From the IMG/VR virus record IMGVR_UViG_2574180019_000006: a stretch of 64,000 bases of DNA; one strand, given 5' to 3'. Shown in pieces: positions 1 to 64,000 of the stretch. The stretch comes from a virus (lineage: Duplodnaviria; Heunggongvirae; Uroviricota; Caudoviricetes). How positions within the stretch are numbered: position 1 is the stretch's first letter; each line of letters begins with the position of its first letter. A model generated the notes under the pieces. The model had not been told where the DNA came from. It ran no database searches and worked only from the letters and a program-made list of their open reading frames with translations. Both the position numbers and the translations under genes were made by a program.

Positions 1-1
1 G

Positions 2-724
2 TGGAAGAGCTGGCAGTTTGTAACTGCCGATTCTCCGTTTGTGCCTACGGCGGAAATTGAAGCTGCTAAGAACGATATGGACCCCAAATCGTTCGCTCAG
101 GAGTACCTGGCCAGCTTTGAGAACATGTCCGGGCGCGTTTACTACCCGTTCGATCGTAACGTGCATGTAAAACCGCTTCAGTTCAACCCTCGGTTGCCTA
201 TATGGGTAGGGCAGGACTTCAACATTGACCCGATGTCTTCAGTAATTTTGCAACCTCAGCCAAATGGTGAGCTATGGGCAATTGATGAATTGGTGCTCTT
301 TTCCTCTAACACGGCAGAAGTTTGTGATGAGCTTGAGAGACGCTTCTGGCGCTGGAAATCACAGGTAACGGTATTTCCAGATCCGGCAGGTGCTTATCGC
401 CAACATGCTCGTGGGGAGTCTGACGTAGACATATTCAAAGAGAAGGGATTCTTACGTGTCGATTATTCGAAAAAGCACCCGCCAATTGCGGATCGTGTTA
501 ATGCTGTTAACCGAATGCTGATGTCCGCATCTGGAGATATCCGGCTGTATATCGATCCGAAGTGCAAGCATTTGATTGATTCACTGGAAAAAGTCATCTA
601 CAAGCCTGGAACACGAGATATGGATAAGACAGGTGGCATTGAGCATAGTGCAGACGCATTGGGCTATCCAGTACATCGTAGGTATCCAGTCAAAAACCGT
701 GTTATTCTTGGTGGTTCTCGATAG
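2..724 (+). CDS. Terminase large subunit, C-terminal part (5' end truncated by window start)
   Basis: Reading frame is open from position 2 with no stop before 724; sits immediately upstream of a portal-like gene, the usual terminase-portal order. Family call is by position and size only. Confidence 0.5.
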   Translation, partial: WKSWQFVTADSPFVPTAEIEAAKNDMDPKSFAQEYLASFENMSGRVYYPFDRNVHVKPLQFNPRLPIWVGQDFNIDPMSSVILQPQPNGELWAIDELVLFSSNTAEVCDELERRFWRWKSQVTVFPDPAGAYRQHARGESDVDIFKEKGFLRVDYSKKHPPIADRVNAVNRMLMSASGDIRLYIDPKCKHLIDSLEKVIYKPGTRDMDKTGGIEHSADALGYPVHRRYPVKNRVILGGSR

Positions 725-750
725 GTAAGTAGTTATCTAAGGTTATTCAA

Positions 751-2325
751 ATGGAATTGAACGACAAACAAATTAAGGATCTGGTGGCGCGACGCCACCC
801 GGAATACGAAAAGAAAAAAGAACATTGGGACTTCCTCGCCAGCACTTACGCTGGCGGGCGTGGTTGGTTTACAGACAATATCTTTCGTTACTTTAAAGAG
901 GGAGATCAGGAGTTTAAGGAGCGAGTTGAACGTGCTTATCGCTTCAACCACACTCGTGAGGTGGTAAACCTCATCAACAAATATCTCTTTAAAGAAGACA
1001 TTCATAGAAATATCGAAGAGGCACCAGAGCAGATCCGCAATTTCTGGAAACGTGCGACTCGCCAGAATGCCTCTATTGACTCATTTATGGCCGCTATTGA
1101 TTTGCAGTCGTCTATTTACGGTCGCATATGGGTTGTTGTCGATAGCACGATGAGTGGTGATGTTGAGTCAGTAGCTGACGAGAAAAAGAAAGATGCTCGC
1201 GCCTACGCCTACTGGATTTCACCTCAGCAAATGCTGGATGTGGCATGGGACGACGACGGGAATATGTTGTGGGCGTTAATTGTGGAAGTCGCTCGTGATG
1301 ACGCAGATCCTTTTACTTCTACAGGTCAGGAATACCAACGTTATCGTCTGTGGGCACAAAACGAGTGGTATCTGTTCCGTGAGGAAGTGAAGAAGGGCGC
1401 TGGTGGAGCAGGTCGCCGTCAGGCAAAAGTTATTTTAGAGGATAGCGGTGAGCATAATCTCGGCGTAGTTCCTGTGTTTCCTGTTGATTGTATTGGAGAA
1501 AGTGAATCACCGTATTTCAGCCCATCGTTGATCGATGATATCGCTTATCTTGATCGTGCGGTTGCAAACTATCTGTCAAACCTTGATGCCATTATTCAGG
1601 ATCAGACATTTAGCCAGTTGGCTATACCGGTACAGTCGCTTTTACCTGGTGATGAAAACCACACTAAAGTGCTTGAAATGGGCACAAAGCGAGTCTTCAC
1701 CTACGATTCTGAAGGTGGAAACCAGCCGTTTTATCTGTCACCAGACCCGAAACAAGCTCAGATGATCATCACTACGATTAAGACGGTGATTAACGAAATC
1801 TACCATTCAGTTGGTGTAGCTGGTGAGCGAACGAAGCAGGACAACGCACAGGGAATCGATAATTCATCTGGTGCCGCAAAAATGTATGACTTCCAGCGTG
1901 TAAATAGCTTGCTTGTCACAAAAGCAGAGCGTCTGGAAAGGGCTGAACGCCAAATCATGCTACTGGTTGCGAAATGGATGGGGGCAGATCTGGACGAAGA
2001 CCACTCTTTAATTGCGTATCCAGAAAGTTTCGATATTCGTGGCCTTACTGATGAATTTTCTGTTGCCGAGAAACTGTCATTACTTCAGGCACCGGACTCT
2101 GTACGTCGTCACCAGATGGAAATGCTTATTGAGAAGATTTTCCCGAACATTACTGAGGCGATGAAAAAGGAATTTGATAAAGATCTCTTGAATTTTCCTC
2201 CAAAAAATGATCTAAATACCCTTGAAAATAAGTCAGTACTTACTTATGATCGTGGTACAGCCCAAGAAAGCGGGCAAGATCAACCCCGAGGGAATGGGGA
2301 CTCATCTACTCAAGAGAACGAGTGA
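751..2325 (+). CDS. Portal protein (putative)
   Basis: 524-aa ORF directly after the terminase fragment and before scaffold and capsid genes; AAGG-type RBS before ATG 751. Confidence 0.55.
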   Translation: MELNDKQIKDLVARRHPEYEKKKEHWDFLASTYAGGRGWFTDNIFRYFKEGDQEFKERVERAYRFNHTREVVNLINKYLFKEDIHRNIEEAPEQIRNFWKRATRQNASIDSFMAAIDLQSSIYGRIWVVVDSTMSGDVESVADEKKKDARAYAYWISPQQMLDVAWDDDGNMLWALIVEVARDDADPFTSTGQEYQRYRLWAQNEWYLFREEVKKGAGGAGRRQAKVILEDSGEHNLGVVPVFPVDCIGESESPYFSPSLIDDIAYLDRAVANYLSNLDAIIQDQTFSQLAIPVQSLLPGDENHTKVLEMGTKRVFTYDSEGGNQPFYLSPDPKQAQMIITTIKTVINEIYHSVGVAGERTKQDNAQGIDNSSGAAKMYDFQRVNSLLVTKAERLERAERQIMLLVAKWMGADLDEDHSLIAYPESFDIRGLTDEFSVAEKLSLLQAPDSVRRHQMEMLIEKIFPNITEAMKKEFDKDLLNFPPKNDLNTLENKSVLTYDRGTAQESGQDQPRGNGDSSTQENE

Positions 2326-2346
2326 TAAGTAACAAAAGGAATTTTT

Positions 2347-3234
2347 ATGAATCTGTGGCAAATGCTTTTGGCCCGTCGTGGTCTGATGGATGTCGCTGAA
2401 GCGCATGAGCGTGGAGGCGCTGGCGGTGTAGCTGCTGATAATGAGCAGAGCACACAAGATCCTGACAAACAGGGTGAACAAAAAGAGCAGCCGAAGGGCG
2501 ATGACGAATACGCTGGCATGACTCAGGAAGAGTTACTGGCCGAACTTCGTAAAACCAAGAAAGCTGGTGCTGAACTGCTGAAGGAGAACATGAAGCGCAA
2601 AGAGAAAGAGCGCACATTGGCCGATCAGCTTGCTCAGTACGGTGATATCGACCCGGCGCGTGCTCGCCAGCTTTTAGAAGCTGAACAGGCCGCAGAAAAT
2701 GCACGTCGTGAGGCGGAGCAAGCTGAACTGGAGCGTCGTGGTGAGTTCGATGCTGTTAAAAAACAGATGATCGAAGCACACCAGGCAGAGCTGGCACAGC
2801 GTGACGAACGTTATACAGCACTGGAAAGTGAAAACGCATCACTGAAATCTCAATTAGTCGAGATGACCGTGGGCGCTTCCTTCAGTAACTCTCTCTTCCT
2901 ACGTGACAAAGTTCTGATGACCCCGGCAAAAGCCCGCGTGATCTACGGTTCTCATTTTGAAGTGGGTGAAGACGGTAGCGTAGTGGGTTATGACAAACCG
3001 GCAGGTCATAAAGAACGAGCTGTTCTGGTTGACGGTGAAGGTAAGCCGTTGCCGTTTGAATCCGCGATTGAACGCATTGTGCGGGCAGATCCGGAAGCTG
3101 ACGCATTGATGCGTAGCGAAGCCAAGCAGGGTGTAGGCTCACATTCCAAATCGACCTACACAATATCCCAACCGAAGAACAAGTCGACTATGGATAAGTT
3201 GGCCTCCGGTCTGGGGAAAATTGGACTTAAGTAA
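2347..3234 (+). CDS. Head scaffolding protein (putative)
   Basis: 295 aa, highly charged and predicted coiled coil (E/A/R/Q-rich), between portal and capsid genes; AAAGGA RBS. Confidence 0.45.
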   Translation: MNLWQMLLARRGLMDVAEAHERGGAGGVAADNEQSTQDPDKQGEQKEQPKGDDEYAGMTQEELLAELRKTKKAGAELLKENMKRKEKERTLADQLAQYGDIDPARARQLLEAEQAAENARREAEQAELERRGEFDAVKKQMIEAHQAELAQRDERYTALESENASLKSQLVEMTVGASFSNSLFLRDKVLMTPAKARVIYGSHFEVGEDGSVVGYDKPAGHKERAVLVDGEGKPLPFESAIERIVRADPEADALMRSEAKQGVGSHSKSTYTISQPKNKSTMDKLASGLGKIGLK

Positions 3235-3259
3235 CATCTAAATCAAAGGGAATTGATAG

Positions 3260-4135
3260 ATGCCATTACTGCGTGAAGAAGCTGAAAAGCTGTCTAACAA
3301 CGAACTCGAACAGGGTGTGATCGAAACCATCATTGATCGCGATGACCTGTTTGCCATCCTGCCTTTTATGAAAATTAATTCAAAGGCATATCTGTACAAC
3401 CGTGAAAAAACGCTGAGCGAAGCTACTTTCATTGATGTGAACGACACCATCACCGAAGGTGCAGCAACCTTCGAAGAGAAAGTTGCGAAGCTGCGCATTC
3501 TGGCTGGCGACGTTGACGTCGACAAATTCCTGGCTACCACTATGGCTGATACCAACAACCAGCTGGCTATCCAGGTTCGTCAGAAAGTCAAAGGTCTGGC
3601 TCGTGCCTTCCGTCGCAATCTGATTGTTGGCGACTCCACCACTAACAACAAAGCCTTCGACGGCATTCCACGCCTGATGCACGCAGATCAGAAGATCGAC
3701 ATTGCAGGTGCATCTATGACTTTCTCCATGTTCGACGAACTGGTCGATGCGGTGAAAGATCTTGGTGCTGACTGCATCATGATGCGTTCTGAGCATCTTC
3801 GCGCATATCGTGCGCTGCTGCGAACTGTAAACGTAGGCCCGTCCGAAATCATGATGGAAAACTTCGGTCGACCAATGCTGTGCCATAACGGCGTTCCGTT
3901 TATCGTAAACGACTTCATTCCGACCGATGCTGGCAAAGCAAGCATCTACTGCCTGCATCTGTCAGAAGAGAACGGCGTTACTGGTCTGTATGGCGGCGAC
4001 AACGCAGGTATCGTTGTTGAAAACATTGGTACTGTACAGAACAAAGATGCAGTACGTACCCGTGTGAAGTGGTACTGCTCTCTGGCGAATAAGCACGATA
4101 AGGCTATCGCTGCACTGACCAATGTAAAAATTTAA
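3260..4135 (+). CDS. Major capsid protein (putative)
   Basis: 291-aa ORF in canonical position after scaffold, followed by a strong rho-independent terminator as expected for a highly expressed capsid gene. Confidence 0.55.
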   Translation: MPLLREEAEKLSNNELEQGVIETIIDRDDLFAILPFMKINSKAYLYNREKTLSEATFIDVNDTITEGAATFEEKVAKLRILAGDVDVDKFLATTMADTNNQLAIQVRQKVKGLARAFRRNLIVGDSTTNNKAFDGIPRLMHADQKIDIAGASMTFSMFDELVDAVKDLGADCIMMRSEHLRAYRALLRTVNVGPSEIMMENFGRPMLCHNGVPFIVNDFIPTDAGKASIYCLHLSEENGVTGLYGGDNAGIVVENIGTVQNKDAVRTRVKWYCSLANKHDKAIAALTNVKI

Positions 4136-4168
4136 TCAGTGTTGTAGATAAGTAATTATCTATGTTTA

Positions 4169-4196
4169 AGGGTGGGCTATACGCCCACCCTTTTTG
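4169..4196 (+). terminator. Rho-independent terminator
   Basis: GC-rich hairpin AGGGTGGGC-tata-CGCCCACCCT followed by TTTTT. Confidence 0.6.
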
Positions 4197-4208
4197 TAGG
4201 AGCAAGAA

Positions 4209-5129
4209 ATGCCAGAACAAAAGATGAAGATTACGGAAGAGGCATTTTCGGATTTTACGGGGCATATGTGCCGCGCCGGATTTACCAATTCTATCTCCGA
4301 TGAACCTTTAACCGAGCGGCAACAAAGTCAGCTATCTGCTTGTTTGCAGGCGGTTCCCTTCTCCCAATCCGTAAACATAACTCCGGCTTCACCATCAGTT
4401 TTGGTTGGGAAAACTGTTCAACTTAGTGCAGGTATTAGTATGGGTAAGAGTGCCAGTTCATTTACCTGGAAGTCAGCCAATGATCAAATTGCAACCGTTA
4501 ACGGCACTGGATTAGTAACTGGCGTAGCCCCAGGCAAAGTAAAAATTACTGCAACTGATCAGGAAACCCAGCTTTCCGCTTCAGTGGAAGTCACCGTAAA
4601 TCCGGTAGCCGTTAAATCCGTAACGGTAACGCCAGACTCAACCTCTGTTGAGAAAGGGAAATCAGTCAGTCTGAAAGCGAATGTTCAGCCGTCAAATGCG
4701 ACGAATAAGGCAGTTACCTGGTCTTCCAAAAATGAAGACAAGGCAACGGTAGACCAGAGCGGGAACGTTACTGGTGTAGAAGTTGGCACTGCGACGATTG
4801 AGATCGTTTCCCAAGATGGCAGCAAAAAGGCAACTGCAACGGTGGAAGTAACTGCGCCTGTTGTGGCTGTTACCGGCGTCGAAATCGACCCAAATAGCAC
4901 AACCGTTGAGGCAAACAAAACTGTTCAGCTGACCGCAAATGTCGAGCCGGCAGGAGCCACAAATAAAACCGTTACTTGGGAATCCAAAAATACCGAGTTT
5001 GCAACGGTGGACAGCGAAACCGGTGTTGTAACTGGTGTTGCGGCTGGTACTGCCACAATCGAGGTTACTACCCAAGATGGTAGCCACAAAGCGACAGCGA
5101 CCGTAGAGGTCACTGCCGCACAGGAATAA
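4209..5129 (+). CDS. Ig-like (Big_2-type) domain protein, probable head decoration protein
   Basis: Three tandem ~80-aa repeats of the pattern TV..GKTVQL.A.V.P..ATNK.VTW.S.N...ATVD..G.VTGV..GTATI typical of bacterial Ig-like group 2 domains. Confidence 0.6.
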   Translation: MPEQKMKITEEAFSDFTGHMCRAGFTNSISDEPLTERQQSQLSACLQAVPFSQSVNITPASPSVLVGKTVQLSAGISMGKSASSFTWKSANDQIATVNGTGLVTGVAPGKVKITATDQETQLSASVEVTVNPVAVKSVTVTPDSTSVEKGKSVSLKANVQPSNATNKAVTWSSKNEDKATVDQSGNVTGVEVGTATIEIVSQDGSKKATATVEVTAPVVAVTGVEIDPNSTTVEANKTVQLTANVEPAGATNKTVTWESKNTEFATVDSETGVVTGVAAGTATIEVTTQDGSHKATATVEVTAAQE

Positions 5130-5173
5130 CCGATATTGGGCGGCGAAAGCCGCCCAAGAGGAGAGAAAGCGTT

Positions 5174-5608
5174 ATGAAACCAGCAAAAATTGTTTTATTA
5201 GAACCGCAATTTTCCGGTTATTCGGGAATGCTGTGTGGCGTTCAGTTCGAGAACGGGGTATCCGTAGCGGAGTTGCCTTTTATCGATCAGCAAAGGATTT
5301 GTGCCTCAATGCGAGCATCAACAGTCGAGGGCAAAAATGTTTCTCCGTCTGCCGCATACAGTGATCGTGGCGAGTTGACCGCAGACCTGATTACCGAGCC
5401 AGCAGCACCTGGCATTGTGCCAATGAAACGTGGGACACCAGATGAACCGGCCAAACAGATCCAGACTTTCACACGAGAAGAGTTGGAGTCAATTGCAGAC
5501 AATGAAGGCATTGCCGGTCTACGTGTGATTGGTAATCAGGTTGGTGTCAAAGCGAAAGGAATTGTCGAGATGATTGAAGGCATCCTGAAAGCACAAGGCG
5601 GTGAGTAA
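5174..5608 (+). CDS. Hypothetical head-module protein
   Basis: 144-aa ORF with RBS GAGGAGAG upstream, within the head gene block. Confidence 0.4.
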   Translation: MKPAKIVLLEPQFSGYSGMLCGVQFENGVSVAELPFIDQQRICASMRASTVEGKNVSPSAAYSDRGELTADLITEPAAPGIVPMKRGTPDEPAKQIQTFTREELESIADNEGIAGLRVIGNQVGVKAKGIVEMIEGILKAQGGE

Positions 5609-6441
5609 TGGCGCAGATCGACTCGTATCGTAGCGGTGAAGCTGTTTCCCTTTCATTTGCCTTCAACGTGCTGGATATCGAATCTGCTACCTACACAGTA
5701 AAGGACAGCACCGGGGCTATTCTCGTTGATGGCGAGCCGCTAGAAATTACCAGCGGTCAAATGTCGATTCCGGTTGTCGTGTCGGCTGAATATAACCAGC
5801 TCTCTGAGAAAGAGCGAGATCTGCGGTACGTCATTGTGAAGGCTGTTGCATCGGGTCTGACGCATGAAGAGCGGCAAATGTATGTTCTGCTGAATAGTTT
5901 TGAACTGTCGATACCAGAACAGTCGTTTGCAACTGTCGCTGATGCTCAAATGCAGGCGATCGATATGCTGAATGGGGACACTTTGCTGTCGGATGGTGAA
6001 GGCTTAATGCGCAAGCGTCTCATTGAGGCTACCAGACGAATTAAAACTTTACCGTTCTCAATCCGCAAAATTCTACGTATCGACTTTGACCGATACGATC
6101 GCCCTCAAAATATGCTGAATGTGTATGACATTCCGTGGGGAGCAGATGGAGCGTACCGGCATGATTTAGTCGATTGGGAAAAGATGACGCAGGAGAAGTT
6201 TGAAGAGTTCCCTGACTACTTCAAAGAAGCGTTGATGCTTGCCGTTGTCAACGAAGCGTGTGAGATCGCAAATGGCAATGATGTAGCCGCAGCACGAGAG
6301 GATGGCATTTTGTCAGAGTCCATCGGTGAAACAACCAACATGTACCGTACCGGTAAAGCTGCAAACGTGCATGTGGCTCGTAGTACCTGGCGCTTGCTGG
6401 TCAGTTACATCAACAACCGTATGATTGTTCGCCGTGCGTAA
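5608..6441 (+). CDS. Hypothetical head/connector-module protein
   Basis: 277-aa ORF whose start overlaps the stop of the previous gene (translational coupling). Confidence 0.4.
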   Translation: MAQIDSYRSGEAVSLSFAFNVLDIESATYTVKDSTGAILVDGEPLEITSGQMSIPVVVSAEYNQLSEKERDLRYVIVKAVASGLTHEERQMYVLLNSFELSIPEQSFATVADAQMQAIDMLNGDTLLSDGEGLMRKRLIEATRRIKTLPFSIRKILRIDFDRYDRPQNMLNVYDIPWGADGAYRHDLVDWEKMTQEKFEEFPDYFKEALMLAVVNEACEIANGNDVAAAREDGILSESIGETTNMYRTGKAANVHVARSTWRLLVSYINNRMIVRRA

Positions 6442-6520
6442 CGCCAGTCGCATTATTTACTTTTGGTCGAAAGGGTTTTTGGCCAGTAATGAGAGCGACC
6501 GACAACAACAGGGAGAGAGC

Positions 6521-6865
6521 ATGAATATTTCATGGCAAACAGAAATTGCGATCTACCGCTTTGGCGCAAAGAACGTTTACGGCGAGGCGCAATTACAATT
6601 CGTCAGGAAGACGAATGTCGGCGTGGTTAAGTTCGAACAGAGTAATGAGAAATCGTCAGTTCGTGCTGATAGCTCTGGTAGTCGTGGTAAGGCGAGTCTG
6701 GAGCTGTTTGATGCTGTGTTAGTTGTCCCTTTAGAAGCGGCTGTACAACTTGATGATGTGCTGATCCTTGAAGGTCAAAAATTAAAGGTGTCCAGTGTTC
6801 ATCGCCGCTGGGGGCTACGAGGAAGACCTGGGCATCTTGAAGTGGGGGCGAATATATGGGTCTGA
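6521..6865 (+). CDS. Hypothetical protein (head-tail joining region)
   Basis: ORF track gives 6425..6865; the internal ATG at 6521 is preceded by GGGAGAG RBS and is preferred as start. Confidence 0.35.
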   Translation: MNISWQTEIAIYRFGAKNVYGEAQLQFVRKTNVGVVKFEQSNEKSSVRADSSGSRGKASLELFDAVLVVPLEAAVQLDDVLILEGQKLKVSSVHRRWGLRGRPGHLEVGANIWV

Positions 6866-7329
6866 AATACGATGCGCATCAGTTCAAACGTGCGGGGAAT
6901 AGACTCAATAACAGCCAGAAAGCATTTAAGCGATATCTTATTCGGGACATGGAAAAGCTGGCGCGTTTGGTTGAGCGTCTCAGCCGTGCAATGGCCCCGC
7001 TGGAAACCGGATCTCTGGAGACAGCCATCTTTGCCAGGGTGATTAAAGAAGGTTATTCAGGGCTGCGCATTGAGCTTTCTGTGTCTGGAGCAAAACCACG
7101 TCAGGGGCATCCGGGCGTAGAAGTCGGTGACTATGCTAAGTACATGGAGCTGGGTAAATACCGACTCGGTTATCTTTCTCGAATGAAGAACGTGACAAAC
7201 CCACCAATTGCCGGTGTTAAACCTCGTGTTGGGCCACACTTTCTGGAAAGAGCGGTGGAAATTAGCGAGAAGCAGTTCTCAGAAGCGATTCTTGAGGCTG
7301 CAAGAAAAGCCGGTTTTACGAGAGGTTAA
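6856..7329 (+). CDS. Hypothetical protein (head-tail joining region)
   Basis: 157-aa ORF overlapping the previous stop. Confidence 0.4.
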   Translation: MGLKYDAHQFKRAGNRLNNSQKAFKRYLIRDMEKLARLVERLSRAMAPLETGSLETAIFARVIKEGYSGLRIELSVSGAKPRQGHPGVEVGDYAKYMELGKYRLGYLSRMKNVTNPPIAGVKPRVGPHFLERAVEISEKQFSEAILEAARKAGFTRG

Positions 7330-7330
7330 T

Positions 7331-7714
7331 GTGTTTATCGAAGCGTTTGCAAGTTTGATGCAGAAGGCAAAGATTGGCACGGTCGGGACTGACATTTTCT
7401 GTCACTACTTGCCTGCCAATGTGAAATCTGGCGTCCTGCTTATTAACCCAAATACCGGTATCAGCATCGATCATGAGCTACAGGGCTTTTATCACGAATC
7501 ATTCACAATCATTGTGCGTGGTTCGTCAATTACTACGACGGTTGAGAAAGCCAATAAAATCATTGAGATGTTTCCAGTAGAGGAAACGGAATCTGGTGGT
7601 GTTTATTTTCGACTTGTACGACCGATGGCGATGCCAATCATTTATCCCAAAAATGATGGGGCATTAATAGAAGCAGGCATTCCTGTTGAATTTGCTGGCT
7701 ATTTATTGAATTAA
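7331..7714 (+). CDS. Hypothetical tail-module protein
   Basis: In-frame GTG at 7331 overlaps the upstream stop and follows RBS GAGAGG; the longer ORF 7208..7714 overlaps the preceding gene. Confidence 0.4.
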   Translation: MFIEAFASLMQKAKIGTVGTDIFCHYLPANVKSGVLLINPNTGISIDHELQGFYHESFTIIVRGSSITTTVEKANKIIEMFPVEETESGGVYFRLVRPMAMPIIYPKNDGALIEAGIPVEFAGYLLN

Positions 7715-7788
7715 CTCAATTGGTAAGTATATACTTACTATTAGCGCAATGAATGCGTAGAATTAACGGAAAAAGGAGTTTTCCATCA

Positions 7789-8535
7789 ATGTCTAATACC
7801 CATGTAAAAAACATCAAACTTGGTGCCTGTAAGGTGTCGTTTGGTGGTGTGGATTTGGGTTACACCAAAGGTGGTGTTCAGGTTGAAATCGCAACCGAAA
7901 CGCTGAAAGTGACCGTAGACCAGCTGGGCCAGACCACGATCTCCGAGCTGATCCAGGGCCGCAACATCACCATTACTGCGCCGCTGGCTGAATCCGTGTT
8001 GAAAAACATGGTCGATCTGATGCCAGGTTCCACGCTGAGTTCTGGCGAAGATACCGTAACCATCACGTCTGCGCAGGGAGTGAACCTGATCGACGTTGCG
8101 AAAGAGTTGGTGCTGACCCCGCAGGATGCGACGGATTATATTCTGACCATCCCTAAAGCAGCAACCGCGGGTAACTTCACCATGACCTACCAGTCTGACG
8201 ACGTTCGCGTGTTCTCAGTTGAGTTTTCCGCTTACCCGGACGACGCTGGCGTGTTGGGGAAAATGAGCCTCCCAAAGCCGGTTGAGAGCGTCACGCTGAC
8301 CCCGTCTTCACCGACCGTAAAAGTGGGCACTAAAGTTCAATTGAGCGCAACCTTCACCCCGGCCGATGCAACCAATAAGACTGGCGTGTGGAGCTCTGAT
8401 GCGACTGATAAAGCGACCGTAGATCAGAACGGACTGGTAACTGGTAAAGCTGTCGGTTCAGCCAATATCACCTTCACAACTAATGACGGTGCCAAGAAGG
8501 CGACCAAAGCCGTCTCTGTAACTGCCGCAAGCTAA
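7789..8535 (+). CDS. Major tail protein with C-terminal Ig-like (Big_2-type) domain
   Basis: ATG 7789 after RBS AAAAGGAG; C-terminal 80 aa repeat the same Ig-like motif as the decoration protein (KVGTKVQLSATFTPADATNK..VWSS..ATVD..G.VTG...G.A.IT); position before chaperone and tape measure genes. Confidence 0.6.
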   Translation: MSNTHVKNIKLGACKVSFGGVDLGYTKGGVQVEIATETLKVTVDQLGQTTISELIQGRNITITAPLAESVLKNMVDLMPGSTLSSGEDTVTITSAQGVNLIDVAKELVLTPQDATDYILTIPKAATAGNFTMTYQSDDVRVFSVEFSAYPDDAGVLGKMSLPKPVESVTLTPSSPTVKVGTKVQLSATFTPADATNKTGVWSSDATDKATVDQNGLVTGKAVGSANITFTTNDGAKKATKAVSVTAAS

Positions 8536-8596
8536 ATTGTGATAACCCAAGAGGCCCATGGATGGGCCTCTGTATGAGTTTAAAAGGATTTAAACC

Positions 8597-8914
8597 ATGA
8601 CCAAATTACTCGATCTCGACTCCATTCTGCCGCCGAAAAAAAGCATCAAATTTGGTGGCAAAGAATATCCCATCGTTGAAATGACCGTCGGCCTCTTTGT
8701 TTCCATCAAGCAGATGGAAGGCAAAGATCTCATGAACATGTCTCCTGTTGAGCAAGTGACAGCTTATGCAGATCTGGTTCGTAAGGTTATCCCTTCAGTA
8801 CCTGACGAAGTTCTTGAAAAACTGACTGTTCCGCAACTCCAGCAGATCTTCACCTTCGCTATGGAAGTGATTGATGAAGAAAACGAAAAAGCGGCTGGCG
8901 AAGGGGCAAAGTAA
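8597..8914 (+). CDS. Tail assembly chaperone (lambda gpG-like)
   Basis: 105-aa acidic ORF between major tail and tape measure genes. Confidence 0.5.
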   Translation: MTKLLDLDSILPPKKSIKFGGKEYPIVEMTVGLFVSIKQMEGKDLMNMSPVEQVTAYADLVRKVIPSVPDEVLEKLTVPQLQQIFTFAMEVIDEENEKAAGEGAK

Positions 8915-9264
8915 TTTCCCGCGATGAATCCGGGACAAGGACCGTCTCAATAGATCTCGGATTCTATTTCAGTCGTGTAGTTGCTCACTACGCCGTGTCG
9001 CCATTAGAGCTACTGAACGTTCCTCTCACGATGTTCTGGATGCTCAGTCGCAATATAGACCGTCTGCGTGCGGAAGAGGATGTCCGCAACTTACAAGTCG
9101 CTCGTGCGTCCCAGGCGGATGGCGAGGCTGTGAAGGCGTTCATGGAGGGTTTGCAACTCAGGATTGGAAGACCAGTCGTAACAGATAAAGTCTACGATCC
9201 AAGCCAGGATAAGGCAGACCCTGACGCCAAAGAGCAACTGATGCAAATATTTGGCAGAGGATGA
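8875..9264 (+). CDS. Tail assembly chaperone -1 frameshift extension (lambda gpT-like ORF)
   Basis: The -1 frame is open from 8875 to 9264, overlapping the 3' end of the G-like ORF across an A-rich run (CGAAAAAG, 8884..8891); conserved G/GT arrangement upstream of tape measure genes. Confidence 0.4.
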
Positions 9265-9271
9265 CAAGGGA

Positions 9272-12200
9272 ATGTCACAAAACGTAGAGTTTATCCTGTC
9301 GCTGGAAGACAAACAGTTTACAGCGTCAATCGATCGTGCGGGGAAACTGCTTACTCGATTTGGTGAGCAGGTAACAAAGCCTGCTCAAAAAATCCAAACC
9401 TTTGAACGCTCTTTGGGTTCGGTCGCCCGTATCATTGGCGTTCTGGAAAGCAAGCTCGATTCTACGGCAGATAAACTACAGGATGTAGCTGCCGGTTTTG
9501 AGCTTGCTTCAGATGCTACGCGTAAAATGCGTGGCAACATCACCAGCCTCAATTCTGGTCTTAAAGCCCTGATTGAGCGCGTCGATACGACAACTTCTTC
9601 AGTAGATAAACTCACCGCGTCATTACGTAAAGTGCAATCAGAGCTAAATGATTTCTCTGATTGGGCGACCTATGCAAGCAAAAGCGCAAGCCGCTTTGGT
9701 ACGGAGGTCAAAGAAGCCTCTGCGTCCGTGAGTGGCATGAATACGCGCCTTAATACCACGACGAAGCGACTCAGTAATTGGGGTGTCACAACGAGTCAGG
9801 CTGCCGAGGGACTGAAAAAGGTTCGTGAGCAGATGGACGAAGTTATCGGACGTCAGCAACTGATTAGCAAGCCGGTACGCGTTCGTACATCTGGAAGTGG
9901 CGATGGTGGTAGCGGGCGGCGTAGCGGCGCTTCTGGCCATAGCGGTAAAAGTAACGAAGGAGGTATGTTCTCTGGCCTTCGTGGCAACATTTTCCTGCTT
10001 GGCGAGATCGGAGATGCAGCCAGAACGGTTACTGACATCATGTTTGGGTGGCAGAAGCCTATTGTTGAAGCTGCGGCCGAAATGGAACGTATGCGGGTGA
10101 TGCTTCGAGGGTTGAATAAGGAGAAGTCCAACCCTGGCCAGGCTGCCGCCGATGACATGAAGTACATCGTAGACATGGCTCAAAATGCGCCGTTCGCGAT
10201 GCAGGCGTTAACAGATTCCTTCGTGAAGTTTCGTTCTGCTGGCTTAGATCCAACCGATGGTTCTCTGAAGGCGCTGGTGGACTCCGTTGCTCGTTTTGGT
10301 GGTGATAGTGAGCTGTTGAAACGTGCGGCTGTGGCCGTTCAGCAGATGTCCGGTAAGGGCGTTGTGTCAATGGAAGAGCTACGTCAGCAATTAGGTGAAG
10401 CCGTTCCTAACGCGATGCAGGCAATGGCAGACGCCGCAGGCATCACTATGGGGGAACTGACTAAAGCCGTTGCCAGCGGTACGGTTGAGGCAAAACAGGC
10501 GTTGTCTCTGATGTTTGTTGGTCTGCGTGCGGAGAATGAGAACGCAGCGAAAGACATGATGCAAACCTACACAGGTGCGCTGGCGCAACTTCAGACGTCA
10601 TTCACGTTATTTGCTGATCGGGTTGGTCAGGCCGGATATCTGGATTCTCTATCGAAGGGGATGAAAGAACTGGCTTCAATCATGAATAGCGCCGAAGGGA
10701 TTTCGTTTGCCAATTCTTTAGGTTCGGGGTTAACAACGGCAATCGATGGGTTGCGTCAGCTTGCTCAATGGTTAGCAAAGAACCAAGAGCTGGTAATTAA
10801 TCTCGGTAAGATCGTGGCCGCGATGGTTGCGTTCAAACTGATGCGAGCAGGGATCATGGGGGTAGTTGGCGCTGGGAGCCAGATGGTTAGCACCTTTGCC
10901 ACGATGGCGACCGCCATACAGACTCCATTTAACCTCGGCGCTACAGCAGTAACTCGATTCAATCGTGCGGCACGTATGGGGCTGGCTCCGATCCCCTCTC
11001 TTATTTTCGCCATCCGTGGGGCGATTACGGGGCTTAAAGGCGCTTTTGCTGGATTAACGGCGTTCATTGCAGCAAACCCTATAGGGGCAGCATTTACAGT
11101 TGCCACAGTAGCTGTTGCTGGCCTAATCACGTACATGACCATGCTCCGCAGCGAAACTTCAAAGGTCGTTGACGAGATTAGGAAAATACCAGAGGCGATG
11201 ACGGCGGCCAAACGTGCACAGATGGCGGAGTATAAAGCGCGTCTTGAGCAACAAATCACGCAAAAGGAACAAGAGTTAAAATCTGGCGAAAAGGTGGTTT
11301 ATGGGCCGGGTATGGCCGGAACTACAGTAAAGATTAATCAGGATGAACGTAAGCGTATAGAAAATGAGCTAAATGACCTTCGTAAGAAACGCGATAAAAC
11401 TACTGGGGCAATTGAACGCGGAGACATTGCCGTAGCCAAACGTCTTGCAAAAGATGCGGCAGAATCACAGATAGAGAAAATACGGGAAGAGAATAGAGAC
11501 TTTGCGGCAACATTCGCTAAAGCTCGTCAAGAGGCTCTGGAGAAGATCCAAAAAATCAATGATGACGATTCACTTTCTGATGACGAAAAGAACAAGCTAT
11601 TGGCACCGTTACGTGAAACGGTAAACAAAAGCTATCTGGAGCCTGCGCAAAAACTGGTTGATTCACTTTCTTCTCGTAAGAATGCGACCGAGAAGCAAAT
11701 TGCGACTCTTAATGATCAGCTTGAAAAAGCCAAAAAGGATGGAAATACCGAGCAGATCCAGAAACTGCAAGGCAGTATTCGTGGTTATCAGGAGCATTTG
11801 GAAGCCGTTGCTCAGGAGCTGACTCAGGCAGAGTTCGAGAGAGATAACGCGGCCAAAACTGGTAAGGGCGTAATGTCAAACCAGGGGACTGTTCTTGGGT
11901 TAGGTACAACTGATAAAGCTGCTCAGAAGGCGTTGGCGCAATATATGCGAAACCAGATGGATTCTGCGACTTATCAGCGTACTTTGCCTGACGGCACTCC
12001 GATGATGGACTTCGAAGGTAAGCCGATTATTGGGCCTAAACAACTCAAGACGCAGCTTAATTTGCAGAAAGCATCCAGTGCCAGCTCTCTGGAGAAAATG
12101 AGCGATGAAGAGCGTGCCGCAGCCATTGCTGCACTGACTAAAGCTCGTGAACAGGATGCAGCAGCTGCCGAGAAAGCAGCCCAACGATCAGCTAACGCCT

Positions 12201-13849
12201 CGCAGCGTGCGGCCAAGAAGGAACAGGCAGCGCAACAGAAACTGGCAGCCGGATACCAGAAGGCTCTGGACAAAGCCGATCAGCTTATGGGGCAAATGGG
12301 TGAAAGCTCTAAGGCTACGGTATCGTTTGATCAGTCTCTTCGTGATACAACGAAATCGCTGACAGATTTGGCTAATGCGGTTCCTAACGAGTTCATCACT
12401 CAAGAGATGATCGACAAGGCGAAAAAACGTCTTGAAGACCTCAAAAATGCGACACCTGAATATCGCGAGATGTTTAATCGCCGCAATGTTGAGCAGATGA
12501 TCTCCACTTGGGCACCGGAGGCGGATTCCATTATTAGTGCTGGCTATACGCCGTCTCGCGAAGAGAAAGTTGCTGATTTCGAAGACACCTACAACCGCAA
12601 TCTCAAAGCGTTGATAGAACTTCGTGATAAGGCGTCTGATCCTAAAGTTGTGGCGCTTTATACAAAGAAAATCAATCAACTGATTGCTGCTGGCAATACC
12701 GCGCTTATTAAAGAGACGGGGACTGCGACGCAGAAGTTGGCACTGGAATACGAAAACCTGGCAGAGCAGATCGAAAGCACCTGGACTGATTTGTTTAGTG
12801 GCTTAACTGATGTCCTGACTGATTTCGTTATTAACGGGAAGATGAGCTTCTCCAGCCTATCTCAGTCCATTTTGAAAGATATCACCAATATGGTCGTGAA
12901 GTCGCAGATCACGCTGCCTCTAATGAACATGTTGGGGATGGGAACCACCGCAGCTGGTAGTTCACAGAGTGGTAATTTGCTGACCGGGGTTGCTTCCGCC
13001 GTTGCCAATCAAGGGGTACGAATGGGCAACACTGTTAACGGCGACAAGTCGGTAGGAGAAGCCACGAAGGAGACGTCCAGTTCGGTAACTGGATTGGGGC
13101 AAACAACACAGCAGACCACCAGCGCAATTGGCACAGCAACAAATGCGATTGGTAGCTGGGTATCGGGGCTATTTGATAGCACCGAAGCCAAAGATGCTGA
13201 GACAAAAGCCGTGAAGGACTCCATCTTCTCGATGCAGAACCTCAGCTCTGTTACCGGCGCGCTGTCTGCCGCGTTTGCAATGCTTGGAGCTAATGCTTCC
13301 GGCTCTGGTAATAAGTGGTTGAGTTTTGGAGCAACGGTTGCATCTGGTCTTGTTTCAGCTTGGGCTGGCGGTGGATTCGATGGATTGATGTCCGGTTCTT
13401 CTGGCTCAACTTCCGGGTTCAACAATCTGACCAGTTCTGCTGCCGATGGCACGAATGGTATTCCTGCAATTCCGAAGTTTGCAAATGGTGGCATATTCGG
13501 AAAAGACGGCGTGATCCCGCTCCGGGCATACCAGAAAGGCGGTATTGCTAACTCGCCTCAATTAGCGTTGTTTGGGGAAGGTTCTATGAATGAGGCGTAT
13601 GTTCCATTGCCTGATGGCCGAACAATCCCTGTAACGCTCAGTACCGATGGTATGAGTGGAGGCGGAAATGTTCTTTCTCCTGTATCAATTGAGATCAACG
13701 TCCATAGTGACGGTAGCACGACAGAATCCGGCGATACAGAAAGCATATGGAACAATGCCGCTCAACGGATGAAAGCAATCGCGCTTGAGACTATCGCTCA
13801 AGAGAAACGCCCTGGCGGATCACTCAACCCAAACACTCAACGTAACTAA
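9272..13849 (+). CDS. Tail tape measure protein
   Basis: About 1,525-aa ORF, coiled-coil rich with Gly/Ser-rich C-terminal part, in canonical position; ATG 9272 preceded by AGAGGA (ORF track start 9251 is a TTG). Confidence 0.8.
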   Translation: MSQNVEFILSLEDKQFTASIDRAGKLLTRFGEQVTKPAQKIQTFERSLGSVARIIGVLESKLDSTADKLQDVAAGFELASDATRKMRGNITSLNSGLKALIERVDTTTSSVDKLTASLRKVQSELNDFSDWATYASKSASRFGTEVKEASASVSGMNTRLNTTTKRLSNWGVTTSQAAEGLKKVREQMDEVIGRQQLISKPVRVRTSGSGDGGSGRRSGASGHSGKSNEGGMFSGLRGNIFLLGEIGDAARTVTDIMFGWQKPIVEAAAEMERMRVMLRGLNKEKSNPGQAAADDMKYIVDMAQNAPFAMQALTDSFVKFRSAGLDPTDGSLKALVDSVARFGGDSELLKRAAVAVQQMSGKGVVSMEELRQQLGEAVPNAMQAMADAAGITMGELTKAVASGTVEAKQALSLMFVGLRAENENAAKDMMQTYTGALAQLQTSFTLFADRVGQAGYLDSLSKGMKELASIMNSAEGISFANSLGSGLTTAIDGLRQLAQWLAKNQELVINLGKIVAAMVAFKLMRAGIMGVVGAGSQMVSTFATMATAIQTPFNLGATAVTRFNRAARMGLAPIPSLIFAIRGAITGLKGAFAGLTAFIAANPIGAAFTVATVAVAGLITYMTMLRSETSKVVDEIRKIPEAMTAAKRAQMAEYKARLEQQITQKEQELKSGEKVVYGPGMAGTTVKINQDERKRIENELNDLRKKRDKTTGAIERGDIAVAKRLAKDAAESQIEKIREENRDFAATFAKARQEALEKIQKINDDDSLSDDEKNKLLAPLRETVNKSYLEPAQKLVDSLSSRKNATEKQIATLNDQLEKAKKDGNTEQIQKLQGSIRGYQEHLEAVAQELTQAEFERDNAAKTGKGVMSNQGTVLGLGTTDKAAQKALAQYMRNQMDSATYQRTLPDGTPMMDFEGKPIIGPKQLKTQLNLQKASSASSLEKMSDEERAAAIAALTKAREQDAAAAEKAAQRSANASQRAAKKEQAAQQKLAAGYQKALDKADQLMGQMGESSKATVSFDQSLRDTTKSLTDLANAVPNEFITQEMIDKAKKRLEDLKNATPEYREMFNRRNVEQMISTWAPEADSIISAGYTPSREEKVADFEDTYNRNLKALIELRDKASDPKVVALYTKKINQLIAAGNTALIKETGTATQKLALEYENLAEQIESTWTDLFSGLTDVLTDFVINGKMSFSSLSQSILKDITNMVVKSQITLPLMNMLGMGTTAAGSSQSGNLLTGVASAVANQGVRMGNTVNGDKSVGEATKETSSSVTGLGQTTQQTTSAIGTATNAIGSWVSGLFDSTEAKDAETKAVKDSIFSMQNLSSVTGALSAAFAMLGANASGSGNKWLSFGATVASGLVSAWAGGGFDGLMSGSSGSTSGFNNLTSSAADGTNGIPAIPKFANGGIFGKDGVIPLRAYQKGGIANSPQLALFGEGSMNEAYVPLPDGRTIPVTLSTDGMSGGGNVLSPVSIEINVHSDGSTTESGDTESIWNNAAQRMKAIALETIAQEKRPGGSLNPNTQRN

Positions 13850-13891
13850 CTATCGACTGCCCCGACCGGGGCGGTCTCACAAGGATGTGAG

Positions 13892-14227
13892 ATGGAAAGA
13901 CAAACGTTTAATTGGTATCCAGATTACGAATCTGAAAAGAGCGTAAAACCGAATGTAACGGTACTTAATTTTGGTGATGACTACGAGCAGCGACAGGCTC
14001 AAGGTCTTAATCGTATTAAAGAAGAATGGTCGTTAACCTTTACCAGATCATACAACGAAATTAATGCAATCGATGACTTCCTGACTGAGCGAGCAGGCGT
14101 TGAGTCGTTCTATTGGGTTAATCCAAGAGGAAAACGGATTGTAGTTGTATGTGACAGTCATACGGTCAAGCGATATCAGGGGTACTGTGTCTTAACTGCT
14201 ACATTCAGACAAGTATTTGAGGCTTAA
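13892..14227 (+). CDS. Minor tail protein (lambda gpM-like)
   Basis: 111 aa, first gene after tape measure, size and position as for lambda M. Confidence 0.5.
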   Translation: MERQTFNWYPDYESEKSVKPNVTVLNFGDDYEQRQAQGLNRIKEEWSLTFTRSYNEINAIDDFLTERAGVESFYWVNPRGKRIVVVCDSHTVKRYQGYCVLTATFRQVFEA

Positions 14228-14309
14228 GCATCTGGATAAGTAAGTACTAATTTACTATCATTGTGGCGTTGACAGGATGTTAGCGCCTACTTATTTCAAG
14301 GATGAAACA

Positions 14310-15008
14310 ATGGGAATTAAAGCTGATATTCAGAGCTTATCTCCCTCTGCACTCATTGAGTTGTTCGTACTGGATATGTCGAACACAACTTCAGGGGGGA
14401 AGCTATTCTTCCACGCCGGAACAAACGAACTGATGCAACCGGTCGTCTGGCAAGGAGTGACATACGAGCCGTGGCCAATCAAAGCATCAGGCTTTGACAA
14501 AACTGGCCAGGGAACGTTGCCACGTCCAAAAATTCAGGTATCGAACTTTGCCGGAACCGTCTCTGCGGAAGTTCAGGCGAACGACGATCTTGTTGGCTGC
14601 CGCATTATTCGCAAGATGACGCTGGCTCGCTTCCTCGATGCCGTTAATTTTAAAGACGGTAATCCAACAGCAGATCCAAACCAACATTTCCCGGATGAAA
14701 TGTGGTTTATCGAACAGAAAACGCTCGAAACTCATCAGGTTGTCGAGTTTGAGTTGTCCAGTGTGTTCGATTTGATGGGGGTGCAACTGCCGTATCGTCA
14801 GATCATTAAAAACACCTGCCCGTGGAAATACCGAGGGCCAGAATGCGGCTATACCGGTCCATATTTCGACAAAAATAACCAGCAGACGTCTATGTCTGGT
14901 GCTGATTACTGCACAAAACGTTATGACGCCTGTAATGCGCGTCGGAATTATTTTGCCAACGGAGTGATCCATTTTGGCGGGTTTATTGGAGCTACGCGAT
15001 ATGGGTAA
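14310..15008 (+). CDS. Minor tail protein (lambda gpL-like)
   Basis: 232 aa from ATG 14310 (RBS AAGGA); Cys-rich C-terminal motif CPWKYRGPECGY...C...Y.AC characteristic of L-family tail tip proteins. Confidence 0.7.
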   Translation: MGIKADIQSLSPSALIELFVLDMSNTTSGGKLFFHAGTNELMQPVVWQGVTYEPWPIKASGFDKTGQGTLPRPKIQVSNFAGTVSAEVQANDDLVGCRIIRKMTLARFLDAVNFKDGNPTADPNQHFPDEMWFIEQKTLETHQVVEFELSSVFDLMGVQLPYRQIIKNTCPWKYRGPECGYTGPYFDKNNQQTSMSGADYCTKRYDACNARRNYFANGVIHFGGFIGATRYG

Positions 15009-15798
15009 TAAAGCAATCCCTGAGCTTGGCTCTGATGTTATGCAGCAAATCTATCTCTGCGCCATAAATCGCTACCCTAATGAAGCGTGTGGCTTTCTGG
15101 TGAGAACTAATGGCGACAAATATCGCTTTATGGAAGCGCGAAATGTTTCGGAGAACCCGCAGAACACTTTTGTAATGCACGTTGACGACATTATGGCGGC
15201 AGAGGATGCGGGTGATGTTATCGCAATCTGGCATTCACATACTGATGAATCAGCAGAAGCATCTGATGCCGATCGTGCAGGCTGTGAAGCGACGGAAGTT
15301 CCGTGGATGATTCTGGCTATTCGCAAGAATGTTGAGGGAGATGCCCCTTTCCATTTTAGCGAGATGAATGTGATCACACCTGATGGTTTCGAAATGCCAT
15401 ACCTGGGTAGACCGTATGTATTTGGCGTATTCGATTGCTGGATGTTGTGTCGGGACTATTTGAAGCGTGAGTTTAACGTCGAACTGAACCCGAACGCACA
15501 CCTGCATATTCCATCGTGGTACACCGGCGATAACGACATTCTCGACCAGAACTACCGAAACGAAGGATTGGTACGGCTTGCGCCTGGAACAGAACCTCAA
15601 CGTGGGGACGTCTTCTTTATCCAATACGGAAAAATGCCTGACCACTGTGCGGTTTATATCGGCGATGGAATGATTCTTCATCACCAGATCGACCGCCTTA
15701 GTTGTCGTGCTTATTACGGCGGGATGTATCAGAAACATACGACGCATCACTTGCGTCACAGAGACTTGCTCAAGGGAGATGAGACGTGTCTGAGTTAG
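15001..15798 (+). CDS. Tail assembly protein (lambda gpK-like; MPN/JAB plus NlpC/P60-like regions)
   Basis: HSHTD...SDAD motif (JAB/MPN-type) followed by Cys...His region (FDCWMLCRDY ... HCAVYIGDGMILHH) typical of K-family proteins; position after L. Confidence 0.7.
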   Translation: MGNKAIPELGSDVMQQIYLCAINRYPNEACGFLVRTNGDKYRFMEARNVSENPQNTFVMHVDDIMAAEDAGDVIAIWHSHTDESAEASDADRAGCEATEVPWMILAIRKNVEGDAPFHFSEMNVITPDGFEMPYLGRPYVFGVFDCWMLCRDYLKREFNVELNPNAHLHIPSWYTGDNDILDQNYRNEGLVRLAPGTEPQRGDVFFIQYGKMPDHCAVYIGDGMILHHQIDRLSCRAYYGGMYQKHTTHHLRHRDLLKGDETCLS

Positions 15799-16379
15799 TT
15801 CATGTGCAGCTTGGCGGCCCTATGGCCAAACATTTTGGCCGCCACTGGCATCTAAAGGTGCGCAATACAAAACAGGCTCTGGATTTAATTGAGGCCAACA
15901 AGCCTGGGTTTAAAGCATGGATGAAGCGCAACATCAAAACCTATGACAGATACCACATCCAGATCACCAATAAACAGGGCCACAAGTGGTCTGTGGACGA
16001 GAGTGAATATCAGATGATGGGGCAGTCTGACAACATAGCCAAAATCCGCATTACCCCTGTTCCGCGAGGAAGCGGCGGTTCTGCTTTTGGGTGGTTTCAG
16101 ACGGTAGTAGGAGCCGCTTTGTTGGTTGTATCGGCGGTAATGATGCCCGCTCTTGCGCCTCTCGGTTTGTCACTGATGATGGGCGGTATAGCGCAAATCA
16201 TATCTCCGCAAGCCACTAACGAAAGTGTGAGGCAGGCGGATAACTCGAACTCTTATTACTTTGATGGACCTCAAAACACAACAAACCAGGGGAACCCTGT
16301 ACAGCTTATCTATGGCGAGGAAATTTTAGTTGGCTCACAGGTCGTGAGTTCTTCTATCACCATCGACCAGCTTATGTAA
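15786..16379 (+). CDS. Tail assembly protein (lambda gpI-like)
   Basis: 197-aa ORF with hydrophobic C-terminal segment, between K-like and J-like genes; GTG start. Confidence 0.6.
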   Translation: MSELVHVQLGGPMAKHFGRHWHLKVRNTKQALDLIEANKPGFKAWMKRNIKTYDRYHIQITNKQGHKWSVDESEYQMMGQSDNIAKIRITPVPRGSGGSAFGWFQTVVGAALLVVSAVMMPALAPLGLSLMMGGIAQIISPQATNESVRQADNSNSYYFDGPQNTTNQGNPVQLIYGEEILVGSQVVSSSITIDQLM

Positions 16380-16396
16380 TCAAGGATTTTTTGGAC

Positions 16397-19300
16397 ATGG
16401 AACAGTTCAAGAAGAAAAAATTACCGCTTCTTATTGCCGGTGCTGGAGGCAAGAAAAGTAAAAGCTCCAGCCGTACCCCGGTTGAAGCTGATGATACTGT
16501 CAATTCTCGTGCTATGGCAGCCATCCTCGACCTTCTTGGCGAGGGGGTTATCGGTGGCCTGGTAAATGGCGCAAAGTCGATCTTCATCGACGATTTACCG
16601 ATCTTGAATGAAGATGGCTCTTCCAACTTCAGCGGTATTACATGGGATTTTCGTGACGGCTCACAAGACCAGACGCCAATGGCTGGTTTTGATTTTGTCG
16701 AAACGCCTAAGTCCGTAAATATTCAGCTTAAAAAAACACACGACGTTACGGTTTCAATCGATAACGATGAAGCTGATCGCGTTCGTGTCATCATGAAATT
16801 CCCCTCTTTACGTAGCGTTGATAAAAGCTCTGGCGATACAAATGGCACTACGGTGAAGTACAAATTCCAGATCGCCAACGGAGACGCAACATTTTCTGAT
16901 GTAGTGGCAGAAGGTGAGAAAAGCGTTGATATCACGCTAACGGCAAAGAAAACCGGCGTGTATTACCGTAGCTATGAGCTGAAACTGCCTAAACCTGGCC
17001 GTGCATACAAGGTTCGGGTGATTCGTCTTACGGATGATAACAGTAGCCAGTACCTCTACAACGATACCTGGGTTGATTCCATCGGTGAGATTGTAGATAC
17101 CCCCATGAACTACCCTAACTCTGCACTTGTTGGCTTAAAGGTCAATTCAGAGCAGTTTGGTAGCACAATGCCTTCCCGTTCGTATTTGGTGCGCGGTATC
17201 AAAATTCGAGTGCCGTCAAACTACAACGAATACACCAATACTTATGTCGGCGTATGGGACGGTACTTTTAAGCTGTTGTCTTCTTCAAACCCTGCGTGGA
17301 TTCTCTACGATTTGCTTACCAATACTCGGTATGGTCTTGGGCAATTTGTGTCGGAATCCATGATTGACCTCGGCCAGCTCTACCAGATTGGTCGATATTG
17401 TGACGAAGAGGTCGATGATGGCTTTGGGGGTAAAGAGAAACGCTTTGCAATCAATACGCAGATCACCAGTCGACAAGACGCATACCGATTAATTCAGGAT
17501 ATTGCCGGTGCATTCCGCGGCATGGTGTTTTGGGCTGGTGGCATGGTTAACATCATGCAGGATAGCCCATCAGATCCGGTAATGATGTTTACCAACTCCA
17601 ACGTCAAAGATGGACTGTTTACCTATAAAGGTTCTGCGCGTAAAGATCGCCCATCCGTTGCGCTCGTAACCTACAACAACAAGGAGGACGGTTATAAGCA
17701 AAACATCGAGTACGTTGAAGATCAGGACGCAATGCGCCGTTATGGTGAGCGTAAAACAGAAGTCGTAGCATTTGGATGTACAAGCCGAGGCCAGGCTCAC
17801 CGAGTTGGTTTGTGGCTTTTGTATACCGCCAGAATGGAGTCGGATGTAATTACATTTACTGCCGGCTTAGACGCCTCATTTCTGATGCCCGGTGAAACCG
17901 TTCTGATTCAGAACAAATATCGTGCAGGTAAACGTAACTCCGGTCGAATTGTGGAGTTTACCAAAAACAGCATCACTCTCGATGCGCCTGTGTCGTTAGC
18001 TAAAAGCGGCAGCTTTATTCGGATATTGAATCAGGAAGGCAAAATCGTTGAACGCGATGTTCTTGAAACTGGCGAAAACATAACAAAGGTTACGTTTTCA
18101 AAAGCCCTGTCGTCAGCGGAAACGCCTGTTTTGAACGGTGTCTGGACAATTACAGAACCAGATCTCGAACCTATGCGCGTTCGCATCGTTAACATCGCAC
18201 AGGGGGAAACGTCGGGTAGCTTTGACATCACCGCTGTTGAGAACAATCCGTCTAAATATGAGGCAATCGACAATGGTGCAACGCTGATCCCGCAGAATAC
18301 GACGGTATTGGACCCAACTTACTCCAAGCCATCTAATCTGCAAATCACTGAAGGGACTTATCTCTCAAGCCCGGGCAACCTGTCAGTAAAACTGACTGCA
18401 ACATGGGAAGGGAAATCTCCAGAGTATTGGATCAGTTGGCGACGTTCTGATGAAAACAATGTATCGAACTGGCAATCGGCGCGTGTAACCGAAGAGCAAT
18501 ACGAAATCGTTAATGTCGCGGAGAATGGACGCTACGACTTCCAGCTGTATGCGGTTTCATTCAACGGTAAAAAAACAGAGATTATCAGTACCGTTTATCA
18601 GGTGTTGGGCACAATGACACCGCCTGATGCCCCAACGTCATTAACGGCCGTTGGAGACTATCGTAATGTGATACTGAATTGGGTTAATCCAGATTCGGTA
18701 GACCTTGATCACATTAATGTTTACGCATCCCAGACCAACAATCTGGATACGGCGAAACTGATCGCAGAGTCTGCAAGCACCACCTTTACACATGCTGGTC
18801 TTGGGGATAGCGAAACGTGGTATTACTGGGTTCGAGCATCGAACAAGCGAGGTATGTTAAGTCCTCCGAACTCAAACTTGGGTACAGAGGCGACAACTCG
18901 CGATGTACTGTCGTTCCTGACTGGCAAAATTACATCTTCCGAGCTTGGTCAGGCTCTGCTTGAAGACATCAACAGCAAAGTCTCTCAAGAAGCAGTTGAC
19001 GAGTTAAATGAGCATATCAACCAGAGCGTCGAATCTTTAGAGGGGGCGGTAAACGACGTTAAGGAAGATATAGCTGAATTAGATAAGCAGTTCAGCGATA
19101 ACCTCGCGGGTTTTGAAATAAAATTCAACGAGCGTAGCGATGCTTTGGAGAACGCACAAACCGAGCTTAAAGGTGAGGTTTCGGCAACGATTGACAAGGT
19201 CAATGAAGCGTTTGAAAAAATTGATGCTACTGATGCTGCAATTGTTGAAATCGAAAACACCGTATCTGAACACGATAAAGCTCTCGCTAATACAGTCGAG

Positions 19301-21121
19301 GCAATAAAGGCTGCAAGAGATGAAGCGGCGGCTCTTATTGCTAAGGAAAGCGAGGCTCGTGTTGAAGGCGATGCTGCAAACGCTAAACAACTGGAAGTGT
19401 TGCAGTCAACGGTAGAGGAAAGTTCCGCAGCCGTTGAAGAAATGAAAAAGACGGTTGCAGAGGTCGATCGTGCCAGTGCAGAACTGACTACGAACATTGA
19501 AGCGTTAGCTAAAACAAATATTGACCTGGCTCTTCGTCAAGATGAAGACCAGCACAAGCAGATGGTCAATAACGCGAAGATCGCAACAACACAGAAAACC
19601 TTTGCTGATGATATGTCTGCAATGGCCACGAAGGTTGAGGAAATTCGCGTAGAAATTGGCGAAGACATTAAGGCCAGTATTCTGGAAGAGTCCACCGCTC
19701 GTGCCGATGGCGATGAAGCGTTGGCAAAGCGTGTCACTCAGCTGCAATCTAAGTTTGAAGGAGATATCAGCGCGGCGATTAGTACAGAACAGGAGGCTCG
19801 TACATCTGCCGATGAAGCTTTGACGAAACAAATAACTCAGCTTGAGTCGAAAGTAAGCAACGATATTGTCGCAGCCATTAAGGAAGAGCAAGAAGCCCGA
19901 GCAACGGAAGATTCGGCTCTGGCAAGCCAGATCACCCAACTTCAGGCAAAAGTTGATGATGATATTTCTGCTGCAATACGCAGTGAGCAGGAGGCCCGAG
20001 CAAGCGGGGACTCTGCGTTAGCCAAACAAATAAACCAGCTTCAGTCAAAGGTTGACGGTGATATATCCGCTGCCATCACTCAGGAGCAGGAGGCCAGAGC
20101 AAGTGCTGACCAGGCGCTCTCACGAGAAATTAACAGCCTGCGAGCACAAACCGGAACTGATATTGCCGCAGCGGTTGCTGTAGAGACAAAAGCAAGGACT
20201 GATGCCGATAGTGCATTGTCTACCCAGATTACGTCTCTTACAGCAAAAGCTAATGATCTCAAGGCGTCTCTTGCCAGAGAAACAACGGCTCGTGCAGATG
20301 GTGATACCGCTTTAACAAAAGAGGTTTCAAGTTTAAAAGCACAGACAGCGAAAGATATTAGTGCGGCCGTTGCAGTTGAAACGCAGGCTCGAACTGATGC
20401 TGACTCGGCGTTGTCGTCTCAGATCACCAAGCTGACCTCTCAATACAAAGAGGATATTAAAGCGGCTGTAGTAACCGAAACGAAAACGCGTACAGAGCAA
20501 GATGCTGCATTGGCGACTCAAATCACAAACTTAGAGTCTCAAACGGCAGCCAACATTTCCGCGGCGGTCACAACTGAAACGACAGCGAGAACGCGGGCAG
20601 ATAATGCTCTGAGTGGGCGAATCGATACTCTGAAAGCAGAGGTGAATGGAAATACCGCGACAATTCAACAGCAGGCAACAGCTATTGCTGATACCAACAA
20701 AAAAGTGTCAACCGCGTGGACGTTGAAAATGGAGACTTCAACGAGCGGAGGGCAGAAGTATGTTGCCGGTATTGCGCTTGGTATTGACACCACTGGGCTA
20801 TCTCAGTTTTTGGTTCAGGCGGACAGGTTTGGTTTGGTCAACTCTGTTAACGGGAAGATCACAACGCCATTTGTTATCGAAAACAGTATCGCCTATATGA
20901 ATGGAGCGTATATCAAGGATGGCACAATCACCAATGCAAAAGTAGGCGATCTGCAATCTACCAATTTTGTTAGCGGTAGATCTGGATGGCGATTCGGCAA
21001 AAATGGAACGCTTGAGATCAACGGTAATAGCGGCGGCAATGGGCGATTGGTTATAAATGGTCAGCGGATTGACGTTTATGACGATAACAACGTCCTACGA
21101 GTAAGAATTGGCCGTCTGTGA
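16397..21121 (+). CDS. Central tail fibre / host specificity protein (lambda gpJ-like)
   Basis: About 1,574 aa; N-terminal region typical of J-family; central part contains ten tandem 33-aa coiled-coil repeats; follows I-like gene. Confidence 0.75.
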   Translation: MEQFKKKKLPLLIAGAGGKKSKSSSRTPVEADDTVNSRAMAAILDLLGEGVIGGLVNGAKSIFIDDLPILNEDGSSNFSGITWDFRDGSQDQTPMAGFDFVETPKSVNIQLKKTHDVTVSIDNDEADRVRVIMKFPSLRSVDKSSGDTNGTTVKYKFQIANGDATFSDVVAEGEKSVDITLTAKKTGVYYRSYELKLPKPGRAYKVRVIRLTDDNSSQYLYNDTWVDSIGEIVDTPMNYPNSALVGLKVNSEQFGSTMPSRSYLVRGIKIRVPSNYNEYTNTYVGVWDGTFKLLSSSNPAWILYDLLTNTRYGLGQFVSESMIDLGQLYQIGRYCDEEVDDGFGGKEKRFAINTQITSRQDAYRLIQDIAGAFRGMVFWAGGMVNIMQDSPSDPVMMFTNSNVKDGLFTYKGSARKDRPSVALVTYNNKEDGYKQNIEYVEDQDAMRRYGERKTEVVAFGCTSRGQAHRVGLWLLYTARMESDVITFTAGLDASFLMPGETVLIQNKYRAGKRNSGRIVEFTKNSITLDAPVSLAKSGSFIRILNQEGKIVERDVLETGENITKVTFSKALSSAETPVLNGVWTITEPDLEPMRVRIVNIAQGETSGSFDITAVENNPSKYEAIDNGATLIPQNTTVLDPTYSKPSNLQITEGTYLSSPGNLSVKLTATWEGKSPEYWISWRRSDENNVSNWQSARVTEEQYEIVNVAENGRYDFQLYAVSFNGKKTEIISTVYQVLGTMTPPDAPTSLTAVGDYRNVILNWVNPDSVDLDHINVYASQTNNLDTAKLIAESASTTFTHAGLGDSETWYYWVRASNKRGMLSPPNSNLGTEATTRDVLSFLTGKITSSELGQALLEDINSKVSQEAVDELNEHINQSVESLEGAVNDVKEDIAELDKQFSDNLAGFEIKFNERSDALENAQTELKGEVSATIDKVNEAFEKIDATDAAIVEIENTVSEHDKALANTVEAIKAARDEAAALIAKESEARVEGDAANAKQLEVLQSTVEESSAAVEEMKKTVAEVDRASAELTTNIEALAKTNIDLALRQDEDQHKQMVNNAKIATTQKTFADDMSAMATKVEEIRVEIGEDIKASILEESTARADGDEALAKRVTQLQSKFEGDISAAISTEQEARTSADEALTKQITQLESKVSNDIVAAIKEEQEARATEDSALASQITQLQAKVDDDISAAIRSEQEARASGDSALAKQINQLQSKVDGDISAAITQEQEARASADQALSREINSLRAQTGTDIAAAVAVETKARTDADSALSTQITSLTAKANDLKASLARETTARADGDTALTKEVSSLKAQTAKDISAAVAVETQARTDADSALSSQITKLTSQYKEDIKAAVVTETKTRTEQDAALATQITNLESQTAANISAAVTTETTARTRADNALSGRIDTLKAEVNGNTATIQQQATAIADTNKKVSTAWTLKMETSTSGGQKYVAGIALGIDTTGLSQFLVQADRFGLVNSVNGKITTPFVIENSIAYMNGAYIKDGTITNAKVGDLQSTNFVSGRSGWRFGKNGTLEINGNSGGNGRLVINGQRIDVYDDNNVLRVRIGRL
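19661..20650 (+). repeat. Ten tandem 99-bp (33-aa) repeats inside the J-like gene
   Basis: Protein repeat DI.AAI..EQEAR...D.AL..QITQL.SKV.. recurs ten times in register; DNA copies are diverged. Confidence 0.6.
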
Positions 21122-21214
21122 TGGTGGAAAAAAAATTTTATATCGGTAAAAATAGGTAGGTATATACTTAATGGCGGGCAAGGATAGCCCGCCAAATCAA
21201 GGAGCATATTCAAC

Positions 21215-24200
21215 ATGTGGTACAGGGAAGGTACTATCACATTTACACAGGGCAGCAATACTCTGGTTGGGGCAGGGACAGCCTGGAACGTAACAGCTAA
21301 TGGTGTGTTGCCGGGGATGATCGTCATTGGCCCCGACAATAAGCTGTATGAGATCAAGCGCGTAACCAGTGATACGAACATTGTTCTCTCAGAACCTTAT
21401 ACCGGCGAAACTCAGTCTGAAGTTCCGTGCCGAATCATTACGACCTATGAAGGCGACTTAACACAGTTTAGCGCGCGCTTTACTGCGCTAATGTCGCGTA
21501 TGTCGGCTGATTCCAAGTCCATACGCAGTTGGTTGACTGCGCTGGATGAGGTGACAATCGAGCGTGAAGACGGTACAGAAGTGACCGTTAAGCCGCTAAT
21601 GCAGATCGTCAACGAGCACAACGAAAACGTTGAGTGGTATAAAAATAACACTGACGCGATTGATGCTGCTGGCGACAAAGCTCGTGAGGCGGCGGCCAGT
21701 GCTGCCGCAGCAGCAAAAAGCGCCAATGCCGCTGGAGAAAAAGCCTCTCAAGCGTCTCAAAGTGCATCCGCTGCGGCATCCTCACAAAGTGCCGCAAGTG
21801 CGAGTGCAACTGCTGCGAAAAAATCTGAAACGAATGCCGCAGCATCACAAAAATCTGCGGCCACTTCTGCATCCACCGCGACCACGAAAGCGTCAGAAGC
21901 TGCCACCTCAGCCCGGGATGCGTCGGCTTCAAAAGTGGCGGCAAAATCATCAGAAACGAGCGCAGCCTCGAGCGCCGGCAGTGCAGCTTCCTCGGCAACG
22001 GCGGCAGGAAATTCCGCGAAGGCCGCAAAAACGTCTGAGACGAATGCGGATAACAGCGCACAGGCGGCAGCAGACTCACAAACTGCATCGGCAAATTCCG
22101 CGACAGCAGCCAAAAAATCAGAAACCAACGCGAAAAATAGTGAGTCAGCAGCAAAGGTCAGCGAAACCAACGCTAAAGCGTCAGAGAACAAGGCGAAAGA
22201 ATATCTCGACAAGGTCGGGGGACTCGTCAGCCCGATGACGCAATACGATTGGCCCGTTGTTACTGGTAATGAGTCTTTTTACATCAAGATCGCGAAACTT
22301 TCCGATCCCGGAAGCAACAATTGCCATGTAACGCTAATGGTTACTAATGCCGGTAACTACGGCTCCACTTACGGAAACATTGACTTTATCGAGATCTCGG
22401 CGCGCGGTCTACCTTCTTCGCTTACTGCTGATAATGTATCCCGTTACCTGAGTATACGCCGTTTAGGGGCAACCGGGCTGACCGATGACAACCAGATGCG
22501 TTACGGCCTGGTTAAAGGTGATGGCTTTATTGAGGTTTGGGCCCTCCAGCGTGCATTTATCAACGGCGCAAAGGTTGCGGTACTGGCGCAGACGGCACGC
22601 ACGGAATTATACATTCCAGACGGATTTGTTAAGCAAACCGCCGCGCCTTCTGGATATGTTGAAGGCAACGTTGTAAGGATTTACGACCAGGTAAACAAGC
22701 CGACTAAAGCAGATTTGGGTCTTTCTAATGCTATGCTTACAGGCGCTTTCGGTCTTGGCGGTAGCGGGATAGCAACAACCGGCAAGATGAGCGATGTAGA
22801 GATCTTAAAAGCTCTGCGTGACAAAGGTGGTCATTTCTGGCGCGGTGATAAGCCGACCGGAAGTACGGCGACCATTTATAGCCACGGTTCTGGTATATTC
22901 TCGCGGTGCGGCGATACGTGGTCAGCGATCAATATCGACTACTCAAGCGGGAATGTTAAGGTATACGCTGGAAATGATAGAGGTCTTGACGGCGGGACTT
23001 TTAAAGTTAATCAGCTATACGGCTCGGCAAACAAGCCGTCGAAATCGGATGTTGGACTTGGCAACGTAACGAACGATGCGCAGGTAAAAAAAACCGGCGA
23101 TACAATGACCGGTGGGCTTACTTTTGCAAACGACTCAATCCTTGCCTGGATTCGGAATACTGACTGGGCGAAGATTGGATTTAAAAATGATGCCGATGGT
23201 GACACTGATTCATACATGTGGTTTGAAACAGGCGACAACGGCAATGAATATTTCAAATGGAGAAGCCGCCAGAGCACCACAACAAAAGACCTGATGAATC
23301 TTAAATGGGATGCTTTGTCTGTTCTTGTTAAAGCCCTTTTCAGCAGTGAAGTAAAAATATCGACAGTCAATGCACTGAGGATTTTTAATTCATCCTTTGG
23401 TGCTATTTTTCGCCGTTCTGAAGAAAGCCTGTATATCATCCCTACACGAGAAAATGAGGGTGAAAATGGAGATATTGGGCCATTAAGGCCATTCAACATC
23501 AACTTAAGAACAGGAGTTGTGTCTGTTGGTCATGGACTAAATGTTACTGGTGGCGTTAATGGTAGTTTGAACGGTAATGCTTCAACAGCTACGAAGTTGC
23601 AGACTGCGCGTACTATTAATGGGGTGTCGTTTGACGGTTCTAAAAACATTGAGCTAACTCCAAGGTCTATAGGAACGATCAACTCAGCAACAATGTCTTT
23701 TAGTGGTGGTGCCGGATGGTTCAAGCTGGCAACTGTAACCATGCCACAGGCCAGTTCCGTGGTTTACATAAGCCTGATTGGTGGTGCAGGGTATAACGTT
23801 GGCTCCCCGCAGCAAGCAGGCATCTCTGAGCTGGTTCTGCGTGCCGGAAATGGAAATCCAAAGGGTATTACTGGTGCATTATGGCGACGGACATCGGTTG
23901 GATTTACTAATTTTGCATGGGTGAATACATCCGGTGATACCTATGACATTTATGTAGAAATAGGTAATTACGCCACAGGTGTTAATATCCAGTGGGATTA
24001 TACAAAGGATGCAACTGTACAAATTCATACATCACCAACTTATACAGCGAATAAACCAACTGGTCTTACTGATGGAACGGTATATGTCATTTACAGTTCG
24101 CACATTAAACCGACCGCCACGGATGTCGGCGCATTACCAATAACCGGAGGAAATCTCAACGGCGGTTTAACGGCTACTGGTGAGATCATTTCAAAATCGG

Positions 24201-25573
24201 CGAATGGTCTGCGCATTGCCTACGGAAACTACGGATTCTTTATCCGAAACGATGGTTCAAACACATACTTCATGTTGACCGATTCGGGTAACAGCCTGGG
24301 AACCTATAATAGGTTAAGGCCGCTTATCATTAACAATGCCAATGGTGCTGTTACGATCGGTAATGGACTCAATGTTACTGGCGGCATCAATGGTAGTTTG
24401 AACGGTAATGCTGCAACTGCAACAAAACTGCAAACAGCACGCACAATAGGCGGCGTGTCATTCGATGGCTCCGCCAATATCAACCTGCCGGGTGTAAACA
24501 TTGCTGGTAACCAGAACACAACCGGTAATGCAGCGACAGCGACCAAGTTACAAACTGCTAGAACTATAAATGGGGTGTCGTTTGATGGTTCTAAAAATAT
24601 TGAGCTAACGGCGGAAGATTTAAATCTTGAGCAAACTGTAGAATTAGCCGCAGGAGCATTGCAGAAAAACCAGAACGGCGCAGATATACCGGGAAAAGAT
24701 ACCTTCACAAAAAATATTGGTGCATGTCGCGCTTTTCACAGTGCTATTAGTACAGGGGCAGGGAACTGGACAACGGCACAATTGATTGAATGGCTGGATT
24801 CTCAAGGGGCATTCAATCACCCATACTGGATGTGCAAATGTTCATGGTCATACGGCAATAATAAAATTATTACCGATACTGGCTGTGGAACTATTCATCT
24901 TGCAGGTTGCGTTATTGAGGTTATGGGTAATAAAGGTGCCATGACCATCCGTGTAACCACCCCGAGCACTTCCAGCGGTGGCGGAACTACTAATGCACAA
25001 TTCACTTATATTAATCATGGTGATGCTTATGCTCCTGGCTGGCGACGAGACTACAACACGAAAAACCAGCAGCCTGCATTTGCTTTAGGGAAAACAGGAG
25101 GCACTGTCGGAAATGATAAAGCTGTTGGCTGGAACTGGAATAGCGGGGTCTATAACGCAAATATTGGTGGCGCAACGACATTAATCCTCCATTTCAATAT
25201 GAGCGAGGGGAGTTGCCCTGCCGTACAGTTCCGTGTGAATTATAAGAACGGCGGTATTTTTTATCGTTCAGCACGTGATGGTTATGGCTTTGAAGCTAAC
25301 TGGTCAGAGTTTTACACCACAACACGCAAACCCTCTGCGGGAGATGTTGGTGCATATACGCAGGCAGAATGTAACTCAAGGTTTATTACAGGTATTCGCC
25401 TTGGCGGTCTGTCATCTGTTCAGACATGGAATGGTCCTGGCTGGTCTGACAGGTCAGGTTATGTCGTTACAGGTTCAGTTAACGGAAACCGTGATGAATT
25501 AATTGATACAACTCAGGCAAGGCCAATTCAGTATTGCATTAATGGAACGTGGTATAACGCGGGGAGTATTTAA
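21215..25573 (+). CDS. Side tail fibre protein
   Basis: 1,452 aa; Ala/Ser/Thr/Lys-rich low-complexity N-terminal region (SETNA quasi-repeats); three copies of the tail-fibre repeat [33 protein letters not shown]; followed by a fibre assembly gene. Confidence 0.7.
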
Positions 25574-25575
25574 TT

Positions 25576-26103
25576 ATGATGCACTTAAAAAATATTACTG
25601 CTGGCAACCCTAAAACAAAAGAGCAATACCAGCTAACGAAACGATTTAACATCAAATGGCTTTATACAGAGGATGGGAAGAACTGGTATGAGGAACAAAA
25701 GAACTTTCAGCCTGATACGTTGAAAATGGTATATGACCACAACGACGTTATTATTTGTATTGAAAAGGATGTTTCAGCAATTAATCCAGAAGGCGCAAGC
25801 GTCGTTGAATTACCTGATATTACAGCAAATCGCCGGGCTGATATTTCGGGTAAATGGATGTTCAAGGACGGAGCTGTGGTTAAACGGATTTATACGGCAG
25901 ACGAGCAACAACAACAGGCCGAATCACAAAAGGCCGCGTTGCTTTCTGAAGCTGAAAGCGTTATTCAGCCACTGGAACGCGCTGTCAGGCTGAATATGGC
26001 GACGGATGAGGAGCGTACACGACTGGAGTCATGGGAACGCTACAGCGTTCTGGTCAACCGTGTGGATACAGCAAAGCCCGAATGGCCACAAAAGCCTGAA
26101 TAA
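25576..26103 (+). CDS. Tail fibre assembly protein (Tfa-like)
   Basis: 175 aa immediately downstream of the tail fibre gene; N-terminal region typical of Tfa chaperones. Confidence 0.7.
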
Positions 26104-26108
26104 AAATT

Positions 26109-26135
26109 AAGGCCCGCTATCGGGCCTTGTCTCAT
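26109..26135 (+). terminator. Probable terminator after tail module
   Basis: Hairpin AAGGCCCG-ctat-CGGGCCTT followed by a weak T-rich tract. Confidence 0.45.
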
Positions 26136-26265
26136 TCATCATATTCAGCAATTGACCAAAAGGGTTGAGGAGCTTGAAACGAAGTTAAATTCACCTAAAG
26201 AATAAACAACTTCAATCGGGGCTGGAGCTAAACCAGCCCCTGCTTAAAAGTATAAGGATATATTT

Positions 26266-26520
26266 ATGAGCTATGGTGCACAGGTTTGGTCGCCATCAAG
26301 ACAGGAGATGGTCAATGCGTTGGCCCCTGTTTATTACCTCGATTATTTTACTCCCTCTGGTTCAGGAAGTAGAACATATGAGGTTGAGGCGGGATTGGGA
26401 ATCGACTATTACATAATGGACGTAACCAATGGAAAATACACAAGTCTTACGGTTTCTGGAAATACCATTTCGTGGTCTGGAGCTAGTGGCAATTTAAACA
26501 TATTGGTTTTTCAAAAATAA
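26266..26520 (+). CDS. Hypothetical protein
   Basis: 84-aa ORF after the tail module. Confidence 0.35.
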   Translation: MSYGAQVWSPSRQEMVNALAPVYYLDYFTPSGSGSRTYEVEAGLGIDYYIMDVTNGKYTSLTVSGNTISWSGASGNLNILVFQK

Positions 26521-27128
26521 TGTACGGAAGCAAGATATATCGATCTGACGGGAAGGTCTGGATGTCTCCTTCTTTGTCTCCTATCGTTTTTCAGAGAAAG
26601 CAGGTTGTTTCTTTGTCTGGCGGGACAGAGTTTAACACCCAAATATCTCCAGATCGTTCACCGATGATTTTTGTTGCCTATTCGAAAGCTGTTTCATTAA
26701 TAGCCAACAGAATAGTGCGTAATAACCAGGTGATTTACAGTTTCGGAGGTCGGGGTAGCGACTCTAGTGCCACGATATACGTATTTTCGAAAGGTATAGC
26801 CAAAAAAGAAACTTGGGGCATGAGTTTTTTCAATGCACAAGGGGAGGAAATCTATAATACGGCAAATATCCCACTTTCATTTACCTTTCTTAATAATACG
26901 GAGTGGAACAGCTCTGGAGGGCATGTTTTTGATTACCCTCCAGCGATAATCCCAACATATGCGAATGTGTCCGCTGTTCCAGTACCGGGCGGAGCCATGA
27001 CAATGGTTTATGGATATGCGGCATATGGAAATACTGTTAGCTCGATATTCGTAAACCAACTTAATGGCGGCCATAGTTTTAGCGTAAATGGCAGAGTACC
27101 GGTAATAAATAGAAATCTGTATAACTGA
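26520..27128 (+). CDS. Hypothetical protein
   Basis: 202-aa ORF whose start overlaps the previous stop. Confidence 0.35.
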   Translation: MYGSKIYRSDGKVWMSPSLSPIVFQRKQVVSLSGGTEFNTQISPDRSPMIFVAYSKAVSLIANRIVRNNQVIYSFGGRGSDSSATIYVFSKGIAKKETWGMSFFNAQGEEIYNTANIPLSFTFLNNTEWNSSGGHVFDYPPAIIPTYANVSAVPVPGGAMTMVYGYAAYGNTVSSIFVNQLNGGHSFSVNGRVPVINRNLYN

Positions 27129-27135
27129 TGAGTAA

Positions 27136-27369
27136 ATGATGAAAAGATTATTTCTAACAATAGCTGTTGTTCTCTCTCTTACTGGCTGCCAGAAATTGCC
27201 GACACCTATATGTTACGGTGAGGCTATCATTGGTGGACAGGAGACAGTCATACCCATATATGCTGTTAAAAAAGTGAACAACTATACCTTATACAAAGCG
27301 GGTAGCATCTATAACTGGCGATGGGTAGGAGTAGGTGCTTTCTCATCAGTCCGTTGCAATGCTGAATGA
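27136..27369 (+). CDS. Small lipoprotein (possible Cor-like superinfection exclusion protein)
   Basis: 77 aa with signal peptide and lipobox LSLTGC; small lipoprotein downstream of tail fibre genes, as for Cor-type proteins (inference from position and size). Confidence 0.4.
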   Translation: MMKRLFLTIAVVLSLTGCQKLPTPICYGEAIIGGQETVIPIYAVKKVNNYTLYKAGSIYNWRWVGVGAFSSVRCNAE

Positions 27370-27438
27370 TAGGTAAGTACACACCTACAACAAAAGGGTG
27401 AAATGTGATATAAATCCGCCATCCCGATTTGACTTTTC

Positions 27439-27774
27439 ATGGAGGAAAACATGTCGAACGAGATGGCGGGCGTTACAACAGAGCAAGTTGAGCGTATTGC
27501 CGCGATCGTTGCTCGGGAGGTTGTTGGCAAATTAGGTAAAGAGCTACGTGAAGAAATTGGCCAGGAGGTCAACGATCAGCTGAAAACCTACTTTGGTGAT
27601 ATGACCCCGGCGCAACATAGTATTCAACACTCCAACCTGGACAAACTCCTTAACCGGTTAGATTCCATCTCAAGTGGGTTCTTTGGCGGCATTGTTTCTA
27701 AAATAACGTCGTTCATTATTACCGCACTGCTTTTGGGGTTAGCCGCGTATGGCGTAAAAAATGGACTGCAATAA
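27439..27774 (+). CDS. Membrane protein, possible holin-like
   Basis: 111 aa with one C-terminal hydrophobic segment (ITSFIITALLLGLAAYGV); first gene of the putative lysis region. Confidence 0.3.
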   Translation: MEENMSNEMAGVTTEQVERIAAIVAREVVGKLGKELREEIGQEVNDQLKTYFGDMTPAQHSIQHSNLDKLLNRLDSISSGFFGGIVSKITSFIITALLLGLAAYGVKNGLQ

Positions 27775-27787
27775 CAGGAGATCAAGG

Positions 27788-28480
27788 ATGAAGACTCCGA
27801 GAGGTATTCGTAATAATAACCCCGGTAATCTTGATAAAGGATCACCGTGGCAAGGTCTGGTTGCGAATCCAGACGAACCGCGCTTTTGCACGTTTAAAGA
27901 CCCTGTTTGGGGGATTCGTGCACTGGCGGTGACTCTAATTACCTACCACGACAAGCGTCGCGCAAAAGACGGCTCAAGTATCGATACCATTCGTGAAGTT
28001 ATTGAACGTTGGGCACCGCCGAATGAAAACAATACTGACGCCTACATTAATGAGGTGTCTAAAGCCGTTGGTGTAACCGCAGACATGATTATCGATCTGC
28101 ATGATTACGACATTCTTCGACCTTTGGTTGAGGCAATCATTCGCCATGAGAATGGGCGAGGTCCGCTAAAAACGCTGAACACCTGGTATGCGGCAGAAGT
28201 TATTGAGGAAGGTCTGCGTCGAGCTGGCGTTGTTAAGCCGGTGAAAACCGTGAAGGCTGTTCCTGTAACTAAAGAAACCGCAGGCGCAACTGTTACAGCA
28301 GGTATTGGTCTGGCGCAGCTGGCCGATGTTATGCCGCAGGTTTCCGCTGCTATGGATAAAGCACAAGGTCATATCTCTAGCGGGGATACAGTACGCATCA
28401 TCTTCGGTATTGCCACTATTGTTGTGGCAGGATTCATTGCCTGGTCGCAGGTAAGAAAACACCAGAAAGGGATGGTCTAA
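27788..28480 (+). CDS. Lysis-region protein, possible cell-wall hydrolase with C-terminal membrane anchor
   Basis: ATG 27788 after RBS CAGGAG; conserved-looking N-terminal motif GIRNNNPGNL; C-terminal TM segment; lies between the holin-like gene and the spanin pair. Enzymatic fold not recognised by eye. Confidence 0.3.
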   Translation: MKTPRGIRNNNPGNLDKGSPWQGLVANPDEPRFCTFKDPVWGIRALAVTLITYHDKRRAKDGSSIDTIREVIERWAPPNENNTDAYINEVSKAVGVTADMIIDLHDYDILRPLVEAIIRHENGRGPLKTLNTWYAAEVIEEGLRRAGVVKPVKTVKAVPVTKETAGATVTAGIGLAQLADVMPQVSAAMDKAQGHISSGDTVRIIFGIATIVVAGFIAWSQVRKHQKGMV

Positions 28481-28481
28481 T

Positions 28482-28733
28482 ATGCTAGGCAGCCTGATGA
28501 CAAAGCTAAAAGTTGCTTTGATTACGCTGGCTGCCGTTCTTTTCGTTCTTGTCGGCGCTTACACGATGGGCGGGAATGCGGCGCGACGAGCAATGGAAGA
28601 GAAGGCAAAACAGGAAGACAGAAAACGACTTCAAAGCACAGTGGAAGTGGTGAATGAGACGAGCAATAAAATACGTCAGAAAGATGCTTCTGCCGTTCAT
28701 CGTGAGTTGTATGATAAGTGGGTGCGTCATTAA
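28482..28733 (+). CDS. Inner-membrane spanin (Rz-like)
   Basis: 83 aa with N-terminal TM helix then charged coiled-coil segment; a lipoprotein ORF overlaps in another frame. Confidence 0.5.
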   Translation: MLGSLMTKLKVALITLAAVLFVLVGAYTMGGNAARRAMEEKAKQEDRKRLQSTVEVVNETSNKIRQKDASAVHRELYDKWVRH

Positions 28734-28869
28734 ACCACAAACCGCCAGCGTATTGTTCTGCGATGGAGCTGGGCCTATCTATATCAGCAATAATGATGTG
28801 ATGACCGAAGAAACCGAACGCCAAATCCTTTTTCACAATACGATGGGAGAGAGAGTTTGCGGTTGGTGA
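28684..28869 (+). CDS. Outer-membrane lipoprotein spanin (Rz1-like)
   Basis: Starts inside the Rz-like gene in a different frame; signal peptide plus lipobox ISGC; 61 aa. Confidence 0.5.
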   Translation: MLLPFIVSCMISGCVIKPQTASVLFCDGAGPIYISNNDVMTEETERQILFHNTMGERVCGW

Positions 28870-28900
28870 TGCGAAGTTCCCCTCACTTGAGGGGAGTACA

Positions 28901-29422
28901 TTATTCTTCGAACAATTTTTCGATAGATTTTGTAGGATAGAACAAAGAACGCTCGTTGTTACCAACCAGCTGGATAAAGTCTAAACTTTTATAAAACGCC
29001 TTGGCTTTGTCATTTAACGCCTCAACGAAAAGTCCATGAATGCCTACAGCAAGAGATGCATTGTACACAACGCGCATTGCATGTGTTACAAGCATTGAGC
29101 CAAATCCTTGACCTTGAAGGGACTTGTCCAAAGCCAGCCTACCCAAAGTAACACTTGGAACATTCCGATAAGGTACCTTCTTTTGCTGGCTTCTTGAAGG
29201 TAAGGACTCCTTTTCAAAGCAGCTACCTGACAAAGTGTAATACCCTAACACTTTTGGTCTGCCTTCTTTCGTGCAAAGCACATAAGCGCGAAGAATTTTT
29301 CCCTCATGCTGCCTTTTTAAGTGGTTGGTTAAAAAGGCATTTAGTGATTCTTCACCGCAATCAAAACCATTCAAATCATAATGTTTCTCTCCAGAGAAAA
29401 TTTCTATCTTTATATTATCCAC
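28901..29422 (-). CDS. GNAT-family acetyltransferase toxin (TacT/KacT-like)
   Basis: 173 aa with GNAT acetyl-CoA-binding motif (LGRLALDKSLQGQGFGSMLV); directly downstream of a DUF1778-type antitoxin on the same strand. Confidence 0.7.
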   Translation of the reverse strand: MDNIKIEIFSGEKHYDLNGFDCGEESLNAFLTNHLKRQHEGKILRAYVLCTKEGRPKVLGYYTLSGSCFEKESLPSRSQQKKVPYRNVPSVTLGRLALDKSLQGQGFGSMLVTHAMRVVYNASLAVGIHGLFVEALNDKAKAFYKSLDFIQLVGNNERSLFYPTKSIEKLFEE

Positions 29423-29429
29423 GAGTAAA

Positions 29430-29699
29430 CTACTCCATGCTTTTCAGACGATCAGCAGCTCGTTTCAGCTTGTCGTTCGGTGCCGGAGGATTGCTTATAG
29501 CGTCCATAACCAGATTCCAGGATTCTTCATTCAGAACTAGTCTACGGTGTTGCTCTATAACTTTCACGGCACGTTCAGATGCACTGCTAACCATAAACTG
29601 AGTAATGCTCTGGTTAGACATTGCGGCAGCTTCCTCGATGATGCTTTTATCGTCATCGGTTAATCTCAAATCGATGCGCTGCTTTTTTAGTGCTGACAT
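29430..29699 (-). CDS. DUF1778-type (RHH) antitoxin (TacA/KacA-like)
   Basis: About 90 aa from the ATG preceded by AGGAGG; sequence MSALKKQRIDLRLTDDDKSIIEEAAA is typical of DUF1778 antitoxins paired with GNAT toxins. Confidence 0.65.
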   Translation of the reverse strand: MSALKKQRIDLRLTDDDKSIIEEAAAMSNQSITQFMVSSASERAVKVIEQHRRLVLNEESWNLVMDAISNPPAPNDKLKRAADRLKSME

Positions 29700-30017
29700 G
29701 TATTCCTCCTGATGGCCGTGATGTAGGAAGGCCATCAATCTCCTCTGTTCAAACTGAGTTTTCGACTCAAAAATTACTTTAAAAGGCTATAGCCCATTAC
29801 GTGTGCATTATCAAATTGTGTACGGCATATCACCGTACTTGTAATATAGATGTCATTGTTACTTTTTTCAACAGACAAATACAAGCTATGTTTGCCAATT
29901 GTTAATCACAACCTACCATTTAACCTTTACACCGCAGCCGTAGGCATTTAGGCTATATCACATATAAGAAAACAAGTTGTTTCAGACGATAATTATATAC
30001 GCAAAGGGAACTCTCCA

Positions 30018-30686
30018 ATGACCAAGATCTTTGTGGTTGGCGGCACAAAGGGCGGGCCTGGCAAATCCACCGTTGCCCAGCAAATTGCCGTTTGCCTGAA
30101 AGTCAAAAAGAAGAAGAAGGTTTATATTACCGATATAGATATTCAGCGCACGACAACGAGCTGGTGTGAAGACCGTCGACAGAACGAAGACCTTGAGCTG
30201 ATTCCTTTTGCATACGTTCAGGATGACATCATTAAGCATCTAAAATCGCTTCAGGGTAGAGCTGAGTTTGTAGTGGTAGATGCTGGTGGCTTCGACTCCG
30301 AAATTCAGCGACAAGCGATGCTGATGGCTGACGTTATCATTATCCCGCTGCGTCCTAAGCGTCGTGATTTGAAATCTTTACGTGACATCGATCCTATTAT
30401 CGACAATGTTCGCAATGTAAACGATAAAGTGAAGGTCCGCGCGGTCATGAACCAGTGCCCGGCTTTGCCATCACAAGTGTCTCGCATTCTGGCGGCTAAA
30501 GAGATTGTTGAGACGTTTGGAATCGAGTCTGCGCCAGTCAATCTATATAACCGCAACGTCTATGATGATGCGGAAGAGTCTGGTCGTTCTATCTTTGAAA
30601 TGACCGGTAGCGAGCGCGACAAAAAGGCGGAAGCCGAGTTTGAAGAATTTGTAGATTATCTGTTGAGTCTGGAGGAAGAAGAATAA
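30018..30686 (+). CDS. parA: ParA-family partition ATPase
   Basis: Deviant Walker A motif GGTKGGPGKST near the N-terminus; 222 aa; followed by a small basic protein. Confidence 0.8.
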   Translation: MTKIFVVGGTKGGPGKSTVAQQIAVCLKVKKKKKVYITDIDIQRTTTSWCEDRRQNEDLELIPFAYVQDDIIKHLKSLQGRAEFVVVDAGGFDSEIQRQAMLMADVIIIPLRPKRRDLKSLRDIDPIIDNVRNVNDKVKVRAVMNQCPALPSQVSRILAAKEIVETFGIESAPVNLYNRNVYDDAEESGRSIFEMTGSERDKKAEAEFEEFVDYLLSLEEEE

Positions 30687-31045
30687 TGTCCATGAAAATG
30701 GGTGACCTAGCAAAGCGCAAAGAGCCTGATGCACCGGCTAAGAACACAACTCCTTTGCGCCAACCAGTCAGACCACAGGGACGCCCGACTCGTGGCAAAG
30801 AGAAAATTAAAAGCCGCACAATGTCACTGGAGGACGAATACTTCGAACTGCTGGAGATGATGAAGTTCATCCCTCGCTTCGAGAAGTTCACTCGTTCTGA
30901 CGTGATTCGAGCAGCCATTTTCCATCTGGCAGAGAAGTCACCGCAGGAAATCGAGGACATCGTGAAATTGAATGAGGCGATCACCGCTGCCGATGTCACG
31001 ATGCGTACCGATGAAATCAAACGAGAGTTGATGAAGAAAGGTTAA
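30686..31045 (+). CDS. Partition protein (ParB/ParG-like centromere-binding protein)
   Basis: 119 aa, basic N-terminus, start overlaps the parA stop; typical small partner of a short ParA. Confidence 0.5.
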   Translation: MSMKMGDLAKRKEPDAPAKNTTPLRQPVRPQGRPTRGKEKIKSRTMSLEDEYFELLEMMKFIPRFEKFTRSDVIRAAIFHLAEKSPQEIEDIVKLNEAITAADVTMRTDEIKRELMKKG

Positions 31046-31050
31046 AAATC

Positions 31051-31081
31051 ATGCATTGGCGCGTACATTGCGCCAATGCAT
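31051..31081 (+). promoter_or_regulatory. Perfect 31-bp palindrome downstream of the partition operon
   Basis: ATGCATTGGCGC-GTACAT-TGCGCCAATGCAT; candidate terminator hairpin or protein-binding site. Confidence 0.35.
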
Positions 31082-31361
31082 AACTACAGTGTCAGCTTTA
31101 TGCCGCGCTAACACTATGTTCAGTCCTAACCACCCCAACCTTCACAAAAGGGCTACCGTAGCTTGGTGGCTTCTTCCTAGATTCTACGTCAGTACTTCAA
31201 AAAGCATAATCAAAGCCTTGATAAATATGCATTCCTTCGAAATTCAGCTTTCACCCATTGGGTGAAAGAAAAGTGCTCAAAAATATGTTAAATTATCAGC
31301 TTTTATGACTCGATATATGGTAAAATAATAGTAAGAAAAGTAGTAAAAAGGGGTTCTAATT

Positions 31362-32624
31362 ATGATTAATAAAATTGATTTCAAAGCTAAGAATCTAACA
31401 TCAAATGCAGGTCTTTTTCTGCTCCTTGAGAATGCAAAAAGCAATGGGATTTTTGATTTTATTGAAAATGACCTCGTATTTGATAATGACTCAACAAATA
31501 AAATCAAGATGAATCATATAAAGACCATGCTCTGCGGTCACTTCATTGGCATTGATAAGTTAGAACGTCTAAAGCTACTTCAAAATGATCCCCTCGTCAA
31601 CGAGTTTGATATTTCCGTAAAAGAACCTGAAACAGTGTCACGGTTTCTAGGAAACTTCAACTTCAAGACAACCCAAATGTTTAGAGACATTAATTTTAAA
31701 GTCTTTAAAAAACTGCTCACTAAAAGTAAATTGACATCCATTACGATTGATATTGATAGTAGTGTAATTAACGTAGAAGGTCATCAAGAAGGTGCGTCAA
31801 AAGGATATAATCCTAAGAAACTGGGAAACCGATGCTACAATATCCAATTTGCATTTTGCGACGAATTAAAAGCATATGTTACCGGATTTGTAAGAAGTGG
31901 CAATACTTACACTGCAAACGGTGCTGCGGAAATGATCAAAGAAATTGTTGCTAACATCAAATCAGACGATTTAGAAATTTTATTTCGAATGGATAGTGGC
32001 TACTTTGATGAAAAAATTATCGAAACGATAGAATCTCTTGGATGCAAATATTTAATTAAAGCCAAAAGTTATTCTACACTCACCTCACAAGCAACGAATT
32101 CATCAATTGTATTCGTTAAAGGAGAAGAAGGTAGAGAAACTACAGAACTGTATACAAAATTAGTTAAATGGGAAAAAGACAGAAGATTTGTCGTATCTCG
32201 CGTACTGAAACCAGAAAAAGAAAGAGCACAATTATCACTTTTAGAAGGTTCCGAATACGACTACTTTTTCTTTGTAACAAATACTACCTTGCTTTCTGAA
32301 AAAGTAGTTATATACTATGAAAAGCGTGGTAATGCTGAAAACTATATCAAAGAAGCCAAATACGACATGGCGGTGGGTCATCTCTTGCTAAAGTCATTTT
32401 GGGCGAATGAAGCCGTGTTTCAAATGATGATGCTTTCATATAACCTATTTTTGTTGTTCAAGTTTGATTCCTTGGACTCTTCAGAATACAGACAGCAAAT
32501 AAAGACCTTTCGTTTGAAGTATGTATTTCTTGCAGCAAAAATAATCAAAACCGCAAGATATGTAATCATGAAGTTGTCGGAAAACTATCCGTACAAGGGA
32601 GTGTATGAAAAATGTCTGGTATAA
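31362..32624 (+). CDS. tnpA: ISEcp1 transposase
   Basis: 420-aa ORF between the ISEcp1 inverted repeats; AT-rich codon usage unlike the backbone. Confidence 0.9.
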   Translation: MINKIDFKAKNLTSNAGLFLLLENAKSNGIFDFIENDLVFDNDSTNKIKMNHIKTMLCGHFIGIDKLERLKLLQNDPLVNEFDISVKEPETVSRFLGNFNFKTTQMFRDINFKVFKKLLTKSKLTSITIDIDSSVINVEGHQEGASKGYNPKKLGNRCYNIQFAFCDELKAYVTGFVRSGNTYTANGAAEMIKEIVANIKSDDLEILFRMDSGYFDEKIIETIESLGCKYLIKAKSYSTLTSQATNSSIVFVKGEEGRETTELYTKLVKWEKDRRFVVSRVLKPEKERAQLSLLEGSEYDYFFFVTNTTLLSEKVVIYYEKRGNAENYIKEAKYDMAVGHLLLKSFWANEAVFQMMMLSYNLFLLFKFDSLDSSEYRQQIKTFRLKYVFLAAKIIKTARYVIMKLSENYPYKGVYEKCLV

Positions 32625-32727
32625 TAAGAATATCATCAATAAAATTGAGTGTTGCTCTGTGGATAACTTGCAGAGTTTATTAAGTATCATTGCAGCAAAG
32701 ATGAAATCAATGATTTATCAAAAATGA

Positions 32728-32757
32728 TTGAAAGGTGGTTGTAAATAATGTTACAAT
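32728..32757 (+). promoter_or_regulatory. ISEcp1 outward promoter driving blaCTX-M
   Basis: TTGAAA (32728..32733), 18-bp spacer, TACAAT (32752..32757) near the right end of ISEcp1, upstream of the 48-bp spacer and the bla start. Confidence 0.6.
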
Positions 32758-32810
32758 GTGTGAGAAGCAGTCTAAATTCTTCGTGAAATAGTGATTTTTG
32801 AAGCTAATAA

Positions 32811-33755
<945 letters not shown>

Positions 33756-33801
33756 TAGCGGAAACGGAATGGGGAAACTCATTCCGTTTTTGTTTATCGC
33801 C

Positions 33802-34134
33802 TTAGACGGCAAAAGTGCTGTCGCCCACCTGCGCTTGCGCATACCAGGCCATAAGCTCCGTGGTTCCTGGTTCTCCTTCCGCTGGAGCCCAGTGCGCATA
33901 GTCATCGGCAGCCACGGGTTGATAGCCACCGTGTTTTACTTCAAAAATTATGCCACCGGTATCCAGCGACAGCACGGCATGCCAGGTTCCTGCGGCCATC
34001 TCCAGCACCGTACAGGTTTCCCCCAATATCGCCCGATGGGTGACGGTACCCCGATCGTCAAAATTCAGCACCACGAAACGACCCCTTAATGGCAACAGTA
34101 GCTCGAAGGTGTGAGGGTGTCGGTGCGGGCGCAC
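33802..34134 (-). pseudogene. Truncated orf477 (WbuC-family cupin) remnant
   Basis: 110-aa minus-strand ORF immediately downstream of blaCTX-M, cut by the end of the transposition unit; standard companion of blaCTX-M-15. Confidence 0.6.
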
Positions 34135-34557
34135 GTAGGTCCCAGGTCATATTCCTTCCGGCGTCCGGCATTTTACCGCCAGACAGCTCGGGATTCGTGA
34201 TATCACCGTTCTTGCAGAATACGGTTAGTATTTAGCCTTATCCAATGATCTCGCGTATACCGATAAATCGTCCATTATTGCATCTCTTTGCTACTGACTA
34301 ATGCGTTCTATTTTACACATAAGTTTTTAATCAATTTAACAGGCTCAAAGTGTAGAGCTTCTGGGCGTCTAAGACGACAAGTTATGCCTGTTTCTGTATA
34401 TATAAATAATAAGTAACTTATTAAATATATACGGAAGCAGGTCTTTTAAAAGACACCACCAGAACAACTCCCTTCCGTTTCCACTTCCAAAAACTGCCAC
34501 CAGTCGCTATCATCCGCTCATTGTGATAAGTAAGTAACTACCTACCAGGTGAGCCAC

Positions 34558-35298
34558 ATGAGCCAAATCTTTTTCGATACCATCGACAACGACCAGTACG
34601 ACTTCATGACAGAGTGGAATACCGCTGTTATGGACAAGTGGGTCGCTGAAAACATTGGTTTGTCGCGCTGTAAAGACGAGGCTGAACTCTTCGAGACGAA
34701 GTGGTTTGATTACCGCGACATGCATCCTCTCATGGCCACCTGTCTTTTTACGGAGGCATACAAACGTCAGTACTCAAATATCATGCTGACGCACGGTCGC
34801 GAACACTTTGAAACAGCTCCGTTCACCACCGGGTTAAAACGCCTGCCTTATCAGGAGTTGTCGACTGCCAATAAAACGTCGCTATGGAAAGCACGCCAGT
34901 TTGCGGATCGCTATTGCTGCTCATACGACTACTTTATCTCCACCGTTCTTTCCGCAGCTGCACGACGGCTGTGGGACAAGCTGCCGCGCCCACAGCATTT
35001 GTGGCAGCCAGAACTGATTGAGATATTTGAAGAGAAATTAGCCAGACGCGCAACAACCCGTCTGGATGACTCTCTGGTTAGCTTTAAGCATATGGGAGAC
35101 ATGCAGTTCAACCCGATTCAGGAAAGCTATTTTGAGTGGATTCTGGAGCGTTTGCGCACCATCCCTCGCAGCAAGCGCATACGCGCAATTTTCTCCGCTA
35201 TCTGGCTAATGGAAATCGTTCCAGAGCGCCTTATTTCCGCCCACTTTCCAGAAGAACTGGAAGAAGCACGGCGGTTTATTGATCCCCTATCTAATTAA
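34558..35298 (+). CDS. Hypothetical protein (first gene of replication block)
   Basis: ATG 34558 preceded by AGGTGAG; ORF track start 34549 is a GTG. Confidence 0.4.
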   Translation: MSQIFFDTIDNDQYDFMTEWNTAVMDKWVAENIGLSRCKDEAELFETKWFDYRDMHPLMATCLFTEAYKRQYSNIMLTHGREHFETAPFTTGLKRLPYQELSTANKTSLWKARQFADRYCCSYDYFISTVLSAAARRLWDKLPRPQHLWQPELIEIFEEKLARRATTRLDDSLVSFKHMGDMQFNPIQESYFEWILERLRTIPRSKRIRAIFSAIWLMEIVPERLISAHFPEELEEARRFIDPLSN

Positions 35299-35341
35299 CT
35301 AATACTAGAAAACAATTTGTTTAAAAAACAAAGGAAAGCAC

Positions 35342-36682
35342 ATGACCGAACTTTGCCATACAGGACGCGGGCTGTCCGAAGAGTTTGATGAAGATTTCCA
35401 GAACAGACTGACGGCATATTTTTGTCGTGATCACGAGTTTCTTACTCGTGCGGGAGATCTGGTTGTGCCTAGCCAGTTTGCCAATGCGGCCAATGCCATA
35501 TTGGTTAATATGGTTTCGGGCTATTACCGTATGTACAAGAGCGCGCCCTCTTCATCTGCAATTCTGGATATGCTTAAGCGTGCGAAACGCGATAAGACTA
35601 TCCGTGAGGAACTATTCGCCGATGTTGTTGCTGCGTTTAAGCGCATTCTTGCAGAAAAATTGTCTGATACCTCGTACATGGTTGACCAGGTATCCACATT
35701 CGCAAAAAGTGTAGCGTTTGATGATGCTCTGATTAAAGCTGCTGAACTGAAAGAGAAGGGCGACTTTCAGGGGGCGATGGCAATCATGGCCAAGGTTCAG
35801 CAGATAGGCTCGAACGAAGCGACCGGAATCTATGACTACTACACCTCCGCAAGTGAGCGATTGAAAGCGCGTGAATATGAGGCTTCAGAGGAGTATGTAC
35901 CAAACAGTATTACAACTGGACTCCCTCTTCTCGATAGGTTGCTGTACCAAAAAGGCTGGGCAAAGCGCGAAATGGTGCTCTTCATGGGGTTCGCTAAATC
36001 CGGTAAATCGACCGCAATGGGTGAGTTTTCCATAAACGCAACGCTTGCTGGCTACAATGTTCTGTATCTCTCGCTGGAGGTTCACACCACCATTTTATCC
36101 GACCGTTTTGATGCAAGATTGTCGGAGACAGAAATGTCCAAGCTGGTGGAACGGCGCGATGAGGTTCATCGTAAGTTGGCAGAGTTGGGAGCCACGAAGG
36201 GGATTGGTAGTTTGTGGGTGGTTGAGCGTCCGTCAGGAAGTATGTCACCGGCAGATCTGGACCGTATGCTTAACAGCATGAAAGCCAACGGCATGGTACC
36301 TGACATGGTTGTTGTCGACTACGCAGATTTGATGCGTGCCAGTTATGACCTTCGTGATGATCGCGCCAACATTCGTAGTATCTACACCGATTTACGTGCT
36401 CTTTATGACAAGCATAACGTTGCTGGGATCACGGCATCGCAGACAAACCGTGAAGGTGGCGCGTCAGAAGTTGCCACAATGATGCACGCTGCCGACAACA
36501 TCGAAAAAGTACGTATTGCTGACCTGGTAATAACGATCAACAAAACCGAAGAAGAAGAAGCGAAAGGAGAGGCTCGTCTCTACTTTGCCGGTTCACGTAA
36601 CCAGCAGGGAGGGATCAGCATTCGCGTTAAACAAAACCTCGAACAAATGCGCTTCATTGAGCGAATCTTAGACGTTACCTAA
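35342..36682 (+). CDS. DnaB-like replicative helicase
   Basis: Walker A GFAKSGKST and RecA-like core (VVVDYADLM ... ITASQTNREG) in the C-terminal half; 446 aa. Confidence 0.65.
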   Translation: MTELCHTGRGLSEEFDEDFQNRLTAYFCRDHEFLTRAGDLVVPSQFANAANAILVNMVSGYYRMYKSAPSSSAILDMLKRAKRDKTIREELFADVVAAFKRILAEKLSDTSYMVDQVSTFAKSVAFDDALIKAAELKEKGDFQGAMAIMAKVQQIGSNEATGIYDYYTSASERLKAREYEASEEYVPNSITTGLPLLDRLLYQKGWAKREMVLFMGFAKSGKSTAMGEFSINATLAGYNVLYLSLEVHTTILSDRFDARLSETEMSKLVERRDEVHRKLAELGATKGIGSLWVVERPSGSMSPADLDRMLNSMKANGMVPDMVVVDYADLMRASYDLRDDRANIRSIYTDLRALYDKHNVAGITASQTNREGGASEVATMMHAADNIEKVRIADLVITINKTEEEEAKGEARLYFAGSRNQQGGISIRVKQNLEQMRFIERILDVT

Positions 36683-36763
36683 AAAATAAGCGTGGAGAAC
36701 ACCTCCACGCTTGATTCATTGGTGAAACAACTTTTCTTTTGCCAAACCACAAAAGAAAAACAC

Positions 36764-37942
36764 ATGAGCCTTTATGTTATATCAACATTTAGGTTGGTCA
36801 CAATATTGCCTGTTAAAAGTGGAATTATCGTGAGCGAGCTGAAAGAGCTAATTACCGAATTAGATTTTGAACAATGGTTGGATACTGAAGGTATCGTTTA
36901 TCGACGTGGAGGCGTGAGTACTCGCGGTCGTGAAGTGAATATCAAGGAGTGTCCGGTATGTGGCAGCTCCAACTGGAAGGTATATTTCAATCTGACCAGT
37001 GGCGTCGGTAAATGCTTCGCTGGTGATCATCCCGAAGAGATTCAGTTCAATAAGCTGGTCTTCCTCAAGCACTACAGCGGCAAATCACGACGACAGTTCG
37101 AGGAATATGTGCAGAACGCCCTTCTTTCCCAGGGGTGGGCACCAAAGAAAGAAGAGCTAGTGCTTGCAAGCACAGTCGAGTTAGAGGGGCCAGTTGCACT
37201 CCCTCGTCATTACGAGCTTCCTATAGATGGTCGTCTTCCAGACTATCTGGTTGAACGAAACATATCGCCTGAAATGGCAAAGTATTTTGACCTACGATAC
37301 TGCGTCGAAGGCAAGCACGCCTATGTAGATCCGTATACAGATCAGGTTAAAGGACAGATATTCGATATGCGAATACTGATACCGGTTTACGATCTGGATG
37401 GGGTAATGAAGACATTTCAGGGACGAGACATTACCGGTACAGCAGAACGCCGCTACCTCTTTCCTATGCAACTTCCAGCTTCAGGTAAGTTTCTCTACAA
37501 CGGCCATAATGCAGTCGGCAAACAGACTGTAGTTGTCTGTGAGGGGGCGTTCGATGTTATGGGGGTTAAACGAGCTATTTTTGACGAAGAAACATTACGT
37601 GATTACGTGGAACCAATAGGAACGTTCGGGATGCATCTATCTGGTAACACCACTCAGGATGCAGAAGATCAGTTAGGCGCGTTCCTGACGCTCAAGGCGC
37701 GTGGATTACGTAATGTGATCATGATGTGGGATAGTGAAAAGCAAGCTATACGCAACACGATGGCCGCAGCCAGGCGACTGACCAGTATTGGTCTTAATGT
37801 CAAAGTGGCGTGTTTGGGCGAGGAAGGACTCGACCCGGGCGATGCAACGCCAGAGCAAATCATCAAAGCCTATTATCGGGCAAAACCGTATACCAAGCAG
37901 TTGGAGTTACAAAGCAAGGTTTTGGGCATTAAGGCTCTATGA
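36764..37942 (+). CDS. DNA primase (zinc-ribbon plus TOPRIM-like)
   Basis: Zinc-binding motif CPVCGSSNW...CFAGDH followed by TOPRIM-like acidic motifs (VVCEGAFD, MWDSE); ATG 36764 carries the conserved leader AAAGAAAAACACATG, preferred over the upstream GTG at 36692. Confidence 0.6.
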   Translation: MSLYVISTFRLVTILPVKSGIIVSELKELITELDFEQWLDTEGIVYRRGGVSTRGREVNIKECPVCGSSNWKVYFNLTSGVGKCFAGDHPEEIQFNKLVFLKHYSGKSRRQFEEYVQNALLSQGWAPKKEELVLASTVELEGPVALPRHYELPIDGRLPDYLVERNISPEMAKYFDLRYCVEGKHAYVDPYTDQVKGQIFDMRILIPVYDLDGVMKTFQGRDITGTAERRYLFPMQLPASGKFLYNGHNAVGKQTVVVCEGAFDVMGVKRAIFDEETLRDYVEPIGTFGMHLSGNTTQDAEDQLGAFLTLKARGLRNVIMMWDSEKQAIRNTMAAARRLTSIGLNVKVACLGEEGLDPGDATPEQIIKAYYRAKPYTKQLELQSKVLGIKAL

Positions 37943-38020
37943 TAACTATCACCTTTAAAATAAGTAGATGATTACTTATCTTTCTGTGAGAATACTTTCA
38001 TCTGTTAGCTAGGAGTTGGT

Positions 38021-38797
38021 ATGAAAGACGAAATTCAGAAATTAGCCTGCGACATCATTGATAAAACTGGTTTAGAAATCAGCGAGAGCAATCGGCTAGA
38101 CATCATTGAAAAAGCCGTAAAAACAGCAATGGATCATATCGCCACTCGTTTGGTCGAGATCCCGCTACCGGGGCTACCTTATCTGAAGGTTAAGTTACAC
38201 GTATGGGGTGAACCTTCTTGTGCACGACGTTCTGCATTAGTTGTTTTTATTAGCAAAGAAAACCCGCTCAGTCTTAAAGTGCAGGTTGGAGCATGGCTTG
38301 ATGGCAGAGTGATCTACACAAATACCGTTTTTTGTCTTTCAAACGACGAAACTATTGAAGCGGCCATTCAAGAAGCAGTTCTAGCAATGCGCAGCAGCGG
38401 TTTGATGAAGAATAACTACGAAGAGTACTTGCGTTCGATAAGTGGTGAAAAGACATTATCTCTGAAAGCAGATTTCGTTACCCCGAAAAATCTGTTGGAA
38501 GTCTTGCTTAATAAAGGGGCTAATGATGCCGTAAATGTAATCAGAGAGAGTGAGTATGCGTCTCTTTGCGACATGTGCAAAAGCCAGTTGGATCTGGTGC
38601 ATATCGTTATTGATGCTGGGAAGGCATGTGATGGCGTAATGGCGGAGTTTGCTGGGAAGATGGTCAGGATTGCTAATGAATTACCGATGATAGAGCAAGA
38701 GGCTAAATCATACGCCACCAATCATGTCACAGAGCTTCTTGTCCCCTATCGCTTAGAAAGCGATCAGCGCAAGATGATTAGCTGGGGAAGTTGGTAA
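38021..38797 (+). CDS. Hypothetical protein
   Basis: 258-aa ORF with AGGAG RBS. Confidence 0.4.
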   Translation: MKDEIQKLACDIIDKTGLEISESNRLDIIEKAVKTAMDHIATRLVEIPLPGLPYLKVKLHVWGEPSCARRSALVVFISKENPLSLKVQVGAWLDGRVIYTNTVFCLSNDETIEAAIQEAVLAMRSSGLMKNNYEEYLRSISGEKTLSLKADFVTPKNLLEVLLNKGANDAVNVIRESEYASLCDMCKSQLDLVHIVIDAGKACDGVMAEFAGKMVRIANELPMIEQEAKSYATNHVTELLVPYRLESDQRKMISWGSW

Positions 38798-38852
38798 GCT
38801 CTCAGTGTGTCGTTTTTTACGCAAATAATGATAGGTAAGCACAAGATTATTT

Positions 38853-39335
38853 TTGGCGGTAATTGTGAAAGCTGATTTGTCAAAAATCCCCTCTATTTCA
38901 GGAAATAATGGTTATTCACTTCGTTGTGAGGAAGTAAAGATAAACGGTGAGTCGGCATATTGCAGCTACTCCGTTTGCCAGCACACCATTCTTGCCTTCA
39001 AAGAAAACCGTCTTCCTCGAACTTCATTCCAGTCGTGCGCAACCGCTATCAAAGCAGGCAAATGCAAGGCGTTAAAAATGATGGTTGAAGAGATTCGTAA
39101 AGGAGAATCTCTGTATTTCGAAGATATGACCGCGCTCATTAAGGAGGTTGAAGAACGGAATAAACAAGCCAGAACTTTAAAACGAAAACGTGACAGTGTA
39201 ACGATTAATAGCATGGTTAAGAAGAGCACCACATCACAAACAGCGATCACTGACGTGTATGCGGCGTTGCTTGAAGAAACAACAAAAGAAACACATGGGC
39301 AAATCGATCAACATATGGAGGTAAAACAACAATGA
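38853..39335 (+). CDS. Hypothetical protein
   Basis: 160-aa ORF with TTG start in the ORF track; true start uncertain. Confidence 0.3.
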   Translation: MAVIVKADLSKIPSISGNNGYSLRCEEVKINGESAYCSYSVCQHTILAFKENRLPRTSFQSCATAIKAGKCKALKMMVEEIRKGESLYFEDMTALIKEVEERNKQARTLKRKRDSVTINSMVKKSTTSQTAITDVYAALLEETTKETHGQIDQHMEVKQQ

Positions 39336-40654
39336 AAAAGTTGATCGCACTTAAACATAAGCTGGACGAAATGAAAGCTATGGGAACCAATGCAAAAAAA
39401 GAGGCATTGGCCAACATGGATGACTTTGAACAAAGCATGGTTTCATTGATGCTCAACCCTTTCATCCGTTTTGGGGTAAAGAAATACAAAGTGGCAGAGC
39501 CGCTTAGTGAGTCCATCCCAAGTGACGAAAAAGCCATTGATGTACTGAATAAGCTGGCCTCTCGCGAGCTAACGGGGAACGCAGCAATAACAGCTGTTGA
39601 GTCTATCGTGGCGTCAATGTGCGCCGATGGGCAGGACGTGTTCCGTCGTTTCCTCTTAAAAGACCCGAAAGCAGGTGTTGGGATTAGCCTATGCAACAAG
39701 GTTTTTGAAAATCCCATTCCGAAATTCGAGGTGCAGCTGGCGTCACCGTATAAAGAAAAAGGCGACAAATACCCCTTCAAGCCAAATCCTAAAGCAAAAT
39801 GGCCGATGATTGGCAGTCTTAAGCTCGATGGTTTGCGAGTAATTTGCGAGGTTATTGTTGACGAGGAAGAGGTTAACTTCCTTTCTCGTACTGGTAATCC
39901 AATCACGTCTCTCGATCACCTAAAGCCAGCAATGCTCGAATTAGGCAAACTTTCAGGCCACAAACACATCTTCTTCGATGGTGAAGGAACTGCCGGTTCA
40001 TTTAACCAGTCCGTATCTGCATTGCGCAAAAAGAACGTGCAGGCAATTGGCGCTATTTATCATGTTTTCGACTTCTTCCTACCGGAATGGCGAGCACAGG
40101 CTAAATCCAAAGAGTATGCAAAGACAGGTATGAAGCTGAAAGAGCGCCTGGCTATTCTCGTGGCGTTGTTCAAAAACGATCGCAGTGAAGGCTACACACA
40201 AGACATTCACCTGCATCCGTTCTATATCATCCATAGCCACGAAGACTTCATCGAACGCTTCATGAAACGCCTGGACGATAACGAAGAAGGGGAGATGGGC
40301 AAAGATCCGAACTCTGTTTACGAGTTTAAACGTACCCGCAGCTGGTGGAAGTTAAAAGACGAAGATTCAGAAGATGGTGAAATTATCGACTTTGAGCCGG
40401 GCGACCCGGACTCTGGTTTTGCCAACACACTTGGAAAAATTGTTATTCGTCTTGAAAACGGCGTCATCGTTCGTGCGAGCGGCATTAAGCATAAATATCT
40501 GGATGAGATCTGGAACAACAAAGAGAAGTACCGTGGTCGTATTGTCGAGGTTCATTGTCACGAGAAAACACCGGACGGCAGCTTACGCCACCCACGACTG
40601 AAATGGCCGCGTTGCTTACGCGATACAGAAGATCGAATCGGAGATAAAGAATGA
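39332..40654 (+). CDS. ATP-dependent DNA ligase
   Basis: Adenylation motif I KLDGLRV (lysine nucleophile) plus downstream nucleotidyltransferase motifs (FDGE, EGEMGK-like); 440 aa. Confidence 0.7.
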   Translation: MKKLIALKHKLDEMKAMGTNAKKEALANMDDFEQSMVSLMLNPFIRFGVKKYKVAEPLSESIPSDEKAIDVLNKLASRELTGNAAITAVESIVASMCADGQDVFRRFLLKDPKAGVGISLCNKVFENPIPKFEVQLASPYKEKGDKYPFKPNPKAKWPMIGSLKLDGLRVICEVIVDEEEVNFLSRTGNPITSLDHLKPAMLELGKLSGHKHIFFDGEGTAGSFNQSVSALRKKNVQAIGAIYHVFDFFLPEWRAQAKSKEYAKTGMKLKERLAILVALFKNDRSEGYTQDIHLHPFYIIHSHEDFIERFMKRLDDNEEGEMGKDPNSVYEFKRTRSWWKLKDEDSEDGEIIDFEPGDPDSGFANTLGKIVIRLENGVIVRASGIKHKYLDEIWNNKEKYRGRIVEVHCHEKTPDGSLRHPRLKWPRCLRDTEDRIGDKE

Positions 40655-40830
40655 TGCTCGGCTGGATGATTGCATTTTTAGCAGTTGGTTTTTTCATAGG
40701 TATTGTGGTGATGTCCAGTTGCATCAATGACTACATTAAAAGCGGTGTTATAGAAAGACGCGGTCGTATTTATCGCATTGTAGAAATAACCAACACCCTG
40801 AAGGAGATTAAGGATGATCGTATTAAGTAA
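40651..40830 (+). CDS. Small membrane protein (59 aa), paralog A
   Basis: Not in the ORF track (below size cut-off); translated by hand: MMLGWMIAFLAVGFFIGIVVMSSC...GRIYRIVEITN; start overlaps ligase stop (ATGA). Confidence 0.35.
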   Translation: MMLGWMIAFLAVGFFIGIVVMSSCINDYIKSGVIERRGRIYRIVEITNTLKEIKDDRIK

Positions 40831-41029
40831 ACGGGAGAAGGAAACGCTTCATGAAATCAGTAAGTGGCCGGAGTTCCCTGAGTACTGGAAGCCTAAAACG
40901 CGAGCTAAGTTAGAGCGTTTAGGGTTGGTTGCAAACGTTTCTGAAACGTGGTGTTCGGCCAACTACCAGTTAACTGATAAAGGGAAAGTATTGCTACAGC
41001 AATTAGTAGAATCAGGAGCGTTAAAATGA
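40814..41029 (+). CDS. Hypothetical protein
   Basis: 71-aa ORF overlapping its neighbours on both sides. Confidence 0.35.
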   Translation: MIVLSKREKETLHEISKWPEFPEYWKPKTRAKLERLGLVANVSETWCSANYQLTDKGKVLLQQLVESGALK

Positions 41030-41178
41030 TTCCATACATCTCATTAGCTTTTATGGGTGGCTTCCTTATCGGCTTCGGCATCTGTCGTGATTTAATTAAG
41101 CAGGAACTTAAAACCAAAACACTGTGCATCGGAAAGCGTGTGTATCGGGTAGTTCATGAAACAAAGGTGAAAAAATGA
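41026..41178 (+). CDS. Small membrane protein (50 aa), paralog B
   Basis: Translated by hand: MIPYISLAFMGGFLIGFGICRD...GKRVYRVVHETK; RBS AGGAG; shares a TM segment and basic GRR.YR.VE.T tail with paralog A. Confidence 0.35.
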   Translation: MIPYISLAFMGGFLIGFGICRDLIKQELKTKTLCIGKRVYRVVHETKVKK

Positions 41179-41465
41179 GCAATTTAACTTCTTGGGAATG
41201 GTGGTTGGCCACCTATTTCTTAGCGGCCGGAGTCGCATTCGCCTTTTACGTAGGTCAGTTAGTCGTAAAACTGTTGCTGATTAAATTTGCTAGTCATAAA
41301 CGTATCGATGATGGTCTGTGGCGTCTTGGCACCCTGGTGGAAACTCGCTACGGGCAACTTAAGGAGAACGAAACCATTACTATCCAAGCGAAACGATTCA
41401 CTGCCACCATTACAAGAACACCTAGTCGTAGAGTGGCCTTGATCAAAAAAGTCACAACCGAATAA
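41175..41465 (+). CDS. Membrane protein, hypothetical
   Basis: 96 aa with N-terminal TM helix; start overlaps previous stop. Confidence 0.4.
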   Translation: MSNLTSWEWWLATYFLAAGVAFAFYVGQLVVKLLLIKFASHKRIDDGLWRLGTLVETRYGQLKENETITIQAKRFTATITRTPSRRVALIKKVTTE

Positions 41466-42241
41466 AAACATATTGATAAGTATTTACTTACTTATCTTTT
41501 GTGTATAAGATGACTTTGTTTTCGTTGAGACGCGACTGTTTGAACTTAAATACAAGTGCAAACGAAGAAGTCTATCTGGCAGTAGCCTAATAAGCCAAAC
41601 ACCAGCGAGGTCAGTTTCCAGCCTCGTTACCGAAATGGGACACACTGAGCGAGTGTGATTGCAGAACGCAGGAGGGAACATGAATGTTCCCTCCGATGAA
41701 GTAACAGAATGGGCGGTTGGTATATTTTCAACTCCATATGACTCCCGGATTCTTAGCCACTGACCGCCCATCCTGTTACGTCATTTTGTTCAATTATGTC
41801 GTTTATACTGGGTTAAAAAGCGGCGACGTAGCCCGGCTGGTATGGTTAGCCAGCACACAACGTTGAGGCCATTACATTTTTATCAATTCTAAGGTTCTAT
41901 TCACAGAGATACCGGCGAGCGTTGATATGTAACATGTTGGGCAAACATTCAATCGGAGTAGTGGCCTCAACGTTGTGAAGACAGGATTGTTGTGTAGGTT
42001 TAACCACTGTTGCCATTGGTGCCTGTTTTCACAACAAATGATTCCATACATCACATTGTATAAATTACAAAGTAGGTGCTGTCCTCAGAAACATCATCTA
42101 CTTAAAGATTTAGCCTTCTATTGAGCGAAGTCGAAAACGTCTGGCACTAACGAAAAGTGCAAGTAGCGGTGCGTTTCCTGGCAGAAACTAACACCGCCGC
42201 GATTGGCACTGTTGAGTAATAAATACTGTCAGTGCTGAATT

Positions 42242-42316
42242 GATGGTGTAGCTCAGCGGTAGAGCAGTTGGCTGTTAACCAACTGGTCGGTGGTTCGAAT
42301 CCACCCACCATCGCCA
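42242..42316 (+). tRNA. tRNA-Asn (anticodon GTT)
   Basis: Complete cloverleaf folded by hand: 7-bp acceptor GATGGTG/CACCATC, D-stem GCTC/GAGC, anticodon stem GTTGG/CCAAC with loop CTGTTAA, T-arm GGTGG-TTCGAAT-CCACC, encoded CCA. Confidence 0.85.
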
Positions 42317-42318
42317 AT

Positions 42319-42394
42319 GCCGGTTTAGCTCAGTTGGTAGAGCGCCTGCCTTGTAAGCAGGATGTCAGCGGTTCGATCCCGTTAACCGGCACCA
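42319..42394 (+). tRNA. tRNA-Thr (anticodon TGT)
   Basis: Cloverleaf: acceptor GCCGGTT/AACCGGC, D-arm GCTC-AGTTGGTA-GAGC, anticodon stem CCTGC/GCAGG with loop CTTGTAA, T-loop TTCGATC, encoded CCA; 2 nt after tRNA-Asn. Confidence 0.85.
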
Positions 42395-42714
42395 ACACAA
42401 CAGGTAAGAGCATTGGGCGAATCGGCGATACTGACCCACAAGGCCGTAAATCGATAGAGTCAGACCAGTGCTCTTACCGTTGTGAGGAAGTGCAGCTCTT
42501 TGAAGCAACCAGAAGATAAGCATCTGGCTTCACAACACAACGATAAGATCATTACGGTTAATCGTCGTTCATGTGCACAATGACTGGTCGAAAGGTAGTG
42601 ATCTTACCGTTGTGATGAATGCACAGGCTGATGTGCCGCAACTACAGTAGTGCGCGCTTTGCGGGGCTTGCTACAACCCTGTGTCGGAGTTCAGCACCGA
42701 CCATCACAATAGCT

Positions 42715-42801
42715 GGAGAGTAGGGAGCATGGTGCTCAAGCGGTCTTGAAAACCGTCCCATTGCGCAAGCGATGATGGTTCGATTCCATTACTCTCCGCC
42801 A
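42715..42801 (+). tRNA. Probable type II tRNA-Ser (anticodon TGA) with long variable arm
   Basis: Acceptor GGAGAGT/ACTCTCC, anticodon stem GCGGT/ACCGT with loop CTTGAAA, long variable region, T-loop TTCGATT, encoded CCA; D-arm is atypical so the call is tentative. Confidence 0.45.
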
Positions 42802-42956
42802 GACACAGCGTTGAGCGGTTTGGCCTTTTAATCAACTCGATTAAGACTCCGCTAACATAAACCAGACCGCTCAACGCTGTGATAGACAATTACGGCAGAC
42901 GTTCTTAACCATAGCTTGCTAACATCCTAGCAACACTTTTTTCAGCGCAAAATCCA

Positions 42957-42978
42957 AAGGGGCTTCGGCCCCTTTTTT
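42957..42978 (+). terminator. Rho-independent terminator closing the tRNA island
   Basis: GGGGC-ttcg-GCCCC followed by TTTTTT; lies 3 bp from the stop of the convergent minus-strand gene. Confidence 0.7.
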
Positions 42979-42980
42979 GG

Positions 42981-43871
42981 TTACTGATTATCTAGGTATG
43001 CTGTTAACTCATTTTTAATGATCAGTGAATATTCTAAAATCTCACCTAGTAAATACTCTGCTTTTTTAAAATGCCACCCCATAGAGCCTAATTTTTCTGA
43101 AGGTCTTTCTAACAACATTATAATATCGCTGTCTTGCTCTTTGGCAATGTATTGTCTTATTTCTCTCTCCCAATTATTTCTTGTCTTTCCACTTATTGAT
43201 GATTCATCCAAAACTTTGTTTATAAACTTTTCCGTGTCGGCGAACTTTCCTGCATTATGCACAATTGTATGTCTTAGCAACTCAATTAGAGTGATCTCGA
43301 AACGATAGTTTTTACCTATCTTGTTATTTATTTCTACGTCTCTGAAATTGGGTAATTTTCTTCTAAATACTTTCAGGAATGTTTTTAGTGATTTATTTTT
43401 TATCGCCTCGTAATAGGTTTCCATAGCTCCATTTTTATCAATCTGAACCTTTGGAAATTCACTAGGTGACCAAAAATGGTAATGTATGCTCACTGTATGG
43501 GCATATATTTTCTTAATATAATCTTCAAACAATTCAAAAGCTTCAGTTATAACCCATTGATATTGTTTGTTTTTTAACGCTTCGCATAATTTTATCTTCT
43601 CTGAGATATCTATTGTGCTATGCCCAATTCCAAATGTTGAACCTGTATATGGATTTGAGCATGTATGGTTTGTTAACGTTGTCCCGCATGTTATTGGGGG
43701 GGTATTATTAGCATCTAGAGTTTGTGCGTTTTCAAGTGTATGCTTAAATCGCTTTATGTTGTCTTTCGTTGTAACATTTATATGACCTAACAAGTCACAA
43801 CGCAAAATTATTTCGTTTCTTAATTCAGTGAATATGTTTTCAACAAAAGAACCTAGCGGGTTTTCAATCAT
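42981..43871 (-). CDS. Low-GC orphan protein, HEPN-like (possible abortive-infection/defence protein)
   Basis: 296-aa minus-strand ORF, markedly AT-rich versus neighbours; contains an Rx4H motif (LLRHTIVHNAG) of the kind found in HEPN/Abi-type RNases. Family assignment is tentative. Confidence 0.4.
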   Translation of the reverse strand: MIENPLGSFVENIFTELRNEIILRCDLLGHINVTTKDNIKRFKHTLENAQTLDANNTPPITCGTTLTNHTCSNPYTGSTFGIGHSTIDISEKIKLCEALKNKQYQWVITEAFELFEDYIKKIYAHTVSIHYHFWSPSEFPKVQIDKNGAMETYYEAIKNKSLKTFLKVFRRKLPNFRDVEINNKIGKNYRFEITLIELLRHTIVHNAGKFADTEKFINKVLDESSISGKTRNNWEREIRQYIAKEQDSDIIMLLERPSEKLGSMGWHFKKAEYLLGEILEYSLIIKNELTAYLDNQ

Positions 43872-44046
43872 CTAAACCTCAACGAAAATCTTACCTATAA
43901 GACAGTCCTTAATGTAATCTATTTTCTCCACTACTTCAAATTACCTCACAATCTACCGATAGGTGACTACCTACTTACATACAAAGTTGATTTATAGTAT
44001 AGTCCCTCTGTTGCGTATTAGTATTTTTAAAGGCATTTGTTAAGTT

Positions 44047-44292
44047 ATGACGATCACTATCTACGGACGAGATAACTGCTCATACTGCAAACGTGCGGTC
44101 GAGCTGGCGAAGCAACTAAAGGGACATGGCTACGGTGATTATGAGTACATCGACATCACCACTGCCGGTATCGACAAGGAAAAACTAAGTGAAATTGTTG
44201 GTAAACCGGTAGAGACTATCCCCCAGGTGCTGATCGATGGCCAGCCGATTGGCGGATACACAGAACTGGCTGCATACGTCAGCACCCTCTGA
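44047..44292 (+). CDS. Glutaredoxin/NrdH-like redoxin
   Basis: 81 aa with active site CSYC in a thioredoxin-fold context (TIYGRDNCSYCKRA ... IPQVLIDGQPIGGY). Confidence 0.8.
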   Translation: MTITIYGRDNCSYCKRAVELAKQLKGHGYGDYEYIDITTAGIDKEKLSEIVGKPVETIPQVLIDGQPIGGYTELAAYVSTL

Positions 44293-44298
44293 TTTTAA

Positions 44299-44321
44299 CG
44301 GCTCACAGGAGCCGTTTTTAT
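44299..44321 (+). terminator. Rho-independent terminator
   Basis: ACGGCTC-acag-GAGCCGT followed by TTTTT. Confidence 0.6.
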
Positions 44322-44502
44322 TCCCACCAAACTCACTCCCATTTCCCTTAAAATTCAAAAAACAACGTCAAAATGATTCCATACCTACTATGTATGGAAT
44401 CATTGCTGAAAATGAGTTACTTTTACTCTTGATCCTATAAGAATCTATGCCTAATATACTGTTTACTTATACAGTACATCGGCGTAACTCGGTGATTGTC
44501 AT

Positions 44503-45606
44503 ATGAAAAATAGCTTTGACAGAGCACGCGCTGCGGAGAACACCTCAAAAGAGGCGATAGAGTATCTCGAAAGAGCATCTCAAATGCAGGCCGTTATGAT
44601 CTCGCAGGTTAGCAATGACATGAGATTCTCGGACGCATTCATGTTATTCACTCGCTTATCTCTGCTGATAACCAGACGTCGGCCAGAGATCGCTGTTCAT
44701 TGTATTTTGATACATGTTTTGCCGCACATTGCCGATGTAAAAGTAAGTGACATTAATAGGTTCATGGTGAACCAACTGGTCAACCCACTAATACTGGATG
44801 GCAAAATTGTTATGGGCCGCCGCGTTTTCTCTCTGATGAAGCAGTTCCTTAGCTGGTGCGCCTTCCAGGGGATGATAGACGTGTCACCGTTAAACGATAT
44901 GTCACTTAACAAAGTTGCCGGTGGCGCAAAGCCCACACCTCGCGAGCGGAAGCTGACCGACGCAGAGGTATGGGTGTTCTGGAATATATGGGACTACTTC
45001 AATGTGTGCGCTGGTACAAAATGGGCGGCCAGGCTGTGTCTTGTATCAGCAAGACGACCTGACGAAGTACTGCGGGCTAAAAAAAGTGAGTTCAATCTTA
45101 AGCGTGGAGTTTGGAATCAAGGCAAGAGAAACAAGTCAGCACGTGAGCATTCGCTGCCTTTAAGCACATTAATGCGCACATGTATTGAAGAGTTGTTCGA
45201 ATACGGTAAAGGCAGCCAGTGGCTCGTGCCTTCGAATAAAAAAATCGGGAAAGACCTTCCTATGTCTAAAGTGGCAATAGCCCAGGCATTACGTCGTATT
45301 CTGGAACGACCAGAACTGATGGAGCTTGAGCCATTTACACCCCGAGACTTGCGCCGTACTGCGCGTAGTTACTTCCCAGCTTTAGGCATAAGCCAGGAGG
45401 TATCACGCAAAATCATGAACCACAGTCTTGAGGGGATAGATCGAGTCTACGACCGGCACGATTATATGGACGAGATGCGAGACGCCTTAGAAAGTTTCTC
45501 GACGTACATCGCATCAATCGTAGAGCAACCGGATTTAGACGAAATTGACCACAAATTCAAGGGAGATCGTCTATCAACAGAGCTTATTCGTGTAAATTTT
45601 TCATAG
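44503..45606 (+). CDS. Tyrosine recombinase/integrase
   Basis: C-terminal catalytic-domain signatures of phage integrases (ARRPDEV, PRDLRRTARS, VYDRHDY); true start codon uncertain. Confidence 0.7.
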   Translation: MKNSFDRARAAENTSKEAIEYLERASQMQAVMISQVSNDMRFSDAFMLFTRLSLLITRRRPEIAVHCILIHVLPHIADVKVSDINRFMVNQLVNPLILDGKIVMGRRVFSLMKQFLSWCAFQGMIDVSPLNDMSLNKVAGGAKPTPRERKLTDAEVWVFWNIWDYFNVCAGTKWAARLCLVSARRPDEVLRAKKSEFNLKRGVWNQGKRNKSAREHSLPLSTLMRTCIEELFEYGKGSQWLVPSNKKIGKDLPMSKVAIAQALRRILERPELMELEPFTPRDLRRTARSYFPALGISQEVSRKIMNHSLEGIDRVYDRHDYMDEMRDALESFSTYIASIVEQPDLDEIDHKFKGDRLSTELIRVNFS

Positions 45607-45987
45607 AGACTTTATGGCCTCAACAACCTTTTGTGATGCGCCTTTCTCTTTACCGAATCGCTCGTTATATGCAGCAAGAACCTGTTTTTCGTCCTCGTTA
45701 AGAGGAGCGGTGCCTTCTTTGTATAAAAATGCTGCGAGTTCAGGTTGGCGTTCTTCCAGCACCATCATCATAAGACGACTTGGCTCAATACCCAGCGCCA
45801 GCGCCAACGGACGAACCTTATCGATAGGCAAAGGAATTTTGCCACTTTTAATTAAAGAAAGGTTGTTGGCATTTTTATAACCAATAAGTCTGGCTATTTG
45901 GGCCTGACTCATAGGTGAGGATTCAATCAGCCCTGCGATAAAAGCAGCATAGCGACTTTCTATAAATTCAATCTTGTTGTCAGACAT
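45601..45987 (-). CDS. XRE-family helix-turn-helix transcriptional regulator (candidate phage repressor)
   Basis: 128 aa; HTH segment SQAQIARLIGYKNANNLSLIKSGK; divergent from downstream genes; an imperfect palindrome GGTAAGTGCTTACC lies in its upstream region. Confidence 0.6.
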   Translation of the reverse strand: MSDNKIEFIESRYAAFIAGLIESSPMSQAQIARLIGYKNANNLSLIKSGKIPLPIDKVRPLALALGIEPSRLMMMVLEERQPELAAFLYKEGTAPLNEDEKQVLAAYNERFGKEKGASQKVVEAIKSL

Positions 45988-46237
45988 TGTTACAACCTTT
46001 GCGCGTTCAATTCTCTCTGGTAAGTGCTTACCGATATTACATCAAAGGTTAGGGTTGTAAAGCTATTATCATTTTTTCGATAGGCACTTAAAAGACCGGT
46101 TAAAGGCCATTGCACGGAGAAAAATTAGCCCAAAACAGGTAAGAAAATTAACTTGCATATGATATGAATGTATTCAGTATTGATATAAATTTTAGTAGTA
46201 TTCCTTACCATAGTATAAGTTAGAATGGATTGATTGA

Positions 46238-46450
46238 ATGAACACCACTATTTCCAGCCTAATCGCTCTTGAGATCGGACACGTACAGAAATTAGCTGAT
46301 GAGTGTGTAGCTGACATCCTCACCGATCTACCGAATGAGCAGATTCAGGTTGGTGTGAATGACACAACTGGCTTTATATTCGAACTTAACAACAAACGCT
46401 TCACGCTTCTCAATATCGGCTCCGGGTCTTTAGCCGTCAGAATCTGTTAA
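46238..46450 (+). CDS. Hypothetical protein
   Basis: 70-aa ORF followed by an inverted repeat CTGCGCGAA...TTCGCGCAG. Confidence 0.3.
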   Translation: MNTTISSLIALEIGHVQKLADECVADILTDLPNEQIQVGVNDTTGFIFELNNKRFTLLNIGSGSLAVRIC

Positions 46451-46548
46451 CCCCTCTTCTCCCTGCGCGAATGGCTTAGTTCCCTGTTCGCGCAGTGCTA
46501 CATTAAACACACTAGTAAATAATTTGTTTTCATAACAAAGGATTAGCC

Positions 46549-48657
46549 ATGTCTAAAAAACGTTCCATCAAAGAGGTTCAGGACTTCCGTGACAGTGTAA
46601 AACGAGTAGTCGCTCTCCTTTCAGGTAAAAACATCCCTGTTGCAGAACGAGGGGACGACGCTTATGTACGCTATAACGATGATGGAGAGCCAATTCTCGT
46701 AAACATCCCATCAATCCCGGATAACGCAACACCGGCATTGATGAATGCTGTGCGCGGATTTCTCGATCATGAGGTTGCTCACATTTTGTTTACCGATATT
46801 CGTGTGTCCAACAAAATGAGAGAAAAAGGACGCGTTCCTTCCTGGTCGCTATGGAATGCCTTAGAAGACGTGTTCATCGAGCGAAAAATGGGTCAGGTCT
46901 TTAACGGAACAAGACGTAATCTGATGGCAACTCAGCGCCTTATAATCGAAAAAGTCTTTAAACCAAAGGCTTCAGAGGCTATTGCTTATTGTGGCAAAGA
47001 TCAGCGCGCGCTTTTTCTAAACTTCTTTCTCTGTCCGGTTGTAAGAGCCTGGGATGGCCAAGCACCGTTCGTAGATTTCATGGATGAACATTGGCCTGTC
47101 ATTGAGAAACCAATTTCATTATTAAAAGAACATGGTATCGATGTGGCCGTGCGTAACATGTCTTGCACCGAGGATTGTGTAAAGGTGGCTGCGACCATAG
47201 CTAAGATCCTCAAAGACACTGAAAGTGAAAGCAAAGGTAAGGAGTCAGCTCCGGGAAAAACTTCCGATCCTTCAGACGCTGACCAGACGGATGCCTCTGG
47301 AGAAAACAATGAAGACAACGAAGATCATGAGACTCCCTCAGTGTTAGATAATCACAAATCTATCAAATCAGAATCACATAGTAAGTACAAACATGATAAT
47401 AACAACAGTGATGATTCAGATAATTCTGAATCATCAGAAACAATATTCGATGATACAGAAAATGATAAAGAGGTATCAGATTCTGATGCTTCTGATAACG
47501 CGGCGTCAGAATCATTAACCGCTGACCACGAAAAAAGAAAAACGACAGAAGACGGCTCTTCAGATATCCCAACTCCGTCAAAAATGAGTCTGGAAGAGGC
47601 TTTAGAGGAGCTGGATAGCATAGAAGATGAAGTCGGAGGCATGACAGAAGATGCTCTATCCGAAACGATTAAAAGCGAGTTAACAGAAAGCTCGAAAAGC
47701 GAATACAGGCCATACAATCGCTCATACGACTTCATCGGCTCGATTGATCAGGCAGAAGCCCATATCAAACGGCTTATTAAAACATTCTCCGATATTGATT
47801 TGGGAGGATATCCAATCAGCCGCTATCGCATCGTTCCTGAAGGCAACCAGCTCTTCGACAAATATATTGAAAAGCATCTTTCGTCAGGTGTTTCGTCGAC
47901 GCTGGCAAAAGACCTGGAGCGAGCAATAGCAAGCAGAAACAGAGTTCAGTTTATACCGGGCCAGCGTCGGGGGCGCATTCATGGTTCTAGTATCTACAGA
48001 TTAGCAATGAATGATGCTCGCGTGTTTCGTAAAAAAGAAGAATCTAAAGCCGTTAACGCCTGTGTTCAACAAGTGATTGATTTATCAGGTTCAATGAGTG
48101 GTATAACGATTAAACTGGCTCTTGCAAGTGCATATACCATCGCCGATGCCCTTGATCGAATAAATGTTCCCAACATTATCACCGGCTTCACTACATTTGG
48201 TAGTCATATGGCGGCAGGAGAACTTAAGGCTGTCAAGTATGAGTTCTCTCGCTTTGAATCTTTAATGCTACCTATCATCAAAAATTGGAATGAAAAGGTA
48301 AATTCTCGCGAAGTTCGCTCACGTATGGGGTGCGTAGGCTACACATTCCCACTTCTTAATAACGTGGATGGTGAAAGCATAGCCAGCCTTGCATCGTTAT
48401 TTTCCGGTCGCATGGAGGACAGGAAGATCATGCTTGTTCTGAGTGATGGCGCGCCGTGGGCTGTTGGGAGAGGTTTTGACGCTCATTTGCGTTCAGTTGC
48501 GAAGCAAATTGAAACGCAGACTGATATTGATTTGCTGGCAATTGGCATCATGACTGACGCACCGGAGAGATTTTACTCAAATCATGCCCTGGTAACGAGC
48601 GTTGATAGTCTTGGTTCATCTGTAGTTACTGAACTATCTCGTATCATTTTAAAGTGA
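46549..48657 (+). CDS. vWA-domain protein (CobT-like) with acidic disordered linker
   Basis: C-terminal von Willebrand A domain with MIDAS-like DLSGSMSG; central 250-aa Asp/Glu/Ser-rich low-complexity segment; partner AAA+ ATPase gene follows. Confidence 0.6.
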   Translation: MSKKRSIKEVQDFRDSVKRVVALLSGKNIPVAERGDDAYVRYNDDGEPILVNIPSIPDNATPALMNAVRGFLDHEVAHILFTDIRVSNKMREKGRVPSWSLWNALEDVFIERKMGQVFNGTRRNLMATQRLIIEKVFKPKASEAIAYCGKDQRALFLNFFLCPVVRAWDGQAPFVDFMDEHWPVIEKPISLLKEHGIDVAVRNMSCTEDCVKVAATIAKILKDTESESKGKESAPGKTSDPSDADQTDASGENNEDNEDHETPSVLDNHKSIKSESHSKYKHDNNNSDDSDNSESSETIFDDTENDKEVSDSDASDNAASESLTADHEKRKTTEDGSSDIPTPSKMSLEEALEELDSIEDEVGGMTEDALSETIKSELTESSKSEYRPYNRSYDFIGSIDQAEAHIKRLIKTFSDIDLGGYPISRYRIVPEGNQLFDKYIEKHLSSGVSSTLAKDLERAIASRNRVQFIPGQRRGRIHGSSIYRLAMNDARVFRKKEESKAVNACVQQVIDLSGSMSGITIKLALASAYTIADALDRINVPNIITGFTTFGSHMAAGELKAVKYEFSRFESLMLPIIKNWNEKVNSREVRSRMGCVGYTFPLLNNVDGESIASLASLFSGRMEDRKIMLVLSDGAPWAVGRGFDAHLRSVAKQIETQTDIDLLAIGIMTDAPERFYSNHALVTSVDSLGSSVVTELSRIILK

Positions 48658-48752
48658 ACAAAACAGCCTTTACGATAAGTAACCACTTACGATATATAAT
48701 GATATATTTATATAAGAAGTTGAACGCTCATTAGAGAACAAAGGAAAAACGC

Positions 48753-49988
48753 ATGACGACTACTGCACTGCAAAATGAAAAAAATCCTTCTGATTACCTT
48801 GTTTGCAAGTGGTGCGGCAAATCATTTCACTATTTTAAGTCCCATGTAGCCAATGGTAATTGCGAGGGCATTCCTGAGTCAGTAAAAGATGCCGATCCTG
48901 ACACCGTACTGAAAATGTACACAACGCAGTTTCCAGATGAACCAACGCTATCGAAAAAGGCACTTGATGCAATTCAAGCTAAACGTGCCGAGCAAAAAAG
49001 CGAAATGGCCAAATCTTCTGGCTTGACCAGTAGCCCTGGCTACACAGGCACAGTTGAGTACAAGACAGATCTGGTCGCAGCTCACGAACTGCTAAACGTA
49101 ACAGTGGAAGAACTCGGAACAAAACGTGGGACGCCGCTCATGGTTAGCGTTAACGTCAATACGCCGTATCCAGAGTTCGTTCCAGAAGTGAAGAAGGGCT
49201 ACGTATATGGCGACTTCGAACTGATCAAAGATATTTTCATGATGCTTGAACTTGGCATACCTGGCTATTTGTGGGGTCATGCAGGAACAGGCAAATCGTC
49301 ATTGCCTACACAGCTATGTGCTTTGCTCAATCGTCCGTTGATCCGTGCCCAACATACAGCATCAATGGAAGAGGCACATGTTACGGGGCAAATTCTGGCG
49401 CGTGATGGCTCTACGTATTTCGAACCTGGCTTGCTTGCGCTCGCAATGAAGCATGGCTGGGTTTACCTCGCGGATGAATACGACTTTGCGTTTCCACAAA
49501 TTCTTGGCGTGTATCAGCCAGTGCTGGAAGGTGAAGCGTTGGTCATCAAAGAGGCAACTCCAGAATGGCGTCGCATTACTCCGCATGAACGGTTTGCTTT
49601 CATTGGCACTGGCAACACGAACGGATCTGGTGATGAAACCGGCTTGTACCAGGGTACAAACATCCAGAACGCCGCGAACTTTTCGCGTTTTGGCATCGTT
49701 TCGAATGTGAAATACATGAGCAAAGACGCAGAGATCAACATGTTGACAAATGCAGGCATCGTGGATGAATACGCTGAAAAGATGGTTAAGTTTGCCGGTA
49801 TCGTTCGCGATGGATACGAAGAACACCTCATTAGTCAGCCAATTGGCCCTCGTGAACTTTTGTTGTCGGCCAAGATTGGAATGATGCGAGGCGACTTTGT
49901 GACAGGTATTGAGCGTTCTTTCATTAACAAACTCCCTTCAGCTTCTGCACAAGCGGCTCGTGAAGTTGTTCAAAAAATATTTGGTTAA
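48753..49988 (+). CDS. AAA+ ATPase (MoxR/CobS-like) with N-terminal Cys-rich segment
   Basis: Walker A GHAGTGKSS, Walker B VYLADEYDF; N-terminal CKWCG...C motif; paired with the upstream vWA protein. Confidence 0.65.
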   Translation: MTTTALQNEKNPSDYLVCKWCGKSFHYFKSHVANGNCEGIPESVKDADPDTVLKMYTTQFPDEPTLSKKALDAIQAKRAEQKSEMAKSSGLTSSPGYTGTVEYKTDLVAAHELLNVTVEELGTKRGTPLMVSVNVNTPYPEFVPEVKKGYVYGDFELIKDIFMMLELGIPGYLWGHAGTGKSSLPTQLCALLNRPLIRAQHTASMEEAHVTGQILARDGSTYFEPGLLALAMKHGWVYLADEYDFAFPQILGVYQPVLEGEALVIKEATPEWRRITPHERFAFIGTGNTNGSGDETGLYQGTNIQNAANFSRFGIVSNVKYMSKDAEINMLTNAGIVDEYAEKMVKFAGIVRDGYEEHLISQPIGPRELLLSAKIGMMRGDFVTGIERSFINKLPSASAQAAREVVQKIFG

Positions 49989-49990
49989 TC

Positions 49991-50194
49991 GTGCGTAAAG
50001 GATGTTTCGGCTCTCTTATCGCTGCTTCTGAAACTGGTAAGGCTTGTCTGGTGTGTCCAGACAAGCCCGATTGTCACCAATCAGCAAAAGAAGTTGCGAT
50101 TTCGATGCATGGGAAGTTCGTAGGCTTCCCCAATGACAAAATCAAAAAAACCAGAAAGGTAAAAACACATGAAGGCACTGATGGTTCGAACTGA
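49991..50194 (+). CDS. Small Cys-rich hypothetical protein
   Basis: 67-aa ORF with C..C...C..C-like spacing; overlaps the start of the downstream polymerase gene. Confidence 0.25.
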   Translation: MRKGCFGSLIAASETGKACLVCPDKPDCHQSAKEVAISMHGKFVGFPNDKIKKTRKVKTHEGTDGSN

Positions 50195-52532
50195 CTTCTC
50201 ACTTGGGGAGTCGGCTCTAAAAGCAGAAAACGCGGTGAAGATTGCCAGAGAAGCTGGCTACACCGCTGTAATTTCAGCAGATAGCATGAATATTGCGAGC
50301 GTTATTCCACTACAACGTGCCGCTGGTGACGACATGGCGGTTATTTGTGGTGTGAAACTAAACATTGTTGATGATCCCACATACGAGCACCGGGCTAAAC
50401 TTGCTAAAGAATCTATGAGATGTATGGAATCATTAGAGCGAGGACGTAACTACTCGTTTACCGCTCTAATTAAAAATGAGAAAGGATATCGCGACATCTG
50501 CGAACTAATGACGGCGGCCAACACACGAGAACAGTTCTACTTTGTACCGCGTCTCTCGCTCGAACAGTTGGTTTCTACATATGCCAAAGGCAACATCATC
50601 CTGCTTACTTCCGACATCGGTAGCGTGTTCCAACGCAACGATTTTGCAAAAATCATAAGCACACTGATTACAGCGGGTGGAAAAGACAACTTCTATAGTG
50701 TGGTTTATCCGCACCCTACCCCATTCTACGACCAGATTAACGTCCGGGCGATGAAAGTCGCCAGCGCATTGAAAATAGAGCCAGTGGCGTTCTATCCCGC
50801 TTATTACGAATCGATCGACGATGCAGACATTAAAGACATTGCGCACATGGTTACGAACAACATCAAAATCGACCAGCCGCATCGTCTGCGTATCCCCCAC
50901 CAGCGAGATAACGCCGTCAATGGTCGCCGCCATCTCCTTGAGGCGCTTAAAGCCTTCTCCGTTCGCATGGATGTGCCGGTAACAGCTGCAATGGCCTCAA
51001 CAACGCAGGATACCATTATCGATGCCTGCACATGGCGCTGGCATGAATTGCCGCCAGCACTGCCAAAGATGGCAGACGACGAGCCTGCAACGCTGATGAA
51101 ACTGGCTGTTGCAGGGCTGCGTAAACGTCTTACCACAAAAGAGTTTGGCTACACACCACCTGCTTCTGAGAACAGGGTTTATGTTGAGCGGCTAAAGTAC
51201 GAAATGGACACGCTGACTCGCCTGGGATTCTGTGGTTACTTCCTGATGGTGCGCGATCTGATGAATCATAGTCGTGAAACTGGCATTCCCGTTGGGCCTG
51301 GTCGTGGTTCCTCTGCCGGTTCTCTGGTGGCGTGGTGCATAGGCATAACCAACGTCGACCCAATCCGTCACGGTCTTCTGTTTGAGCGTTTCATCAACCC
51401 TGAGCGTCTCGACTTGCCGGATGCGGACTTGGACTTCAGCCAGGCACGTCGCCATGAGGTGATCGAGTATCTGAATGAACGCTACGGCGAAGATTACGTT
51501 GCAGGCATTCCGAACTTCACCTACCTGGGCGCAGCCTCTGCACTACGTGATACCGCTCGTATTTATGGTGTGGAGTCCGCAGATATGGCGGTATCAAAAG
51601 AACTGAAGAACGTCGAGGATGATAGCCTTCCATTGGAAGAGCTGCGCGAACAACTGGCAAGTCTCGACAAATACGCAACAAAATATCCTGATGCATTCAA
51701 TGCAGCCTGCAAGTTACAAAGCCTTATGCGTGGCTTTGGTAGACATGCGGCAGGGATGATCGTAGCAGGTGTTCCTCTGACAGAACGTACACCGGTTGAG
51801 CGCCGTGGTGACGCGCGTTGTATCGCATTTGACAAGCGTTACTGCGAGGCTATGGGCCTAATTAAGCTGGACGTGCTTGGCCTGGCAACTCTCGATTTGC
51901 TCGATAGTGCAAAACGCTACATAAAAGAGAACACAGGTGAAGATATCAATCTCGACGCTATCCCACTGGACGATCGCAAGGTTCTGGATGGGTTCGCTGC
52001 AGGGTACACGCAGGGCGTATTCCAGCTGGAGTCCGGCCCCATGCGTAAGTTGCTTAAAGATCTGGGCGGTGGCATCGAGCCAATGAGCTTCAAGACCGTT
52101 GTCGCCACGACCGCACTCTTCCGACCAGGCCCGATTCAATCCGGCATGTTGGACGACTATGTCTCCGTGGCCAAAGGCTTCATGGCTCCACATTCCTTAC
52201 ACCCTATGCTGGACGACATCTCTCGCGACACAAACGGTGTTCTGATTTATCAGGAACAGATCATGGCTGCTACGCGAATCTTGGCGGGGTTCTCAATGGC
52301 GGAAGCAGACTCGGTCAGGAAAGCGATCGGGAAAAAAGATATGGAGAAAATGAAATCCATTGGCGGCGACTTCATTAAGCGAGCGGAGGAAGGCTGTGTG
52401 ACAGTGTCACTGGATGACGGTTCTACGAGAAAAATCCATAAAGCAGCACGCCTACTTTGTGCTGATGGTGAGCGTCGCACTTATGCCGAAGCAATGGCAA
52501 TAAATGCCGACATAACGAGCTTCGATATTTGA
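50169..52532 (+). CDS. DNA polymerase III alpha-like (DnaE family), N-terminal fragment
   Basis: 787 aa; polymerase core motifs (GPGRGSSAGSLVAWCIGIT, LDVLGL, FRPGPIQSG, IYQEQIM); ends with a 45-aa non-homologous tail before the stop. Confidence 0.75.
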   Translation: MKALMVRTDFSLGESALKAENAVKIAREAGYTAVISADSMNIASVIPLQRAAGDDMAVICGVKLNIVDDPTYEHRAKLAKESMRCMESLERGRNYSFTALIKNEKGYRDICELMTAANTREQFYFVPRLSLEQLVSTYAKGNIILLTSDIGSVFQRNDFAKIISTLITAGGKDNFYSVVYPHPTPFYDQINVRAMKVASALKIEPVAFYPAYYESIDDADIKDIAHMVTNNIKIDQPHRLRIPHQRDNAVNGRRHLLEALKAFSVRMDVPVTAAMASTTQDTIIDACTWRWHELPPALPKMADDEPATLMKLAVAGLRKRLTTKEFGYTPPASENRVYVERLKYEMDTLTRLGFCGYFLMVRDLMNHSRETGIPVGPGRGSSAGSLVAWCIGITNVDPIRHGLLFERFINPERLDLPDADLDFSQARRHEVIEYLNERYGEDYVAGIPNFTYLGAASALRDTARIYGVESADMAVSKELKNVEDDSLPLEELREQLASLDKYATKYPDAFNAACKLQSLMRGFGRHAAGMIVAGVPLTERTPVERRGDARCIAFDKRYCEAMGLIKLDVLGLATLDLLDSAKRYIKENTGEDINLDAIPLDDRKVLDGFAAGYTQGVFQLESGPMRKLLKDLGGGIEPMSFKTVVATTALFRPGPIQSGMLDDYVSVAKGFMAPHSLHPMLDDISRDTNGVLIYQEQIMAATRILAGFSMAEADSVRKAIGKKDMEKMKSIGGDFIKRAEEGCVTVSLDDGSTRKIHKAARLLCADGERRTYAEAMAINADITSFDI

Positions 52533-52580
52533 GAATTAATTTATAAGATAAGAAAACAATTTGTTTAGTGAGTCTTAGAA

Positions 52581-53315
52581 ATGCCGAGTACGAAGTACAA
52601 AATCACAGAAGAATGGTTACGTCAGCGTTACATGGTTGACCTGATGAGAAAAGAAGACATTGCCGCCGAAGCTGGTTGCAGCAAGGCAAATATTGACCGC
52701 TTATTAGCCAAATGGGGGATCAGGCGCGGAAACGCGCGGATCTCCGCTACCCCAGCCTGGAATCGTGGCAAAAACAAAAATAATGACGAACGTATGAAGC
52801 GACTCTCCGAAGCCCGGACTGGCACTGGCAACCCTATGTATGGGAAAACCTCGTGGAATGCCGGTCTGCGTGCTGATATCGATGAGCGAGTGGCCACCGT
52901 TTCGAAAAAGCTAACCGGCAGAACAATCCGCGCGGAGACGAAGGAAAAGCTGGCGGCTGCCAAACGCGGAAAGATCGGAGAAGAAGCGAACAACTACAAA
53001 GGTGGCATCATCGTAAAAACCAACGGCTACATGATGCAGCTGGTTGGTAACAATGGAGTTTCGCAATACGAATACGTTCATCGGTTGATAGCGAAAGAAC
53101 GTCTCGGTCGGGAGCTACGTGACGATGAACATGTCCACCATATTAACCGCGATACGGTAGATAACGCCCCTGGGAATCTGGTGGCACTTCCAGAAGACGC
53201 CCACATTCGCCTGCATAGCGAAATGCGTGAAAAGGTATGGAGCTGGGAGCGCCAGCGGGACTGGCTGGCCTCCAATGGGTATGAGTTCGTGAAGATTGAT
53301 GAGGTGACTGAATGA
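52581..53315 (+). CDS. HNH homing endonuclease
   Basis: 244 aa; HNH motif EHVHHINRDTVDNAPGNLVALPEDAHIRLH and NUMOD-like repeats; inserted between the two halves of the polymerase gene. Confidence 0.7.
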   Translation: MPSTKYKITEEWLRQRYMVDLMRKEDIAAEAGCSKANIDRLLAKWGIRRGNARISATPAWNRGKNKNNDERMKRLSEARTGTGNPMYGKTSWNAGLRADIDERVATVSKKLTGRTIRAETKEKLAAAKRGKIGEEANNYKGGIIVKTNGYMMQLVGNNGVSQYEYVHRLIAKERLGRELRDDEHVHHINRDTVDNAPGNLVALPEDAHIRLHSEMREKVWSWERQRDWLASNGYEFVKIDEVTE

Positions 53316-54481
53316 AAATTACCAGTGTAGTTGAAGAGAGCAATGGCCTGACGCACGAACGAGCCGAAGAAATCTGGAATATGTTTGAGAAATCCGGCGC
53401 GTATGCCTTCAACAAATCACACTCTGTTGCTTACTCCTTAATCAGTTATCAATCTATGTGGTTGAAAACTCATTATCCCGCGGAGTTCTTCGCTGCTGCT
53501 CTCACTATTCTTGGCGAAGATAAACACCAGGGGCTGGTTAAAGATGCGCTGACCTATGGTATTCGCGTATTGCCACCAGACGTTAACGTGTCATCTAACC
53601 GAATCGAGATCCGCACGCTTGAAGATGGCAGCCAGGTGCTGTATGCGCCCTTCTCTGCTGTGAAAGGGTGTTCTGAGAATGGCTGCCAAGCCATCATGAG
53701 AGCGCGAGAAAAAGTTGGCGGCAAATTCGAGTCACTGGCGCAATTCGAAGAAGCTGTCGAGAAACGTGCCTGTAATAGTCGAGTGCACGAATCACTGCAA
53801 AAAGTAGGTGCGTTTGCATCCATCGAGCCAGGTAGTCTGCCAGCAACTGATCCAGAGCGTCTCCGCGACCAGGCTGAATTGATGGGAAACCTTGTCATAG
53901 ACGCAGTTAAAGCCTCACGTCCGTTTGAGATGAACCCCAAACGTTCGGCTGAGATTAACGTGCTCATGACACGGATGGCGGCTGAAATGGGATTAGGTGA
54001 TGAACTAATCCGCCCTAGCATTGGCATTAAGCCGAAAATCATGATCATTATGGACAATGCAAACGGCAATGATGCTCGAACCGGTTACTTTATGGAGAAC
54101 GGATACGACGATTTTAAGGCCAAGCTGTTGACGGCTGGGGATTTGCGCATGGGCGATCTCTATGTCACAGGCGTTTGCAAAAAGGTGAAAGACAAAGAAA
54201 AGGACTACACCAAAGACGAGATCGGCCAGTTCACCGACTTTATGCGTGAAGAGATCAATCTGGTGCGCCCGACCTATGTGCTGACGTGTGGTAGCCGGGC
54301 AACGGCATTGTTTAACAACAAAAACAAGCCATCCGATTTGGTCGGCAGGAAGGAGTATCTTCCAGACCTTGACGTTACTGTCTTTTACGGGTTTAACCCC
54401 AACATTCTTTACTTCAGACCTGAAGAGGGAGAACGACTAGAAGCGATATTAGCCGACGTAGCAGAAACTATTAAGTCGTGA
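53312..54481 (+). CDS. DNA polymerase III alpha-like (DnaE family), C-terminal fragment
   Basis: 389 aa; begins near the conserved AYAFNKSHS...YQ..WLK.HYPAEF motif that directly follows the region where the N-terminal fragment stops. Confidence 0.7.
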   Translation: MKITSVVEESNGLTHERAEEIWNMFEKSGAYAFNKSHSVAYSLISYQSMWLKTHYPAEFFAAALTILGEDKHQGLVKDALTYGIRVLPPDVNVSSNRIEIRTLEDGSQVLYAPFSAVKGCSENGCQAIMRAREKVGGKFESLAQFEEAVEKRACNSRVHESLQKVGAFASIEPGSLPATDPERLRDQAELMGNLVIDAVKASRPFEMNPKRSAEINVLMTRMAAEMGLGDELIRPSIGIKPKIMIIMDNANGNDARTGYFMENGYDDFKAKLLTAGDLRMGDLYVTGVCKKVKDKEKDYTKDEIGQFTDFMREEINLVRPTYVLTCGSRATALFNNKNKPSDLVGRKEYLPDLDVTVFYGFNPNILYFRPEEGERLEAILADVAETIKS

Positions 54482-54606
54482 TCCAATAAACATGGCCTCT
54501 ATGGCCATGTTTTCTCTTATCCCCTCATATCCCCTATCCTCGAACTCCTTGCCTTATCATCACAATGATATAATCAATATAAGATGATAAGTAAAAAGGA
54601 AAGCAC

Positions 54607-55038
54607 ATGATCACCGATATTTACGAGAAAATAATGTCTGATCTCGAGTTTGACCGAGACAATCTGGAGGAAGTCTGGCGTAGACAACCCCGCCTTTTAA
54701 TGGAGTATGGCTCAAAACTCGCTCATGCAGAAAGAAGTGTCGCAGAGGCAAAACTTAACCTTGAAGCTGTTGAAGCAAAGCTATACGACACAGAGCGTAA
54801 GAACTTGAGTATGAACGGCATTAAGTTCAACGAATCTGTACTGGACGCTAAGGTTAAAACAAACCCACAGTATCTGTCTAAAAGGCAGAAGTTGGATGAA
54901 GCACGGCACATCGCAGACATATACAAACATGCTGTCGCCGCCTTTTCGCATCGCCGAGACATGATCGTTCAGGCGTCAAAGATGGCCATCGTTGAATTAG
55001 AGCGATTAGGCTCTGAACGCTTTATTACTCCCCGTTGA
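54607..55038 (+). CDS. Hypothetical coiled-coil protein
   Basis: 143-aa ORF carrying the conserved leader AAAGGAAAGCACATG. Confidence 0.4.
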   Translation: MITDIYEKIMSDLEFDRDNLEEVWRRQPRLLMEYGSKLAHAERSVAEAKLNLEAVEAKLYDTERKNLSMNGIKFNESVLDAKVKTNPQYLSKRQKLDEARHIADIYKHAVAAFSHRRDMIVQASKMAIVELERLGSERFITPR

Positions 55039-55155
55039 TTTTTGATAGATAATAAGTAAGTACTGATCTATCATTTAACAGCTCGAAAGAGCCACGAATG
55101 AACGAAAGCCCAACGCGCATAGCGCCATCGGCCAAATCACAACAAGGAGAAACAC

Positions 55156-56184
55156 ATGTCTAAGACATTACTTGATTTGCTTAACAAAACTCGTGAAGAC
55201 ATTGCCGCCAAACGTGGTAACAACGTTGATCTGACTCGCTTAAAAGACGGCGTCAACTATATCCGCATCTTCCCGAATAAAGACGACCCAAACGGTAAGT
55301 TCTTCCAGACTTTCGGTATGCACTACGTTAAGTATCAGAACGAGGAAGGTAAAGAAGCAACCAACGCTTATATTTGTGAGCAACATACTCACGGTCGCGC
55401 TTGTCAGCTATGCGAAATGGTGATGGAAGGTCGCGCTCGTCACAAGGGTAACAAAGCAATGGAAGAACGCATCGGTCAAATGCGTGCCACTCCTCGCTAC
55501 CTGGTCAACGGCATTCTTTCTGCTCGTGAGGATTTCGCAGATGCTGAGAAATGCCAGTTAATCGAGCTGCCGTCTACTGTATTCGATGATATCTGCAAAG
55601 CAATCACCGAAGACATCGCTGATGATATCGGCAATCCACTGAGCAAAGAGGAAGGCTACGCATTCCTGATTAAACGTACTGGCTCTGGTCGCGATACCAA
55701 ATATGACGTCTCGCCTAAGCGTAAAGTCTACAAAGGCGATATCGAAGATAAATTCTGGAATACCCAGCATGATCTGATCGCATACGCAAATCAGGCTGAT
55801 GAAACTCGTCTTCTGTCGACAGTTCGCACTATGGGTCGTCTGATTGGCATCGCTGCACCAACTGCCGCAGCATCTGCACCAGCAATTTCCTCAACCGCGA
55901 AAACATCGGCTGCGGCACTACCTGGATTTGGCTCTGTCACTGGTCATACGGAGGGTGCGACTGCTGTAGCTACCGCTCATACCCCAGCTTCTGAACCAAC
56001 CAGTCTGGTTGATGAAGAAATCCTCCGTGCCGTTGAAACTGAATTTAAACCAGAAGCAAGTCCCGCTGCCGTTGCAGTATCAGTCAAAGAGTCTGAAGCA
56101 GTCGCAGCGACATCTGTAGCAGCCGCATCTGCGACGGAAGATGAAGGTCTGGATGACCTACTGAGAGAGCTGGACTCTCTGTAA
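55156..56184 (+). CDS. Single-stranded DNA-binding protein-like (gp32-type, putative)
   Basis: Cys/His cluster CEQHTHGRACQLC, Ala/Ser-rich linker and acidic C-terminal tail EDEGLDDLLRELDSL; in replication module. Family call tentative. Confidence 0.4.
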   Translation: MSKTLLDLLNKTREDIAAKRGNNVDLTRLKDGVNYIRIFPNKDDPNGKFFQTFGMHYVKYQNEEGKEATNAYICEQHTHGRACQLCEMVMEGRARHKGNKAMEERIGQMRATPRYLVNGILSAREDFADAEKCQLIELPSTVFDDICKAITEDIADDIGNPLSKEEGYAFLIKRTGSGRDTKYDVSPKRKVYKGDIEDKFWNTQHDLIAYANQADETRLLSTVRTMGRLIGIAAPTAAASAPAISSTAKTSAAALPGFGSVTGHTEGATAVATAHTPASEPTSLVDEEILRAVETEFKPEASPAAVAVSVKESEAVAATSVAAASATEDEGLDDLLRELDSL

Positions 56185-56200
56185 TCCCATTACGTGACCA

Positions 56201-56230
56201 GTAAGGCGTCTACGGACGCCTTACTTTTTG
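56201..56230 (+). terminator. Rho-independent terminator
   Basis: GTAAGGCGTC-tacg-GACGCCTTAC followed by TTTTT. Confidence 0.7.
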
Positions 56231-56244
56231 GAAGGAATGTACCG

Positions 56245-57189
56245 GTGAATTATCTCTTCGTAGATGGCAATAGCCTGGGTTATTACCACCAGCAATCTGA
56301 CAAATTGCACAACGGCGAAATGGAAGTACAGGCTGCTTTCGGCTTTGTTAAGAACGTCCGTCGTTATGCCTCCATCCTCCATGCCCGACCTATGATTCTT
56401 TGGGATGGATTTAGTGACAAGCGTCGCGACTTTTACCCGGACTACAAAGCAAATCGCGACGACGATCCTGATATGAAAAAGATGAAGGAAGGCTTTGCTA
56501 TCCAGAAGCCATACATCCTCAAAATGATGACCGCGCTTGGAGTTACCCAACTCATTGCAAAAGATGCAGAAGCGGATGATCTGGCCGGGCTGCTGGTAGC
56601 CAGCATTGCACCGCAGCCAATCGTTGAACACATCTATCTGTTAACAGGCGATAGCGACTGGCTTCAGTTAGTTCGCGAAAACGTAAGCTGGGTAAGCCTG
56701 CGCGAAGACGCCAAAAACAAGCAGGTTAATTTTGAGCAATTTGCGGAACTGACAGGATTCGCTACTCCTCGCGCATTTTTGGAAGCAAAAGCATTACAAG
56801 GCGATAAATCGGACAACATTAGCGGTGTTGGTGGCATTGGTGCTGGCGGTGCGAAAGAGCTGCTGCATGAATGGGGAAGTGTCGCAACGATGGTACGCGG
56901 CATCAACGACGGCTCAATCGTGGTTGACAAAGGACGCCATAAGACCGCCTTCAACAAACTAGCGAAGAATGCCTTCAACGAGAAAACAGGCTGTCGAATG
57001 CTCGAAGCGTTCAAGAGAAACATCACGCTAATGAACCTGATTGAGACGAAGTTTCCGCCTACCGAAATCGAAACAATCAAAGGCAATCGTGACGTGAAAG
57101 CATTCGAGCAACTGTGCTACGAGCTGAATTTCCGTTCGTTCCTTGAAGACCTTGAAGTGTTTGTTCTTCCATTCGAAAGGTATTGCTAA
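56245..57189 (+). CDS. 5'-3' exonuclease / flap endonuclease (FEN family)
   Basis: GTG 56245 after RBS GGAAGGA and downstream of the terminator; motifs LFVDGNSL, TGDSDWLQL and H3TH-like region GDKSDNISGVGGIG. Confidence 0.7.
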   Translation: MNYLFVDGNSLGYYHQQSDKLHNGEMEVQAAFGFVKNVRRYASILHARPMILWDGFSDKRRDFYPDYKANRDDDPDMKKMKEGFAIQKPYILKMMTALGVTQLIAKDAEADDLAGLLVASIAPQPIVEHIYLLTGDSDWLQLVRENVSWVSLREDAKNKQVNFEQFAELTGFATPRAFLEAKALQGDKSDNISGVGGIGAGGAKELLHEWGSVATMVRGINDGSIVVDKGRHKTAFNKLAKNAFNEKTGCRMLEAFKRNITLMNLIETKFPPTEIETIKGNRDVKAFEQLCYELNFRSFLEDLEVFVLPFERYC

Positions 57190-57455
57190 TGCTTAAATCG
57201 ATTATTAATGGCGCTACAACCACCCCTGCCCAACTGGCAAAAGAGATTGTCTTTTATCACGGTGAGTACGCTGTCATCGCACTGCCGTCAATTCTAGGCG
57301 CTGCCGGAATGAAAGCGACAGATCGCGAGTTTGGATTAGTCAGCGAGCAGGTCGTAAAAATCCTCGCTCGTGTATCCAGACTCCTTAACCACGATGCGAT
57401 TGTATTCGACGAATCCGCCGCTTTAAAACGAATCAACGAAACAAAAGGAGCCTGA
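57183..57455 (+). CDS. Hypothetical protein
   Basis: 90-aa ORF overlapping the FEN stop. Confidence 0.35.
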   Translation: MLMLKSIINGATTTPAQLAKEIVFYHGEYAVIALPSILGAAGMKATDREFGLVSEQVVKILARVSRLLNHDAIVFDESAALKRINETKGA

Positions 57456-57457
57456 TC

Positions 57458-58531
57458 ATGGCAAAAGGAAAATCCGCACTGGCACTTGCTCTGAAAAAGA
57501 AAATCGGTAGCAACGACGAAATTCAGAAAGTAACTCATTGGATTGATACAGGCTTTCCACCGTTAAACAAAGCTATTTCTGGTCGTTACGATGGCGGCTT
57601 CCCATGTGGTCGTATCGTCGAAGTATTCGGTCCTCCAAGTGCAGGGAAAACGTTCCTTGCAACAGCAGCGATGATCTCCGCTCAAAAACAAGATGGTCTG
57701 GCGGTATTCCTCGATCATGAAAACAGTTTTGACGTTGGCCTGGCTGTAGCCAATGGCCTGAACGCAGATGAGGATGACGGTCAGTGGGTATACAAGCAGC
57801 CTGATACCTTCGAAGACTCTGTAGAGTTGATCGGCACAATTCTTAAATTGGTACGTGATGAAGAGCTTATTCCTGAATCAGCACCTATCTGTATCGTGGC
57901 TGACTCACTTGCGTCTATGGTTCCGAACTCCAAAGCCGAGAAGTTCGAAAAGATGGCTGAAGGCACTGCCAAAGACAAAGATCAGCTAAACATGAACGAC
58001 AATACGGCACTGGCTCGTGCGACAAGTGCGAACTTCCCTACTCTGGCTTTGTGGGCACGCAAATACAACGCCTGCATCATCTTCTTGAATCAGGTTCGCA
58101 CAAAAATCGGTGTAATGTTTGGCGACCCTACTACGTCGCCAGGTGGAGATTCACCGAAGTTCTACGCTTCTGTACGTATCCGTCTTGGTGCATCGGTGAT
58201 GAAGGATGGTAAAGAGAAGATCGGCCAGGACGTAGGCGCAGAATGCATCAAAAACAAAGTTGCACCACCGTATGGCAAATGCACCTGGAAATTCTACTTC
58301 GATCCTACTCGTGGCCTCGACGTTATCGAATCGCTCGTCGAGTACATGCTGGAAGAAGGATACCTGCCAAAGAACGCCAGCGGGCGAGTTGAAATTGGTG
58401 ACAAGAAATACACCAAATCGCAGATCGTCGAGATGTATCGGGAGAAGCCACTGGCTGAAATCATTGCGGCTTTGCAGGCAATCGACGACCGAAGAGCAAA
58501 AGACAACCCCACCGAGTCAGTAGAAGAGTAA
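57458..58531 (+). CDS. RecA-family recombination ATPase
   Basis: Walker A GPPSAGKTF and RecA-like core (VFLDHENSFD, IVADSLASM); 357 aa; RBS AAAGGAG. Confidence 0.65.
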   Translation: MAKGKSALALALKKKIGSNDEIQKVTHWIDTGFPPLNKAISGRYDGGFPCGRIVEVFGPPSAGKTFLATAAMISAQKQDGLAVFLDHENSFDVGLAVANGLNADEDDGQWVYKQPDTFEDSVELIGTILKLVRDEELIPESAPICIVADSLASMVPNSKAEKFEKMAEGTAKDKDQLNMNDNTALARATSANFPTLALWARKYNACIIFLNQVRTKIGVMFGDPTTSPGGDSPKFYASVRIRLGASVMKDGKEKIGQDVGAECIKNKVAPPYGKCTWKFYFDPTRGLDVIESLVEYMLEEGYLPKNASGRVEIGDKKYTKSQIVEMYREKPLAEIIAALQAIDDRRAKDNPTESVEE

Positions 58532-58535
58532 ACAC

Positions 58536-58561
58536 AAGGCGTCCACAGGACGCCTTTTTTA
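58536..58561 (+). terminator. Rho-independent terminator
   Basis: AAGGCGTCC-aca-GGACGCCTT followed by TTTTTT. Confidence 0.7.
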
Positions 58562-58623
58562 TCTCTTGAAAATATATAAGTACTTACTTATTATTTTCGC
58601 ATAACAACCACATAGGAAAACAC

Positions 58624-58824
58624 ATGATCAAAATCTATCTATTGGCAGTAGCCACAGGCGTTTCAGTGGCTCTCATCTACGGTTTACTGGTTCCGTCGCT
58701 GATTTCTACCAAGAGTGATTTAGCCGTCATGTTTGGAGTTATCGTTGGTTTTGGTGCTCCTGTAATCGGTCTTATTGCTGGTCGTAAGTTTATCAACTCA
58801 TTAATCAAAGCAAAGGGGAAATAA
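58624..58824 (+). CDS. Small membrane protein
   Basis: 66 aa with two hydrophobic segments; immediately upstream of the SPFH gene. Confidence 0.4.
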   Translation: MIKIYLLAVATGVSVALIYGLLVPSLISTKSDLAVMFGVIVGFGAPVIGLIAGRKFINSLIKAKGK

Positions 58825-58827
58825 GTA

Positions 58828-59658
58828 ATGAAGAAAGGTTTACTTGCAGTTGCTCTGGCGGCTATTTGCACAATGGGTCTTACTGGCTGTGATCGCGTGG
58901 AGCCTGGATACGTTGGCATCAAAGTAAACAAATTAGGTGAAGACAAAGGGATCGGTGAAGTGGTTGGCGTTGGTCGCCAATGGACAGGTCTTAACACCGA
59001 ACTTTACGTATTCCCGACCTTCAAACAAATGAAGACCTACGACGAACCGTTCACATTCCAGATGAGTGACGGTACTGCTATTGGTCACAAAATTGGCGTT
59101 GCGTATCTGGTTAATCGTGACAAGGTAACGACGGTGTTCCAGACCTATCGCAAAGGCGTAGACGATATCACCGAATCAGATCTGCGTCAGAAAATTGCCG
59201 ACTCTCTAAACCGTTTGGCCAGCCGTATGACCACTGACTCATTTATCGACGGTGGTAAGGCGCAATTGCTGGACAACGCACTGAAAGATATTCAGAAAGA
59301 GATGTCTCCGGTTGGTATTGAGGTACTGAGCCTGTCATGGGTTGGAAAGCCTGATTACCCAAAAACCGTCATTGAATCTATCAACGCCAAAGTAACGGCT
59401 AACCAGCGTACTCTGCAACGTCAGCAGGAAGTTGAACAACGTAAAGCTGAGGCGAATATGCTACGTGAACAGGCTAATGGTGAAGCTGATGCTATCCGTG
59501 CTCGTGCGCAAGCAGAAGCAGACGCCATTCGTCTGCGCGGTGAAGCTCTGCGTCAAAACCCGAACGTTATGGAACTGGAAGCCATCAATAAATGGAATGG
59601 CCAGTTACCGCAGTACATGACTCAAGGGGCTAACACTCCTTTCATTACAGTGAAATAA
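58828..59658 (+). CDS. SPFH/band-7 domain lipoprotein
   Basis: Signal peptide with lipobox LTGC; central SPFH-like region and C-terminal charged coiled coil (QRKAEANMLREQANGEADAIRARAQAEADAIRLRGEA). Confidence 0.6.
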   Translation: MKKGLLAVALAAICTMGLTGCDRVEPGYVGIKVNKLGEDKGIGEVVGVGRQWTGLNTELYVFPTFKQMKTYDEPFTFQMSDGTAIGHKIGVAYLVNRDKVTTVFQTYRKGVDDITESDLRQKIADSLNRLASRMTTDSFIDGGKAQLLDNALKDIQKEMSPVGIEVLSLSWVGKPDYPKTVIESINAKVTANQRTLQRQQEVEQRKAEANMLREQANGEADAIRARAQAEADAIRLRGEALRQNPNVMELEAINKWNGQLPQYMTQGANTPFITVK

Positions 59659-59674
59659 CTCCCCTAAAAAGTTC

Positions 59675-59700
59675 AGGCGTCCAGTTGGACGCCTTTTTTA
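59675..59700 (+). terminator. Rho-independent terminator
   Basis: AGGCGTCC-agtt-GGACGCCT followed by TTTTTT. Confidence 0.7.
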
Positions 59701-59749
59701 TCGCAATTATCTTATTAAGAAAATAATTTGTTTAAAAGGATAAGAAAAC

Positions 59750-60175
59750 ATGACAGCTATTAAGAAACTCTACGATGCCGCAAACGTGGCTCTGGATGTT
59801 ATTGATGATGAAGCAGCAAAAGGCTTTCCTGAACCTGATTGGGCGCATCAGCTACGAAACGCTATCGCAGAAATGACCCCACCAGATCCAACCCCCGAGG
59901 AGACAGACTGGCAGCGATTCATCCGTATGTACGCTCAGGAAATAGGTCCAACGCCAACGGCAGAGCAGGCAATGCTGCTGAAATACTTCAAAGAGGCGGG
60001 AGAGGATTTACCAATTGATGACTCAGCATATTGGTTCCACTGCGCATGGCGTAAGTATGACGTGATATTCACACAAGGCATGGGAAGCAAAGATATGGTT
60101 GTGTGGCATCTACTCCATATAGACACAGCCGTTGACAGAGTTATTGAACAGTTTTTCCCTAAACAAGAAGATTGA
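59750..60175 (+). CDS. Hypothetical protein
   Basis: 141-aa ORF preceded by the AGAAAATAATTTGTTTA motif. Confidence 0.4.
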   Translation: MTAIKKLYDAANVALDVIDDEAAKGFPEPDWAHQLRNAIAEMTPPDPTPEETDWQRFIRMYAQEIGPTPTAEQAMLLKYFKEAGEDLPIDDSAYWFHCAWRKYDVIFTQGMGSKDMVVWHLLHIDTAVDRVIEQFFPKQED

Positions 60176-60230
60176 TCGCCTATTCATAACTAACAAAATA
60201 AGTAAACACTAACCACAAAAGGAAAAACAC

Positions 60231-60506
60231 ATGAGAGTTTTAGTTCGAATCGTTACCAGCACTGTCTATGACGTGTTTCCGCTTTTTATGGTCAAAGTCG
60301 ATGGCCTTAACGATGAAGAAACTGACGCGCTGATCCAGCGTACTCTTGTTGAATATACAGGTCATGACGCTGATTCAGTGATGGTTGATGACGATGGTGT
60401 TTGTTGGCATAACGGCAACTGTTGGTACGTAGAAGAGACTCAACAAATCAGTAATGAAGATGCTGAACATCTTGAGCGTATTTTAAGCATCAGCACTTTT
60501 GAGTGA
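60231..60506 (+). CDS. Hypothetical protein
   Basis: 91-aa ORF with conserved leader AAAGGAAAAACACATG. Confidence 0.4.
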   Translation: MRVLVRIVTSTVYDVFPLFMVKVDGLNDEETDALIQRTLVEYTGHDADSVMVDDDGVCWHNGNCWYVEETQQISNEDAEHLERILSISTFE

Positions 60507-60545
60507 GTTTACAGTAAAGTTTATATAAGTTAGTATCTACCTATC

Positions 60546-60725
60546 ATGAAGATTTTTATTGAATACTTGTTACTCATCGTTTCAATAGCTTTTGTCATCG
60601 ACTGCATTTTCACTGGTGTCATTCGTAAAGTCTTTTCCCCGGTGCACGACGTAGTCATAAACGCTTTGGCTATCGTGCTCGTATTTAATTCAGCATTTGA
60701 TGTAATCAAAGAGGTGGCAGCATGA
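60546..60725 (+). CDS. Small membrane protein (59 aa)
   Basis: Not in the ORF track; translated by hand (MKIFIEYLLLIVSIAFVIDCIFTGV...); two hydrophobic segments. Confidence 0.3.
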   Translation: MKIFIEYLLLIVSIAFVIDCIFTGVIRKVFSPVHDVVINALAIVLVFNSAFDVIKEVAA

Positions 60726-61057
60726 AGACCATTCCATTCGCGCTGTTGTTTCTTTCTTCGATCGTTGTGGCCGACACCACTGTTTATCAGTGTGAAATGT
60801 CTGTAGCCGACGTTAAGAATGGCGCTCTTACCGACGTCATAAAAGCACCATATGGAGCGATGGTCGTAGACAGCGGCGACCAGTTCTATGTTGTGCGTGA
60901 CGATCGAGTGTTGTCATCCCCATATCTCACAAATCGTAATGGCAAATTAACCGGCGTCGGAGAAGACCACTTCGTATACAACAAATACAAGGGCTTCTAT
61001 GGCGTTCACGCTTCTCAGCAAAGCTACCTTTTCGATGACTGCAAGGAGGTTGGGTAA
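60722..61057 (+). CDS. Secreted hypothetical protein
   Basis: 111 aa with N-terminal signal peptide (MKTIPFALLFLSSIVVA). Confidence 0.4.
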   Translation: MKTIPFALLFLSSIVVADTTVYQCEMSVADVKNGALTDVIKAPYGAMVVDSGDQFYVVRDDRVLSSPYLTNRNGKLTGVGEDHFVYNKYKGFYGVHASQQSYLFDDCKEVG

Positions 61058-61269
61058 TGGCATTAACACTGGCAGGTCTGGAAATCGAGAAAACAAGCGG
61101 CTACTGGCGTGCTAAGGGTTTCAAGCAGCCTGGCATTCTTGAGCGTCTGGAACGTGAAGATGGGTATATCGTCCACCAGCGGCGTGAATGGCGTATGTAC
61201 GATCCAGAAACAGGAAAACTGACTACAAAAGCCGGAACACTTTGGGGTCTGTTAAAGAAAATACACTAA
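61057..61269 (+). CDS. Hypothetical protein
   Basis: 70-aa ORF overlapping the previous stop. Confidence 0.35.
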   Translation: MALTLAGLEIEKTSGYWRAKGFKQPGILERLEREDGYIVHQRREWRMYDPETGKLTTKAGTLWGLLKKIH

Positions 61270-61315
61270 ATGCAAACTGACTGCGGCACGTTCCGCAGTC
61301 ATATTTCATAGTCGT

Positions 61316-61851
61316 CACCGCTGACAGCATACACAATCAACTACCGCTGATAGCATATCGAGAGTCTATCTCACCGCTCACAGCATACTTTACTCGATTT
61401 TTTACCGCTGACAGCATACTTAAGAAATTGCATGAATAATGTGTCCCGGTATGGGTATAACCAGAACAAAATTACCGCTGGCAGCATACGAATGTCTGAC
61501 ATATACCATTAATTACCGCTGATAGCATATCCAAACAAAAATTCCTCAATAAAACACCGCTGACAGCATACGTTCTATCAGGGAGTAGCAGGCAATAAAT
61601 GCCTTTCACTACAAGCAATCAGCGCAATAGCAATAGAATGTTAGTGAGCGCAAACCTATATGGAATGCACTCTTCGAGGTTAGTAACCACTGGGGAGGTA
61701 TGACAGAGCATTGAGTGGTGATAGATGATTTACCGCTCACAGCATACGTTCATCTCACTATACCGCTGGTAGCATATCTTTAACCGTTCACAGCATACTT
61801 TTCAGAAAAATAGCCGCTGATAGCATACATTTCACCGCTGACAGCATATCA
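61316..61851 (+). repeat. Iteron array downstream of repA (12 copies of a 19-bp repeat, consensus TTACCGCTGACAGCATAC)
   Basis: Twelve direct repeats in two blocks (61316..61572 and 61730..61851) at 22-41 bp centre-to-centre spacing with variable spacers. Confidence 0.8.
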
Positions 61852-62943
61852 AAGCAGTTTGAGACTATTGGAAAGGATCTCAATCATCTTGATATTTTCA
61901 GGCGTCAAATTCTGCGAAAGTTCGGTTATCTTGTTGATAATGTTCTGTTTGGCATCAATTTCCCCAGCTTTCTCATCTGGTTTTTTGGGTTCGATGTCTT
62001 CAGGTTTTGGCGGTGCGACTTTGAGTTTTGGATTGCGGCTGTGAATCTGGATATAGATCGACCGCCCACGCTTAATCTCGCTGTATTCGAGATAGCCCAA
62101 ATCTTGGAGAGCTTTTAAGCCGTTACGTATAGTCTGATTCTGCGAGCTGACATTCCTGCTACTCAAATTGAGTCGCGCACGCAATCGAGCAAGCGATACC
62201 GGCGCAGGCTTGGTTGGAAGACTTTCGATGAAGGTGTACAGAGCCTGTGCTGTTTCTTTGCGTGGTAGCTTATTGATAACCTTTAACTGCAAAAGAACCT
62301 TATGGTCAAAGCGATATAGTTCGGCCAGCTTCGGTTCTGCATAGAACACCACCGTATCTTTCTGCTCGTTGTAGTCCACGCTATTGATGAGGTGCACCAT
62401 CAGAAGCGAGATCTTGTTAGAGCCGTCGACGTTCTTTTCTTCATACGTTCTCTGGAAAGACAGAGTTGTACGCATGATCTTCAAAAGACTGTTTGTAAGC
62501 CGGTCGCGGAGTGTTTTGCGGATCTGTGACGATGGATAGCCACAAAACTTAGCAAATTTCGTGATGCTTAACTCGACACGACCGTTAGGTTCGCCGTATT
62601 CTGCCAGCGAACGCACAACGCCCACCCACGTTTTGAAATCATGATCCATGTCGAGACGAGGACCGGTTATCTTGATATCGGAATAGCCTTCAGAACGGGC
62701 TACTTCGAGCTGGACAAGCTCCTTTGAAGCATCGATCTCATTTGGCTTGTTACGTTTACTGTATTTTGTTCCCTTAAGCGTGGGGACGAACAACCCCAGT
62801 CGCATCAACGCAATTGGTTGGACTGTATTGTTGCTATTAGGGACAAGTTCCCCTGTGTACAATTCAAGGGAACCTTCTTCAAAGTTGTCGATGTTATCTT
62901 CTACTTCTTTGTTATTTTTACCTTTTTTATTTTTTGTGGACAT
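61849..62943 (-). CDS. repA: Iteron-binding replication initiator (RepA-like)
   Basis: Minus-strand ORF flanked on both sides by the same iterons; start set at the ATG at 62943 (MSTKNKKGKNN...), giving 364 aa; the ORF-track start at 63063 would run into the upstream iterons. Confidence 0.65.
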   Translation of the reverse strand: MSTKNKKGKNNKEVEDNIDNFEEGSLELYTGELVPNSNNTVQPIALMRLGLFVPTLKGTKYSKRNKPNEIDASKELVQLEVARSEGYSDIKITGPRLDMDHDFKTWVGVVRSLAEYGEPNGRVELSITKFAKFCGYPSSQIRKTLRDRLTNSLLKIMRTTLSFQRTYEEKNVDGSNKISLLMVHLINSVDYNEQKDTVVFYAEPKLAELYRFDHKVLLQLKVINKLPRKETAQALYTFIESLPTKPAPVSLARLRARLNLSSRNVSSQNQTIRNGLKALQDLGYLEYSEIKRGRSIYIQIHSRNPKLKVAPPKPEDIEPKKPDEKAGEIDAKQNIINKITELSQNLTPENIKMIEILSNSLKLL

Positions 62944-62961
62944 GTGGACACCTTTGTCATT

Positions 62962-63066
62962 CAACCGCTGACAGCATACTTGATTTGCCGCTGACAGAAT
63001 ACCAAAAACAGTTGGCAGCATACGGTGAACCGCTGACAGACTATCAATTACCGCTGACAGCATACA
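62962..63066 (+). repeat. Origin iterons upstream of repA (about five copies)
   Basis: CAACCGCTGACAGCATACT, TGCCGCTGACAGAATACC, partial GTTGGCAGCATACGG, GAACCGCTGACAGACTATC, TTACCGCTGACAGCATACA. Confidence 0.75.
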
Positions 63067-63105
63067 TGAACATGACTTCAGACCAGTCGTGGCGCGGGTT
63101 ACAGC

Positions 63106-63178
63106 GATCGGGGATCTTATTTGATCTATATAAGGATCTATCTATGGATCTCTTTATTAGGATCTATCCTGTGGATAT
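63106..63178 (+). promoter_or_regulatory. Replication origin core: GATC cluster plus DnaA box
   Basis: Six GATC sites within 60 bp of AT-rich sequence, followed by TGTGGATAT (8 of 9 match to the DnaA box consensus, reverse orientation), adjacent to the origin iterons. Confidence 0.55.
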
Positions 63179-63264
63179 GTGAATAATTAAAACAGGCATT
63201 TACTACCTTCGGCGCACCTGGTGGGTTATCGTTGCCTCGGCTAACAATCACAGAAAAATGACAT

Positions 63265-63909
63265 ATGGATCTAAAACGCACGCGCTGGGTTCGTCGTCTT
63301 GAAGACGGCTCCTACACTATCGAATCAAATTCCAACCTGAATAAGCAGAAGTTGCTTTGTGACATCTGCGGTATAGCGGCGAAGTGCCCGATCTACGAAA
63401 CCAGAATTAAACTTGATAAGGCTGGTGTGAATTTTCATTTAAACAGTTGCATCAGGTACGTTCCATTACTCGCATTTCGTAAACCGATCATCGGATTGGA
63501 TGCCCCCTACTTCAACACACTCCGTTCAGGTGTGACGTGGCGAGATCGTTTATCACCAGACAAGCTGATTTGCCTCGTATCCGCAGACACAGGGAAAATC
63601 ATCCGTTTTGGGAAAGTAGACAAGGTTTACTCAGGCCCAGTAGACGAAATGTTGCGGAAACACAGCCGGTTTAATCATCTCTGTATGGGTGGTGAGAAAA
63701 TCGAGAAGGTAGAAGAAGTGATCCGCAAATCCTACGGACACTTTCTGACCAAAGATAGCCTGCTCACCGCAATCTACATCAGACATGTAAAACGTGAGTT
63801 CGACCTCGAATACCACAGCGAAGAAGAGCTTAACCTTGTTGACCCACGTCCAAAAGCTGGCGTCATAAGCATAAACGCAGCGCGTAAAAAGCCCACTGAC
63901 GCGCTGTAA
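63265..63909 (+). CDS. Hypothetical protein
   Basis: 214-aa ORF downstream of the origin region. Confidence 0.4.
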   Translation: MDLKRTRWVRRLEDGSYTIESNSNLNKQKLLCDICGIAAKCPIYETRIKLDKAGVNFHLNSCIRYVPLLAFRKPIIGLDAPYFNTLRSGVTWRDRLSPDKLICLVSADTGKIIRFGKVDKVYSGPVDEMLRKHSRFNHLCMGGEKIEKVEEVIRKSYGHFLTKDSLLTAIYIRHVKREFDLEYHSEEELNLVDPRPKAGVISINAARKKPTDAL

Positions 63910-64000
63910 CCCTCCAGATCGTATATTGGCGTAGATAGAATCTACGCCTCCTCAAAATAGCTCTCATAGCGTTCTACAGTGATCCTGTCTTATTTTTAGT

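Follow-up and report, generated by a model that had tools for sequence, protein, structure and literature searches.

Tyrosine recombinases and proteins of the same fold are paired with short DNA elements in several described systems. In TnpI/IRS of Tn4430 and IntI/attI of integrons, further copies of the binding motif lie within ~100 bp of the core inverted repeats, and integron integrases are repressed by LexA. Rci, which acts at the sfx shufflon of IncI plasmids, is a plasmid tyrosine recombinase using sites with one conserved arm. Cre/loxP of P1 and ResD/rfsF of F each comprise a tyrosine recombinase of an extrachromosomal prophage or plasmid and a single simple site near its gene, with two 13-bp inverted arms and an asymmetric spacer and without arm-type sites or Xis, and the role of Cre is multimer resolution and cyclization (PMC7969092). 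MrpR/YopR of SPbeta and SroF of phi3T are tyrosine-recombinase-fold proteins from prophage lysogeny regions, and an asymmetric DNA element recurs at several positions of the phage genome; MrpR, which binds this element as a constitutive master repressor, has lost its catalytic residues (PMC10516654).

The window, by which we mean the whole 64,000-nucleotide stretch of DNA analyzed here, is a known SSU5/pHCM2/pMT1-type phage-plasmid of E. coli and carries ISEcp1-blaCTX-M-15; its relevant features are collected in Table 1. An earlier note on this DNA had described an integrase-family recombinase and a divergently transcribed HTH regulator next to tRNA genes, along with ParA/ParB-like proteins, a toxin-antitoxin pair and an iteron replicon. 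The recombinase gene, int, is indeed there, its product matching Pfam Phage_integrase (39.4 bits; cut-off, 27.1) and PHROG "integrase" (E = 1e-46), and so are a ParA-type ATPase, a GNAT toxin with its antitoxin, and a Rep3/RepB-type initiator gene flanked by at least 15 iterons (ACCGCTGACAGCATAC). The "ParB-like" 119-aa ORF, adjoining the ParA gene, matched no partition family. The HTH gene does lie beside int, but the two are convergent rather than divergent, with 3' ends that overlap by 6 nt.

Table 1. Features of the int locus and plasmid maintenance genes, in positions of the window.
Feature	Position	Strand	Basis or remark
GNAT toxin	28901-29422	-	
Antitoxin of GNAT toxin	29430-29738	-	
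ParA-type ATPase	30018-30686		
119-aa ORF	30686-31045		
Half-site S1, ATGATTCCATAC+ATC	41026-41040	+	overlaps start codon of 50-aa membrane ORF
Half-site S2, ATGATTCCATAC+ATC	42038-42052	+	non-coding, upstream of tRNAs
tRNA-Asn	42242-42316	+	ARAGORN, Rfam
tRNA-Thr	42319-42394	+	ARAGORN, Rfam
tRNA-Ser	42715-42801	+	ARAGORN, Rfam
Variable cargo slot	42981-44292		between S2 and core
Low-GC cargo ORF, 296 aa	42981-43871	-	no assigned function
Glutaredoxin (grx)	44047-44292	+	
Terminator of grx	44297-44316		
A-rich element, consensus yTCAGAWTTyAAAA	44345-44362	+	-27 to -10 from left arm, weakly conserved
Candidate recombination core site, 33 bp	44372-44404		40 oriented loci compared
Core left arm, AATGATTCCATAC	44372-44384		
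Core 7-bp spacer, CTACTAT	44385-44391		
Core right arm, GTATGGAATCATT	44392-44404		
int promoter and LexA box	44429-44476	+	read from sequence
int -35, TTGATC	44429-44434		
int -10, TAATAT	44452-44457		
LexA box, TACTGTTTACTTATACAGTA	44457-44476		overlaps int -10
Tyrosine recombinase Int, 367 aa	44503-45606	+	Pfam, PHROG, alignment, AF2 model
Degenerate fourth arm-like copy	45109-45120	-	antisense inside int
HTH regulator, 128 aa, without peptidase domain	45601-45987	-	Pfam, PHROG
HTH promoter (-35, 46061-46056; -10, 46039-46034)	46018-46061	-	promoter scan
Palindrome at HTH promoter, GGTAAGTGCTTACC	46019-46032		conserved
70-aa ORF, "cro position"	46238-46450	+	divergent from HTH gene, leads into cobT/cobS/dnaE
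Half-site S4 (12-mer, 50422-50433)	50422-50436	-	antisense inside dnaE
Rep3/RepB-type initiator	61849-63063	-	

Judging from sequence comparison, Int is a member of a P4-type-derived clade of tyrosine recombinases without an arm-binding domain. The P4-type (CP4-57/IntS-like) integrases are its closest relatives outside the clade, at no more than 34% identity, and share with it the Phage_int_M and Phage_integrase domains and the C-terminal motif HS..G....YDRHDY. They differ in possessing the N-terminal domain PF13356, which is present in the nearest integrases and was not found in Int, and in retaining His-II, and Int scored 33 bits against NF007246, for which the cut-off is 434 bits. An alignment of 37 sequences gave the catalytic residues as R185, K211, R281 (at the His-II position), R284, H307, and Y316; R185, K211, R284, H307, and Y316 are kept across the clade, and Arg stands in for His-II clade-wide, a replacement that is tolerated in some tyrosine recombinases. 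The loss of catalytic residues that would have marked the recombinase as inactive was therefore not found, and across genera Int is 80-100% conserved with catalytic residues that are invariant or nearly so. The AF2 model of Int is confident (pLDDT 86) and predicts core-binding and catalytic domains of the lambda-Int/XerH-like fold; the top Foldseek matches were lambda Int, Tn1549 Int, and XerH, with YopR/SroF also among the matches.

The candidate core site, located ~100 bp upstream of int, is a perfect 13-7-13 palindrome with an asymmetric spacer, of which the window holds one full copy against 0 expected by chance. It was found upstream of int in 40 of 40 oriented loci (26 unique configurations), and the distance between the two is 45-130 bp in all loci examined, including those of megaplasmids without the HTH gene. 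The arms of diverged lineages are altered symmetrically, to TGTGATTCC...GGAATCACA and GACTCCAGAC...GTCTGGAGTC, and identical arms occur on megaplasmids of other genera. The spacer has 11 variants among the oriented loci, and identical spacers can read either way with respect to int (CTACTAT/ATAGTAG and CTATTAA/TTAATAG), which is neutral for resolution and equally compatible with the palindrome being a mere symmetric operator. A search of 185,579 species genomes returned 7 enterobacterial matches to the site, all 7 with int adjacent, and no orphan chromosomal copy in Enterobacterales. The A-rich element stands at the same offset in the phage-plasmid and megaplasmid versions and may be an accessory or degenerate third binding element.

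The distribution of int is exclusively that of a plasmid gene. The int and HTH module was found in 254 copies among 5,426 complete E. coli genomes, every one of them plasmid-borne, and Int homologues were found on 934 PLSDB plasmids, 900 of which are non-mobilizable; identity is 86% for pMT1 and 85% for pHCM2, and homologues at 45-58% reside on non-phage megaplasmids of Pantoea, Rahnella, and Chimaeribacter. Phage SSU5 is without the entire segment comprising the core, int, and the HTH gene, which means that the segment is dispensable for lytic growth. The closest plasmid with a complete sequence has 111,954 bp; its core site is single-copy, and neither a second annotated site-specific recombinase nor a dif/cer-like (Xer) site was found in it.

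We consider it most likely, with a confidence a little above even, that int and the 33-bp core compose a Cre/loxP-like multimer-resolution module that keeps the plasmid monomeric. As in P1 and F, gene and palindrome would make up an autonomous module for site-specific recombination in a plasmid-prophage, and multimer resolution and cyclization would be the expected role of Int. The inverted 13-bp arms would be bound by two Int protomers, the two core copies of a plasmid dimer would synapse, and strand exchange in the asymmetric 7-bp spacer would convert the dimer into monomers, which would then be segregated by the ParA-based partition system. The same reaction could also break up cointegrates or circularize infecting DNA that is terminally redundant. 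Dimer resolution was one of the two options raised in the earlier note, and it gains support from the catalytic residues, from a single lox-like site adjoining int in all lineages examined and accompanying its homologues on non-phage megaplasmids, and from the lack of another recombinase or Xer site in the closest complete plasmid. With a candidate site present, the other observation that the earlier note gave as refuting, episomal forms without a resolution site, does not apply either. The likeness has its limits: Int, whose activity is predicted, shows no sequence kinship with Cre (Foldseek E ~0.02-0.09, vs 4e-7 for lambda Int), the spacer is 7 bp rather than the 8 bp of loxP, and Cre/loxP has no counterpart of the predicted LexA-controlled promoter, the conserved A-rich element beside the site, or the extra lone half-sites. 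The clade-wide replacement of His-II by Arg may also tell against resolution.

The LexA box at the int promoter is the sole CTGT-N8-ACAG of the window. Among the 26 unique configurations, it lies 49-52 bp past the core in 19 and is absent from the megaplasmid versions; its CTG/CAG positions are kept and its center is variable. Strong LexA boxes number two per genome in two complete genomes, one at int and the other at a humD/umuD-like gene, and int is apparently induced by DNA damage, comparable to the LexA-repressed integrases of integrons. In unstressed lysogens of Cyrano, int was not among the expressed genes, and the element is ciprofloxacin-inducible (PMC9928086). We infer that LexA bound over the -10 element would keep Int low in the quiet lysogen and let it rise in the SOS response, which is when RecA-driven recombination makes multimers. 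LexA repression is nevertheless unexpected for housekeeping resolution, which needs at least basal expression. The searched literature held no description of a conserved LexA box over int -10 in phage-plasmids, nor of lone exact arm copies pointing at a core.

Such lone copies, three or four in number, are not accounted for by a simple lox-type model. S1, S2, and S4 are exactly conserved, lie within 9.4 kb of the 112-kb genome, and all point toward the core. S1 is exact in the window, Cyrano, pHCM2, Klebsiella, SSU5, and pMT1, with varying flanks; S2, which bounds the variable cargo slot on the left, reads TGTGATTCCATAC in a divergent Klebsiella lineage, the same as the core arms of that lineage; and the 12-mer of S4 is invariant in four lineages despite a variable DnaE loop and many nearby synonymous changes. 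The fourth arm-like copy matches at 11 of 12 positions in pHCM2, pMT1, and Klebsiella and has 2 mismatches to the 12-mer in the window (10-mer core, GATTCCAAAC); it is perhaps a coding coincidence because it overlaps the codons of a conserved VWNQG motif. TnpI/IRS and IntI/attI likewise combine a tyrosine recombinase with extra core-motif copies, but the exact copies here are 2.3-6 kb away, the sole adjacent element is degenerate, and there are no cassettes or attC sites. The one-armed sites of Rci offer a possible analogy; against it, the lone sites are located within or adjoining essential genes, a core with full symmetry is present as well, and inversion variants were not observed.

The lone copies lend weight to an unlikely alternative, in which the main or an additional role of Int would be regulatory or architectural, as a DNA-binding protein induced in the SOS response and acting in the lysis-lysogeny switch. 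LexA cleavage would lead to synthesis of Int, which would bind the core together with S1, S2, and S4, and transcription from the int promoter would run antisense through the overlapping repressor gene, both helping to flip the element to lytic growth. The exact conservation of the copies even within the DnaE loop, the covariation of one of them with the core arms, their confinement to the surroundings of the switch, the LexA box, and the convergent overlap, retained in each phage-plasmid lineage that was compared (pMT1, pHCM2, two Klebsiella elements, Cyrano, and PhiR41_1), all fit this idea, as does the inducibility of Cyrano despite an HTH repressor without an autocleavage domain; SPbeta MrpR/YopR provides a precedent, and YopR/SroF are among the fold matches. 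Int differs from MrpR, however, in its intact catalytic set, its predicted LexA repression, and the presence of a separate HTH repressor, and the gene-plus-site pair also occurs on non-phage megaplasmids that have neither the HTH gene nor the LexA box nor lone sites nearby, while the lone sites are few and two of them are inside coding sequence. Still less probable is a cargo-capture or cointegration recombinase, which would fuse the phage-plasmid with replicons or circles bearing a compatible site, or recombine the core with one-armed sites in a shufflon-like manner. This would explain why the most variable slot of the element sits directly left of the core: between S2 and the core, the content differs in every lineage, from the tRNAs and 296-aa ORF of the window to CYRAN_43 in Cyrano, a YafO toxin and colicin immunity gene in Klebsiella, the caf1 F1-capsule operon in pMT1, and a chaperone-usher operon remnant in PhiR41_1, and foreign DNA directly abuts the left arm in the last two. 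The arms shared with megaplasmids of other genera point the same way. Yet each genome has one full site, no flanking attL/attR-like pair and no rearrangement with both end-points at sites were found, in pHCM2 and Klebsiella the lone sites disagree in the 7 bp next to the arm, and the IS elements beside the replaced segments (an IS3 remnant in PhiR41_1 and IS100 in pMT1) could account for the replacement.

The other option of the earlier note, a true integrase inserting into the chromosome, for instance at a tRNA gene, and thereby conferring a dual episomal and integrated lifestyle, is largely refuted and in our judgment very improbable. It draws on the P4-type phage and island integrases as nearest sequence relatives, on lambda Int as the closest fold, and on the proximity of tRNA genes. 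These genes are not immediately beside int, however, but 1.7 kb away behind the low-GC cargo ORF and grx, and they are phage-borne, ~88% identical to the tRNA cluster of P1/P7/D6, without a close host match (80-87% generic similarity to host tRNAs of other identities); they are context only, outside the recombinase system, and the proximity that gave rise to the integration idea is incidental. No att repeats were seen at tRNA genes, no arm-binding domain was found in Int, no Xis was identified nearby, and, unlike the P4-type integrases, the Int clade was plasmid-borne wherever the E. coli and PLSDB searches turned it up, with no orphan site in any enterobacterial representative genome. SSU5-type elements have been published as exclusively extrachromosomal (PMC9600943), and the few chromosomal phage-plasmid-like regions in published surveys, covering all phage-plasmid types, were judged defective. 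Equally hard to credit is that the palindrome, next to a decaying int, acts as a hairpin or terminator in RNA, or else as the operator of another protein, for example the HTH repressor or a factor of the host. Symmetric covariation, a spacer free to vary and flip, and a promoter-proximal location would suit this, but the + strand shows no T-run after the stem, grx already has its own terminator, lone single arms cannot form hairpins, the promoter of the HTH gene bears another, conserved palindrome for the HTH protein, the site follows int rather than the HTH gene onto megaplasmids, and Int is too well conserved for a relic.

Alongside the proposed multimer resolution by Int, the HTH gene would serve a separate function, with its own operator and a divergent switch with the 70-aa ORF. 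Its product matched Pfam HTH_19/HTH_37 below cut-off and a PHROG transcriptional regulator at E = 6.6e-12, and is probably the prophage repressor; the Cyrano orthologue CYRAN_45 is a putative repressor expressed in the lysogen (PMC9928086). The palindrome block at its promoter, invariant in five lineages, is the probable operator of the HTH protein; when up to 2 mismatches were allowed, 9 copies of the motif were counted, vs an expectation of 0.83. The 70-aa ORF belongs to phrog_2627 (E = 5e-40), a family without assigned function, and is syntenic in relatives.

We lean toward a reading in which Int, the 367-aa tyrosine recombinase, and the core, a candidate site of two inverted 13-bp arms around a 7-bp spacer, form a Cre/loxP-like multimer-resolution module, SOS-controlled in phage-plasmids and adjacent to but functionally separate from the switch composed of the probable repressor (the HTH protein) and the 70-aa ORF; cyclisation is possibly a further role of the module. 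According to this scheme, a recombinase descended from P4-type integrases would have lost the arm-binding domain, and Int would bind the arms and resolve directly repeated copies of the core. Beyond its anatomy and distribution, everything said here about the Int system is inferred. Simple-site systems of the Cre/loxP kind have a single inverted-arm site with a short asymmetric spacer, placed beside the recombinase gene and present once per replicon, and the same arrangement is found here. In the closest complete plasmid, a 111,954-bp plasmid from an ESBL E. coli (NZ_JBSTRI010000003.1) that matches the int and HTH stretch at 100%, int is the only annotated site-specific recombinase gene, RecA-like and RuvC-family genes are present, and a sequence scan found the core once and no dif/cer-like XerCD site.

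By nucleotide identity and synteny the window belongs to the SSU5/pHCM2/pMT1 group of phage-plasmids. The 5 kb around the locus share 92-97% of positions with Escherichia phages CMS-2020a and Cyrano and match PhiR41_1 in part, all three being SSU5-like phage-plasmids, and the gene order ligase, small ORFs, tRNAs, grx (glutaredoxin), int, HTH, 70-aa ORF, cobT, cobS, dnaE is common to the window and its relatives. The window also carries tail genes, replication genes for a DnaB-like helicase, primase, ligase and PolIII alpha, gp32-like and RecA-like genes, and ISEcp1-blaCTX-M-15. The ParA-like protein, toxin-antitoxin pair and iteron replicon described in the earlier note were all found, as a ParA-type ATPase, a TacT/TacA-type pair, and a RepB/Rep3 initiator with at least 15 flanking iterons. 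Because pHCM2, pMT1, SSU5 and Klebsiella elements have a single 3.5-kb dnaE, the split of this gene in the window resembles a mobile endonuclease insertion. Phage-plasmids of this type are frequent in E. coli, Klebsiella, Salmonella Typhi and Yersinia pestis and carry genes for resistance, in this case blaCTX-M-15, and for virulence, such as caf1 on pMT1. The element and its int gene are already known and annotated, everywhere under the label "integrase".

Features of the recombinase locus and related sites (positions in the window unless an accession or phage is named)
Feature	Position	Strand	Description
ISEcp1 (IS1380-family) transposase, then blaCTX-M-15	31362-33755		inserted between par genes and DnaB-like gene
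S1, lone arm copy	41026	+	at start codon of 50-aa ORF
S2, lone arm copy	42038	+	non-coding, upstream of tRNAs
tRNA genes	42242-42801		three genes
Cargo ORF, 296 aa	42981-43871	-	GC 0.39 patch; phrog_35492 (unknown function) sole match
Candidate core site	44372-44404		perfect palindrome AATGATTCCATAC-CTACTAT-GTATGGAATCATT; 13-bp arms, 7-bp asymmetric spacer
int promoter (Pint)			-35 TTGATC, 17 bp, -10 TAATAT; overlapped by LexA box
LexA box	44457-44476		TACTGTTTACTTATACAGTA over int -10; sole CTGT-N8-ACAG in window
int	44503-45606	+	tyrosine recombinase, 367 aa
HTH gene	45601-45987	-	regulator, 128 aa
HTH promoter palindrome	46018-46061		GGTAAGTGCTTACC; conserved; differs from 13-7-13 core
Relaxed GGTAAGTGCTTACC copies besides HTH promoter	7721, 22673, 34534, 41474, 48679, 55293, 60202		
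70-aa ORF	46238-46450		
Split dnaE (PolIII alpha)	50169-54481		787-aa ORF, 244-aa HNH endonuclease ORF (52581-53315), 389-aa HhH fragment
S4, lone arm copy	50433	-	antisense inside dnaE
Second LexA box	NZ_JBSTRI010000003.1 43021; PhiR41_1 26336		upstream of humD/umuD-like gene

The assignment of Int as a tyrosine recombinase stands, the ORF scoring 39.4 bits against PF00589 (tyrosine recombinase superfamily), above the curated cut-off of 27.1. The earlier note had also raised the case of an inactive enzyme lacking catalytic residues, but the residues are kept: 37 aligned sequences show no change at R185, R284 or Y316 and almost none at K211 or H307, with Arg (R281; PRDLRR) at the His-II position across the whole clade. 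The AlphaFold (AF2) model of Int is confident (pLDDT 86, pTM 0.78), with the N-terminal 70 residues modelled as helical, and the modelled protein has the core-binding plus catalytic two-domain fold. In Foldseek, lambda Int 1z1b was nearest (E=3.6e-7, TM 0.60, residues 75-356), and Tn1549 Int, XerH and IntI also matched; Cre is far from Int in fold, ranking 38th or below with an E value no better than 0.02, and a PDB sequence search with Int gave zero matches, so that neither search placed Int with the Cre family. By homology search, Int belongs to a compact enterobacterial clade of 340-380-aa proteins with Phage_int_M and Phage_integrase domains and identities down to ~44%. Pfam found no PF13356/DUF4102 arm-binding domain in Int; the domain is likewise absent from the clade members listed (E<=1e-53), whereas all the next-best matches (E>=1e-37) carry it. 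The closest relatives outside the clade are P4-type integrases, which share 34% identity or less and, unlike the clade, have PF13356; Int scores 33.3 bits for the P4-type integrase family NF007246, whose cut-off is 434, and so falls outside it. Within the phage collection a full-length Int homologue occurs only in SSU5-like elements, and the next matches are true integrases with <34% identity.

The core lies ~100 bp upstream of int, occurs once in the window, where none is expected by chance, and is single in each of two complete genomes (PhiR41_1 and the closest plasmid). It is kept beside int in 26 unique configurations. The same upstream architecture was found in every relative examined, namely the Cyrano, PhiR41_1, pMT1, pHCM2, Kluyvera and Buttiauxella elements, and also in two Klebsiella lineages and several IMG/VR contigs; in Chimaeribacter and Pantoea megaplasmids the core is present and the HTH neighbour absent. 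The arms are constant in most lineages and symmetric where altered, as in a 59%-identical Klebsiella lineage (TGTGATTCC...GGAATCACA) and in Pantoea (GACTCCAGAC...GTCTGGAGTC). A weakly conserved yTCAGAWTTyAAAA precedes the left arm (-27 to -10) in both phage-plasmids and megaplasmids. The spacer has 11 variants, and the same spacer can occur in either orientation relative to int, as CTACTAT/ATAGTAG in E. coli and as CTATTAA/TTAATAG in pHCM2 versus Buttiauxella. Since both flanks are kept in Buttiauxella, we read the flip as local loop inversion of the palindrome and do not take it as a sign of recombinase action. A scan for GATTCCATAC-N7-GTATGGAATC through one genome per species, 185,579 species in all, returned 10 loci, and int is adjacent in all seven enterobacterial ones. 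The other three, in Amycolatopsis genomes, have the 10-mers and a 7-bp spacer with int not found nearby; we judged them unrelated, and chance or the operator of some other system probably explains them.

int is a predicted member of the LexA regulon, as a LexA box overlaps its core promoter and is conserved in orthologues. In 19 of the 26 unique configurations the box lies 49-52 bp past the core, with conserved CTG/CAG positions and a variable centre; it is missing in the megaplasmid versions and in one divergent viral lineage. PhiR41_1 and the closest plasmid have two strong LexA boxes each, the one at Pint and one at a humD/umuD-like gene. Indirect evidence comes from strain LF82, in which ciprofloxacin induces Cyrano 39-fold; its lysogen expresses CYRAN_45, the HTH orthologue, whereas CYRAN_44 (int) is not listed above background (PMC9928086). 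The 128-aa HTH protein scores 18.9 bits for HTH_19, below the cut-off of 30.2, and matches PHROG 8 "transcriptional regulator" at E=6.6e-12; a PDB sequence search matched nothing, and Pfam found no Peptidase_S24 autocleavage domain. The element is SOS-inducible in spite of a repressor that lacks a cleavage domain, and the LexA box at Pint offers a lead on the mechanism. The regulator gene that the earlier note described as divergent from the recombinase gene is present, but the two converge with a 6-nt overlap; it is divergent from the 70-aa ORF, which runs into the cobT-cobS-dnaE operon. The HTH promoter has its own distinct palindrome, which argues against the 13-7-13 core as the HTH operator. 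Relaxed matches to this palindrome number 9 against 0.83 expected and are for the most part intergenic, which suggests that they are dispersed operators of the prophage repressor.

Integration into a chromosome, the other half of the dual lifestyle that the earlier note considered besides dimer resolution, is very unlikely. Among 5,426 complete E. coli genomes, 252 have the int and HTH stretch, at 254 places; every one of these is on a plasmid of ~100-190 kb and none is chromosomal. No orphan enterobacterial site and no close host tRNA match were found; the likeness of the tRNAs to host tRNAs is generic only. Nor do the tRNA genes lie beside the recombinase, as had been claimed, since they are 1.7 kb upstream of int with a low-GC ORF and the glutaredoxin gene intervening. 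SSU5-type elements have been described as exclusively extrachromosomal in thousands of genomes (Pfeifer et al., PMC9600943), and the few chromosomal phage-plasmid-like regions, of all phage-plasmid types, are regarded as defective captures (PMC12977533). A tblastn search found the Int protein on 934 PLSDB plasmids, with homologues in Y. pestis pMT1 (86%), S. Typhi pHCM2 (85%) and Klebsiella (82%), in Enterobacter, Cronobacter and Citrobacter, and, at 45-58% identity, on non-phage megaplasmids of Pantoea, Rahnella and Chimaeribacter. In SSU5 (JQ965645, 6526-6762) ~165 bp separate tRNA-Asn from cobT, and the cargo, core, int, HTH and 70-aa ORF are absent, so the module is dispensable for lytic growth.

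A role of Int in regulation, which we consider unlikely, and one in the exchange of adjacent cargo, which appears more doubtful still, would both be compatible with resolution. Room for either comes from the predicted LexA control of int, from its overlap with the convergent repressor gene and from the lone copies of the arm. The arm 12-mer ATGATTCCATAC has three lone exact copies in the window, each followed by ATC, against a chance expectation of ~0.008 exact copies estimated from sequence length; shuffles gave a mean of 0.65 with one mismatch or fewer. The complete 112-kb plasmid has only the core and three lone copies, which share one 9.4-kb stretch and all face the core. All three positions match exactly in pHCM2, and likewise in a Klebsiella element that was picked by Int similarity alone, while SSU5 has two exact copies and a mismatched non-coding one and pMT1 has two exact. 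At the dnaE copy, the 12-mer is identical in four lineages although the protein loop is variable and synonymous differences are numerous nearby; in a more distant lineage this loop has another peptide and the site is absent. There the non-coding copy reads TGTGATTCCATAC, the same change as in its core arms. In most lineages a fourth copy (11/12) is antisense inside int, and it is degraded in the window. The lone copies imply further binding places for the factor that recognises the arms, for which Int is the simplest candidate. That they are start codons of "MIPYI" mini-ORFs is unlikely, because synonymous variation is absent, the dnaE copy runs antisense, and in the divergent lineage ATG changes to GTG along with the core arms. 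The one-armed sfx sites of the Rci shufflon and the accessory repeats of TnpI and IntI are precedents. Among recombinase-fold repressors, SroF and YopR are weak Foldseek matches to Int, and MrpR, with its SPBRE repeats (PMC10516654), is a further precedent. Repressors of the MrpR/YopR kind have lost the catalytic residues that Int retains, whereas dispersed arm copies exist here, so the likeness is partial. With a small chance of being correct, Int might be a catalytically intact, LexA-controlled protein of dual purpose, acting in core recombination, on one-armed sites and by antisense through the repressor gene. The three or four one-armed sites, within 9.4 kb at the lysogeny switch and all facing the core, would then build a higher-order complex or regulate genes, and the SOS-induced int transcript would pass antisense through the repressor gene. 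If so, the "integrase" would be a component of the induction switch in SSU5/pHCM2/pMT1 phage-plasmids.

The idea that Int might swap cargo in the slot next to the core, the site of the F1 capsule operon in Yersinia pestis, concerns the DNA between S2 and the core, which is different in every lineage. In pMT1 (NZ_CP045155.1, 19864-25652) the operon caf1R-caf1M-caf1A-caf1 fills the slot right up to the left arm of the core, and in PhiR41_1 a chaperone-usher operon remnant lies next to an IS3 fragment. IS elements could, however, account for both changes, and a pair of sites flanking the cargo was not found. A comparison of pMT1 with pHCM2 gave no rearrangement end-points at sites other than the caf1 slot, and the replaced segment of PhiR41_1 could not be traced to another int/site module. 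An inversion or second site was looked for in the whole genome of PhiR41_1, where the spacer is flipped and homology ends at the arm; this genome is collinear. The slot beside the core is a hotspot and may help explain the uptake of new cargo.

The searched literature contained no functional study of the pMT1/pHCM2 integrase or of phage-plasmid multimer resolution and no description of the core, its predicted SOS control or the dispersed half-sites; the core sequence (a 10-mer and two 12-mers) retrieved only unrelated papers. If Int is only a resolution system, the result is a useful annotation correction and no surprise. The defined 33-bp site and predicted SOS control nevertheless give a handle on the stability of these plasmids, and a simple recombinase/site pair unrelated to Cre, if that is what this is, could serve as an orthogonal genome-engineering tool.

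Several observations concern the surroundings of the module. In pMT1, S2 and the tRNAs are missing, and the ligase gene is apparently broken by IS100. The 296-aa cargo ORF had no match in Pfam, NCBIfam or PADLOC, and PADLOC had none for Int or the 70-aa ORF; at the same position Cyrano has a different gene, CYRAN_43, the top-expressed prophage gene in LF82. The tRNAs are ~88% identical (range 86-88%) to the tRNA cluster of P1, P7 and D6, which are unrelated phage-plasmids, and this likeness points to exchange between phage-plasmid families. A hairpin-rich non-coding stretch of 770 bp upstream of the tRNAs (41470-42240) is 80% identical to SSU5, and the tRNA-Thr/tRNA-Ser spacer (42395-42714) comprises 320 bp with inverted repeats, against 8 bp in Cyrano. 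An Rfam scan of 41300-46600 returned the tRNAs plus noise, with no convincing match in either stretch. Just upstream of the ISEcp1/blaCTX-M-15 region, the closest complete plasmid has a GIY-YIG gene of which the window lacks an intact copy, and dfrA51, nrdAB, thyA and metG are also present on that plasmid.

What the first reader, a model, noticed from the sequence alone, without database searches (positions are those of the whole stretch)
42981..43871. Low-GC, oppositely oriented orphan gene with an Rx4H (HEPN-like) motif in the tRNA/integrase hotspot
This 296-aa gene is one of very few minus-strand genes, is conspicuously AT-rich relative to its neighbours, and is wedged between the tRNA island and the glutaredoxin/integrase genes, a classic location for horizontally acquired cargo. 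It contains an Rx4H motif (LLRHTIVHN) like the catalytic motif of HEPN RNases found in abortive-infection and toxin proteins. It could be a phage-plasmid-encoded defence or exclusion gene and appears to act alone, as no partner gene is adjacent.
Basis: inference. Interest (0 to 1): 0.6.

Follow-up and report, generated by a model that had tools for sequence, protein, structure and literature searches.

The report
Uncatalogued solo HEPN gene on phage-plasmid
A small AT-rich gene cassette in a plasmid-like E. coli virus encodes a previously uncatalogued member of the HEPN family of RNA-cutting enzymes that works without a partner gene and most likely acts as a suicide or exclusion weapon against competing viruses, an interesting but not surprising addition to a well-known class.

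The parts
42981..43871 (-). CDS of 296 aa, predicted solo HEPN-superfamily RNase. Layout in the model: N-terminal long helix 6-52, beta-hairpin 65-87, helix 89-129, insert 130-188, helix 189-206, C-terminal helices.
43257..43274 (-). Codons for R200-H-T-I-V-H205, the predicted catalytic Rx4H motif.
   Evidence: R200 and H205 in 141/141, H201 in 139/141, V204 in 140/141, G208 in 140/141. The motif sits at the C-terminal end of helix 189-206 in the model.
43533..43535 (-). Codon for E113, the invariant acidic residue in the long helix that precedes the motif helix. It lies within the family signature N-[KR]-Q-Y-Q-W-L-L-x-E-A-Y-E-x-F-E-D.
   Evidence: E113 in 141/141, W106 in 138/141, N101 in 134/141.
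42980..44046 (.). The swappable cassette: the gene plus its own 175-bp upstream region.
   Evidence: Against Cyrano (98% backbone identity), homology stops at 42979 and resumes at 44047. Against CMS-2020a, the gene is 68% and the upstream region 66% identical, while tRNA-Ser is 100%, the terminator spacer 98%, glutaredoxin 94% (nt) and the integrase 100% (aa).
42956..42975 (.). GC-rich hairpin (GGGGC-TTCG-GCCCC core) flanked by A and T runs. It is a probable bidirectional terminator belonging to the conserved backbone, 5 nt beyond the gene's stop codon.
   Evidence: Terminator scan. The minus-strand RNA folds at -18.6 kcal/mol, z = -2.3. It lies within the 98%-conserved spacer.
43877..43880 (-). 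Shine-Dalgarno GAGG, 5 nt upstream of the ATG.
   Evidence: Read directly from the sequence. Conserved as GAGG in the E. coli alleles.
43911..43939 (-). Promoter-like element: TTGAAG (43939-43934), 17-nt spacer, TACATT (43916-43911). This is inferred.
   Evidence: TTGAA is invariant, and a TAnAnT lies 17 nt downstream at the same alignment position in the 5 divergent alleles. It was not found by the stricter consensus scan.
43960..43973 (.). 14-bp palindrome TAGGTGACTACCTA, one copy of a phage-plasmid-wide motif TARGT-N4-ACYTA. Candidate operator or activator site in the divergent gene/glutaredoxin control region.
   Evidence: Conserved as a palindrome in the E. coli, Klebsiella and Citrobacter alleles. 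There are 9 exact sites in the window against 0.12 expected. Among the 29 loci held, it occurs only in SSU5-like loci.

Best explanation
[not shown]
Confidence: 0.55

Rival explanations
1. It is the toxin of an addiction (toxin-antitoxin) module that stabilises the phage-plasmid. Its antitoxin would be something not recognised here, such as a small RNA, a very short or overlapping ORF, or a backbone-encoded factor.
Against: No ORF of 35 aa or more recurs next to the gene in 18 loci. Rfam finds only tRNAs in 41400-44600. Backbones that are 98-99% identical do without the gene (Cyrano) or carry a 59%-identical allele, which argues against an essential maintenance role. HepS shows that a solo HEPN needs no antitoxin.
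Confidence: 0.12
2. It is a phage-side weapon expressed as part of the phage-plasmid's own transcription programme. It could be an RNase for host shut-off, for degrading competitors' transcripts during lytic growth, or for countering host immunity, rather than a lysogen-protecting defence.
For: The cassette's upstream region carries a copy of the palindrome TARGT-N4-ACYTA. That motif marks 8 other sites in the window, 7 of them intergenic and upstream of gene blocks (9 sites against 0.12 expected), and it is specific to SSU5-like loci. This wires the gene into the element's regulation. The palindrome is retained in the Klebsiella and Citrobacter alleles despite different neighbours.
Against: The gene points against the flow of nearly all phage genes and ends at its own terminator, which is the usual layout of lysogeny-expressed morons. 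Homologues in chromosomes and on conjugative elements sit in defence or TA islands with no phage programme around them and lack the palindrome. The palindrome may serve the divergent glutaredoxin promoter instead.
Confidence: 0.12
3. It is a helical-bundle protein that is not an RNase. One option is a metal-binding enzyme or sensor using H201, H205 (one helical turn apart) and E113 as ligands. Another is a HEPN-derived regulator like MtlR/YggD.
Against: The invariant Arg five residues before the invariant His, the polar residue after it, and its position at the helix end fit the HEPN active site specifically. Non-catalytic HEPN derivatives typically lose the Rx4-6H motif. No metal-binding bundle family ranks above the HEPN hits.
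Confidence: 0.1

Closest known systems
HepS (STM14_3211) of the Salmonella Gifsy-1 prophage, a solo HEPN abortive-infection anticodon nuclease (PMC13043305)
Minimal HEPN toxins of MNT-HEPN (HepT/MntA, type VII TA) modules and related stand-alone HEPN domains (HI0074, AF0298, SO_3166, TT1696)
   Different: They are about 120-140 aa and are encoded next to a nucleotidyltransferase antitoxin. This protein is twice as long. No MNT gene lies next to it in any of the 18 loci. There is no Pfam PF05168, PF01934 or PF08780 match.
RnlA/LsoA (RNase LS) HEPN toxins
   Same: They carry the same RHxxxH form of the motif (RnlA R318-H-S-L-F-H323), plus an essential upstream Glu that positions the His. They also have an anti-phage role on mobile elements.
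   Different: RnlA has two TBP-like N-terminal domains and a dedicated antitoxin, RnlB. The profile-profile comparison is not significant (E=0.21). RnlA's R255 equivalent is not conserved in this family.
Single-protein HEPN Abi families (AbiD/AbiD1/AbiF = Pfam Abi_2, AbiJ, AbiU2, AbiV, ApeA), as listed in Anantharaman et al. 2013 and in PADLOC
   Same: These are one-gene abortive-infection effectors built on a HEPN domain with extra sensor-like regions, carried on plasmids and prophages. The size range of about 300 aa, stated from my own knowledge, is similar to AbiD/AbiF.
   Different: No member of this family reaches even E=1 against those Pfam or PADLOC models. Its signature (NKQYQWLLxEAYExFED ... 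RHxIVHxxG) is its own.

Membership tests
HEPN superfamily | Conserved Rx4-6H motif | tested here: met
   R200 and H205 are present in 141/141 aligned family members.
HEPN superfamily | [quoted passage not shown] | tested here: met
   Position 201 is H in 139 members and N in 2 of 141. The criterion is quoted.
HEPN superfamily | The motif lies at the end of core helix-3 and the start of the loop to helix-4 | tested here: met
   In the AF2 model (pLDDT 93), helix 189-206 ends with R200..H205. The loop 207-212 follows, with G208 in 140/141.
HEPN superfamily | A second conserved acidic residue upstream, in helix-2 | tested here: met
   E113 is invariant (141/141) in helix 89-129. E116 is in 125/141 and E180 in 130/141.
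HEPN superfamily | The acidic residue typically occurs as an Ex3[KR] motif | tested here: not met
   A basic residue four positions after E113 occurs in 12/141, after E116 in 26/141, and after E180 in 44/141. The 2013 paper describes this feature as typical, not obligatory.
HEPN superfamily | [quoted passage not shown] | tested here: met
   Residues 130-188 form three short helices between the two long core helices.
HEPN superfamily | Four-helix up-down core superimposable on solved HEPN domains | tested here: met
HEPN superfamily | Significant profile match to an established HEPN family (the 2013 study used HHpred probabilities of 75-98%) | tested here: inconclusive
   hmmscan of the protein, its 141 relatives and the consensus finds no HEPN-clan family. 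hhalign against the RnlA family gave E=0.21. Against RnlA alone, the RHxxxH motifs align but E=0.6. A full HHpred search against Pfam and the PDB was not available.
HEPN superfamily | Metal-independent endoRNase activity, with dimerisation juxtaposing two Rx4-6H motifs | not testable with these tools
   This needs biochemistry, or at least a multimer prediction.
HepT/MntA (type VII TA) | Adjacent minimal nucleotidyltransferase antitoxin gene | tested here: not met
   There is no recurrent neighbour within 2 kb in 18 loci. No NTP_transf_2 gene is called within 3.8 kb of the family gene in the 10 annotated contexts.
RnlA/LsoA | TBP-like N-terminal domains (PF19417/PF19034), RnlA_toxin HEPN domain (PF15935) and an RnlB/Dmd-type antitoxin | tested here: not met
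   There are no such Pfam hits. The model's N-terminus is a single long helix plus a hairpin. No downstream antitoxin ORF is present.
Abi_2 (AbiD/AbiF), AbiJ, AbiU2, AbiV, ApeA and other PADLOC/Pfam defence HEPN families | Match to the family's profile HMM | tested here: not met
   PADLOC-DB v2.0.0 returns 0 families for the protein and for the family consensus. The Pfam scan of 141 members shows none of these families among the 25 most-matched families listed.
HepS family | Stand-alone HEPN protein under 250 aa with the motif near residue 100, tetrameric, activated by the siphovirus tail-tip protein J | tested here: not met
   This family is about 290 aa with the motif at residue 200. No sequence match to any PDB chain was found. 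Oligomeric state and trigger were not testable. The solo, prophage-borne architecture is shared.

The most novel reading that the evidence does not exclude
The gene could be a trigger-activated tRNA anticodon nuclease that the phage-plasmid uses under its own regulatory circuit, via the TAAGTA-N2-TACTTA palindrome shared with its other promoters. The element's neighbouring tRNA-Asn/Thr/Ser genes would then supply cleavage-resistant or replacement tRNAs. In that case the phage-plasmid would survive, or even exploit, the translational arrest that kills competitors. This would be a self-immune RNase-plus-tRNA offensive module rather than a classical altruistic Abi.
Probability: 0.07. Interest if true: 0.75.

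Novelty: new member of a known kind. Interest (0 to 1): 0.45.

Why it matters
SSU5-like phage-plasmids are common in clinical E. coli, Klebsiella, Salmonella and Shigella, and they are increasingly recognised as carriers of resistance and defence genes. This cassette is invisible to the Pfam, NCBIfam and PADLOC libraries used here, and every record examined annotates it as 'hypothetical protein'. Showing that it is a HEPN RNase with a solo architecture would add a new family, with at least 346 sequence clusters from Enterobacterales to Burkholderiales and Flavobacteriia, to the short list of one-gene abortive-infection effectors. It would also give a second, structurally distinct system beside HepS for asking how a partner-less toxic RNase is kept silent and what switches it on. 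Finally, it would define a precise cargo slot (terminator hairpin to glutaredoxin ATG) in which these elements exchange weapons.

Tried and rejected
- **Shallow structure prediction:** AF2 with the 7-sequence alignment gave pLDDT 40 and was unusable. It was replaced by the 141-sequence alignment.
- **Foldseek:** searches against the PDB and BFVD found nothing significant. afdb50 was not installed.
- **PDB sequence search:** searches with the shallow and deep profiles returned only chance hits, CmlS and SNAP-25.
- **Family consensus scans:** the consensus scanned against Pfam and PADLOC gave nothing.
- **hhalign against RnlA:** neither RnlA alone nor an RnlA-family profile gave a significant match. 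The tempting pairing of [K/R]177-x2-E180 with RnlA R255-x2-E258 was rejected, because position 177 is basic in only 39/141 members.
- **Antitoxin or partner search:** all-against-all comparison of neighbouring ORFs of 35 aa or more found none. Rfam found none.
- **Functional link to the adjacent tRNA genes:** considered and not adopted. The tRNAs are backbone features present in Cyrano, which lacks the gene.
- **Chance ORF:** rejected, given hundreds of homologues with constrained positions.

Full report
**1. Observation**

The ORF at 42981-43871 on the minus strand is real. It starts with ATG and encodes 296 aa. Its GC content is 0.327 against 0.464 for the whole window. Local 400-nt windows fall to 0.31-0.34, while the flanks are 0.43-0.50.

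ARAGORN finds tRNA-Asn(GTT), tRNA-Thr(TGT) and tRNA-Ser(TGA) at 42242-42801 on the plus strand. A glutaredoxin (44047-44292) and a tyrosine integrase (44503-45606) follow the gene. Only 7 of 56 non-overlapping ORFs of 90 aa or more are on the minus strand.

The window is an SSU5-like phage-plasmid of E. coli. Its closest relatives are Escherichia phages CMS-2020a and Cyrano. Homologues of the protein occur on 58 non-mobilizable plasmids, those listed about 105-126 kb long, from Escherichia (29), Klebsiella (27), Citrobacter (1) and Pseudomonas (1).

The peptide LLRHTIVHN is present, with R200 and H205. The motif by itself carries no weight: 33% of residue shuffles of this protein contain an Rx4H, and 71% contain an Rx4-6H.

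**2. The family**

The curated libraries do not recognise the protein. Pfam, NCBIfam and PADLOC-DB give nothing. PHROGs matches phrog_35492 (E=5e-113), a family of unknown function.

A word-indexed search found only six close clusters. The exhaustive HMMER search of 1.84 billion cluster representatives found 346 proteins at E<=1e-3 and 241 at E<=1e-10, nearly all about 280-310 aa. Where sources give a name, it is 'hypothetical protein'. The named hosts include E. coli, Enterobacter, Proteus, Burkholderia, Paraburkholderia, Comamonas, Flavobacterium and several uncultured lineages.

I aligned 141 full-length members, which outside the phage-plasmids are 18-35% identical to the query. Three positions are invariant: E113, R200 and H205. 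At 90% or more are N101, W106, Y112, Y123, W134, E180, N183, H201 (139/141, the other two N), V204 and G208. The family signature is N-[KR]-Q-Y-Q-W-L-L-x-E-A-Y-E-x-F-E-D ... R-H-x-I-V-H-x-x-G.

**3. Fold**

AlphaFold2 with the seven close sequences failed (pLDDT 40). With the 141-sequence alignment it gave pLDDT 93 and pTM 0.90. The model has these elements:
- a long helix, 6-52
- a beta-hairpin, 65-87
- a long helix, 89-129, which carries E113
- an insert of three short helices, 130-188
- a helix, 189-206, ending in R200-H-T-I-V-H205
- a loop containing G208
- further helices, and a C-terminal helix at 270-295

Anantharaman et al. 2013 (PMC3710099) describe the HEPN domain by five features:
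- an Rx4-6H motif
- a polar N, D or H right after the R
- a conserved acidic residue in helix-2
- a frequent insert between helices 2 and 3

All five map onto this model and alignment. The typical Ex3[KR] form of the acidic motif is not conserved.

Several tests argue for caution:
- Foldseek against the PDB and BFVD found nothing significant.
- The afdb50 library was unavailable.
- A family profile found no HEPN chain among PDB sequences.
- A Pfam scan of all 141 members and of the family consensus found no recurrent family.
- hhalign against E. coli RnlA placed RHTIVH exactly on RnlA's catalytic R318-HSLF-H323, but with E=0.6.
- hhalign against a 59-sequence RnlA-family profile gave E=0.21.

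I conclude, with about 80% confidence, that this is a new family of the HEPN superfamily. The conclusion rests on structure, motif geometry and conservation rather than on profile statistics.

**4. A discrete, swappable cassette**

Against Cyrano, whose backbone is 98% identical, homology ends at 42979, just past a GC-rich hairpin at 42956-42975. It resumes exactly at 44047, the glutaredoxin ATG. In between, Cyrano carries a plus-strand gene of the Gp49/Sf6-gp66 family.

Against CMS-2020a, whose backbone is 99% identical, identity by segment is as follows:

| Segment | Identity |
|---|---|
| tRNA-Ser | 100% (nt) |
| Spacer with hairpin | 97.8% (nt) |
| Gene | 68.3% (nt), 59% (aa) |
| 175-bp upstream region | 66.3% (nt) |
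| Glutaredoxin | 94.3% (nt) |
| Integrase | 100% (aa) |

The unit that is exchanged is therefore 42980-44046: the gene plus its own control region.

The hairpin is flanked by A and T runs and folds at -18.6 kcal/mol on the gene's strand. It is a probable bidirectional terminator supplied by the backbone.

Upstream of the gene there is a GAGG Shine-Dalgarno 5 nt before the ATG. There is also a promoter-like TTGAAG-17-TACATT, whose position is conserved across five divergent alleles.

**5. Solo architecture and context**

I compared all ORFs of 35 aa or more within 2 kb of the gene, all against all, in 18 loci. The only recurrent neighbour outside the syntenic phage-plasmid backbones was a tyrosine integrase, in 4 loci. 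There is no candidate antitoxin, and Rfam finds only tRNAs around the gene.

In 10 independent non-phage-plasmid contexts the neighbours within 6 kb were:
- ABC-3C components, RelB, a HigB-like/HTH pair and an integrase, in B. pseudomallei
- a colicin DNase with its immunity genes, in Proteus
- PIN/Phd, an MmeI-type RM enzyme and DarT
- TacAT, IS21, ParB and an integrase
- a GAP1/DO-GTPase/GASH/GAAD system and an integrase
- SIR2 and Mrr
- nSTAND and GmrSD
- conjugation genes
- two uninformative neighbourhoods

The gene's GC is below that of its flanks in all 13 loci measured, by 7 to 25 points. In the phage-plasmids, the adjacent slot between glutaredoxin and integrase is empty in the window. 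In CMS-2020a and in a Citrobacter plasmid it holds a YafO-family toxin with a 202-aa upstream ORF.

This is the signature of a mobile, one-gene conflict module.

**6. Mechanism**

The best-supported mechanism is a metal-independent HEPN endoribonuclease. R200, H201 and H205 would be catalytic, E113 would assist, and the active site would probably be completed by dimerisation as in other HEPN enzymes (established knowledge: PMC3710099, PMC8266594).

The protein has no partner, so it is probably inactive at rest and activated by a component of an invader.

The closest functional precedent is HepS of the Gifsy-1 prophage. HepS is a solo HEPN protein, non-toxic when overexpressed, that rests as a closed tetramer. 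Binding of a siphovirus tail-tip protein opens it, and it then cleaves tRNA-Thr and other tRNAs in the anticodon loop (PMC13043305). HepS itself is a different family: under 250 aa, with the motif at residues 100-105.

RNase activity, target, trigger and phenotype are all inferred here. None is shown.

**7. Rival readings**

- **Addiction toxin with an unseen antitoxin (0.12).** The absence of any conserved neighbour, and the dispensability of the gene in near-identical backbones, argue against it.
- **Phage-programme weapon (0.12).** The palindrome described in section 8 suggests it. The gene's moron-like layout and the defence-island contexts of homologues that lack the palindrome argue against it.
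- **Non-RNase helical bundle, such as a metal site or a regulator (0.10).** The specific R-polar-x3-H geometry, and the tendency of non-catalytic HEPN derivatives to lose the motif, argue against it.

**8. Side finding**

The cassette's upstream region contains the palindrome TAGGTGACTACCTA (43960-43973). It is conserved as a palindrome in the E. coli, Klebsiella and Citrobacter alleles.

The degenerate form TARGT-N4-ACYTA, with consensus (G)TAAGTA-N2-TACTTA(C), has 9 exact matches in the window against 0.12 expected. None of 100 shuffles exceeded 2. Eight of the nine sites are intergenic, mostly just upstream of gene blocks. Among the 29 loci held, the motif occurs only in SSU5-like ones.

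It looks like the operator or activator site of a phage-plasmid regulator. Its presence in the cassette suggests that the gene, or the divergent glutaredoxin, is wired into that circuit.

**9. Novelty and score**

The HEPN superfamily and one-gene HEPN abortive-infection effectors are well known. This is a new, uncurated family within that kind, so I rate it 'new member of a known kind'.

A specialist would find it useful rather than startling. It is a clean, testable candidate defence gene on clinically common phage-plasmids, and a second solo-HEPN architecture for studying activation.

Interest: 0.45.

Noticed in passing
window 2229, 7724, 21157, 27374, 34531, 41477, 43960, 48676, 58577 (14 bp each): The palindrome TARGT-N4-ACYTA, consensus (G)TAAGTA-N2-TACTTA(C), has 9 exact sites against 0.12 expected by chance. 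Eight of the nine are intergenic, mostly 18-90 nt upstream of ORF starts and often next to -10-like hexamers. Among the 29 loci held, it occurs only in SSU5-like phage-plasmid loci (E. coli, Klebsiella, Citrobacter). It is probably the operator or activator site of a phage-plasmid regulator, for example the 128-aa HTH protein encoded at 45601-45987.
   Followed up: partly
window 44271-44353; L001 4785-5663; L002 5788-6971; L023 451-1479: There is a second variable slot between glutaredoxin and the integrase. It is empty (83 bp) in the window. Cyrano has a 184-aa minus-strand ORF of unknown family there. CMS-2020a and a Citrobacter plasmid have a 202-aa ORF plus a YafO-family toxin (PF13957, E=5e-22).
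   Followed up: partly
window 42401-42699: A segment of about 300 bp between tRNA-Thr and tRNA-Ser is absent from Cyrano, where the two tRNAs are 8 nt apart, and aligns poorly with CMS-2020a (38%). Rfam finds nothing significant in it. It could be a remnant of another insertion or a degraded tRNA.
   Followed up: partly
window 42242-42801: The tRNA-Asn/Thr (and Ser) cluster is 86-88% identical to the tRNA cluster of P1, P7 and D6, which are phage-plasmids of a different group. According to the literature, the solo HEPN nuclease HepS cleaves tRNA-Thr(TGT) among others. Whether phage-plasmid tRNAs buffer against such nucleases was not tested.
   Followed up: no
window 42704-42889 (-); L001 3867-4079: A 61-aa minus-strand ORF overlaps tRNA-Ser. 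Its counterpart is annotated as a hypothetical protein (CYRAN_40) in phage Cyrano. It is probably an annotation artefact.
   Followed up: no
L023 5718-8894 (Citrobacter plasmid NZ_CP056836.1): An arsRDAB arsenic-resistance operon sits about 0.8 kb downstream of the family gene in a Citrobacter SSU5-like plasmid. The same region therefore also collects resistance cargo.
   Followed up: no
L026 5424-5990; L027 1924-2457; L028 3467-4759: In three distant loci a same-strand gene ends 11-76 nt upstream of the family gene: a 188-aa protein of unknown family, a faint Mrr_cat hit, and an nSTAND1 ATPase. These three are unrelated to each other. Lineage-specific two-gene arrangements cannot be excluded.
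   Followed up: partly

Follow-up and report, generated by a model that had tools for sequence, protein, structure and literature searches.

A CobT-like and CobS-like gene pair of an SSU5-like phage-plasmid: a probable MoxR-type remodelling machine with a zincin-type site

Genes named cobS and cobT are part of the core genes of T4-like cyanophages, and virome studies routinely take them for an auxiliary metabolic function in cobalamin synthesis. The label of vitamin B12 biosynthesis is found on thousands of phage genomes and viromes, and ecological conclusions rest on it. Such a pair also exists in the window, which here means the whole 64,000-nucleotide stretch that was analysed and which comes from an SSU5-like phage-plasmid of E. 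coli, raising the question of what a chelatase-like machine does in this phage. The pair is already annotated and has been partly anticipated for jumbo phages. On balance, we think it probable that it is a MoxR-type motor-adaptor remodeller similar to CobS-CobT and NorQ-NorD, probably proteolytic and acting early, and that it doesn't work in cobalt chelation here.

An earlier note on this DNA had read the two genes as a CobT-like VWA/MIDAS protein and a CobS/MoxR-class AAA+ ATPase, and it turned out that this reading is right. Both ORFs are borne out at the coordinates claimed for them, while profile and structure searches support the two folds and their pairing. The genes and their parts are as follows.

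46549..48657, +, CobT-like adaptor gene, 702 aa (ORF; Pfam CobT and CobT_C; phrog_1576, E 1e-300; AlphaFold pLDDT 85.3, pTM 0.78), with, from N to C, a zincin-like domain, an acidic linker, a shaft/extension and a VWA-MIDAS domain
46549..47244, +, N-domain, aa 1-232, in which one helix is followed by a three-stranded sheet and then by about nine helices (AlphaFold secondary structure)
46768..46782, +, HEVAH, aa 74-78, zincin-type HExxH motif with D73 just before it
46855..46881, +, helix N103-x2-E106-D107-x3-E111, candidate third metal ligand or catalytic helix
47221..47583, +, acidic Ser-rich disordered linker, aa 225-345 (pLDDT <50 at aa 238-337; 29% D+E, 20% S)
47584..48057, +, N-terminal extension of the C-domain, aa 346-503 (alignment to 9uka_G)
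48058..48657, +, VWA domain with MIDAS (D511-x-S513-x-S515, T548/T549, D633)
48753..49988, +, CobS-like / MoxR-class AAA+ ATPase gene, 411 aa (AlphaFold pLDDT 90.4)
48798..48962, +, putative Ros/MucR-type zinc finger and 'Y-x3-FP-x2-P-x-LS' element, aa 16-70
49176..49988, +, AAA+ module, aa 142-411 (aligned to CobS 9ujv_A aa 39-315)

For the ATPase, Pfam places AAA_5 at aa 173-293 (E 2e-15), and the search with this protein retrieves 1636 proteins at E<=1e-5. Among the PDB entries, the solved CobS (9ujv_A) is the best match (E 1e-25), followed by Midasin, CbbQ and NorQ, and the predicted model superposes on NorQ and CbbQ with TM 0.84-0.87. Rea1/Midasin differs from the phage pair in being a single giant eukaryotic chain that combines six AAA modules, serves in ribosome biogenesis and has no peptidase-like domain. 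The AAA+ residues are Walker A (G175-K181, containing the GHAGTGKS motif that had been pointed out before, at aa 175-182), Walker B (D241-E242), N288/N290, R312 and R367. G175, K181, D241, E242, N288, R312 and R367 are invariant among the ATPase relatives, giving the residue set of a MoxR-class AAA_5 protein.

For the adaptor, the Pfam matches are CobT_C/VWA at aa 492-701 (E 1e-81) and the CobT N-domain at aa 9-293 (E 1e-26). The DLSGSMSG motif named in the earlier note lies at aa 511-518, within a complete MIDAS motif in the gene adjoining the ATPase, as is expected of a MoxR-VWA pair such as NorQD, CbbQO, RavA-ViaA or CobST. An acidic disordered linker does exist, but judged from AlphaFold pLDDT and composition it covers about 100-120 aa rather than the 250 residues once proposed, and aa 346-503 are predicted to be folded as part of the C-terminal domain. 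The equivalent linker in true CobT has about 90 aa (bioRxiv 10.64898/2026.07.21.739949). In the extension of the C-domain, G475 is invariant and E457, R458 and G471 are almost invariant, and about aa 461-503 may correspond to the 'shaft' of CobT, which enters the pore of the CobS ring (bioRxiv 10.64898/2026.07.21.739949).

The N-domain was also searched alone, retrieving 1126 cluster representatives at E<=1e-3; these relatives come from an exhaustive search of representatives, the earlier word-indexed search having given almost only fragments. The domain matches PF06213 with E 9e-22. PDB searches with a single sequence or with the N-domain profile missed the CobT N-domain and the full-length profile reached it weakly, while hhalign confirmed the relationship to true CobT_N (E 1.2e-4 across 121 columns). 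The order of elements in the predicted model is that of the crystal structure of CobT_N, called peptidase-M48C-like by its authors (bioRxiv 10.64898/2026.07.21.739949). Generally, these features of adaptor and ATPase are far beyond chance.

By sequence, the nearest of the known systems is CobS-CobT of the aerobic cobaltochelatase CobNST (EC 6.6.1.2; PDB 9ujv, 9uka-9ukh), with E 1e-25 for CobS and E 1e-62 for the CobT profile. The phage pair shares its adaptor/ATPase architecture, namely an N-domain predicted to be M48C-like, the disordered acidic linker, a putative shaft region, the MIDAS VWA domain and Walker A/B. Besides, the genes are adjacent in both, and the conserved R/Q69-G70...D73 of the phage adaptor (the R/Q-G-x-x-D element) corresponds to R76/D80, the residues by which CobT contacts CobS. 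However, the phage proteins have only about 27-29% identity to the true ones and no CobN partner, the ATPase bears an extra N-terminal part of about 140 aa with the putative zinc finger, and the gene order is cobT then cobS, while it is cobS then cobT in alphaproteobacteria.

A difference of motif lies in the N-domain, where the phage adaptor has D-HExxH...ED and CobT has D-S-M-x-x-R...EQ. HExxH, within the motif DHExxH…ED…E, was found in all 127 full-length relatives, and D73, H74, E75, H78, E106, D107 and E111 are invariant in 88 aligned sequences, so a zincin-type HExxH with a downstream acidic ligand is present family-wide, the exceptions being Nickievirus and BUCTxx99. The versions of cyanophage, ICP2, Gordonia phage and Roseobacter phage all retain HExxH. 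In true CobT, S, M/I and R/K replace the zincin residues, as seen by hhalign and in 40 aligned alphaproteobacterial CobT out of 72 extracted; E106 and E111 are common to both proteins, whereas D107 is Q in true CobT. This conservation suggests that the adaptor is probably a metallopeptidase too. No Pfam peptidase family matched the N-domain even at E<=10, and the sole peptidase-labelled match was phrog_459 'peptidase' (E 5.7e-7, aa 72-128). Both fold searches of the adaptor were dominated by matches of its VWA domain, so that they did not reach the fold of the N-domain itself. For some relatives of the M48C kind, YgjP among them, hydrolysis of nucleotides has been reported instead of peptidase activity. 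The zincin histidines are gone in Nickievirus (DSEISK) and in Stenotrophomonas phage BUCTxx99 (DREVST), which nevertheless keep MIDAS, and hydrolysis is therefore not indispensable everywhere.

Whether the pair could be what its label says, a true auxiliary metabolic pair whose viral CobS and CobT join a CobN of the host, or a CobN-Mg-chelatase mosaic, and so increase cobalamin synthesis in the infected cell, depends on its partners. A cobalamin role has been proposed for archaeal and marine viruses (PMC8651126) and repeated in PMC11705849, CobS and CobT are the best relatives by sequence and structure, and the adaptor retains both the CobS-contact motif and MIDAS. However, the chelatase active site is carried by CobN (PMC7689651), and the complete annotation of the plasmid pSLy3, which carries a 99.8%-identical locus, lists neither CobN nor any other cob gene. 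For E. coli, only a B12 salvage route is described, and de novo synthesis needed foreign cobN/S/T (PMC6249242), while Salmonella uses CbiK; CobN and the corrin pathway, which would supply hydrogenobyrinic acid a,c-diamide, are therefore lacking, for the element by the pSLy3 annotation and for the host by the literature. Both proteins also fall far below the equivalog cut-offs (TIGR01650, 86.6 bits against 558.55; TIGR01651, 68.8 against 759.05). The B12 label cannot hold here on these three grounds. In addition, the RNR of pSLy3 is class Ia and B12-independent, true CobT lacks any equivalent of the conserved HExxH site, and the pair also occurs in ICP2 of V. cholerae. We regard the metabolic role as very improbable.

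To place the pair in its genome, we summarized the surrounding features.

45601..45987, -, divergent HTH (repressor-like) gene (weak sub-threshold Pfam HTH_19/HTH_37 matches; annotated as 'putative repressor' in Cyrano)
46019-46032, palindrome GGTAAGTGCTTACC, within the 250-nt region between the HTH gene and the 70-aa ORF
46238..46450, +, 70-aa ORF, first ORF after the divergent region and immediate upstream neighbour of cobT (phrog_2627, E 5e-40)
49991..50194, +, small Cys-containing ORF, 67 aa, GTG start (phrog_6337, E 3e-45)
50169..52532, +, dnaE, N-terminal part (PHP, polymerase, fingers)

The 67-aa ORF starts 2 nt past cobS and overlaps the start of dnaE by 26 nt, so that cobS, this ORF and dnaE abut or overlap. 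A scan of 46000-50400 gave no terminator-like site on the + strand between cobT and dnaE, and dnaE is probably the next gene of the cobT-cobS transcription unit. For the + strand upstream of the operon, a simple consensus scan gave no promoter and fewer sites than shuffles. In the close relatives, cobT and cobS are adjacent in 76 of 76 with room to judge, as in all other lineages inspected, and dnaE follows the pair in 73 of 75, and in distant ones as well; the order cobT-cobS-(small ORFs)-dnaE-gp32-exo-recA is retained down to 44-48% identity. This synteny is largely vertical inheritance inside one phage supergroup.

The ATPase-alignment search for related loci returned only close relatives (>=77% identity), and the wider diversity was sampled through annotated phage records and contigs encoding homologues. 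About 4% of complete E. coli genomes contain the pair, always on plasmids (228 of 228 matches), and it is spread over unrelated phages of unrelated hosts. Here it lies within the replication module, and in seven phage lineages it is never in the structural module. For instance, in ICP2 it stands between small early genes and the primase/helicase/polymerase genes, with the structural genes on the opposite strand, and in T4-like cyanophages between gp46 and gp45/44/62, cobS being used as an early-gene marker of cyanophage P-SSM2 (PMC6628666). In Gordonia and Roseobacter phages, the pair is among small unknown genes, away from replication genes.

From these observations we infer a mechanism in which the 411-aa ATPase would form a hexameric ring and the 702-aa adaptor would dock on it via the N-domain, through the conserved R/Q-G-x-x-D element, with the shaft that precedes the VWA domain inserted into the ring pore. 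The client would be held between the adaptor N-domain and the MIDAS face, the same position as that of CobN in the chelatase, which sits between CobT_N and MIDAS (bioRxiv 10.64898/2026.07.21.739949). ATP hydrolysis would then twist or pull the adaptor and remodel the client. Because the intact zincin site (D-HExxH...ED...E) would adjoin the client position, remodelling would probably go together with a metal-dependent hydrolysis step, in which the client is most likely cut as by a protease. The apparent co-transcription with dnaE downstream of a repressor-like gene suggests that the machine would come into play at an early lytic stage, with a target tied to replication or to host takeover. The N-terminal finger of the ATPase may be a lineage-specific targeting module. 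No experiments on any phage CobS/CobT were found in the searchable literature, and the earlier note was justly cautious in seeing no obvious role for such a pair in a phage, with replication help, assembly help and anti-defence as still live options.

Among the other roles, the pair could be a host-takeover or anti-defence device, which captures a host protein, be it an immune effector, a nucleoid protein or a replisome component, and cuts it soon after induction or infection. The early position and timing would suit this, as would the presence of the pair in unrelated phages of unrelated hosts and an N-terminal module of the ATPase that differs among lineages, as expected with changing targets. 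We nevertheless consider it unlikely: the pair does not resemble any known family of defence or anti-defence proteins, and core-gene status with slow vertical evolution in the SSU5 supergroup is unusual for counter-defence genes. A match to AcrIIA26 is marginal and was judged probably due to chance. A defence system as such was rejected as well, PADLOC yielding only DrmE (15.8 bits, E 1e-3).

It is less likely still that the pair is a NorQD-like chaperone inserting a metal cofactor into a metalloenzyme of phage or host, with HExxH handling the metal instead of working as a protease. NrdB of the class Ia RNR and the PHP domain of the phage DnaE are possible recipients, as is a host enzyme. Metal insertion or metalloenzyme maturation is the role of most characterised MoxR-VWA pairs, NorQ and NorD are the closest folds, and both NrdAB and a DnaE with a PHP domain are encoded on the element. 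But NorQ-NorD, which serves in FeB insertion into nitric oxide reductase (PMC13036017), shares only 13-20% identity with the phage pair, NorD has no zincin domain, and the NorQD client is a membrane enzyme absent here. Moreover, no single metalloenzyme partner is common to the lineages, cyanophages use a different polymerase system, and lineages without the histidines retain the pair; since ICP2 lacks both RNR and DnaE, neither was accepted as a client common to all. More doubtful again is a virion-assembly chaperone and processing protease, in which the pair would help to fold or assemble proteins of the tail or head and the zincin domain would trim these. This draws on the MoxR-vWA pair of group 2.2 (T4-like) jumbo phages, which has the same three-part architecture with an N-terminal metallopeptidase and was assigned to virion assembly by analogy to ATV p618/p892 (Iyer et al. 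2021, PMC7824862). The cyanophage 'peptidase' and cobS align with our two proteins and retain HExxH and MIDAS. However, the window pair belongs to a temperate phage-plasmid of about 110 kb and lies directly upstream of dnaE; in pSLy3, which is complete, about 19 kb separate it from the closest tail gene and it is part of the replication/recombination module, the window having the same neighbourhood of replication genes. The early or replication arm in ICP2, the place between recombination and clamp-loader genes in cyanophages and the early cobS of P-SSM2 also speak against assembly.

Returning to the remodeller that we prefer, a protease-type metal site, lost by the real enzyme, stands beside the client place of the real enzyme, offering a concrete and testable alternative to the B12 label. 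Several large phage groups have the pair among their core genes, and clinically common phage-plasmids of E. coli, Klebsiella, Salmonella and Yersinia are among them. The alternative would also connect, in evolution, the MoxR–VWA remodellers whose peptidase is active with class I chelatases. A wider proposal, which we hold only tentatively and with less belief than doubt, is that phage cobS/cobT in general may be an ATP-driven early zincin protease/remodeller, with a client tied to replication or host takeover, and not a chelatase, and that cellular CobT might be a derived pseudopeptidase of an older adaptor type.

The N-terminus of the ATPase had been described as Cys-rich. It contains just three Cys (18, 21 and 37), which fall in a C-x2-C...H...H/C pattern, and by sequence it reads as a divergent zinc finger of the Ros/MucR type. 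The CxxC...H...H pattern occurs in 95 of 113 ATPase relatives; C18, C21, H26, H31, Y56 and S67 are invariant in the region (the first four in 35 sequences). The window has the ligand pattern C-x2-C-x9-H-x3-5-H/C as C18, C21, H31 and C37, in which C37 is probably the fourth ligand. The best PDB match of the finger family profile is Ros87 (2jsp_A, E 2.4e-4), which shares the C-x2-C-x9-H spacing and the following '...E-x-Y...' segment. PF05443 is matched by 29 of 35 relatives at E<=1 (best 4.7e-7) and two ATPase relatives bear a precomputed match, while the copy in the window is too divergent for any. Unlike in Ros/MucR, the finger is an N-terminal appendage of an AAA+ ATPase, and cyanophage CobS does without it. 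With a mean net charge of -1 and a pI of 6.5, the finger region is not basic, which lends no support to DNA binding, though it does not argue against it either. The Ros/MucR nature of this N-terminus, the HExxH zincin-type motif of the N-domain and the true linker length were all absent from the earlier note.

What's more, a seeming CobT–DnaE fusion of Xanthomonas phage JGB6 was rejected, the record being frameshift-ridden with shifted product names. The 67-aa ORF between cobS and dnaE was found in 73 of 75 close relatives, and it has a weak homologue in JGB6.

The adaptor gene cobT and the ATPase gene cobS lie at 46549-48657 (+, 702 aa) and 48753-49988 (+, 411 aa), where the earlier note had placed them, and its two motifs were located at aa 511-518 of the first protein (DLSGSMSG) and aa 175-182 of the second (GHAGTGKS). 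The vWA/CobT-like fold it proposed was borne out by Pfam matches to the CobT N-domain (aa 9-293, E 1e-26) and the CobT_C VWA domain (aa 492-701, E 1e-81), and the AAA+ fold by AAA_5 (aa 173-293, E 2e-15). What's more, a full-length adaptor profile matched the solved CobT 9uka_G at E 1e-62, and the MIDAS residues are invariant in the aligned relatives. The linker is acidic and disordered as described (D+E 29% and S 20% in aa 225-345), but its length is about 100-120 residues instead of 250 (pLDDT <50 for aa 238-337); the “Cys-rich” segment of the ATPase contains just three cysteines and is better described as a zinc finger. Generally, the interpretation of the pair is supported: it is a variant of the MoxR–VWA motor–adaptor kind, annotated before and anticipated in part by the literature.

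The adaptor has a zincin-type motif in its N-domain, which is modelled as a single helix, a sheet of three strands and then about nine helices. The same element order is seen in the CobT_N crystal structure, likened by its authors to peptidase M48C (bioRxiv 10.64898/2026.07.21.739949). The phage-type motif, D73-H74-E75-x-x-H78 followed by E106-D107 and E111, is invariant in 88 aligned sequences; HExxH is present in all full-length representatives (127 of 127) and is kept in distant versions from T4-like cyanophage, from Vibrio phage ICP2, from Gordonia phages and from a Roseobacter phage. In contrast, true CobT has S, M/I and R/K in the same columns and Q in place of D107 (40 alphaproteobacterial CobT aligned, out of 72 extracted from genome loci), while R/Q-G-x-x-D, E106, E111 and G120 are common to both, and the two N-domains align in hhalign at E 1.2e-4. 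Since true CobT lacks motif residues which the phage adaptor keeps, real CobT is, judged by its sequence, a pseudopeptidase, and the phage adaptor looks like the active peptidase form; this contrast is part of what gives the pair its value. In CobT, R76 and D80 of R-G-x-x-D form salt bridges from CobT_N to the CobS small subdomain (bioRxiv 10.64898/2026.07.21.739949), so the conservation of R/Q-G-x-x-D indicates that docking on the ATPase motor is probably conserved.

Both HExxH histidines are gone (DSEISK in Nickievirus, DREVST in BUCTxx99) in the adaptors of three phages, which retain the MIDAS and the partner ATPase:

L002 6847-8931, adaptor of Nickievirus phage ZY21
L175 1232-3316, adaptor of Nickievirus phage nickie
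L176 4855-6840, adaptor of Stenotrophomonas phage BUCTxx99

The zincin site thus appears dispensable in some lineages. Besides, the N-x2-ED-x-FIE helix (46855-46881; adaptor region aa 90-141) has a weak profile match to anti-CRISPR AcrIIA26 (9zq6_B; E 0.0025 and 0.018), which is probably due to chance.

For the ATPase, the C-terminal 270 residues align with the solved CobS 9ujv_A (E 1e-25), followed by Midasin, CbbQ and NorQ, and the AlphaFold model (pLDDT 90.4) superposes best on NorQ and CbbQ (target TM about 0.85). Across 63 relatives there is no variation in Walker A, Walker B, N288, R312 or R367. Ahead of the aligned part there are 141 residues, whereas true CobS has about 38. This extension contains C-x2-C…H…H/C and then Y-x3-FP-x2-P-x-LS (aa 16-70), and the CxxC…H…H pattern occurs in 95 of 113 relatives. 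It turned out that the best PDB match of the finger-region profile is Ros87 (2jsp_A, E 2.4e-4); Pfam ROS_MUCR matches 29 of 35 relatives at E<=1 (best 4.7e-7), while the window's own finger, too divergent a copy, has no such match. As the finger region is not basic in composition, DNA binding may be taken as a lead and not as a result. The N-terminal extension varies among phage lineages, which would fit a targeting module. Long, unrelated N-terminal extensions are found in the ATPases from Gordonia phage Jams (L172 4209-5768; 519 aa, with several CxxC pairs) and from Roseobacter phage CRP-810 (L173 1827-3680; 617 aa), where the ATPase gene precedes the adaptor gene, opposite to the window.

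Along the window, integrase is followed by a divergent HTH gene, a 70-aa ORF, cobT, cobS, a 67-aa ORF and dnaE. The last three abut or overlap, and no terminator-like site was found on the + strand from cobT to dnaE. The 67-aa ORF recurs in 73 of 75 close relatives, with a weak counterpart in Xanthomonas phage JGB6:

49991-50194, +, small ORF of 67 aa with four Cys (phrog_6337), between cobS and dnaE, overlapping the dnaE start

Among close relatives, cobT is upstream of cobS in 76 of 76 and dnaE is downstream in 73 of 75; at 35-48% identity, the arrangement cobT-cobS-(small ORFs)-dnaE-gp32-exonuclease-recA still holds in relatives from phages of Pseudomonas, Rhizobium and Stenotrophomonas and from metagenomes. 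These relatives form one large supergroup, so the shared order is mostly vertical inheritance. An apparent CobT-DnaE fusion in JGB6 (L171, OQ436456) was rejected as an artefact of shifted product names in a record with many frameshift-broken genes. The region between the HTH gene and the operon (45988-46237) holds a palindrome, GGTAAGTGCTTACC (46019-46032), as well as GGTAAG (46139-46144) and CTTACC (46205-46210), all candidate operators. A 9-bp stem without T run (46463-46471/46487-46495) lies between the 70-aa ORF and cobT.

Jumbo phages have this architecture too, and a role in virion assembly was suggested for it there (PMC7824862); gene position weighs against that role, being early and non-structural in each of the independent lineages. 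ICP2 has the pair flanked on one side by small early genes, set behind three σ70 promoters, and on the other by the primase/helicase/polymerase genes, with structural genes on the opposite strand; in cyanophage Syn33 the flanking genes are gp47/gp46 and gp45/gp44/gp62, and in Gordonia and Roseobacter phages the pair is found among small unknown genes. In cyanophage P-SSM2, cobS has been used as an early-gene marker (PMC6628666). Early expression would likewise be expected in this phage. Another proposal, in which viral CobST would commandeer the CobN of the host for cobalamin (PMC8651126), cannot apply to this element, because the curated equivalog scores are far under the cut-offs (ATPase versus CobS, 86.6 against 558.55 bits; adaptor versus CobT, 68.8 against 759.05 bits), neither CobN nor another cob gene is present in the complete annotation of pSLy3, a plasmid whose locus is 99.8% identical, and salvage alone is described in the literature for B12 in E. 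coli, where de novo synthesis needed foreign cobN, cobS and cobT (PMC6249242). CobN carries the chelatase active site (PMC7689651), and the ribonucleotide reductase of pSLy3 is class Ia, B12-independent. The case against the widespread “cobalamin biosynthesis” label, wrong for this element, is thus well supported and of value in itself.

For the motor–adaptor pair, CobSTN and NorQD suggest that the ATPase would assemble as a hexameric ring, on which the adaptor N-domain would dock while its shaft (aa ~461-503 by alignment) enters the pore. A client would be clasped between the N-domain and the MIDAS, the place that CobN takes in the holoenzyme (between CobT_N and the MIDAS face; bioRxiv 10.64898/2026.07.21.739949), and remodelled by ATP-driven twisting; as the zincin site next to where the client would sit is intact, remodelling and client cleavage may be coupled. 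RNR and DnaE were ruled out as universal client, since ICP2 has neither. PADLOC returned no defence-system match for the pair.

Many ~110-kb E. coli plasmids share the locus at 99.9% identity; Escherichia phage Cyrano matches it at 98.5% and Salmonella phage SSU5, in the aligning part only, at about 74%. These matches identify the window as an SSU5-like phage-plasmid. The pair exists in 219 of 5426 complete E. coli genomes, plasmid-borne in every case. RefSeq currently names the proteins “cobaltochelatase CobT-related protein” and “AAA family ATPase”. In Cyrano (L001 20551-23990; OV696614) they are labelled “dimethylbenzimidazole phosphoribosyltransferase” and “cobalamin synthetase”, an annotation error that arises because two unrelated CobT/CobS nomenclatures, one for Salmonella and one for Pseudomonas, clash.

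Besides, dnaE (50169-54481), a single 3519-nt gene in relatives, is split in the window into ORFs of 787 aa (50169-52532) and 389 aa (53312-54481), with about 260 nt replaced by about 1050 nt (52355-53407) that include:

52581-53315, homing-endonuclease ORF (HNH_3/NUMOD3), inside the dnaE replacement

The polymerase gene of ICP2 is likewise interrupted by an HNH gene.

Follow-up and report, generated by a model that had tools for sequence, protein, structure and literature searches.

A DnaE-like polymerase gene carried as two adjacent genes around an HNH endonuclease gene in an SSU5-like phage-plasmid, and its probable two-chain product

Described genes in pieces and the locus of the window

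Cyanobacterial DnaE (Ssp/Npu) is divided by a naturally split intein that sits directly before the sequence CFNKS, its halves lying at separate loci and their products being ligated by protein trans-splicing. In Aeromonas phage Aeh1, the nrdA gene is split by the free-standing HNH gene mobE, and the halves have been shown to reassemble non-covalently (Friedrich et al. 2007; Crona et al. 2011, PMC3045599). Dassa et al. (2009, PMC2677866) described fractured genes from marine metagenomes, with three DnaE loci among them. The seg and mob genes of T4 exemplify intronless homing, in which a free-standing phage endonuclease gene spreads and flanking markers are co-converted (reviewed in PMC2988022), and nuclease genes are found located at recombination boundaries (PMC10448857).

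The window, a stretch of 64,000 nt, derives from an SSU5-like Escherichia coli phage-plasmid, in which the replicative DNA polymerase gene takes the form of two adjacent genes with an HNH endonuclease gene (HNH-A) between them. Its features, all on the + strand, are as follows.

50169..52532, +, dnaE N-fragment, 787 aa (ORF list; Pfam PF02811, PF07733, PF17657)
52196..53407, +, recombinant patch of junction flanks, spacer and endonuclease gene, a putative co-conversion tract (identity windows, mismatch maps)
52395..52529, +, 45-aa 'Cys tail', the N-side of a beta module of ~56 aa plus 8 terminal residues (homology to intact alleles, AF2 models)
52533..52580, +, spacer of 48 nt from the N-fragment stop codon to the endonuclease start (sequence, frame analysis)
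52554..52566, +, palindrome AAACAATTTGTTT in the spacer, one instance of an intergenic motif that recurs in the phage
52581..53315, +, HNH-A, predicted free-standing HNH homing endonuclease gene, 244 aa (Pfam and PHROG matches)
53301..53306, +, Shine–Dalgarno sequence GAGGTG for the C-fragment, 5 nt 5′ of its ATG (sequence)
53312..54481, +, dnaE C-fragment, 389 aa (ORF list, Pfam, AF2 and Foldseek)
54488..54512, +, terminator-like hairpin directly 3′ of the C-fragment stop codon (consensus scan only)

As in Aeh1, a free-standing HNH gene lies between collinear halves of an essential gene of DNA metabolism that has neither intein nor intron, assembly is linked to short terminal segments at the cut, and the polypeptides reassemble non-covalently, which was shown in Aeh1 and is proposed here from sequence. 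The two differ in that the host gene is here a DnaE-type polymerase and the element an Enterobacterales phage-plasmid, and in that the terminal segments are native to a pre-existing module, whereas in Aeh1 the insertion gave rise to new tails. A natural series of alleles also exists here, comprising the intact gene, split genes with endonuclease A, endonuclease B or a remnant, and a split gene with an empty junction. The cyanobacterial case concerns the same family and the same fingers region, with the break of the window 32 residues upstream of the equivalent position; unlike it, the halves of the window are adjacent, without an intein, and presumably yield two chains.

The marine fractured genes likewise retain their halves in the original order and locus, with a free-standing endonuclease gene between, a short 5′ non-coding region and an endonuclease stop codon that overlaps the start of the downstream half, and loci that have lost the endonuclease are also known. 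Their endonuclease genes are, however, flanked by split-intein halves, of which the window has none, and are GIY-YIG or Vsr-like rather than HNH; the window locus thus corresponds to 'step Ia' of that scheme, the invasion of an intein-less gene (PMC2677866). As with the seg and mob genes of T4, the endonuclease gene occurs in some close relatives and not in others and is flanked by a mosaic patch of donor sequence, and, like the nuclease genes at recombination boundaries, it borders differently related backbone segments. In contrast to T4, cleavage is here putative, and because a stop and a start codon lie in the co-converted flanks, an uninterrupted gene would be split by conversion.

Position of the break, and the intein and intron readings

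The three ORFs are as the original prediction gave them, and the two polymerase ORFs are, as it held, collinear parts of one DnaE-type protein: together they align with the single polymerase genes of SSU5, PhiR41_1 and Cyrano (1168–1172 aa). The N-fragment (Pfam PHP, DNA_pol3_alpha and finger domains) matches residues 1 to about 782 of these relatives and comprises the PHP domain, the palm/NTPase and the larger part of the fingers domain, its end taking in the first part of the beta module. The C-fragment (HHH_6 plus a UDG-like domain), the aligned counterpart of which is E. coli alpha 731–889, contributes the last strand of that module (MKITSVVE), the rest of the fingers with the FNKSHS region, the HhH domain and, at the C-terminus, a UDG-like domain of family 4.

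The break had been placed immediately upstream of the AYAFNKSHS motif, but this motif starts at C-fragment residue 30, with 29 residues intervening. Between the anchors AIGKK and FNKSH the two pieces sum to 106 aa, equal to the longest intact class (L009, L012) and exceeding the SSU5 and Cyrano classes by 4 and 8 aa, respectively. Here the fingers domain holds the inserted beta module of four short strands and a helix, which is missing between E. coli alpha residues 730 and 731, as well as from distant homologues, and is specific to this polymerase lineage. The break falls in the loop that joins the helix of this confidently modelled module (AF2) to its last strand. The '12 extra residues' once seen at the C-fragment start are native, MKITSVVE corresponding to the strand IDYVEIVS of the intact protein. 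Beyond its part of the module the N-fragment ends in ADITSFDI, 8 residues that are disordered in the AF2 model of this fragment alone, which would fit a partner-dependent strand and equally a floppy tail.

The 45-aa tail had been likened to an intein N-terminal block. It starts with Cys743 (codon TGT, 52395–52397) and has a loose C-h-x-h-x-L-x-DG pattern, and it might, together with the C-fragment head, form degenerate split-intein halves that ligate the chains into one polymerase; cyanobacterial DnaE is broken in this manner about 30 residues downstream, right before CFNKS. Fractured DnaE genes from metagenomes that combine split inteins with an endonuclease gene are likewise known (PMC2677866), and the more distant relatives P0024, P0026 and P0030 bear a real intein at another site. 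Against this, the Hint and intein Pfam models give no match to tail or head at E-values up to 10, and the C-side junction is without His-Asn plus nucleophile. Every residue of the tail has its counterpart in an internal segment of intact relatives, GW(I/V)xVxLxDG...H...C.DG, and tail and head, only about 56 aa together, are kept in the mature uninterrupted protein. Cys743 itself is replaced by Trp, His or Phe in all relatives, near-identical ones included, and by Trp (TGG) even in L087, with an endonuclease 99.6 % identical. The Cys is thus a private Trp-to-Cys change in a native segment, the intein reading of the tail is rejected, and trans-splicing by a split intein, largely refuted, is left with a negligible probability. 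An intron of group I or II that harbours the HNH ORF, with RNA splicing restoring a continuous polymerase mRNA, would be in keeping with the frequent hosting of intron-encoded HNH endonucleases by phage polymerase genes, and the DNA polymerase intron of Bacillus phage SPO1 encodes I-HmuI. It is nevertheless just as improbable here: no group I or II intron is matched in Rfam even at E-values up to 10, a ribozyme core would not fit into the non-coding sequence, which amounts to 48 nt before the endonuclease ORF and nothing after it, and alleles free of the endonuclease retain the stop codon, a spacer of 56–73 nt and the new start codon. On the question of a two-chain or a trans-spliced enzyme, the former is accordingly favoured.

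Translation signals likewise speak against an intron, as the polymerase ORFs lie in different frames, each with proper signals. The N-fragment ends at a TGA, and three stop codons in its frame (TGA, TAG, TGA) intervene before HNH-A, which shares this frame. The stop codon of HNH-A and the start of the C-fragment overlap (ATGA), and the Shine–Dalgarno sequence of the C-fragment sits within the 3′ end of the endonuclease ORF. This ribosome site is conserved among split alleles, those without the endonuclease carrying the same AAGGTGAC...ATG. The 5′ spacer also recurs in two such alleles, L019 and Buttiauxella L099. Its palindrome, AAACAATTTGTTT, occurs five times in the window (0.39 expected), in each case upstream of an ORF start, is kept in the spacers of L019, L094, L095 and L099, and may serve the endonuclease, the C-fragment or both as a promoter or operator. 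As RNA, the spacer shows no significant folding (z = −1.4).

Age of the fracture and arrival of the endonuclease

Within the SSU5-like family, split loci contain HNH-A, an unrelated NUMOD4-HNH gene, a decayed NUMOD4-HNH remnant or the 56–73-nt spacer alone, so HNH-A is not the source of the fracture. Separate polymerase genes that share these termini and have no endonuclease between them, named in advance as an observation that would refute the original prediction, are found in L019, L091–93, L094 and L095 and in complete plasmids of Buttiauxella and Cronobacter; such alleles occur on complete plasmids of ~110 kb from cultured Buttiauxella, Cronobacter and Enterobacter. The split is shared with lineages of only about 55–65 % polymerase identity, where the junction holds NUMOD4-HNH, its remnant or nothing. 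The fracture is therefore much older than this copy of HNH-A, and stable without it. Thus, of the proposed origin from a free-standing or formerly intein-borne endonuclease, the free-standing HNH gene between the halves stands, whereas the intein origin and the creation of the fracture by this copy do not.

HNH-A combines an N-terminal NUMOD3 DNA-binding region with a C-terminal HNH_3 nuclease (Pfam, PHROG), the opposite domain order to the NUMOD4-HNH type at the same junction, which is homologous across deep lineages and decayed in Xenorhabdus hominickii. Its HNH motif is conserved (omega 0.2–0.35), and homing activity is predicted. In the Buttiauxella spacer the endonuclease start is retained and followed immediately by a stop (ATG TCA TGA), a deletion footprint. 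Presence and absence can also separate near-isogenic loci, such as L020 (with) and L019 (without; dS 0.03–0.05), and the dS of HNH-A is 0.29 versus above 1.1 for the backbone.

In 150-nt windows, identity to intact alleles falls from 97–100 % to 37–70 % only within a patch of ~1.2 kb (about 52196–53407), which is instead 89–97 % identical to L018, L019 and L020 (72–85 % elsewhere). Its boundaries are sharp (52136–52196 and 53407–53482), the surrounding backbone being Cyrano-like on the 5′ side and PhiR41_1-like on the 3′ side, and beside the endonuclease gene it carries polymerase sequence, about 340 nt upstream and about 95 nt downstream of that gene. Such a patch in a near-identical, intact-type backbone is the mark expected from homing with co-conversion, in which the endonuclease would cut alleles lacking it and repair would copy the gene and its flanks, along with the stop and start codons. 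The mosaic could also have arisen through ordinary recombination either side of the junction, with no cut by HNH-A. Most likely, the split reached this backbone together with the endonuclease, by recombination.

Selection and the probable two-chain polymerase

RefSeq flags the C-fragment as a pseudogene ('incomplete; missing N-terminus'), an automatic, length-based call, and the element has other replication functions, with RepA mentioned for relatives (PMC3999498). The insertion might accordingly have killed the plasmid polymerase, leaving decaying fragments and reliance on host Pol III. This is unlikely, as both fragments are under strong purifying selection: against L020, omega is 0.035 for the N-fragment (dS 1.1) and 0.022 for the C-fragment (dS 1.5), and across split alleles it is 0.02–0.04 for both at dS above 1. 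Far from the junction, part of this signal could have been acquired whilst the segments sat in intact alleles, given recombination. The split-specific tail and head (86 codons only) show 5 nonsynonymous versus 18 synonymous changes (pN/pS 0.08). Neither ORF is truncated in any split locus spanning the pair (20 or more), in Escherichia, Klebsiella, Enterobacter, Cronobacter, Buttiauxella, Xenorhabdus and uncultured lineages, and the C-fragment ribosome site, as noted, is conserved. Alternatively, both products might function without reassembly, the N-fragment as a self-sufficient polymerase and the C-fragment (HhH plus UDG-like) as an independent accessory or repair factor. The HhH and family-4 UDG-like domains of the latter are indeed separable, and variant P0006 is without the UDG-like part. 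This too is quite improbable, given that the cut lies inside the fingers domain, with the conserved FNKSHS helix region (the equivalent of E. coli alpha 731–889) on the C-fragment, and that the head of this fragment is a strand of a module with its other strands on the N-fragment. Moreover, the two genes are always adjacent and co-oriented; stand-alone C-fragments (385–397 aa) are abundant, down to 53 % identity, with the N-fragment directly upstream.

It is therefore considered probable, with good though not full confidence, that the locus is an intein-less and intron-less 'gene in pieces', in which two adjacent collinear genes give a DnaE-like replicative polymerase of two chains and the spacer is occupied by a free-standing endonuclease gene. 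Each gene would be translated separately, the C-fragment from its own GAGGTG site and ATG, and the chains would join non-covalently. The cut being in a surface loop of the beta module, the first 8–9 residues of the C-fragment would supply its last strand, and assembly would therefore be by strand complementation. The product is thus most likely a two-chain polymerase, and the arrangement is of a known kind, here in a new gene and element family.

A DnaE-like polymerase encoded by two collinear ORFs

The split region is part of an SSU5-like phage-plasmid of E. coli, and displays 95 % identity to Escherichia phages CMS-2020a, PhiR41_1 and Cyrano, 86 % to Salmonella phage SSU5, and 100 % to the plasmid NZ_JBSTRI010000003.1. 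An ORF listing of the window places the three ORFs of the locus exactly where the original prediction had put them (numbers beginning with L herein denote dnaE loci of relatives, and those beginning with P homologous proteins).

ORFs of the split polymerase locus, with domains assigned by Pfam
50169-52532: N-fragment of the polymerase, 787 aa; PHP, Pol III alpha NTPase and fingers domains
52581-53315: HNH-A, the intervening endonuclease gene, 244 aa; NUMOD3 and HNH_3 domains
53312-54481: C-fragment of the polymerase, 389 aa; HhH domain and a weak UDG match

Both polymerase ORFs match the single intact genes of PhiR41_1 and SSU5 (1172 aa each) and Cyrano (1168 aa) end to end, confirming a polymerase divided into collinear parts, with a combined length of 787 + 389 = 1176 aa versus 1168-1172 aa for the intact proteins. 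The interval between the AIGKK and FNKSH anchors comprises 69 + 37 = 106 residues in the window, which equals that of the longest intact class (Xenorhabdus szentirmaii L009 and Morganella L012) and exceeds the SSU5 and Cyrano classes by 4 and 8 aa, respectively; the cut is therefore clean. Assignment to DnaE (Pol III alpha, a C-family polymerase) follows from the ordered PHP, palm/NTPase, fingers and HhH domains in Pfam, from PDB sequence matches to 2hnh and 2hpi (E 1e-50), and from Foldseek (E 1e-17). A UDG-like domain stands in place of the bacterial OB and tau-binding C-terminus. This domain (window about 53990-54478, C-fragment residues about 225-389) is predicted to resemble family-4 uracil-DNA glycosylases, with Foldseek TM scores of 0.72-0.80 to 4zbx, 1l9g and 1ui0 (E about 1e-9), and is detected in the window by Pfam UDG at an E-value of only 0.004. 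In P0006, a 553-aa protein of a 49-kb Logan contig, the C-fragment ends after ...EMNPK and is fused in frame to a homologue of window ORF 55156-56184, with deletion of the UDG-like domain and of the small ORF 54607-55038.

A 56-aa stretch, flanked by the parts that align with residues 608-730 and 731-889 of E. coli Pol III alpha, is missing from the E. coli enzyme, and also from more distant homologues sharing the UDG-like C-terminus. Structural evidence comes from an AlphaFold model of the natural intact homologue P0001 (mean pLDDT 91.5) and from the N-fragment modelled alone. In the former, the stretch is predicted to form a small beta module in which two strands and two further short ones precede a helix and a last strand; the break of the window maps to the modelled loop that connects this helix to the last strand, which corresponds to MKITSVVE of the C-fragment. 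In the latter, the end of the N-fragment is predicted to fold as the first four strands and the helix, with its last eight residues, ADITSFDI, disordered. The two chains, made separately, would join via a beta module common to both, and the models suggest that they assemble by completing one small sheet.

Both ORFs are full length in every split locus spanning the two, and both appear to have been under purifying selection since the split, with omega values of 0.035 (N-fragment) and 0.022 (C-fragment) at a dS of 1.1-1.5 between the window and L020, each of which is split with HNH-A. Comparison with the Klebsiella allele gives values of 0.04 and 0.02, respectively, whilst the split-specific tail (the last 45 aa of the N-fragment) and head (the first residues of the C-fragment) together show 5 nonsynonymous and 18 synonymous differences (pN/pS 0.08). 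A GAGGTG ribosome site lies 5 nt before the C-fragment ATG, and endonuclease-free alleles retain it. Public data contain many stand-alone C-fragments, with one cluster of 1459 members in a search that covered proteins up to about 600 aa, and hence not full-length intact homologues. On the strength of these comparisons, the two chains most likely form a working polymerase together. The closest precedent is nrdA of Aeh1, which is split by the HNH gene mobE and whose halves reassemble non-covalently (PMC3045599). No published description of a split dnaE in SSU5-like phage-plasmids was found.

Annotation of the C-fragment varies between public records. RefSeq PGAP treats the copy in NZ_JBSTRI010000003.1 (L098 5064-6182) as a pseudogene, labelled 'incomplete; partial in the middle of a contig; missing N-terminus', and places its start 16 codons too far downstream; names given to this ORF elsewhere are 'uracil-DNA glycosylase' and 'helix-hairpin-helix domain-containing protein'. 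The automatic flag is probably wrong.

The break in relation to inteins and introns

The original prediction had raised the possibility of an intein or of trans-splicing, drawing upon a 45-aa tail that begins with Cys (TGT, 52395-52397) and was likened to an intein N-terminal block. At E up to 10, a Pfam scan of three queries (the tail, the tail joined to the head, and the long intact form) found no Hint or intein family, returning only non-significant SH3-like and Tudor matches (E 0.05-0.24). The Cys is restricted to the subclade of the window. Every other SSU5-like allele has Trp at this position, even L087 with an endonuclease 99.6 % identical to that of the window, and the remotest split alleles, L096 and L097, have His and Phe, respectively. 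The C-fragment head, MKITSVVEESNGL, holds neither an HN motif nor the His-Asn plus Cys/Ser/Thr nucleophile arrangement, and is directly followed by a native helix. Furthermore, the supposed tail (CVTVSLDDGSTRKIH...) matches GWIDVELEDGTTQRIH... and GWVTLSLKNGGTVEVH... within intact proteins, and the entire tail/head segment lies inside the uninterrupted SSU5, PhiR41_1, Cyrano, L009 and L012 polymerases, with a confidently predicted fold. An intein or split intein is rejected on these grounds: the empty Hint search, a Cys that is not conserved, and intact proteins that include the segment. A group I or II intron fares no better, as Rfam gives no match at the locus at E up to 10 and the 48 nt of non-coding sequence leaves too little room. 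The HNH-A ATG shares the frame of the N-fragment, with three stop codons in between, and the C-fragment lies in another frame.

The 'fractured genes' of Dassa et al., DnaE loci included, are defined by split inteins, and their model explicitly covers invasion of intein-less genes and later endonuclease loss (PMC2677866). The layout of those genes is the same as that of the window, which, however, lacks split-intein halves in frame with the host halves.

Selfish elements of several kinds often target this replication module. The distant UDG-tailed polymerases P0024, P0026 and P0030 carry a genuine intein at another site (...VVHN/SGMRKLL), upstream in the fingers, and the RecA gene of L097 contains an intein with a LAGLIDADG endonuclease (L097 6017-8300). 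In cyanobacterial DnaE the break is located about 30 residues further on than that of the window, and the halves are joined by trans-splicing.

Endonuclease, spacer and junction states

HNH-A is, as originally proposed, a free-standing HNH endonuclease gene between the two halves, with its own ORF, a nuclease motif and a DNA-binding domain. Pfam recognises PF13392 HNH_3 (E 8e-8) and PF07460 NUMOD3 (E 2.7e-6), both above cut-offs; PHROG assigns phrog_21964 'HNH endonuclease', and 7 alleles share an invariant HVHH...N...H motif. A sequence comparison with the PDB gave no match at E up to 1. Amongst 50,697 phage records, only distant HNH-domain matches (under 60 % identity) were found at other sites, and there is thus no sign of a second insertion site.

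The junction was classified in 93 loci from genome and viral collections, plus four from diverged C-fragments. Intact genes fall into three length classes (294, 306 and 318 nt). Split genes with HNH-A comprise the window, L014-18, L020, L021 and L087; the region is matched by 106 of 5426 complete E. coli genomes, 23 of these 106 having the split with HNH-A, and the same state occurs in complete Enterobacter and Cronobacter plasmids. A second group of split genes, those of the Klebsiella lineage, L096 and L097, carries HNH-B, a NUMOD4-HNH-HTH endonuclease unrelated to HNH-A and homologous over its full length across these lineages, with the L096 and L097 C-fragments only 53-58 % identical to that of the window. 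Both endonucleases are intact, under weaker constraint than the polymerase (omega 0.2-0.35 for A, 0.12-0.21 for B). X. hominickii L008 is split with a decayed HNH-B remnant, and L019, L091-93, L094 and L095 are split with only a 56-73-nt spacer, a state that cultured Buttiauxella, Cronobacter sp. JZ38 and Enterobacter sp. CP102 also show, in complete plasmids of ~110 kb. Such endonuclease-free split relatives speak against the original suggestion that the endonuclease created the fracture, which is therefore older than HNH-A and stable without any endonuclease. By contrast with the orderly split of the window, L010 and L011 (Yersinia pestis NCTC5923 contig NZ_UAVH01000011.1) suggest a rearrangement by which the polymerase gene of that plasmid is genuinely disrupted.

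HNH-A is polymorphic between near-isogenic loci, being absent from L019 and present in L020, with dS of 0.03-0.05 across dnaE. In their alignment, the ORF occupies the spacer precisely, its last codons overlying the pre-existing ribosome-site region of the C-fragment. The Buttiauxella spacer retains the endonuclease start context with a stop codon at once after it (agaaATG TCA TGA), and looks like a deletion footprint. In 150-nt windows, the polymerase of the window is 97-100 % identical to intact Cyrano (5' part) and PhiR41_1 (3' part), except near the junction, where this identity drops to 37-70 % and that to L018, L019 and L020 rises to 89-97 %; outside the junction, the backbones of these three are 72-85 % identical to the window. 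Mismatch maps delimit the patch to about 52196-53407, with boundaries at 52136-52196 and 53407-53482. Between the window and L020, dS is about 0.3 for endonuclease and patch, versus above 1.1 for the backbones. A donor-type patch in a backbone otherwise nearly identical to intact alleles is the pattern expected of homing with co-conversion following putative cleavage, which would here split a gene that had been uninterrupted; ordinary recombination, instead of homing, is a conceivable source of the same patch.

The spacer contains a palindrome, AAACAAnTTGTTT, which occurs 5 times in the window against 0.39 expected (+ strand, 29970, 35310, 46517, 52554 and 59721), with the extended context TA[AT]G-AAAA[CT]AAnTTGTTT. 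All five copies are intergenic and lie 15-35 nt upstream of ORF starts (30018, 35342, 46549, 52581 and 59750), and the palindrome is kept in the spacers of the endonuclease-free split alleles L019, L094, L095 and L099. It is probably a phage-specific promoter or operator; a consensus scan of the spacer found no sigma-70 promoter. An RNA hairpin masking the endonuclease start site, as for Aeh1 mobE, was rejected, the spacer fold (-13.4 kcal/mol, z = -1.4) not being significant, and a DNA-level site is more likely. The endonuclease-free lineage L091-L093 has a different 63-nt spacer (e.g. L091 4929-4991) that lacks AAACAAnTTGTTT and bears a GC-rich hairpin, GCAGCT...AGCTGC; the spacers found at this junction are therefore not all of one origin.

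Direction of evolution and significance

Two histories fit the distribution of junction states. In one, the gene was fractured long ago and has since been re-fused several times; in the other, an ancient gene was intact and homing has converted it repeatedly. In polymerase-core trees, split forms hold the deepest branches and are mixed with intact forms in the crown, as re-fusion would have it; the junction tree nests the Cyrano-type intact allele within split ones and puts the SSU5-type in a group with the empty split L091. The two sets of trees conflict because of recombination, and since homing demonstrably shifts the junction between backbones, tree parsimony is a weak argument for re-fusion. 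Re-fusion, with a beta module that arose alongside the fracture, is also favoured by the confinement of this module to the clade with the split, outgroup homologues being without it. The intact alleles differ in length through indels placed exactly at the cut, which gives three classes and is a hint, though no proof, of re-fusion. Against this reading, none of the known intact alleles can be derived from a known split allele by a simple deletion, and there is no Hint signal at the sequence level. That the ~56-aa module arose with the fracture, either as an assembly device derived from a mobile element or as a decayed split-intein relic, with the intact genes being re-fusions, is thus best regarded as an unlikely proposition. 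If true, the SSU5, PhiR41_1, Cyrano, X. szentirmaii and Morganella genes would be secondary re-fusions of a once-split gene, and the module the permanent scar of a cycle running from fracture to two-chain enzyme, endonuclease loss and re-fusion.

The value of the locus lies mainly in an experimentally convenient allele series and in the correction of annotation. SSU5-like phage-plasmids are common in clinical Enterobacterales, and the RefSeq pseudogene call on the C-fragment understates the replication capacity of these elements. E. coli itself offers a natural set of alleles that are uninterrupted, split with either of two unrelated endonucleases, split with a decayed endonuclease, or split but empty, making testable the spread of a gene fracture by a homing endonuclease via co-conversion, the fate of the gene after endonuclease loss, and the tolerance of a C-family replicative polymerase to a cut in its fingers domain. 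The split site may, in addition, be a ready-made permissive site for engineered split Pol III alpha enzymes.
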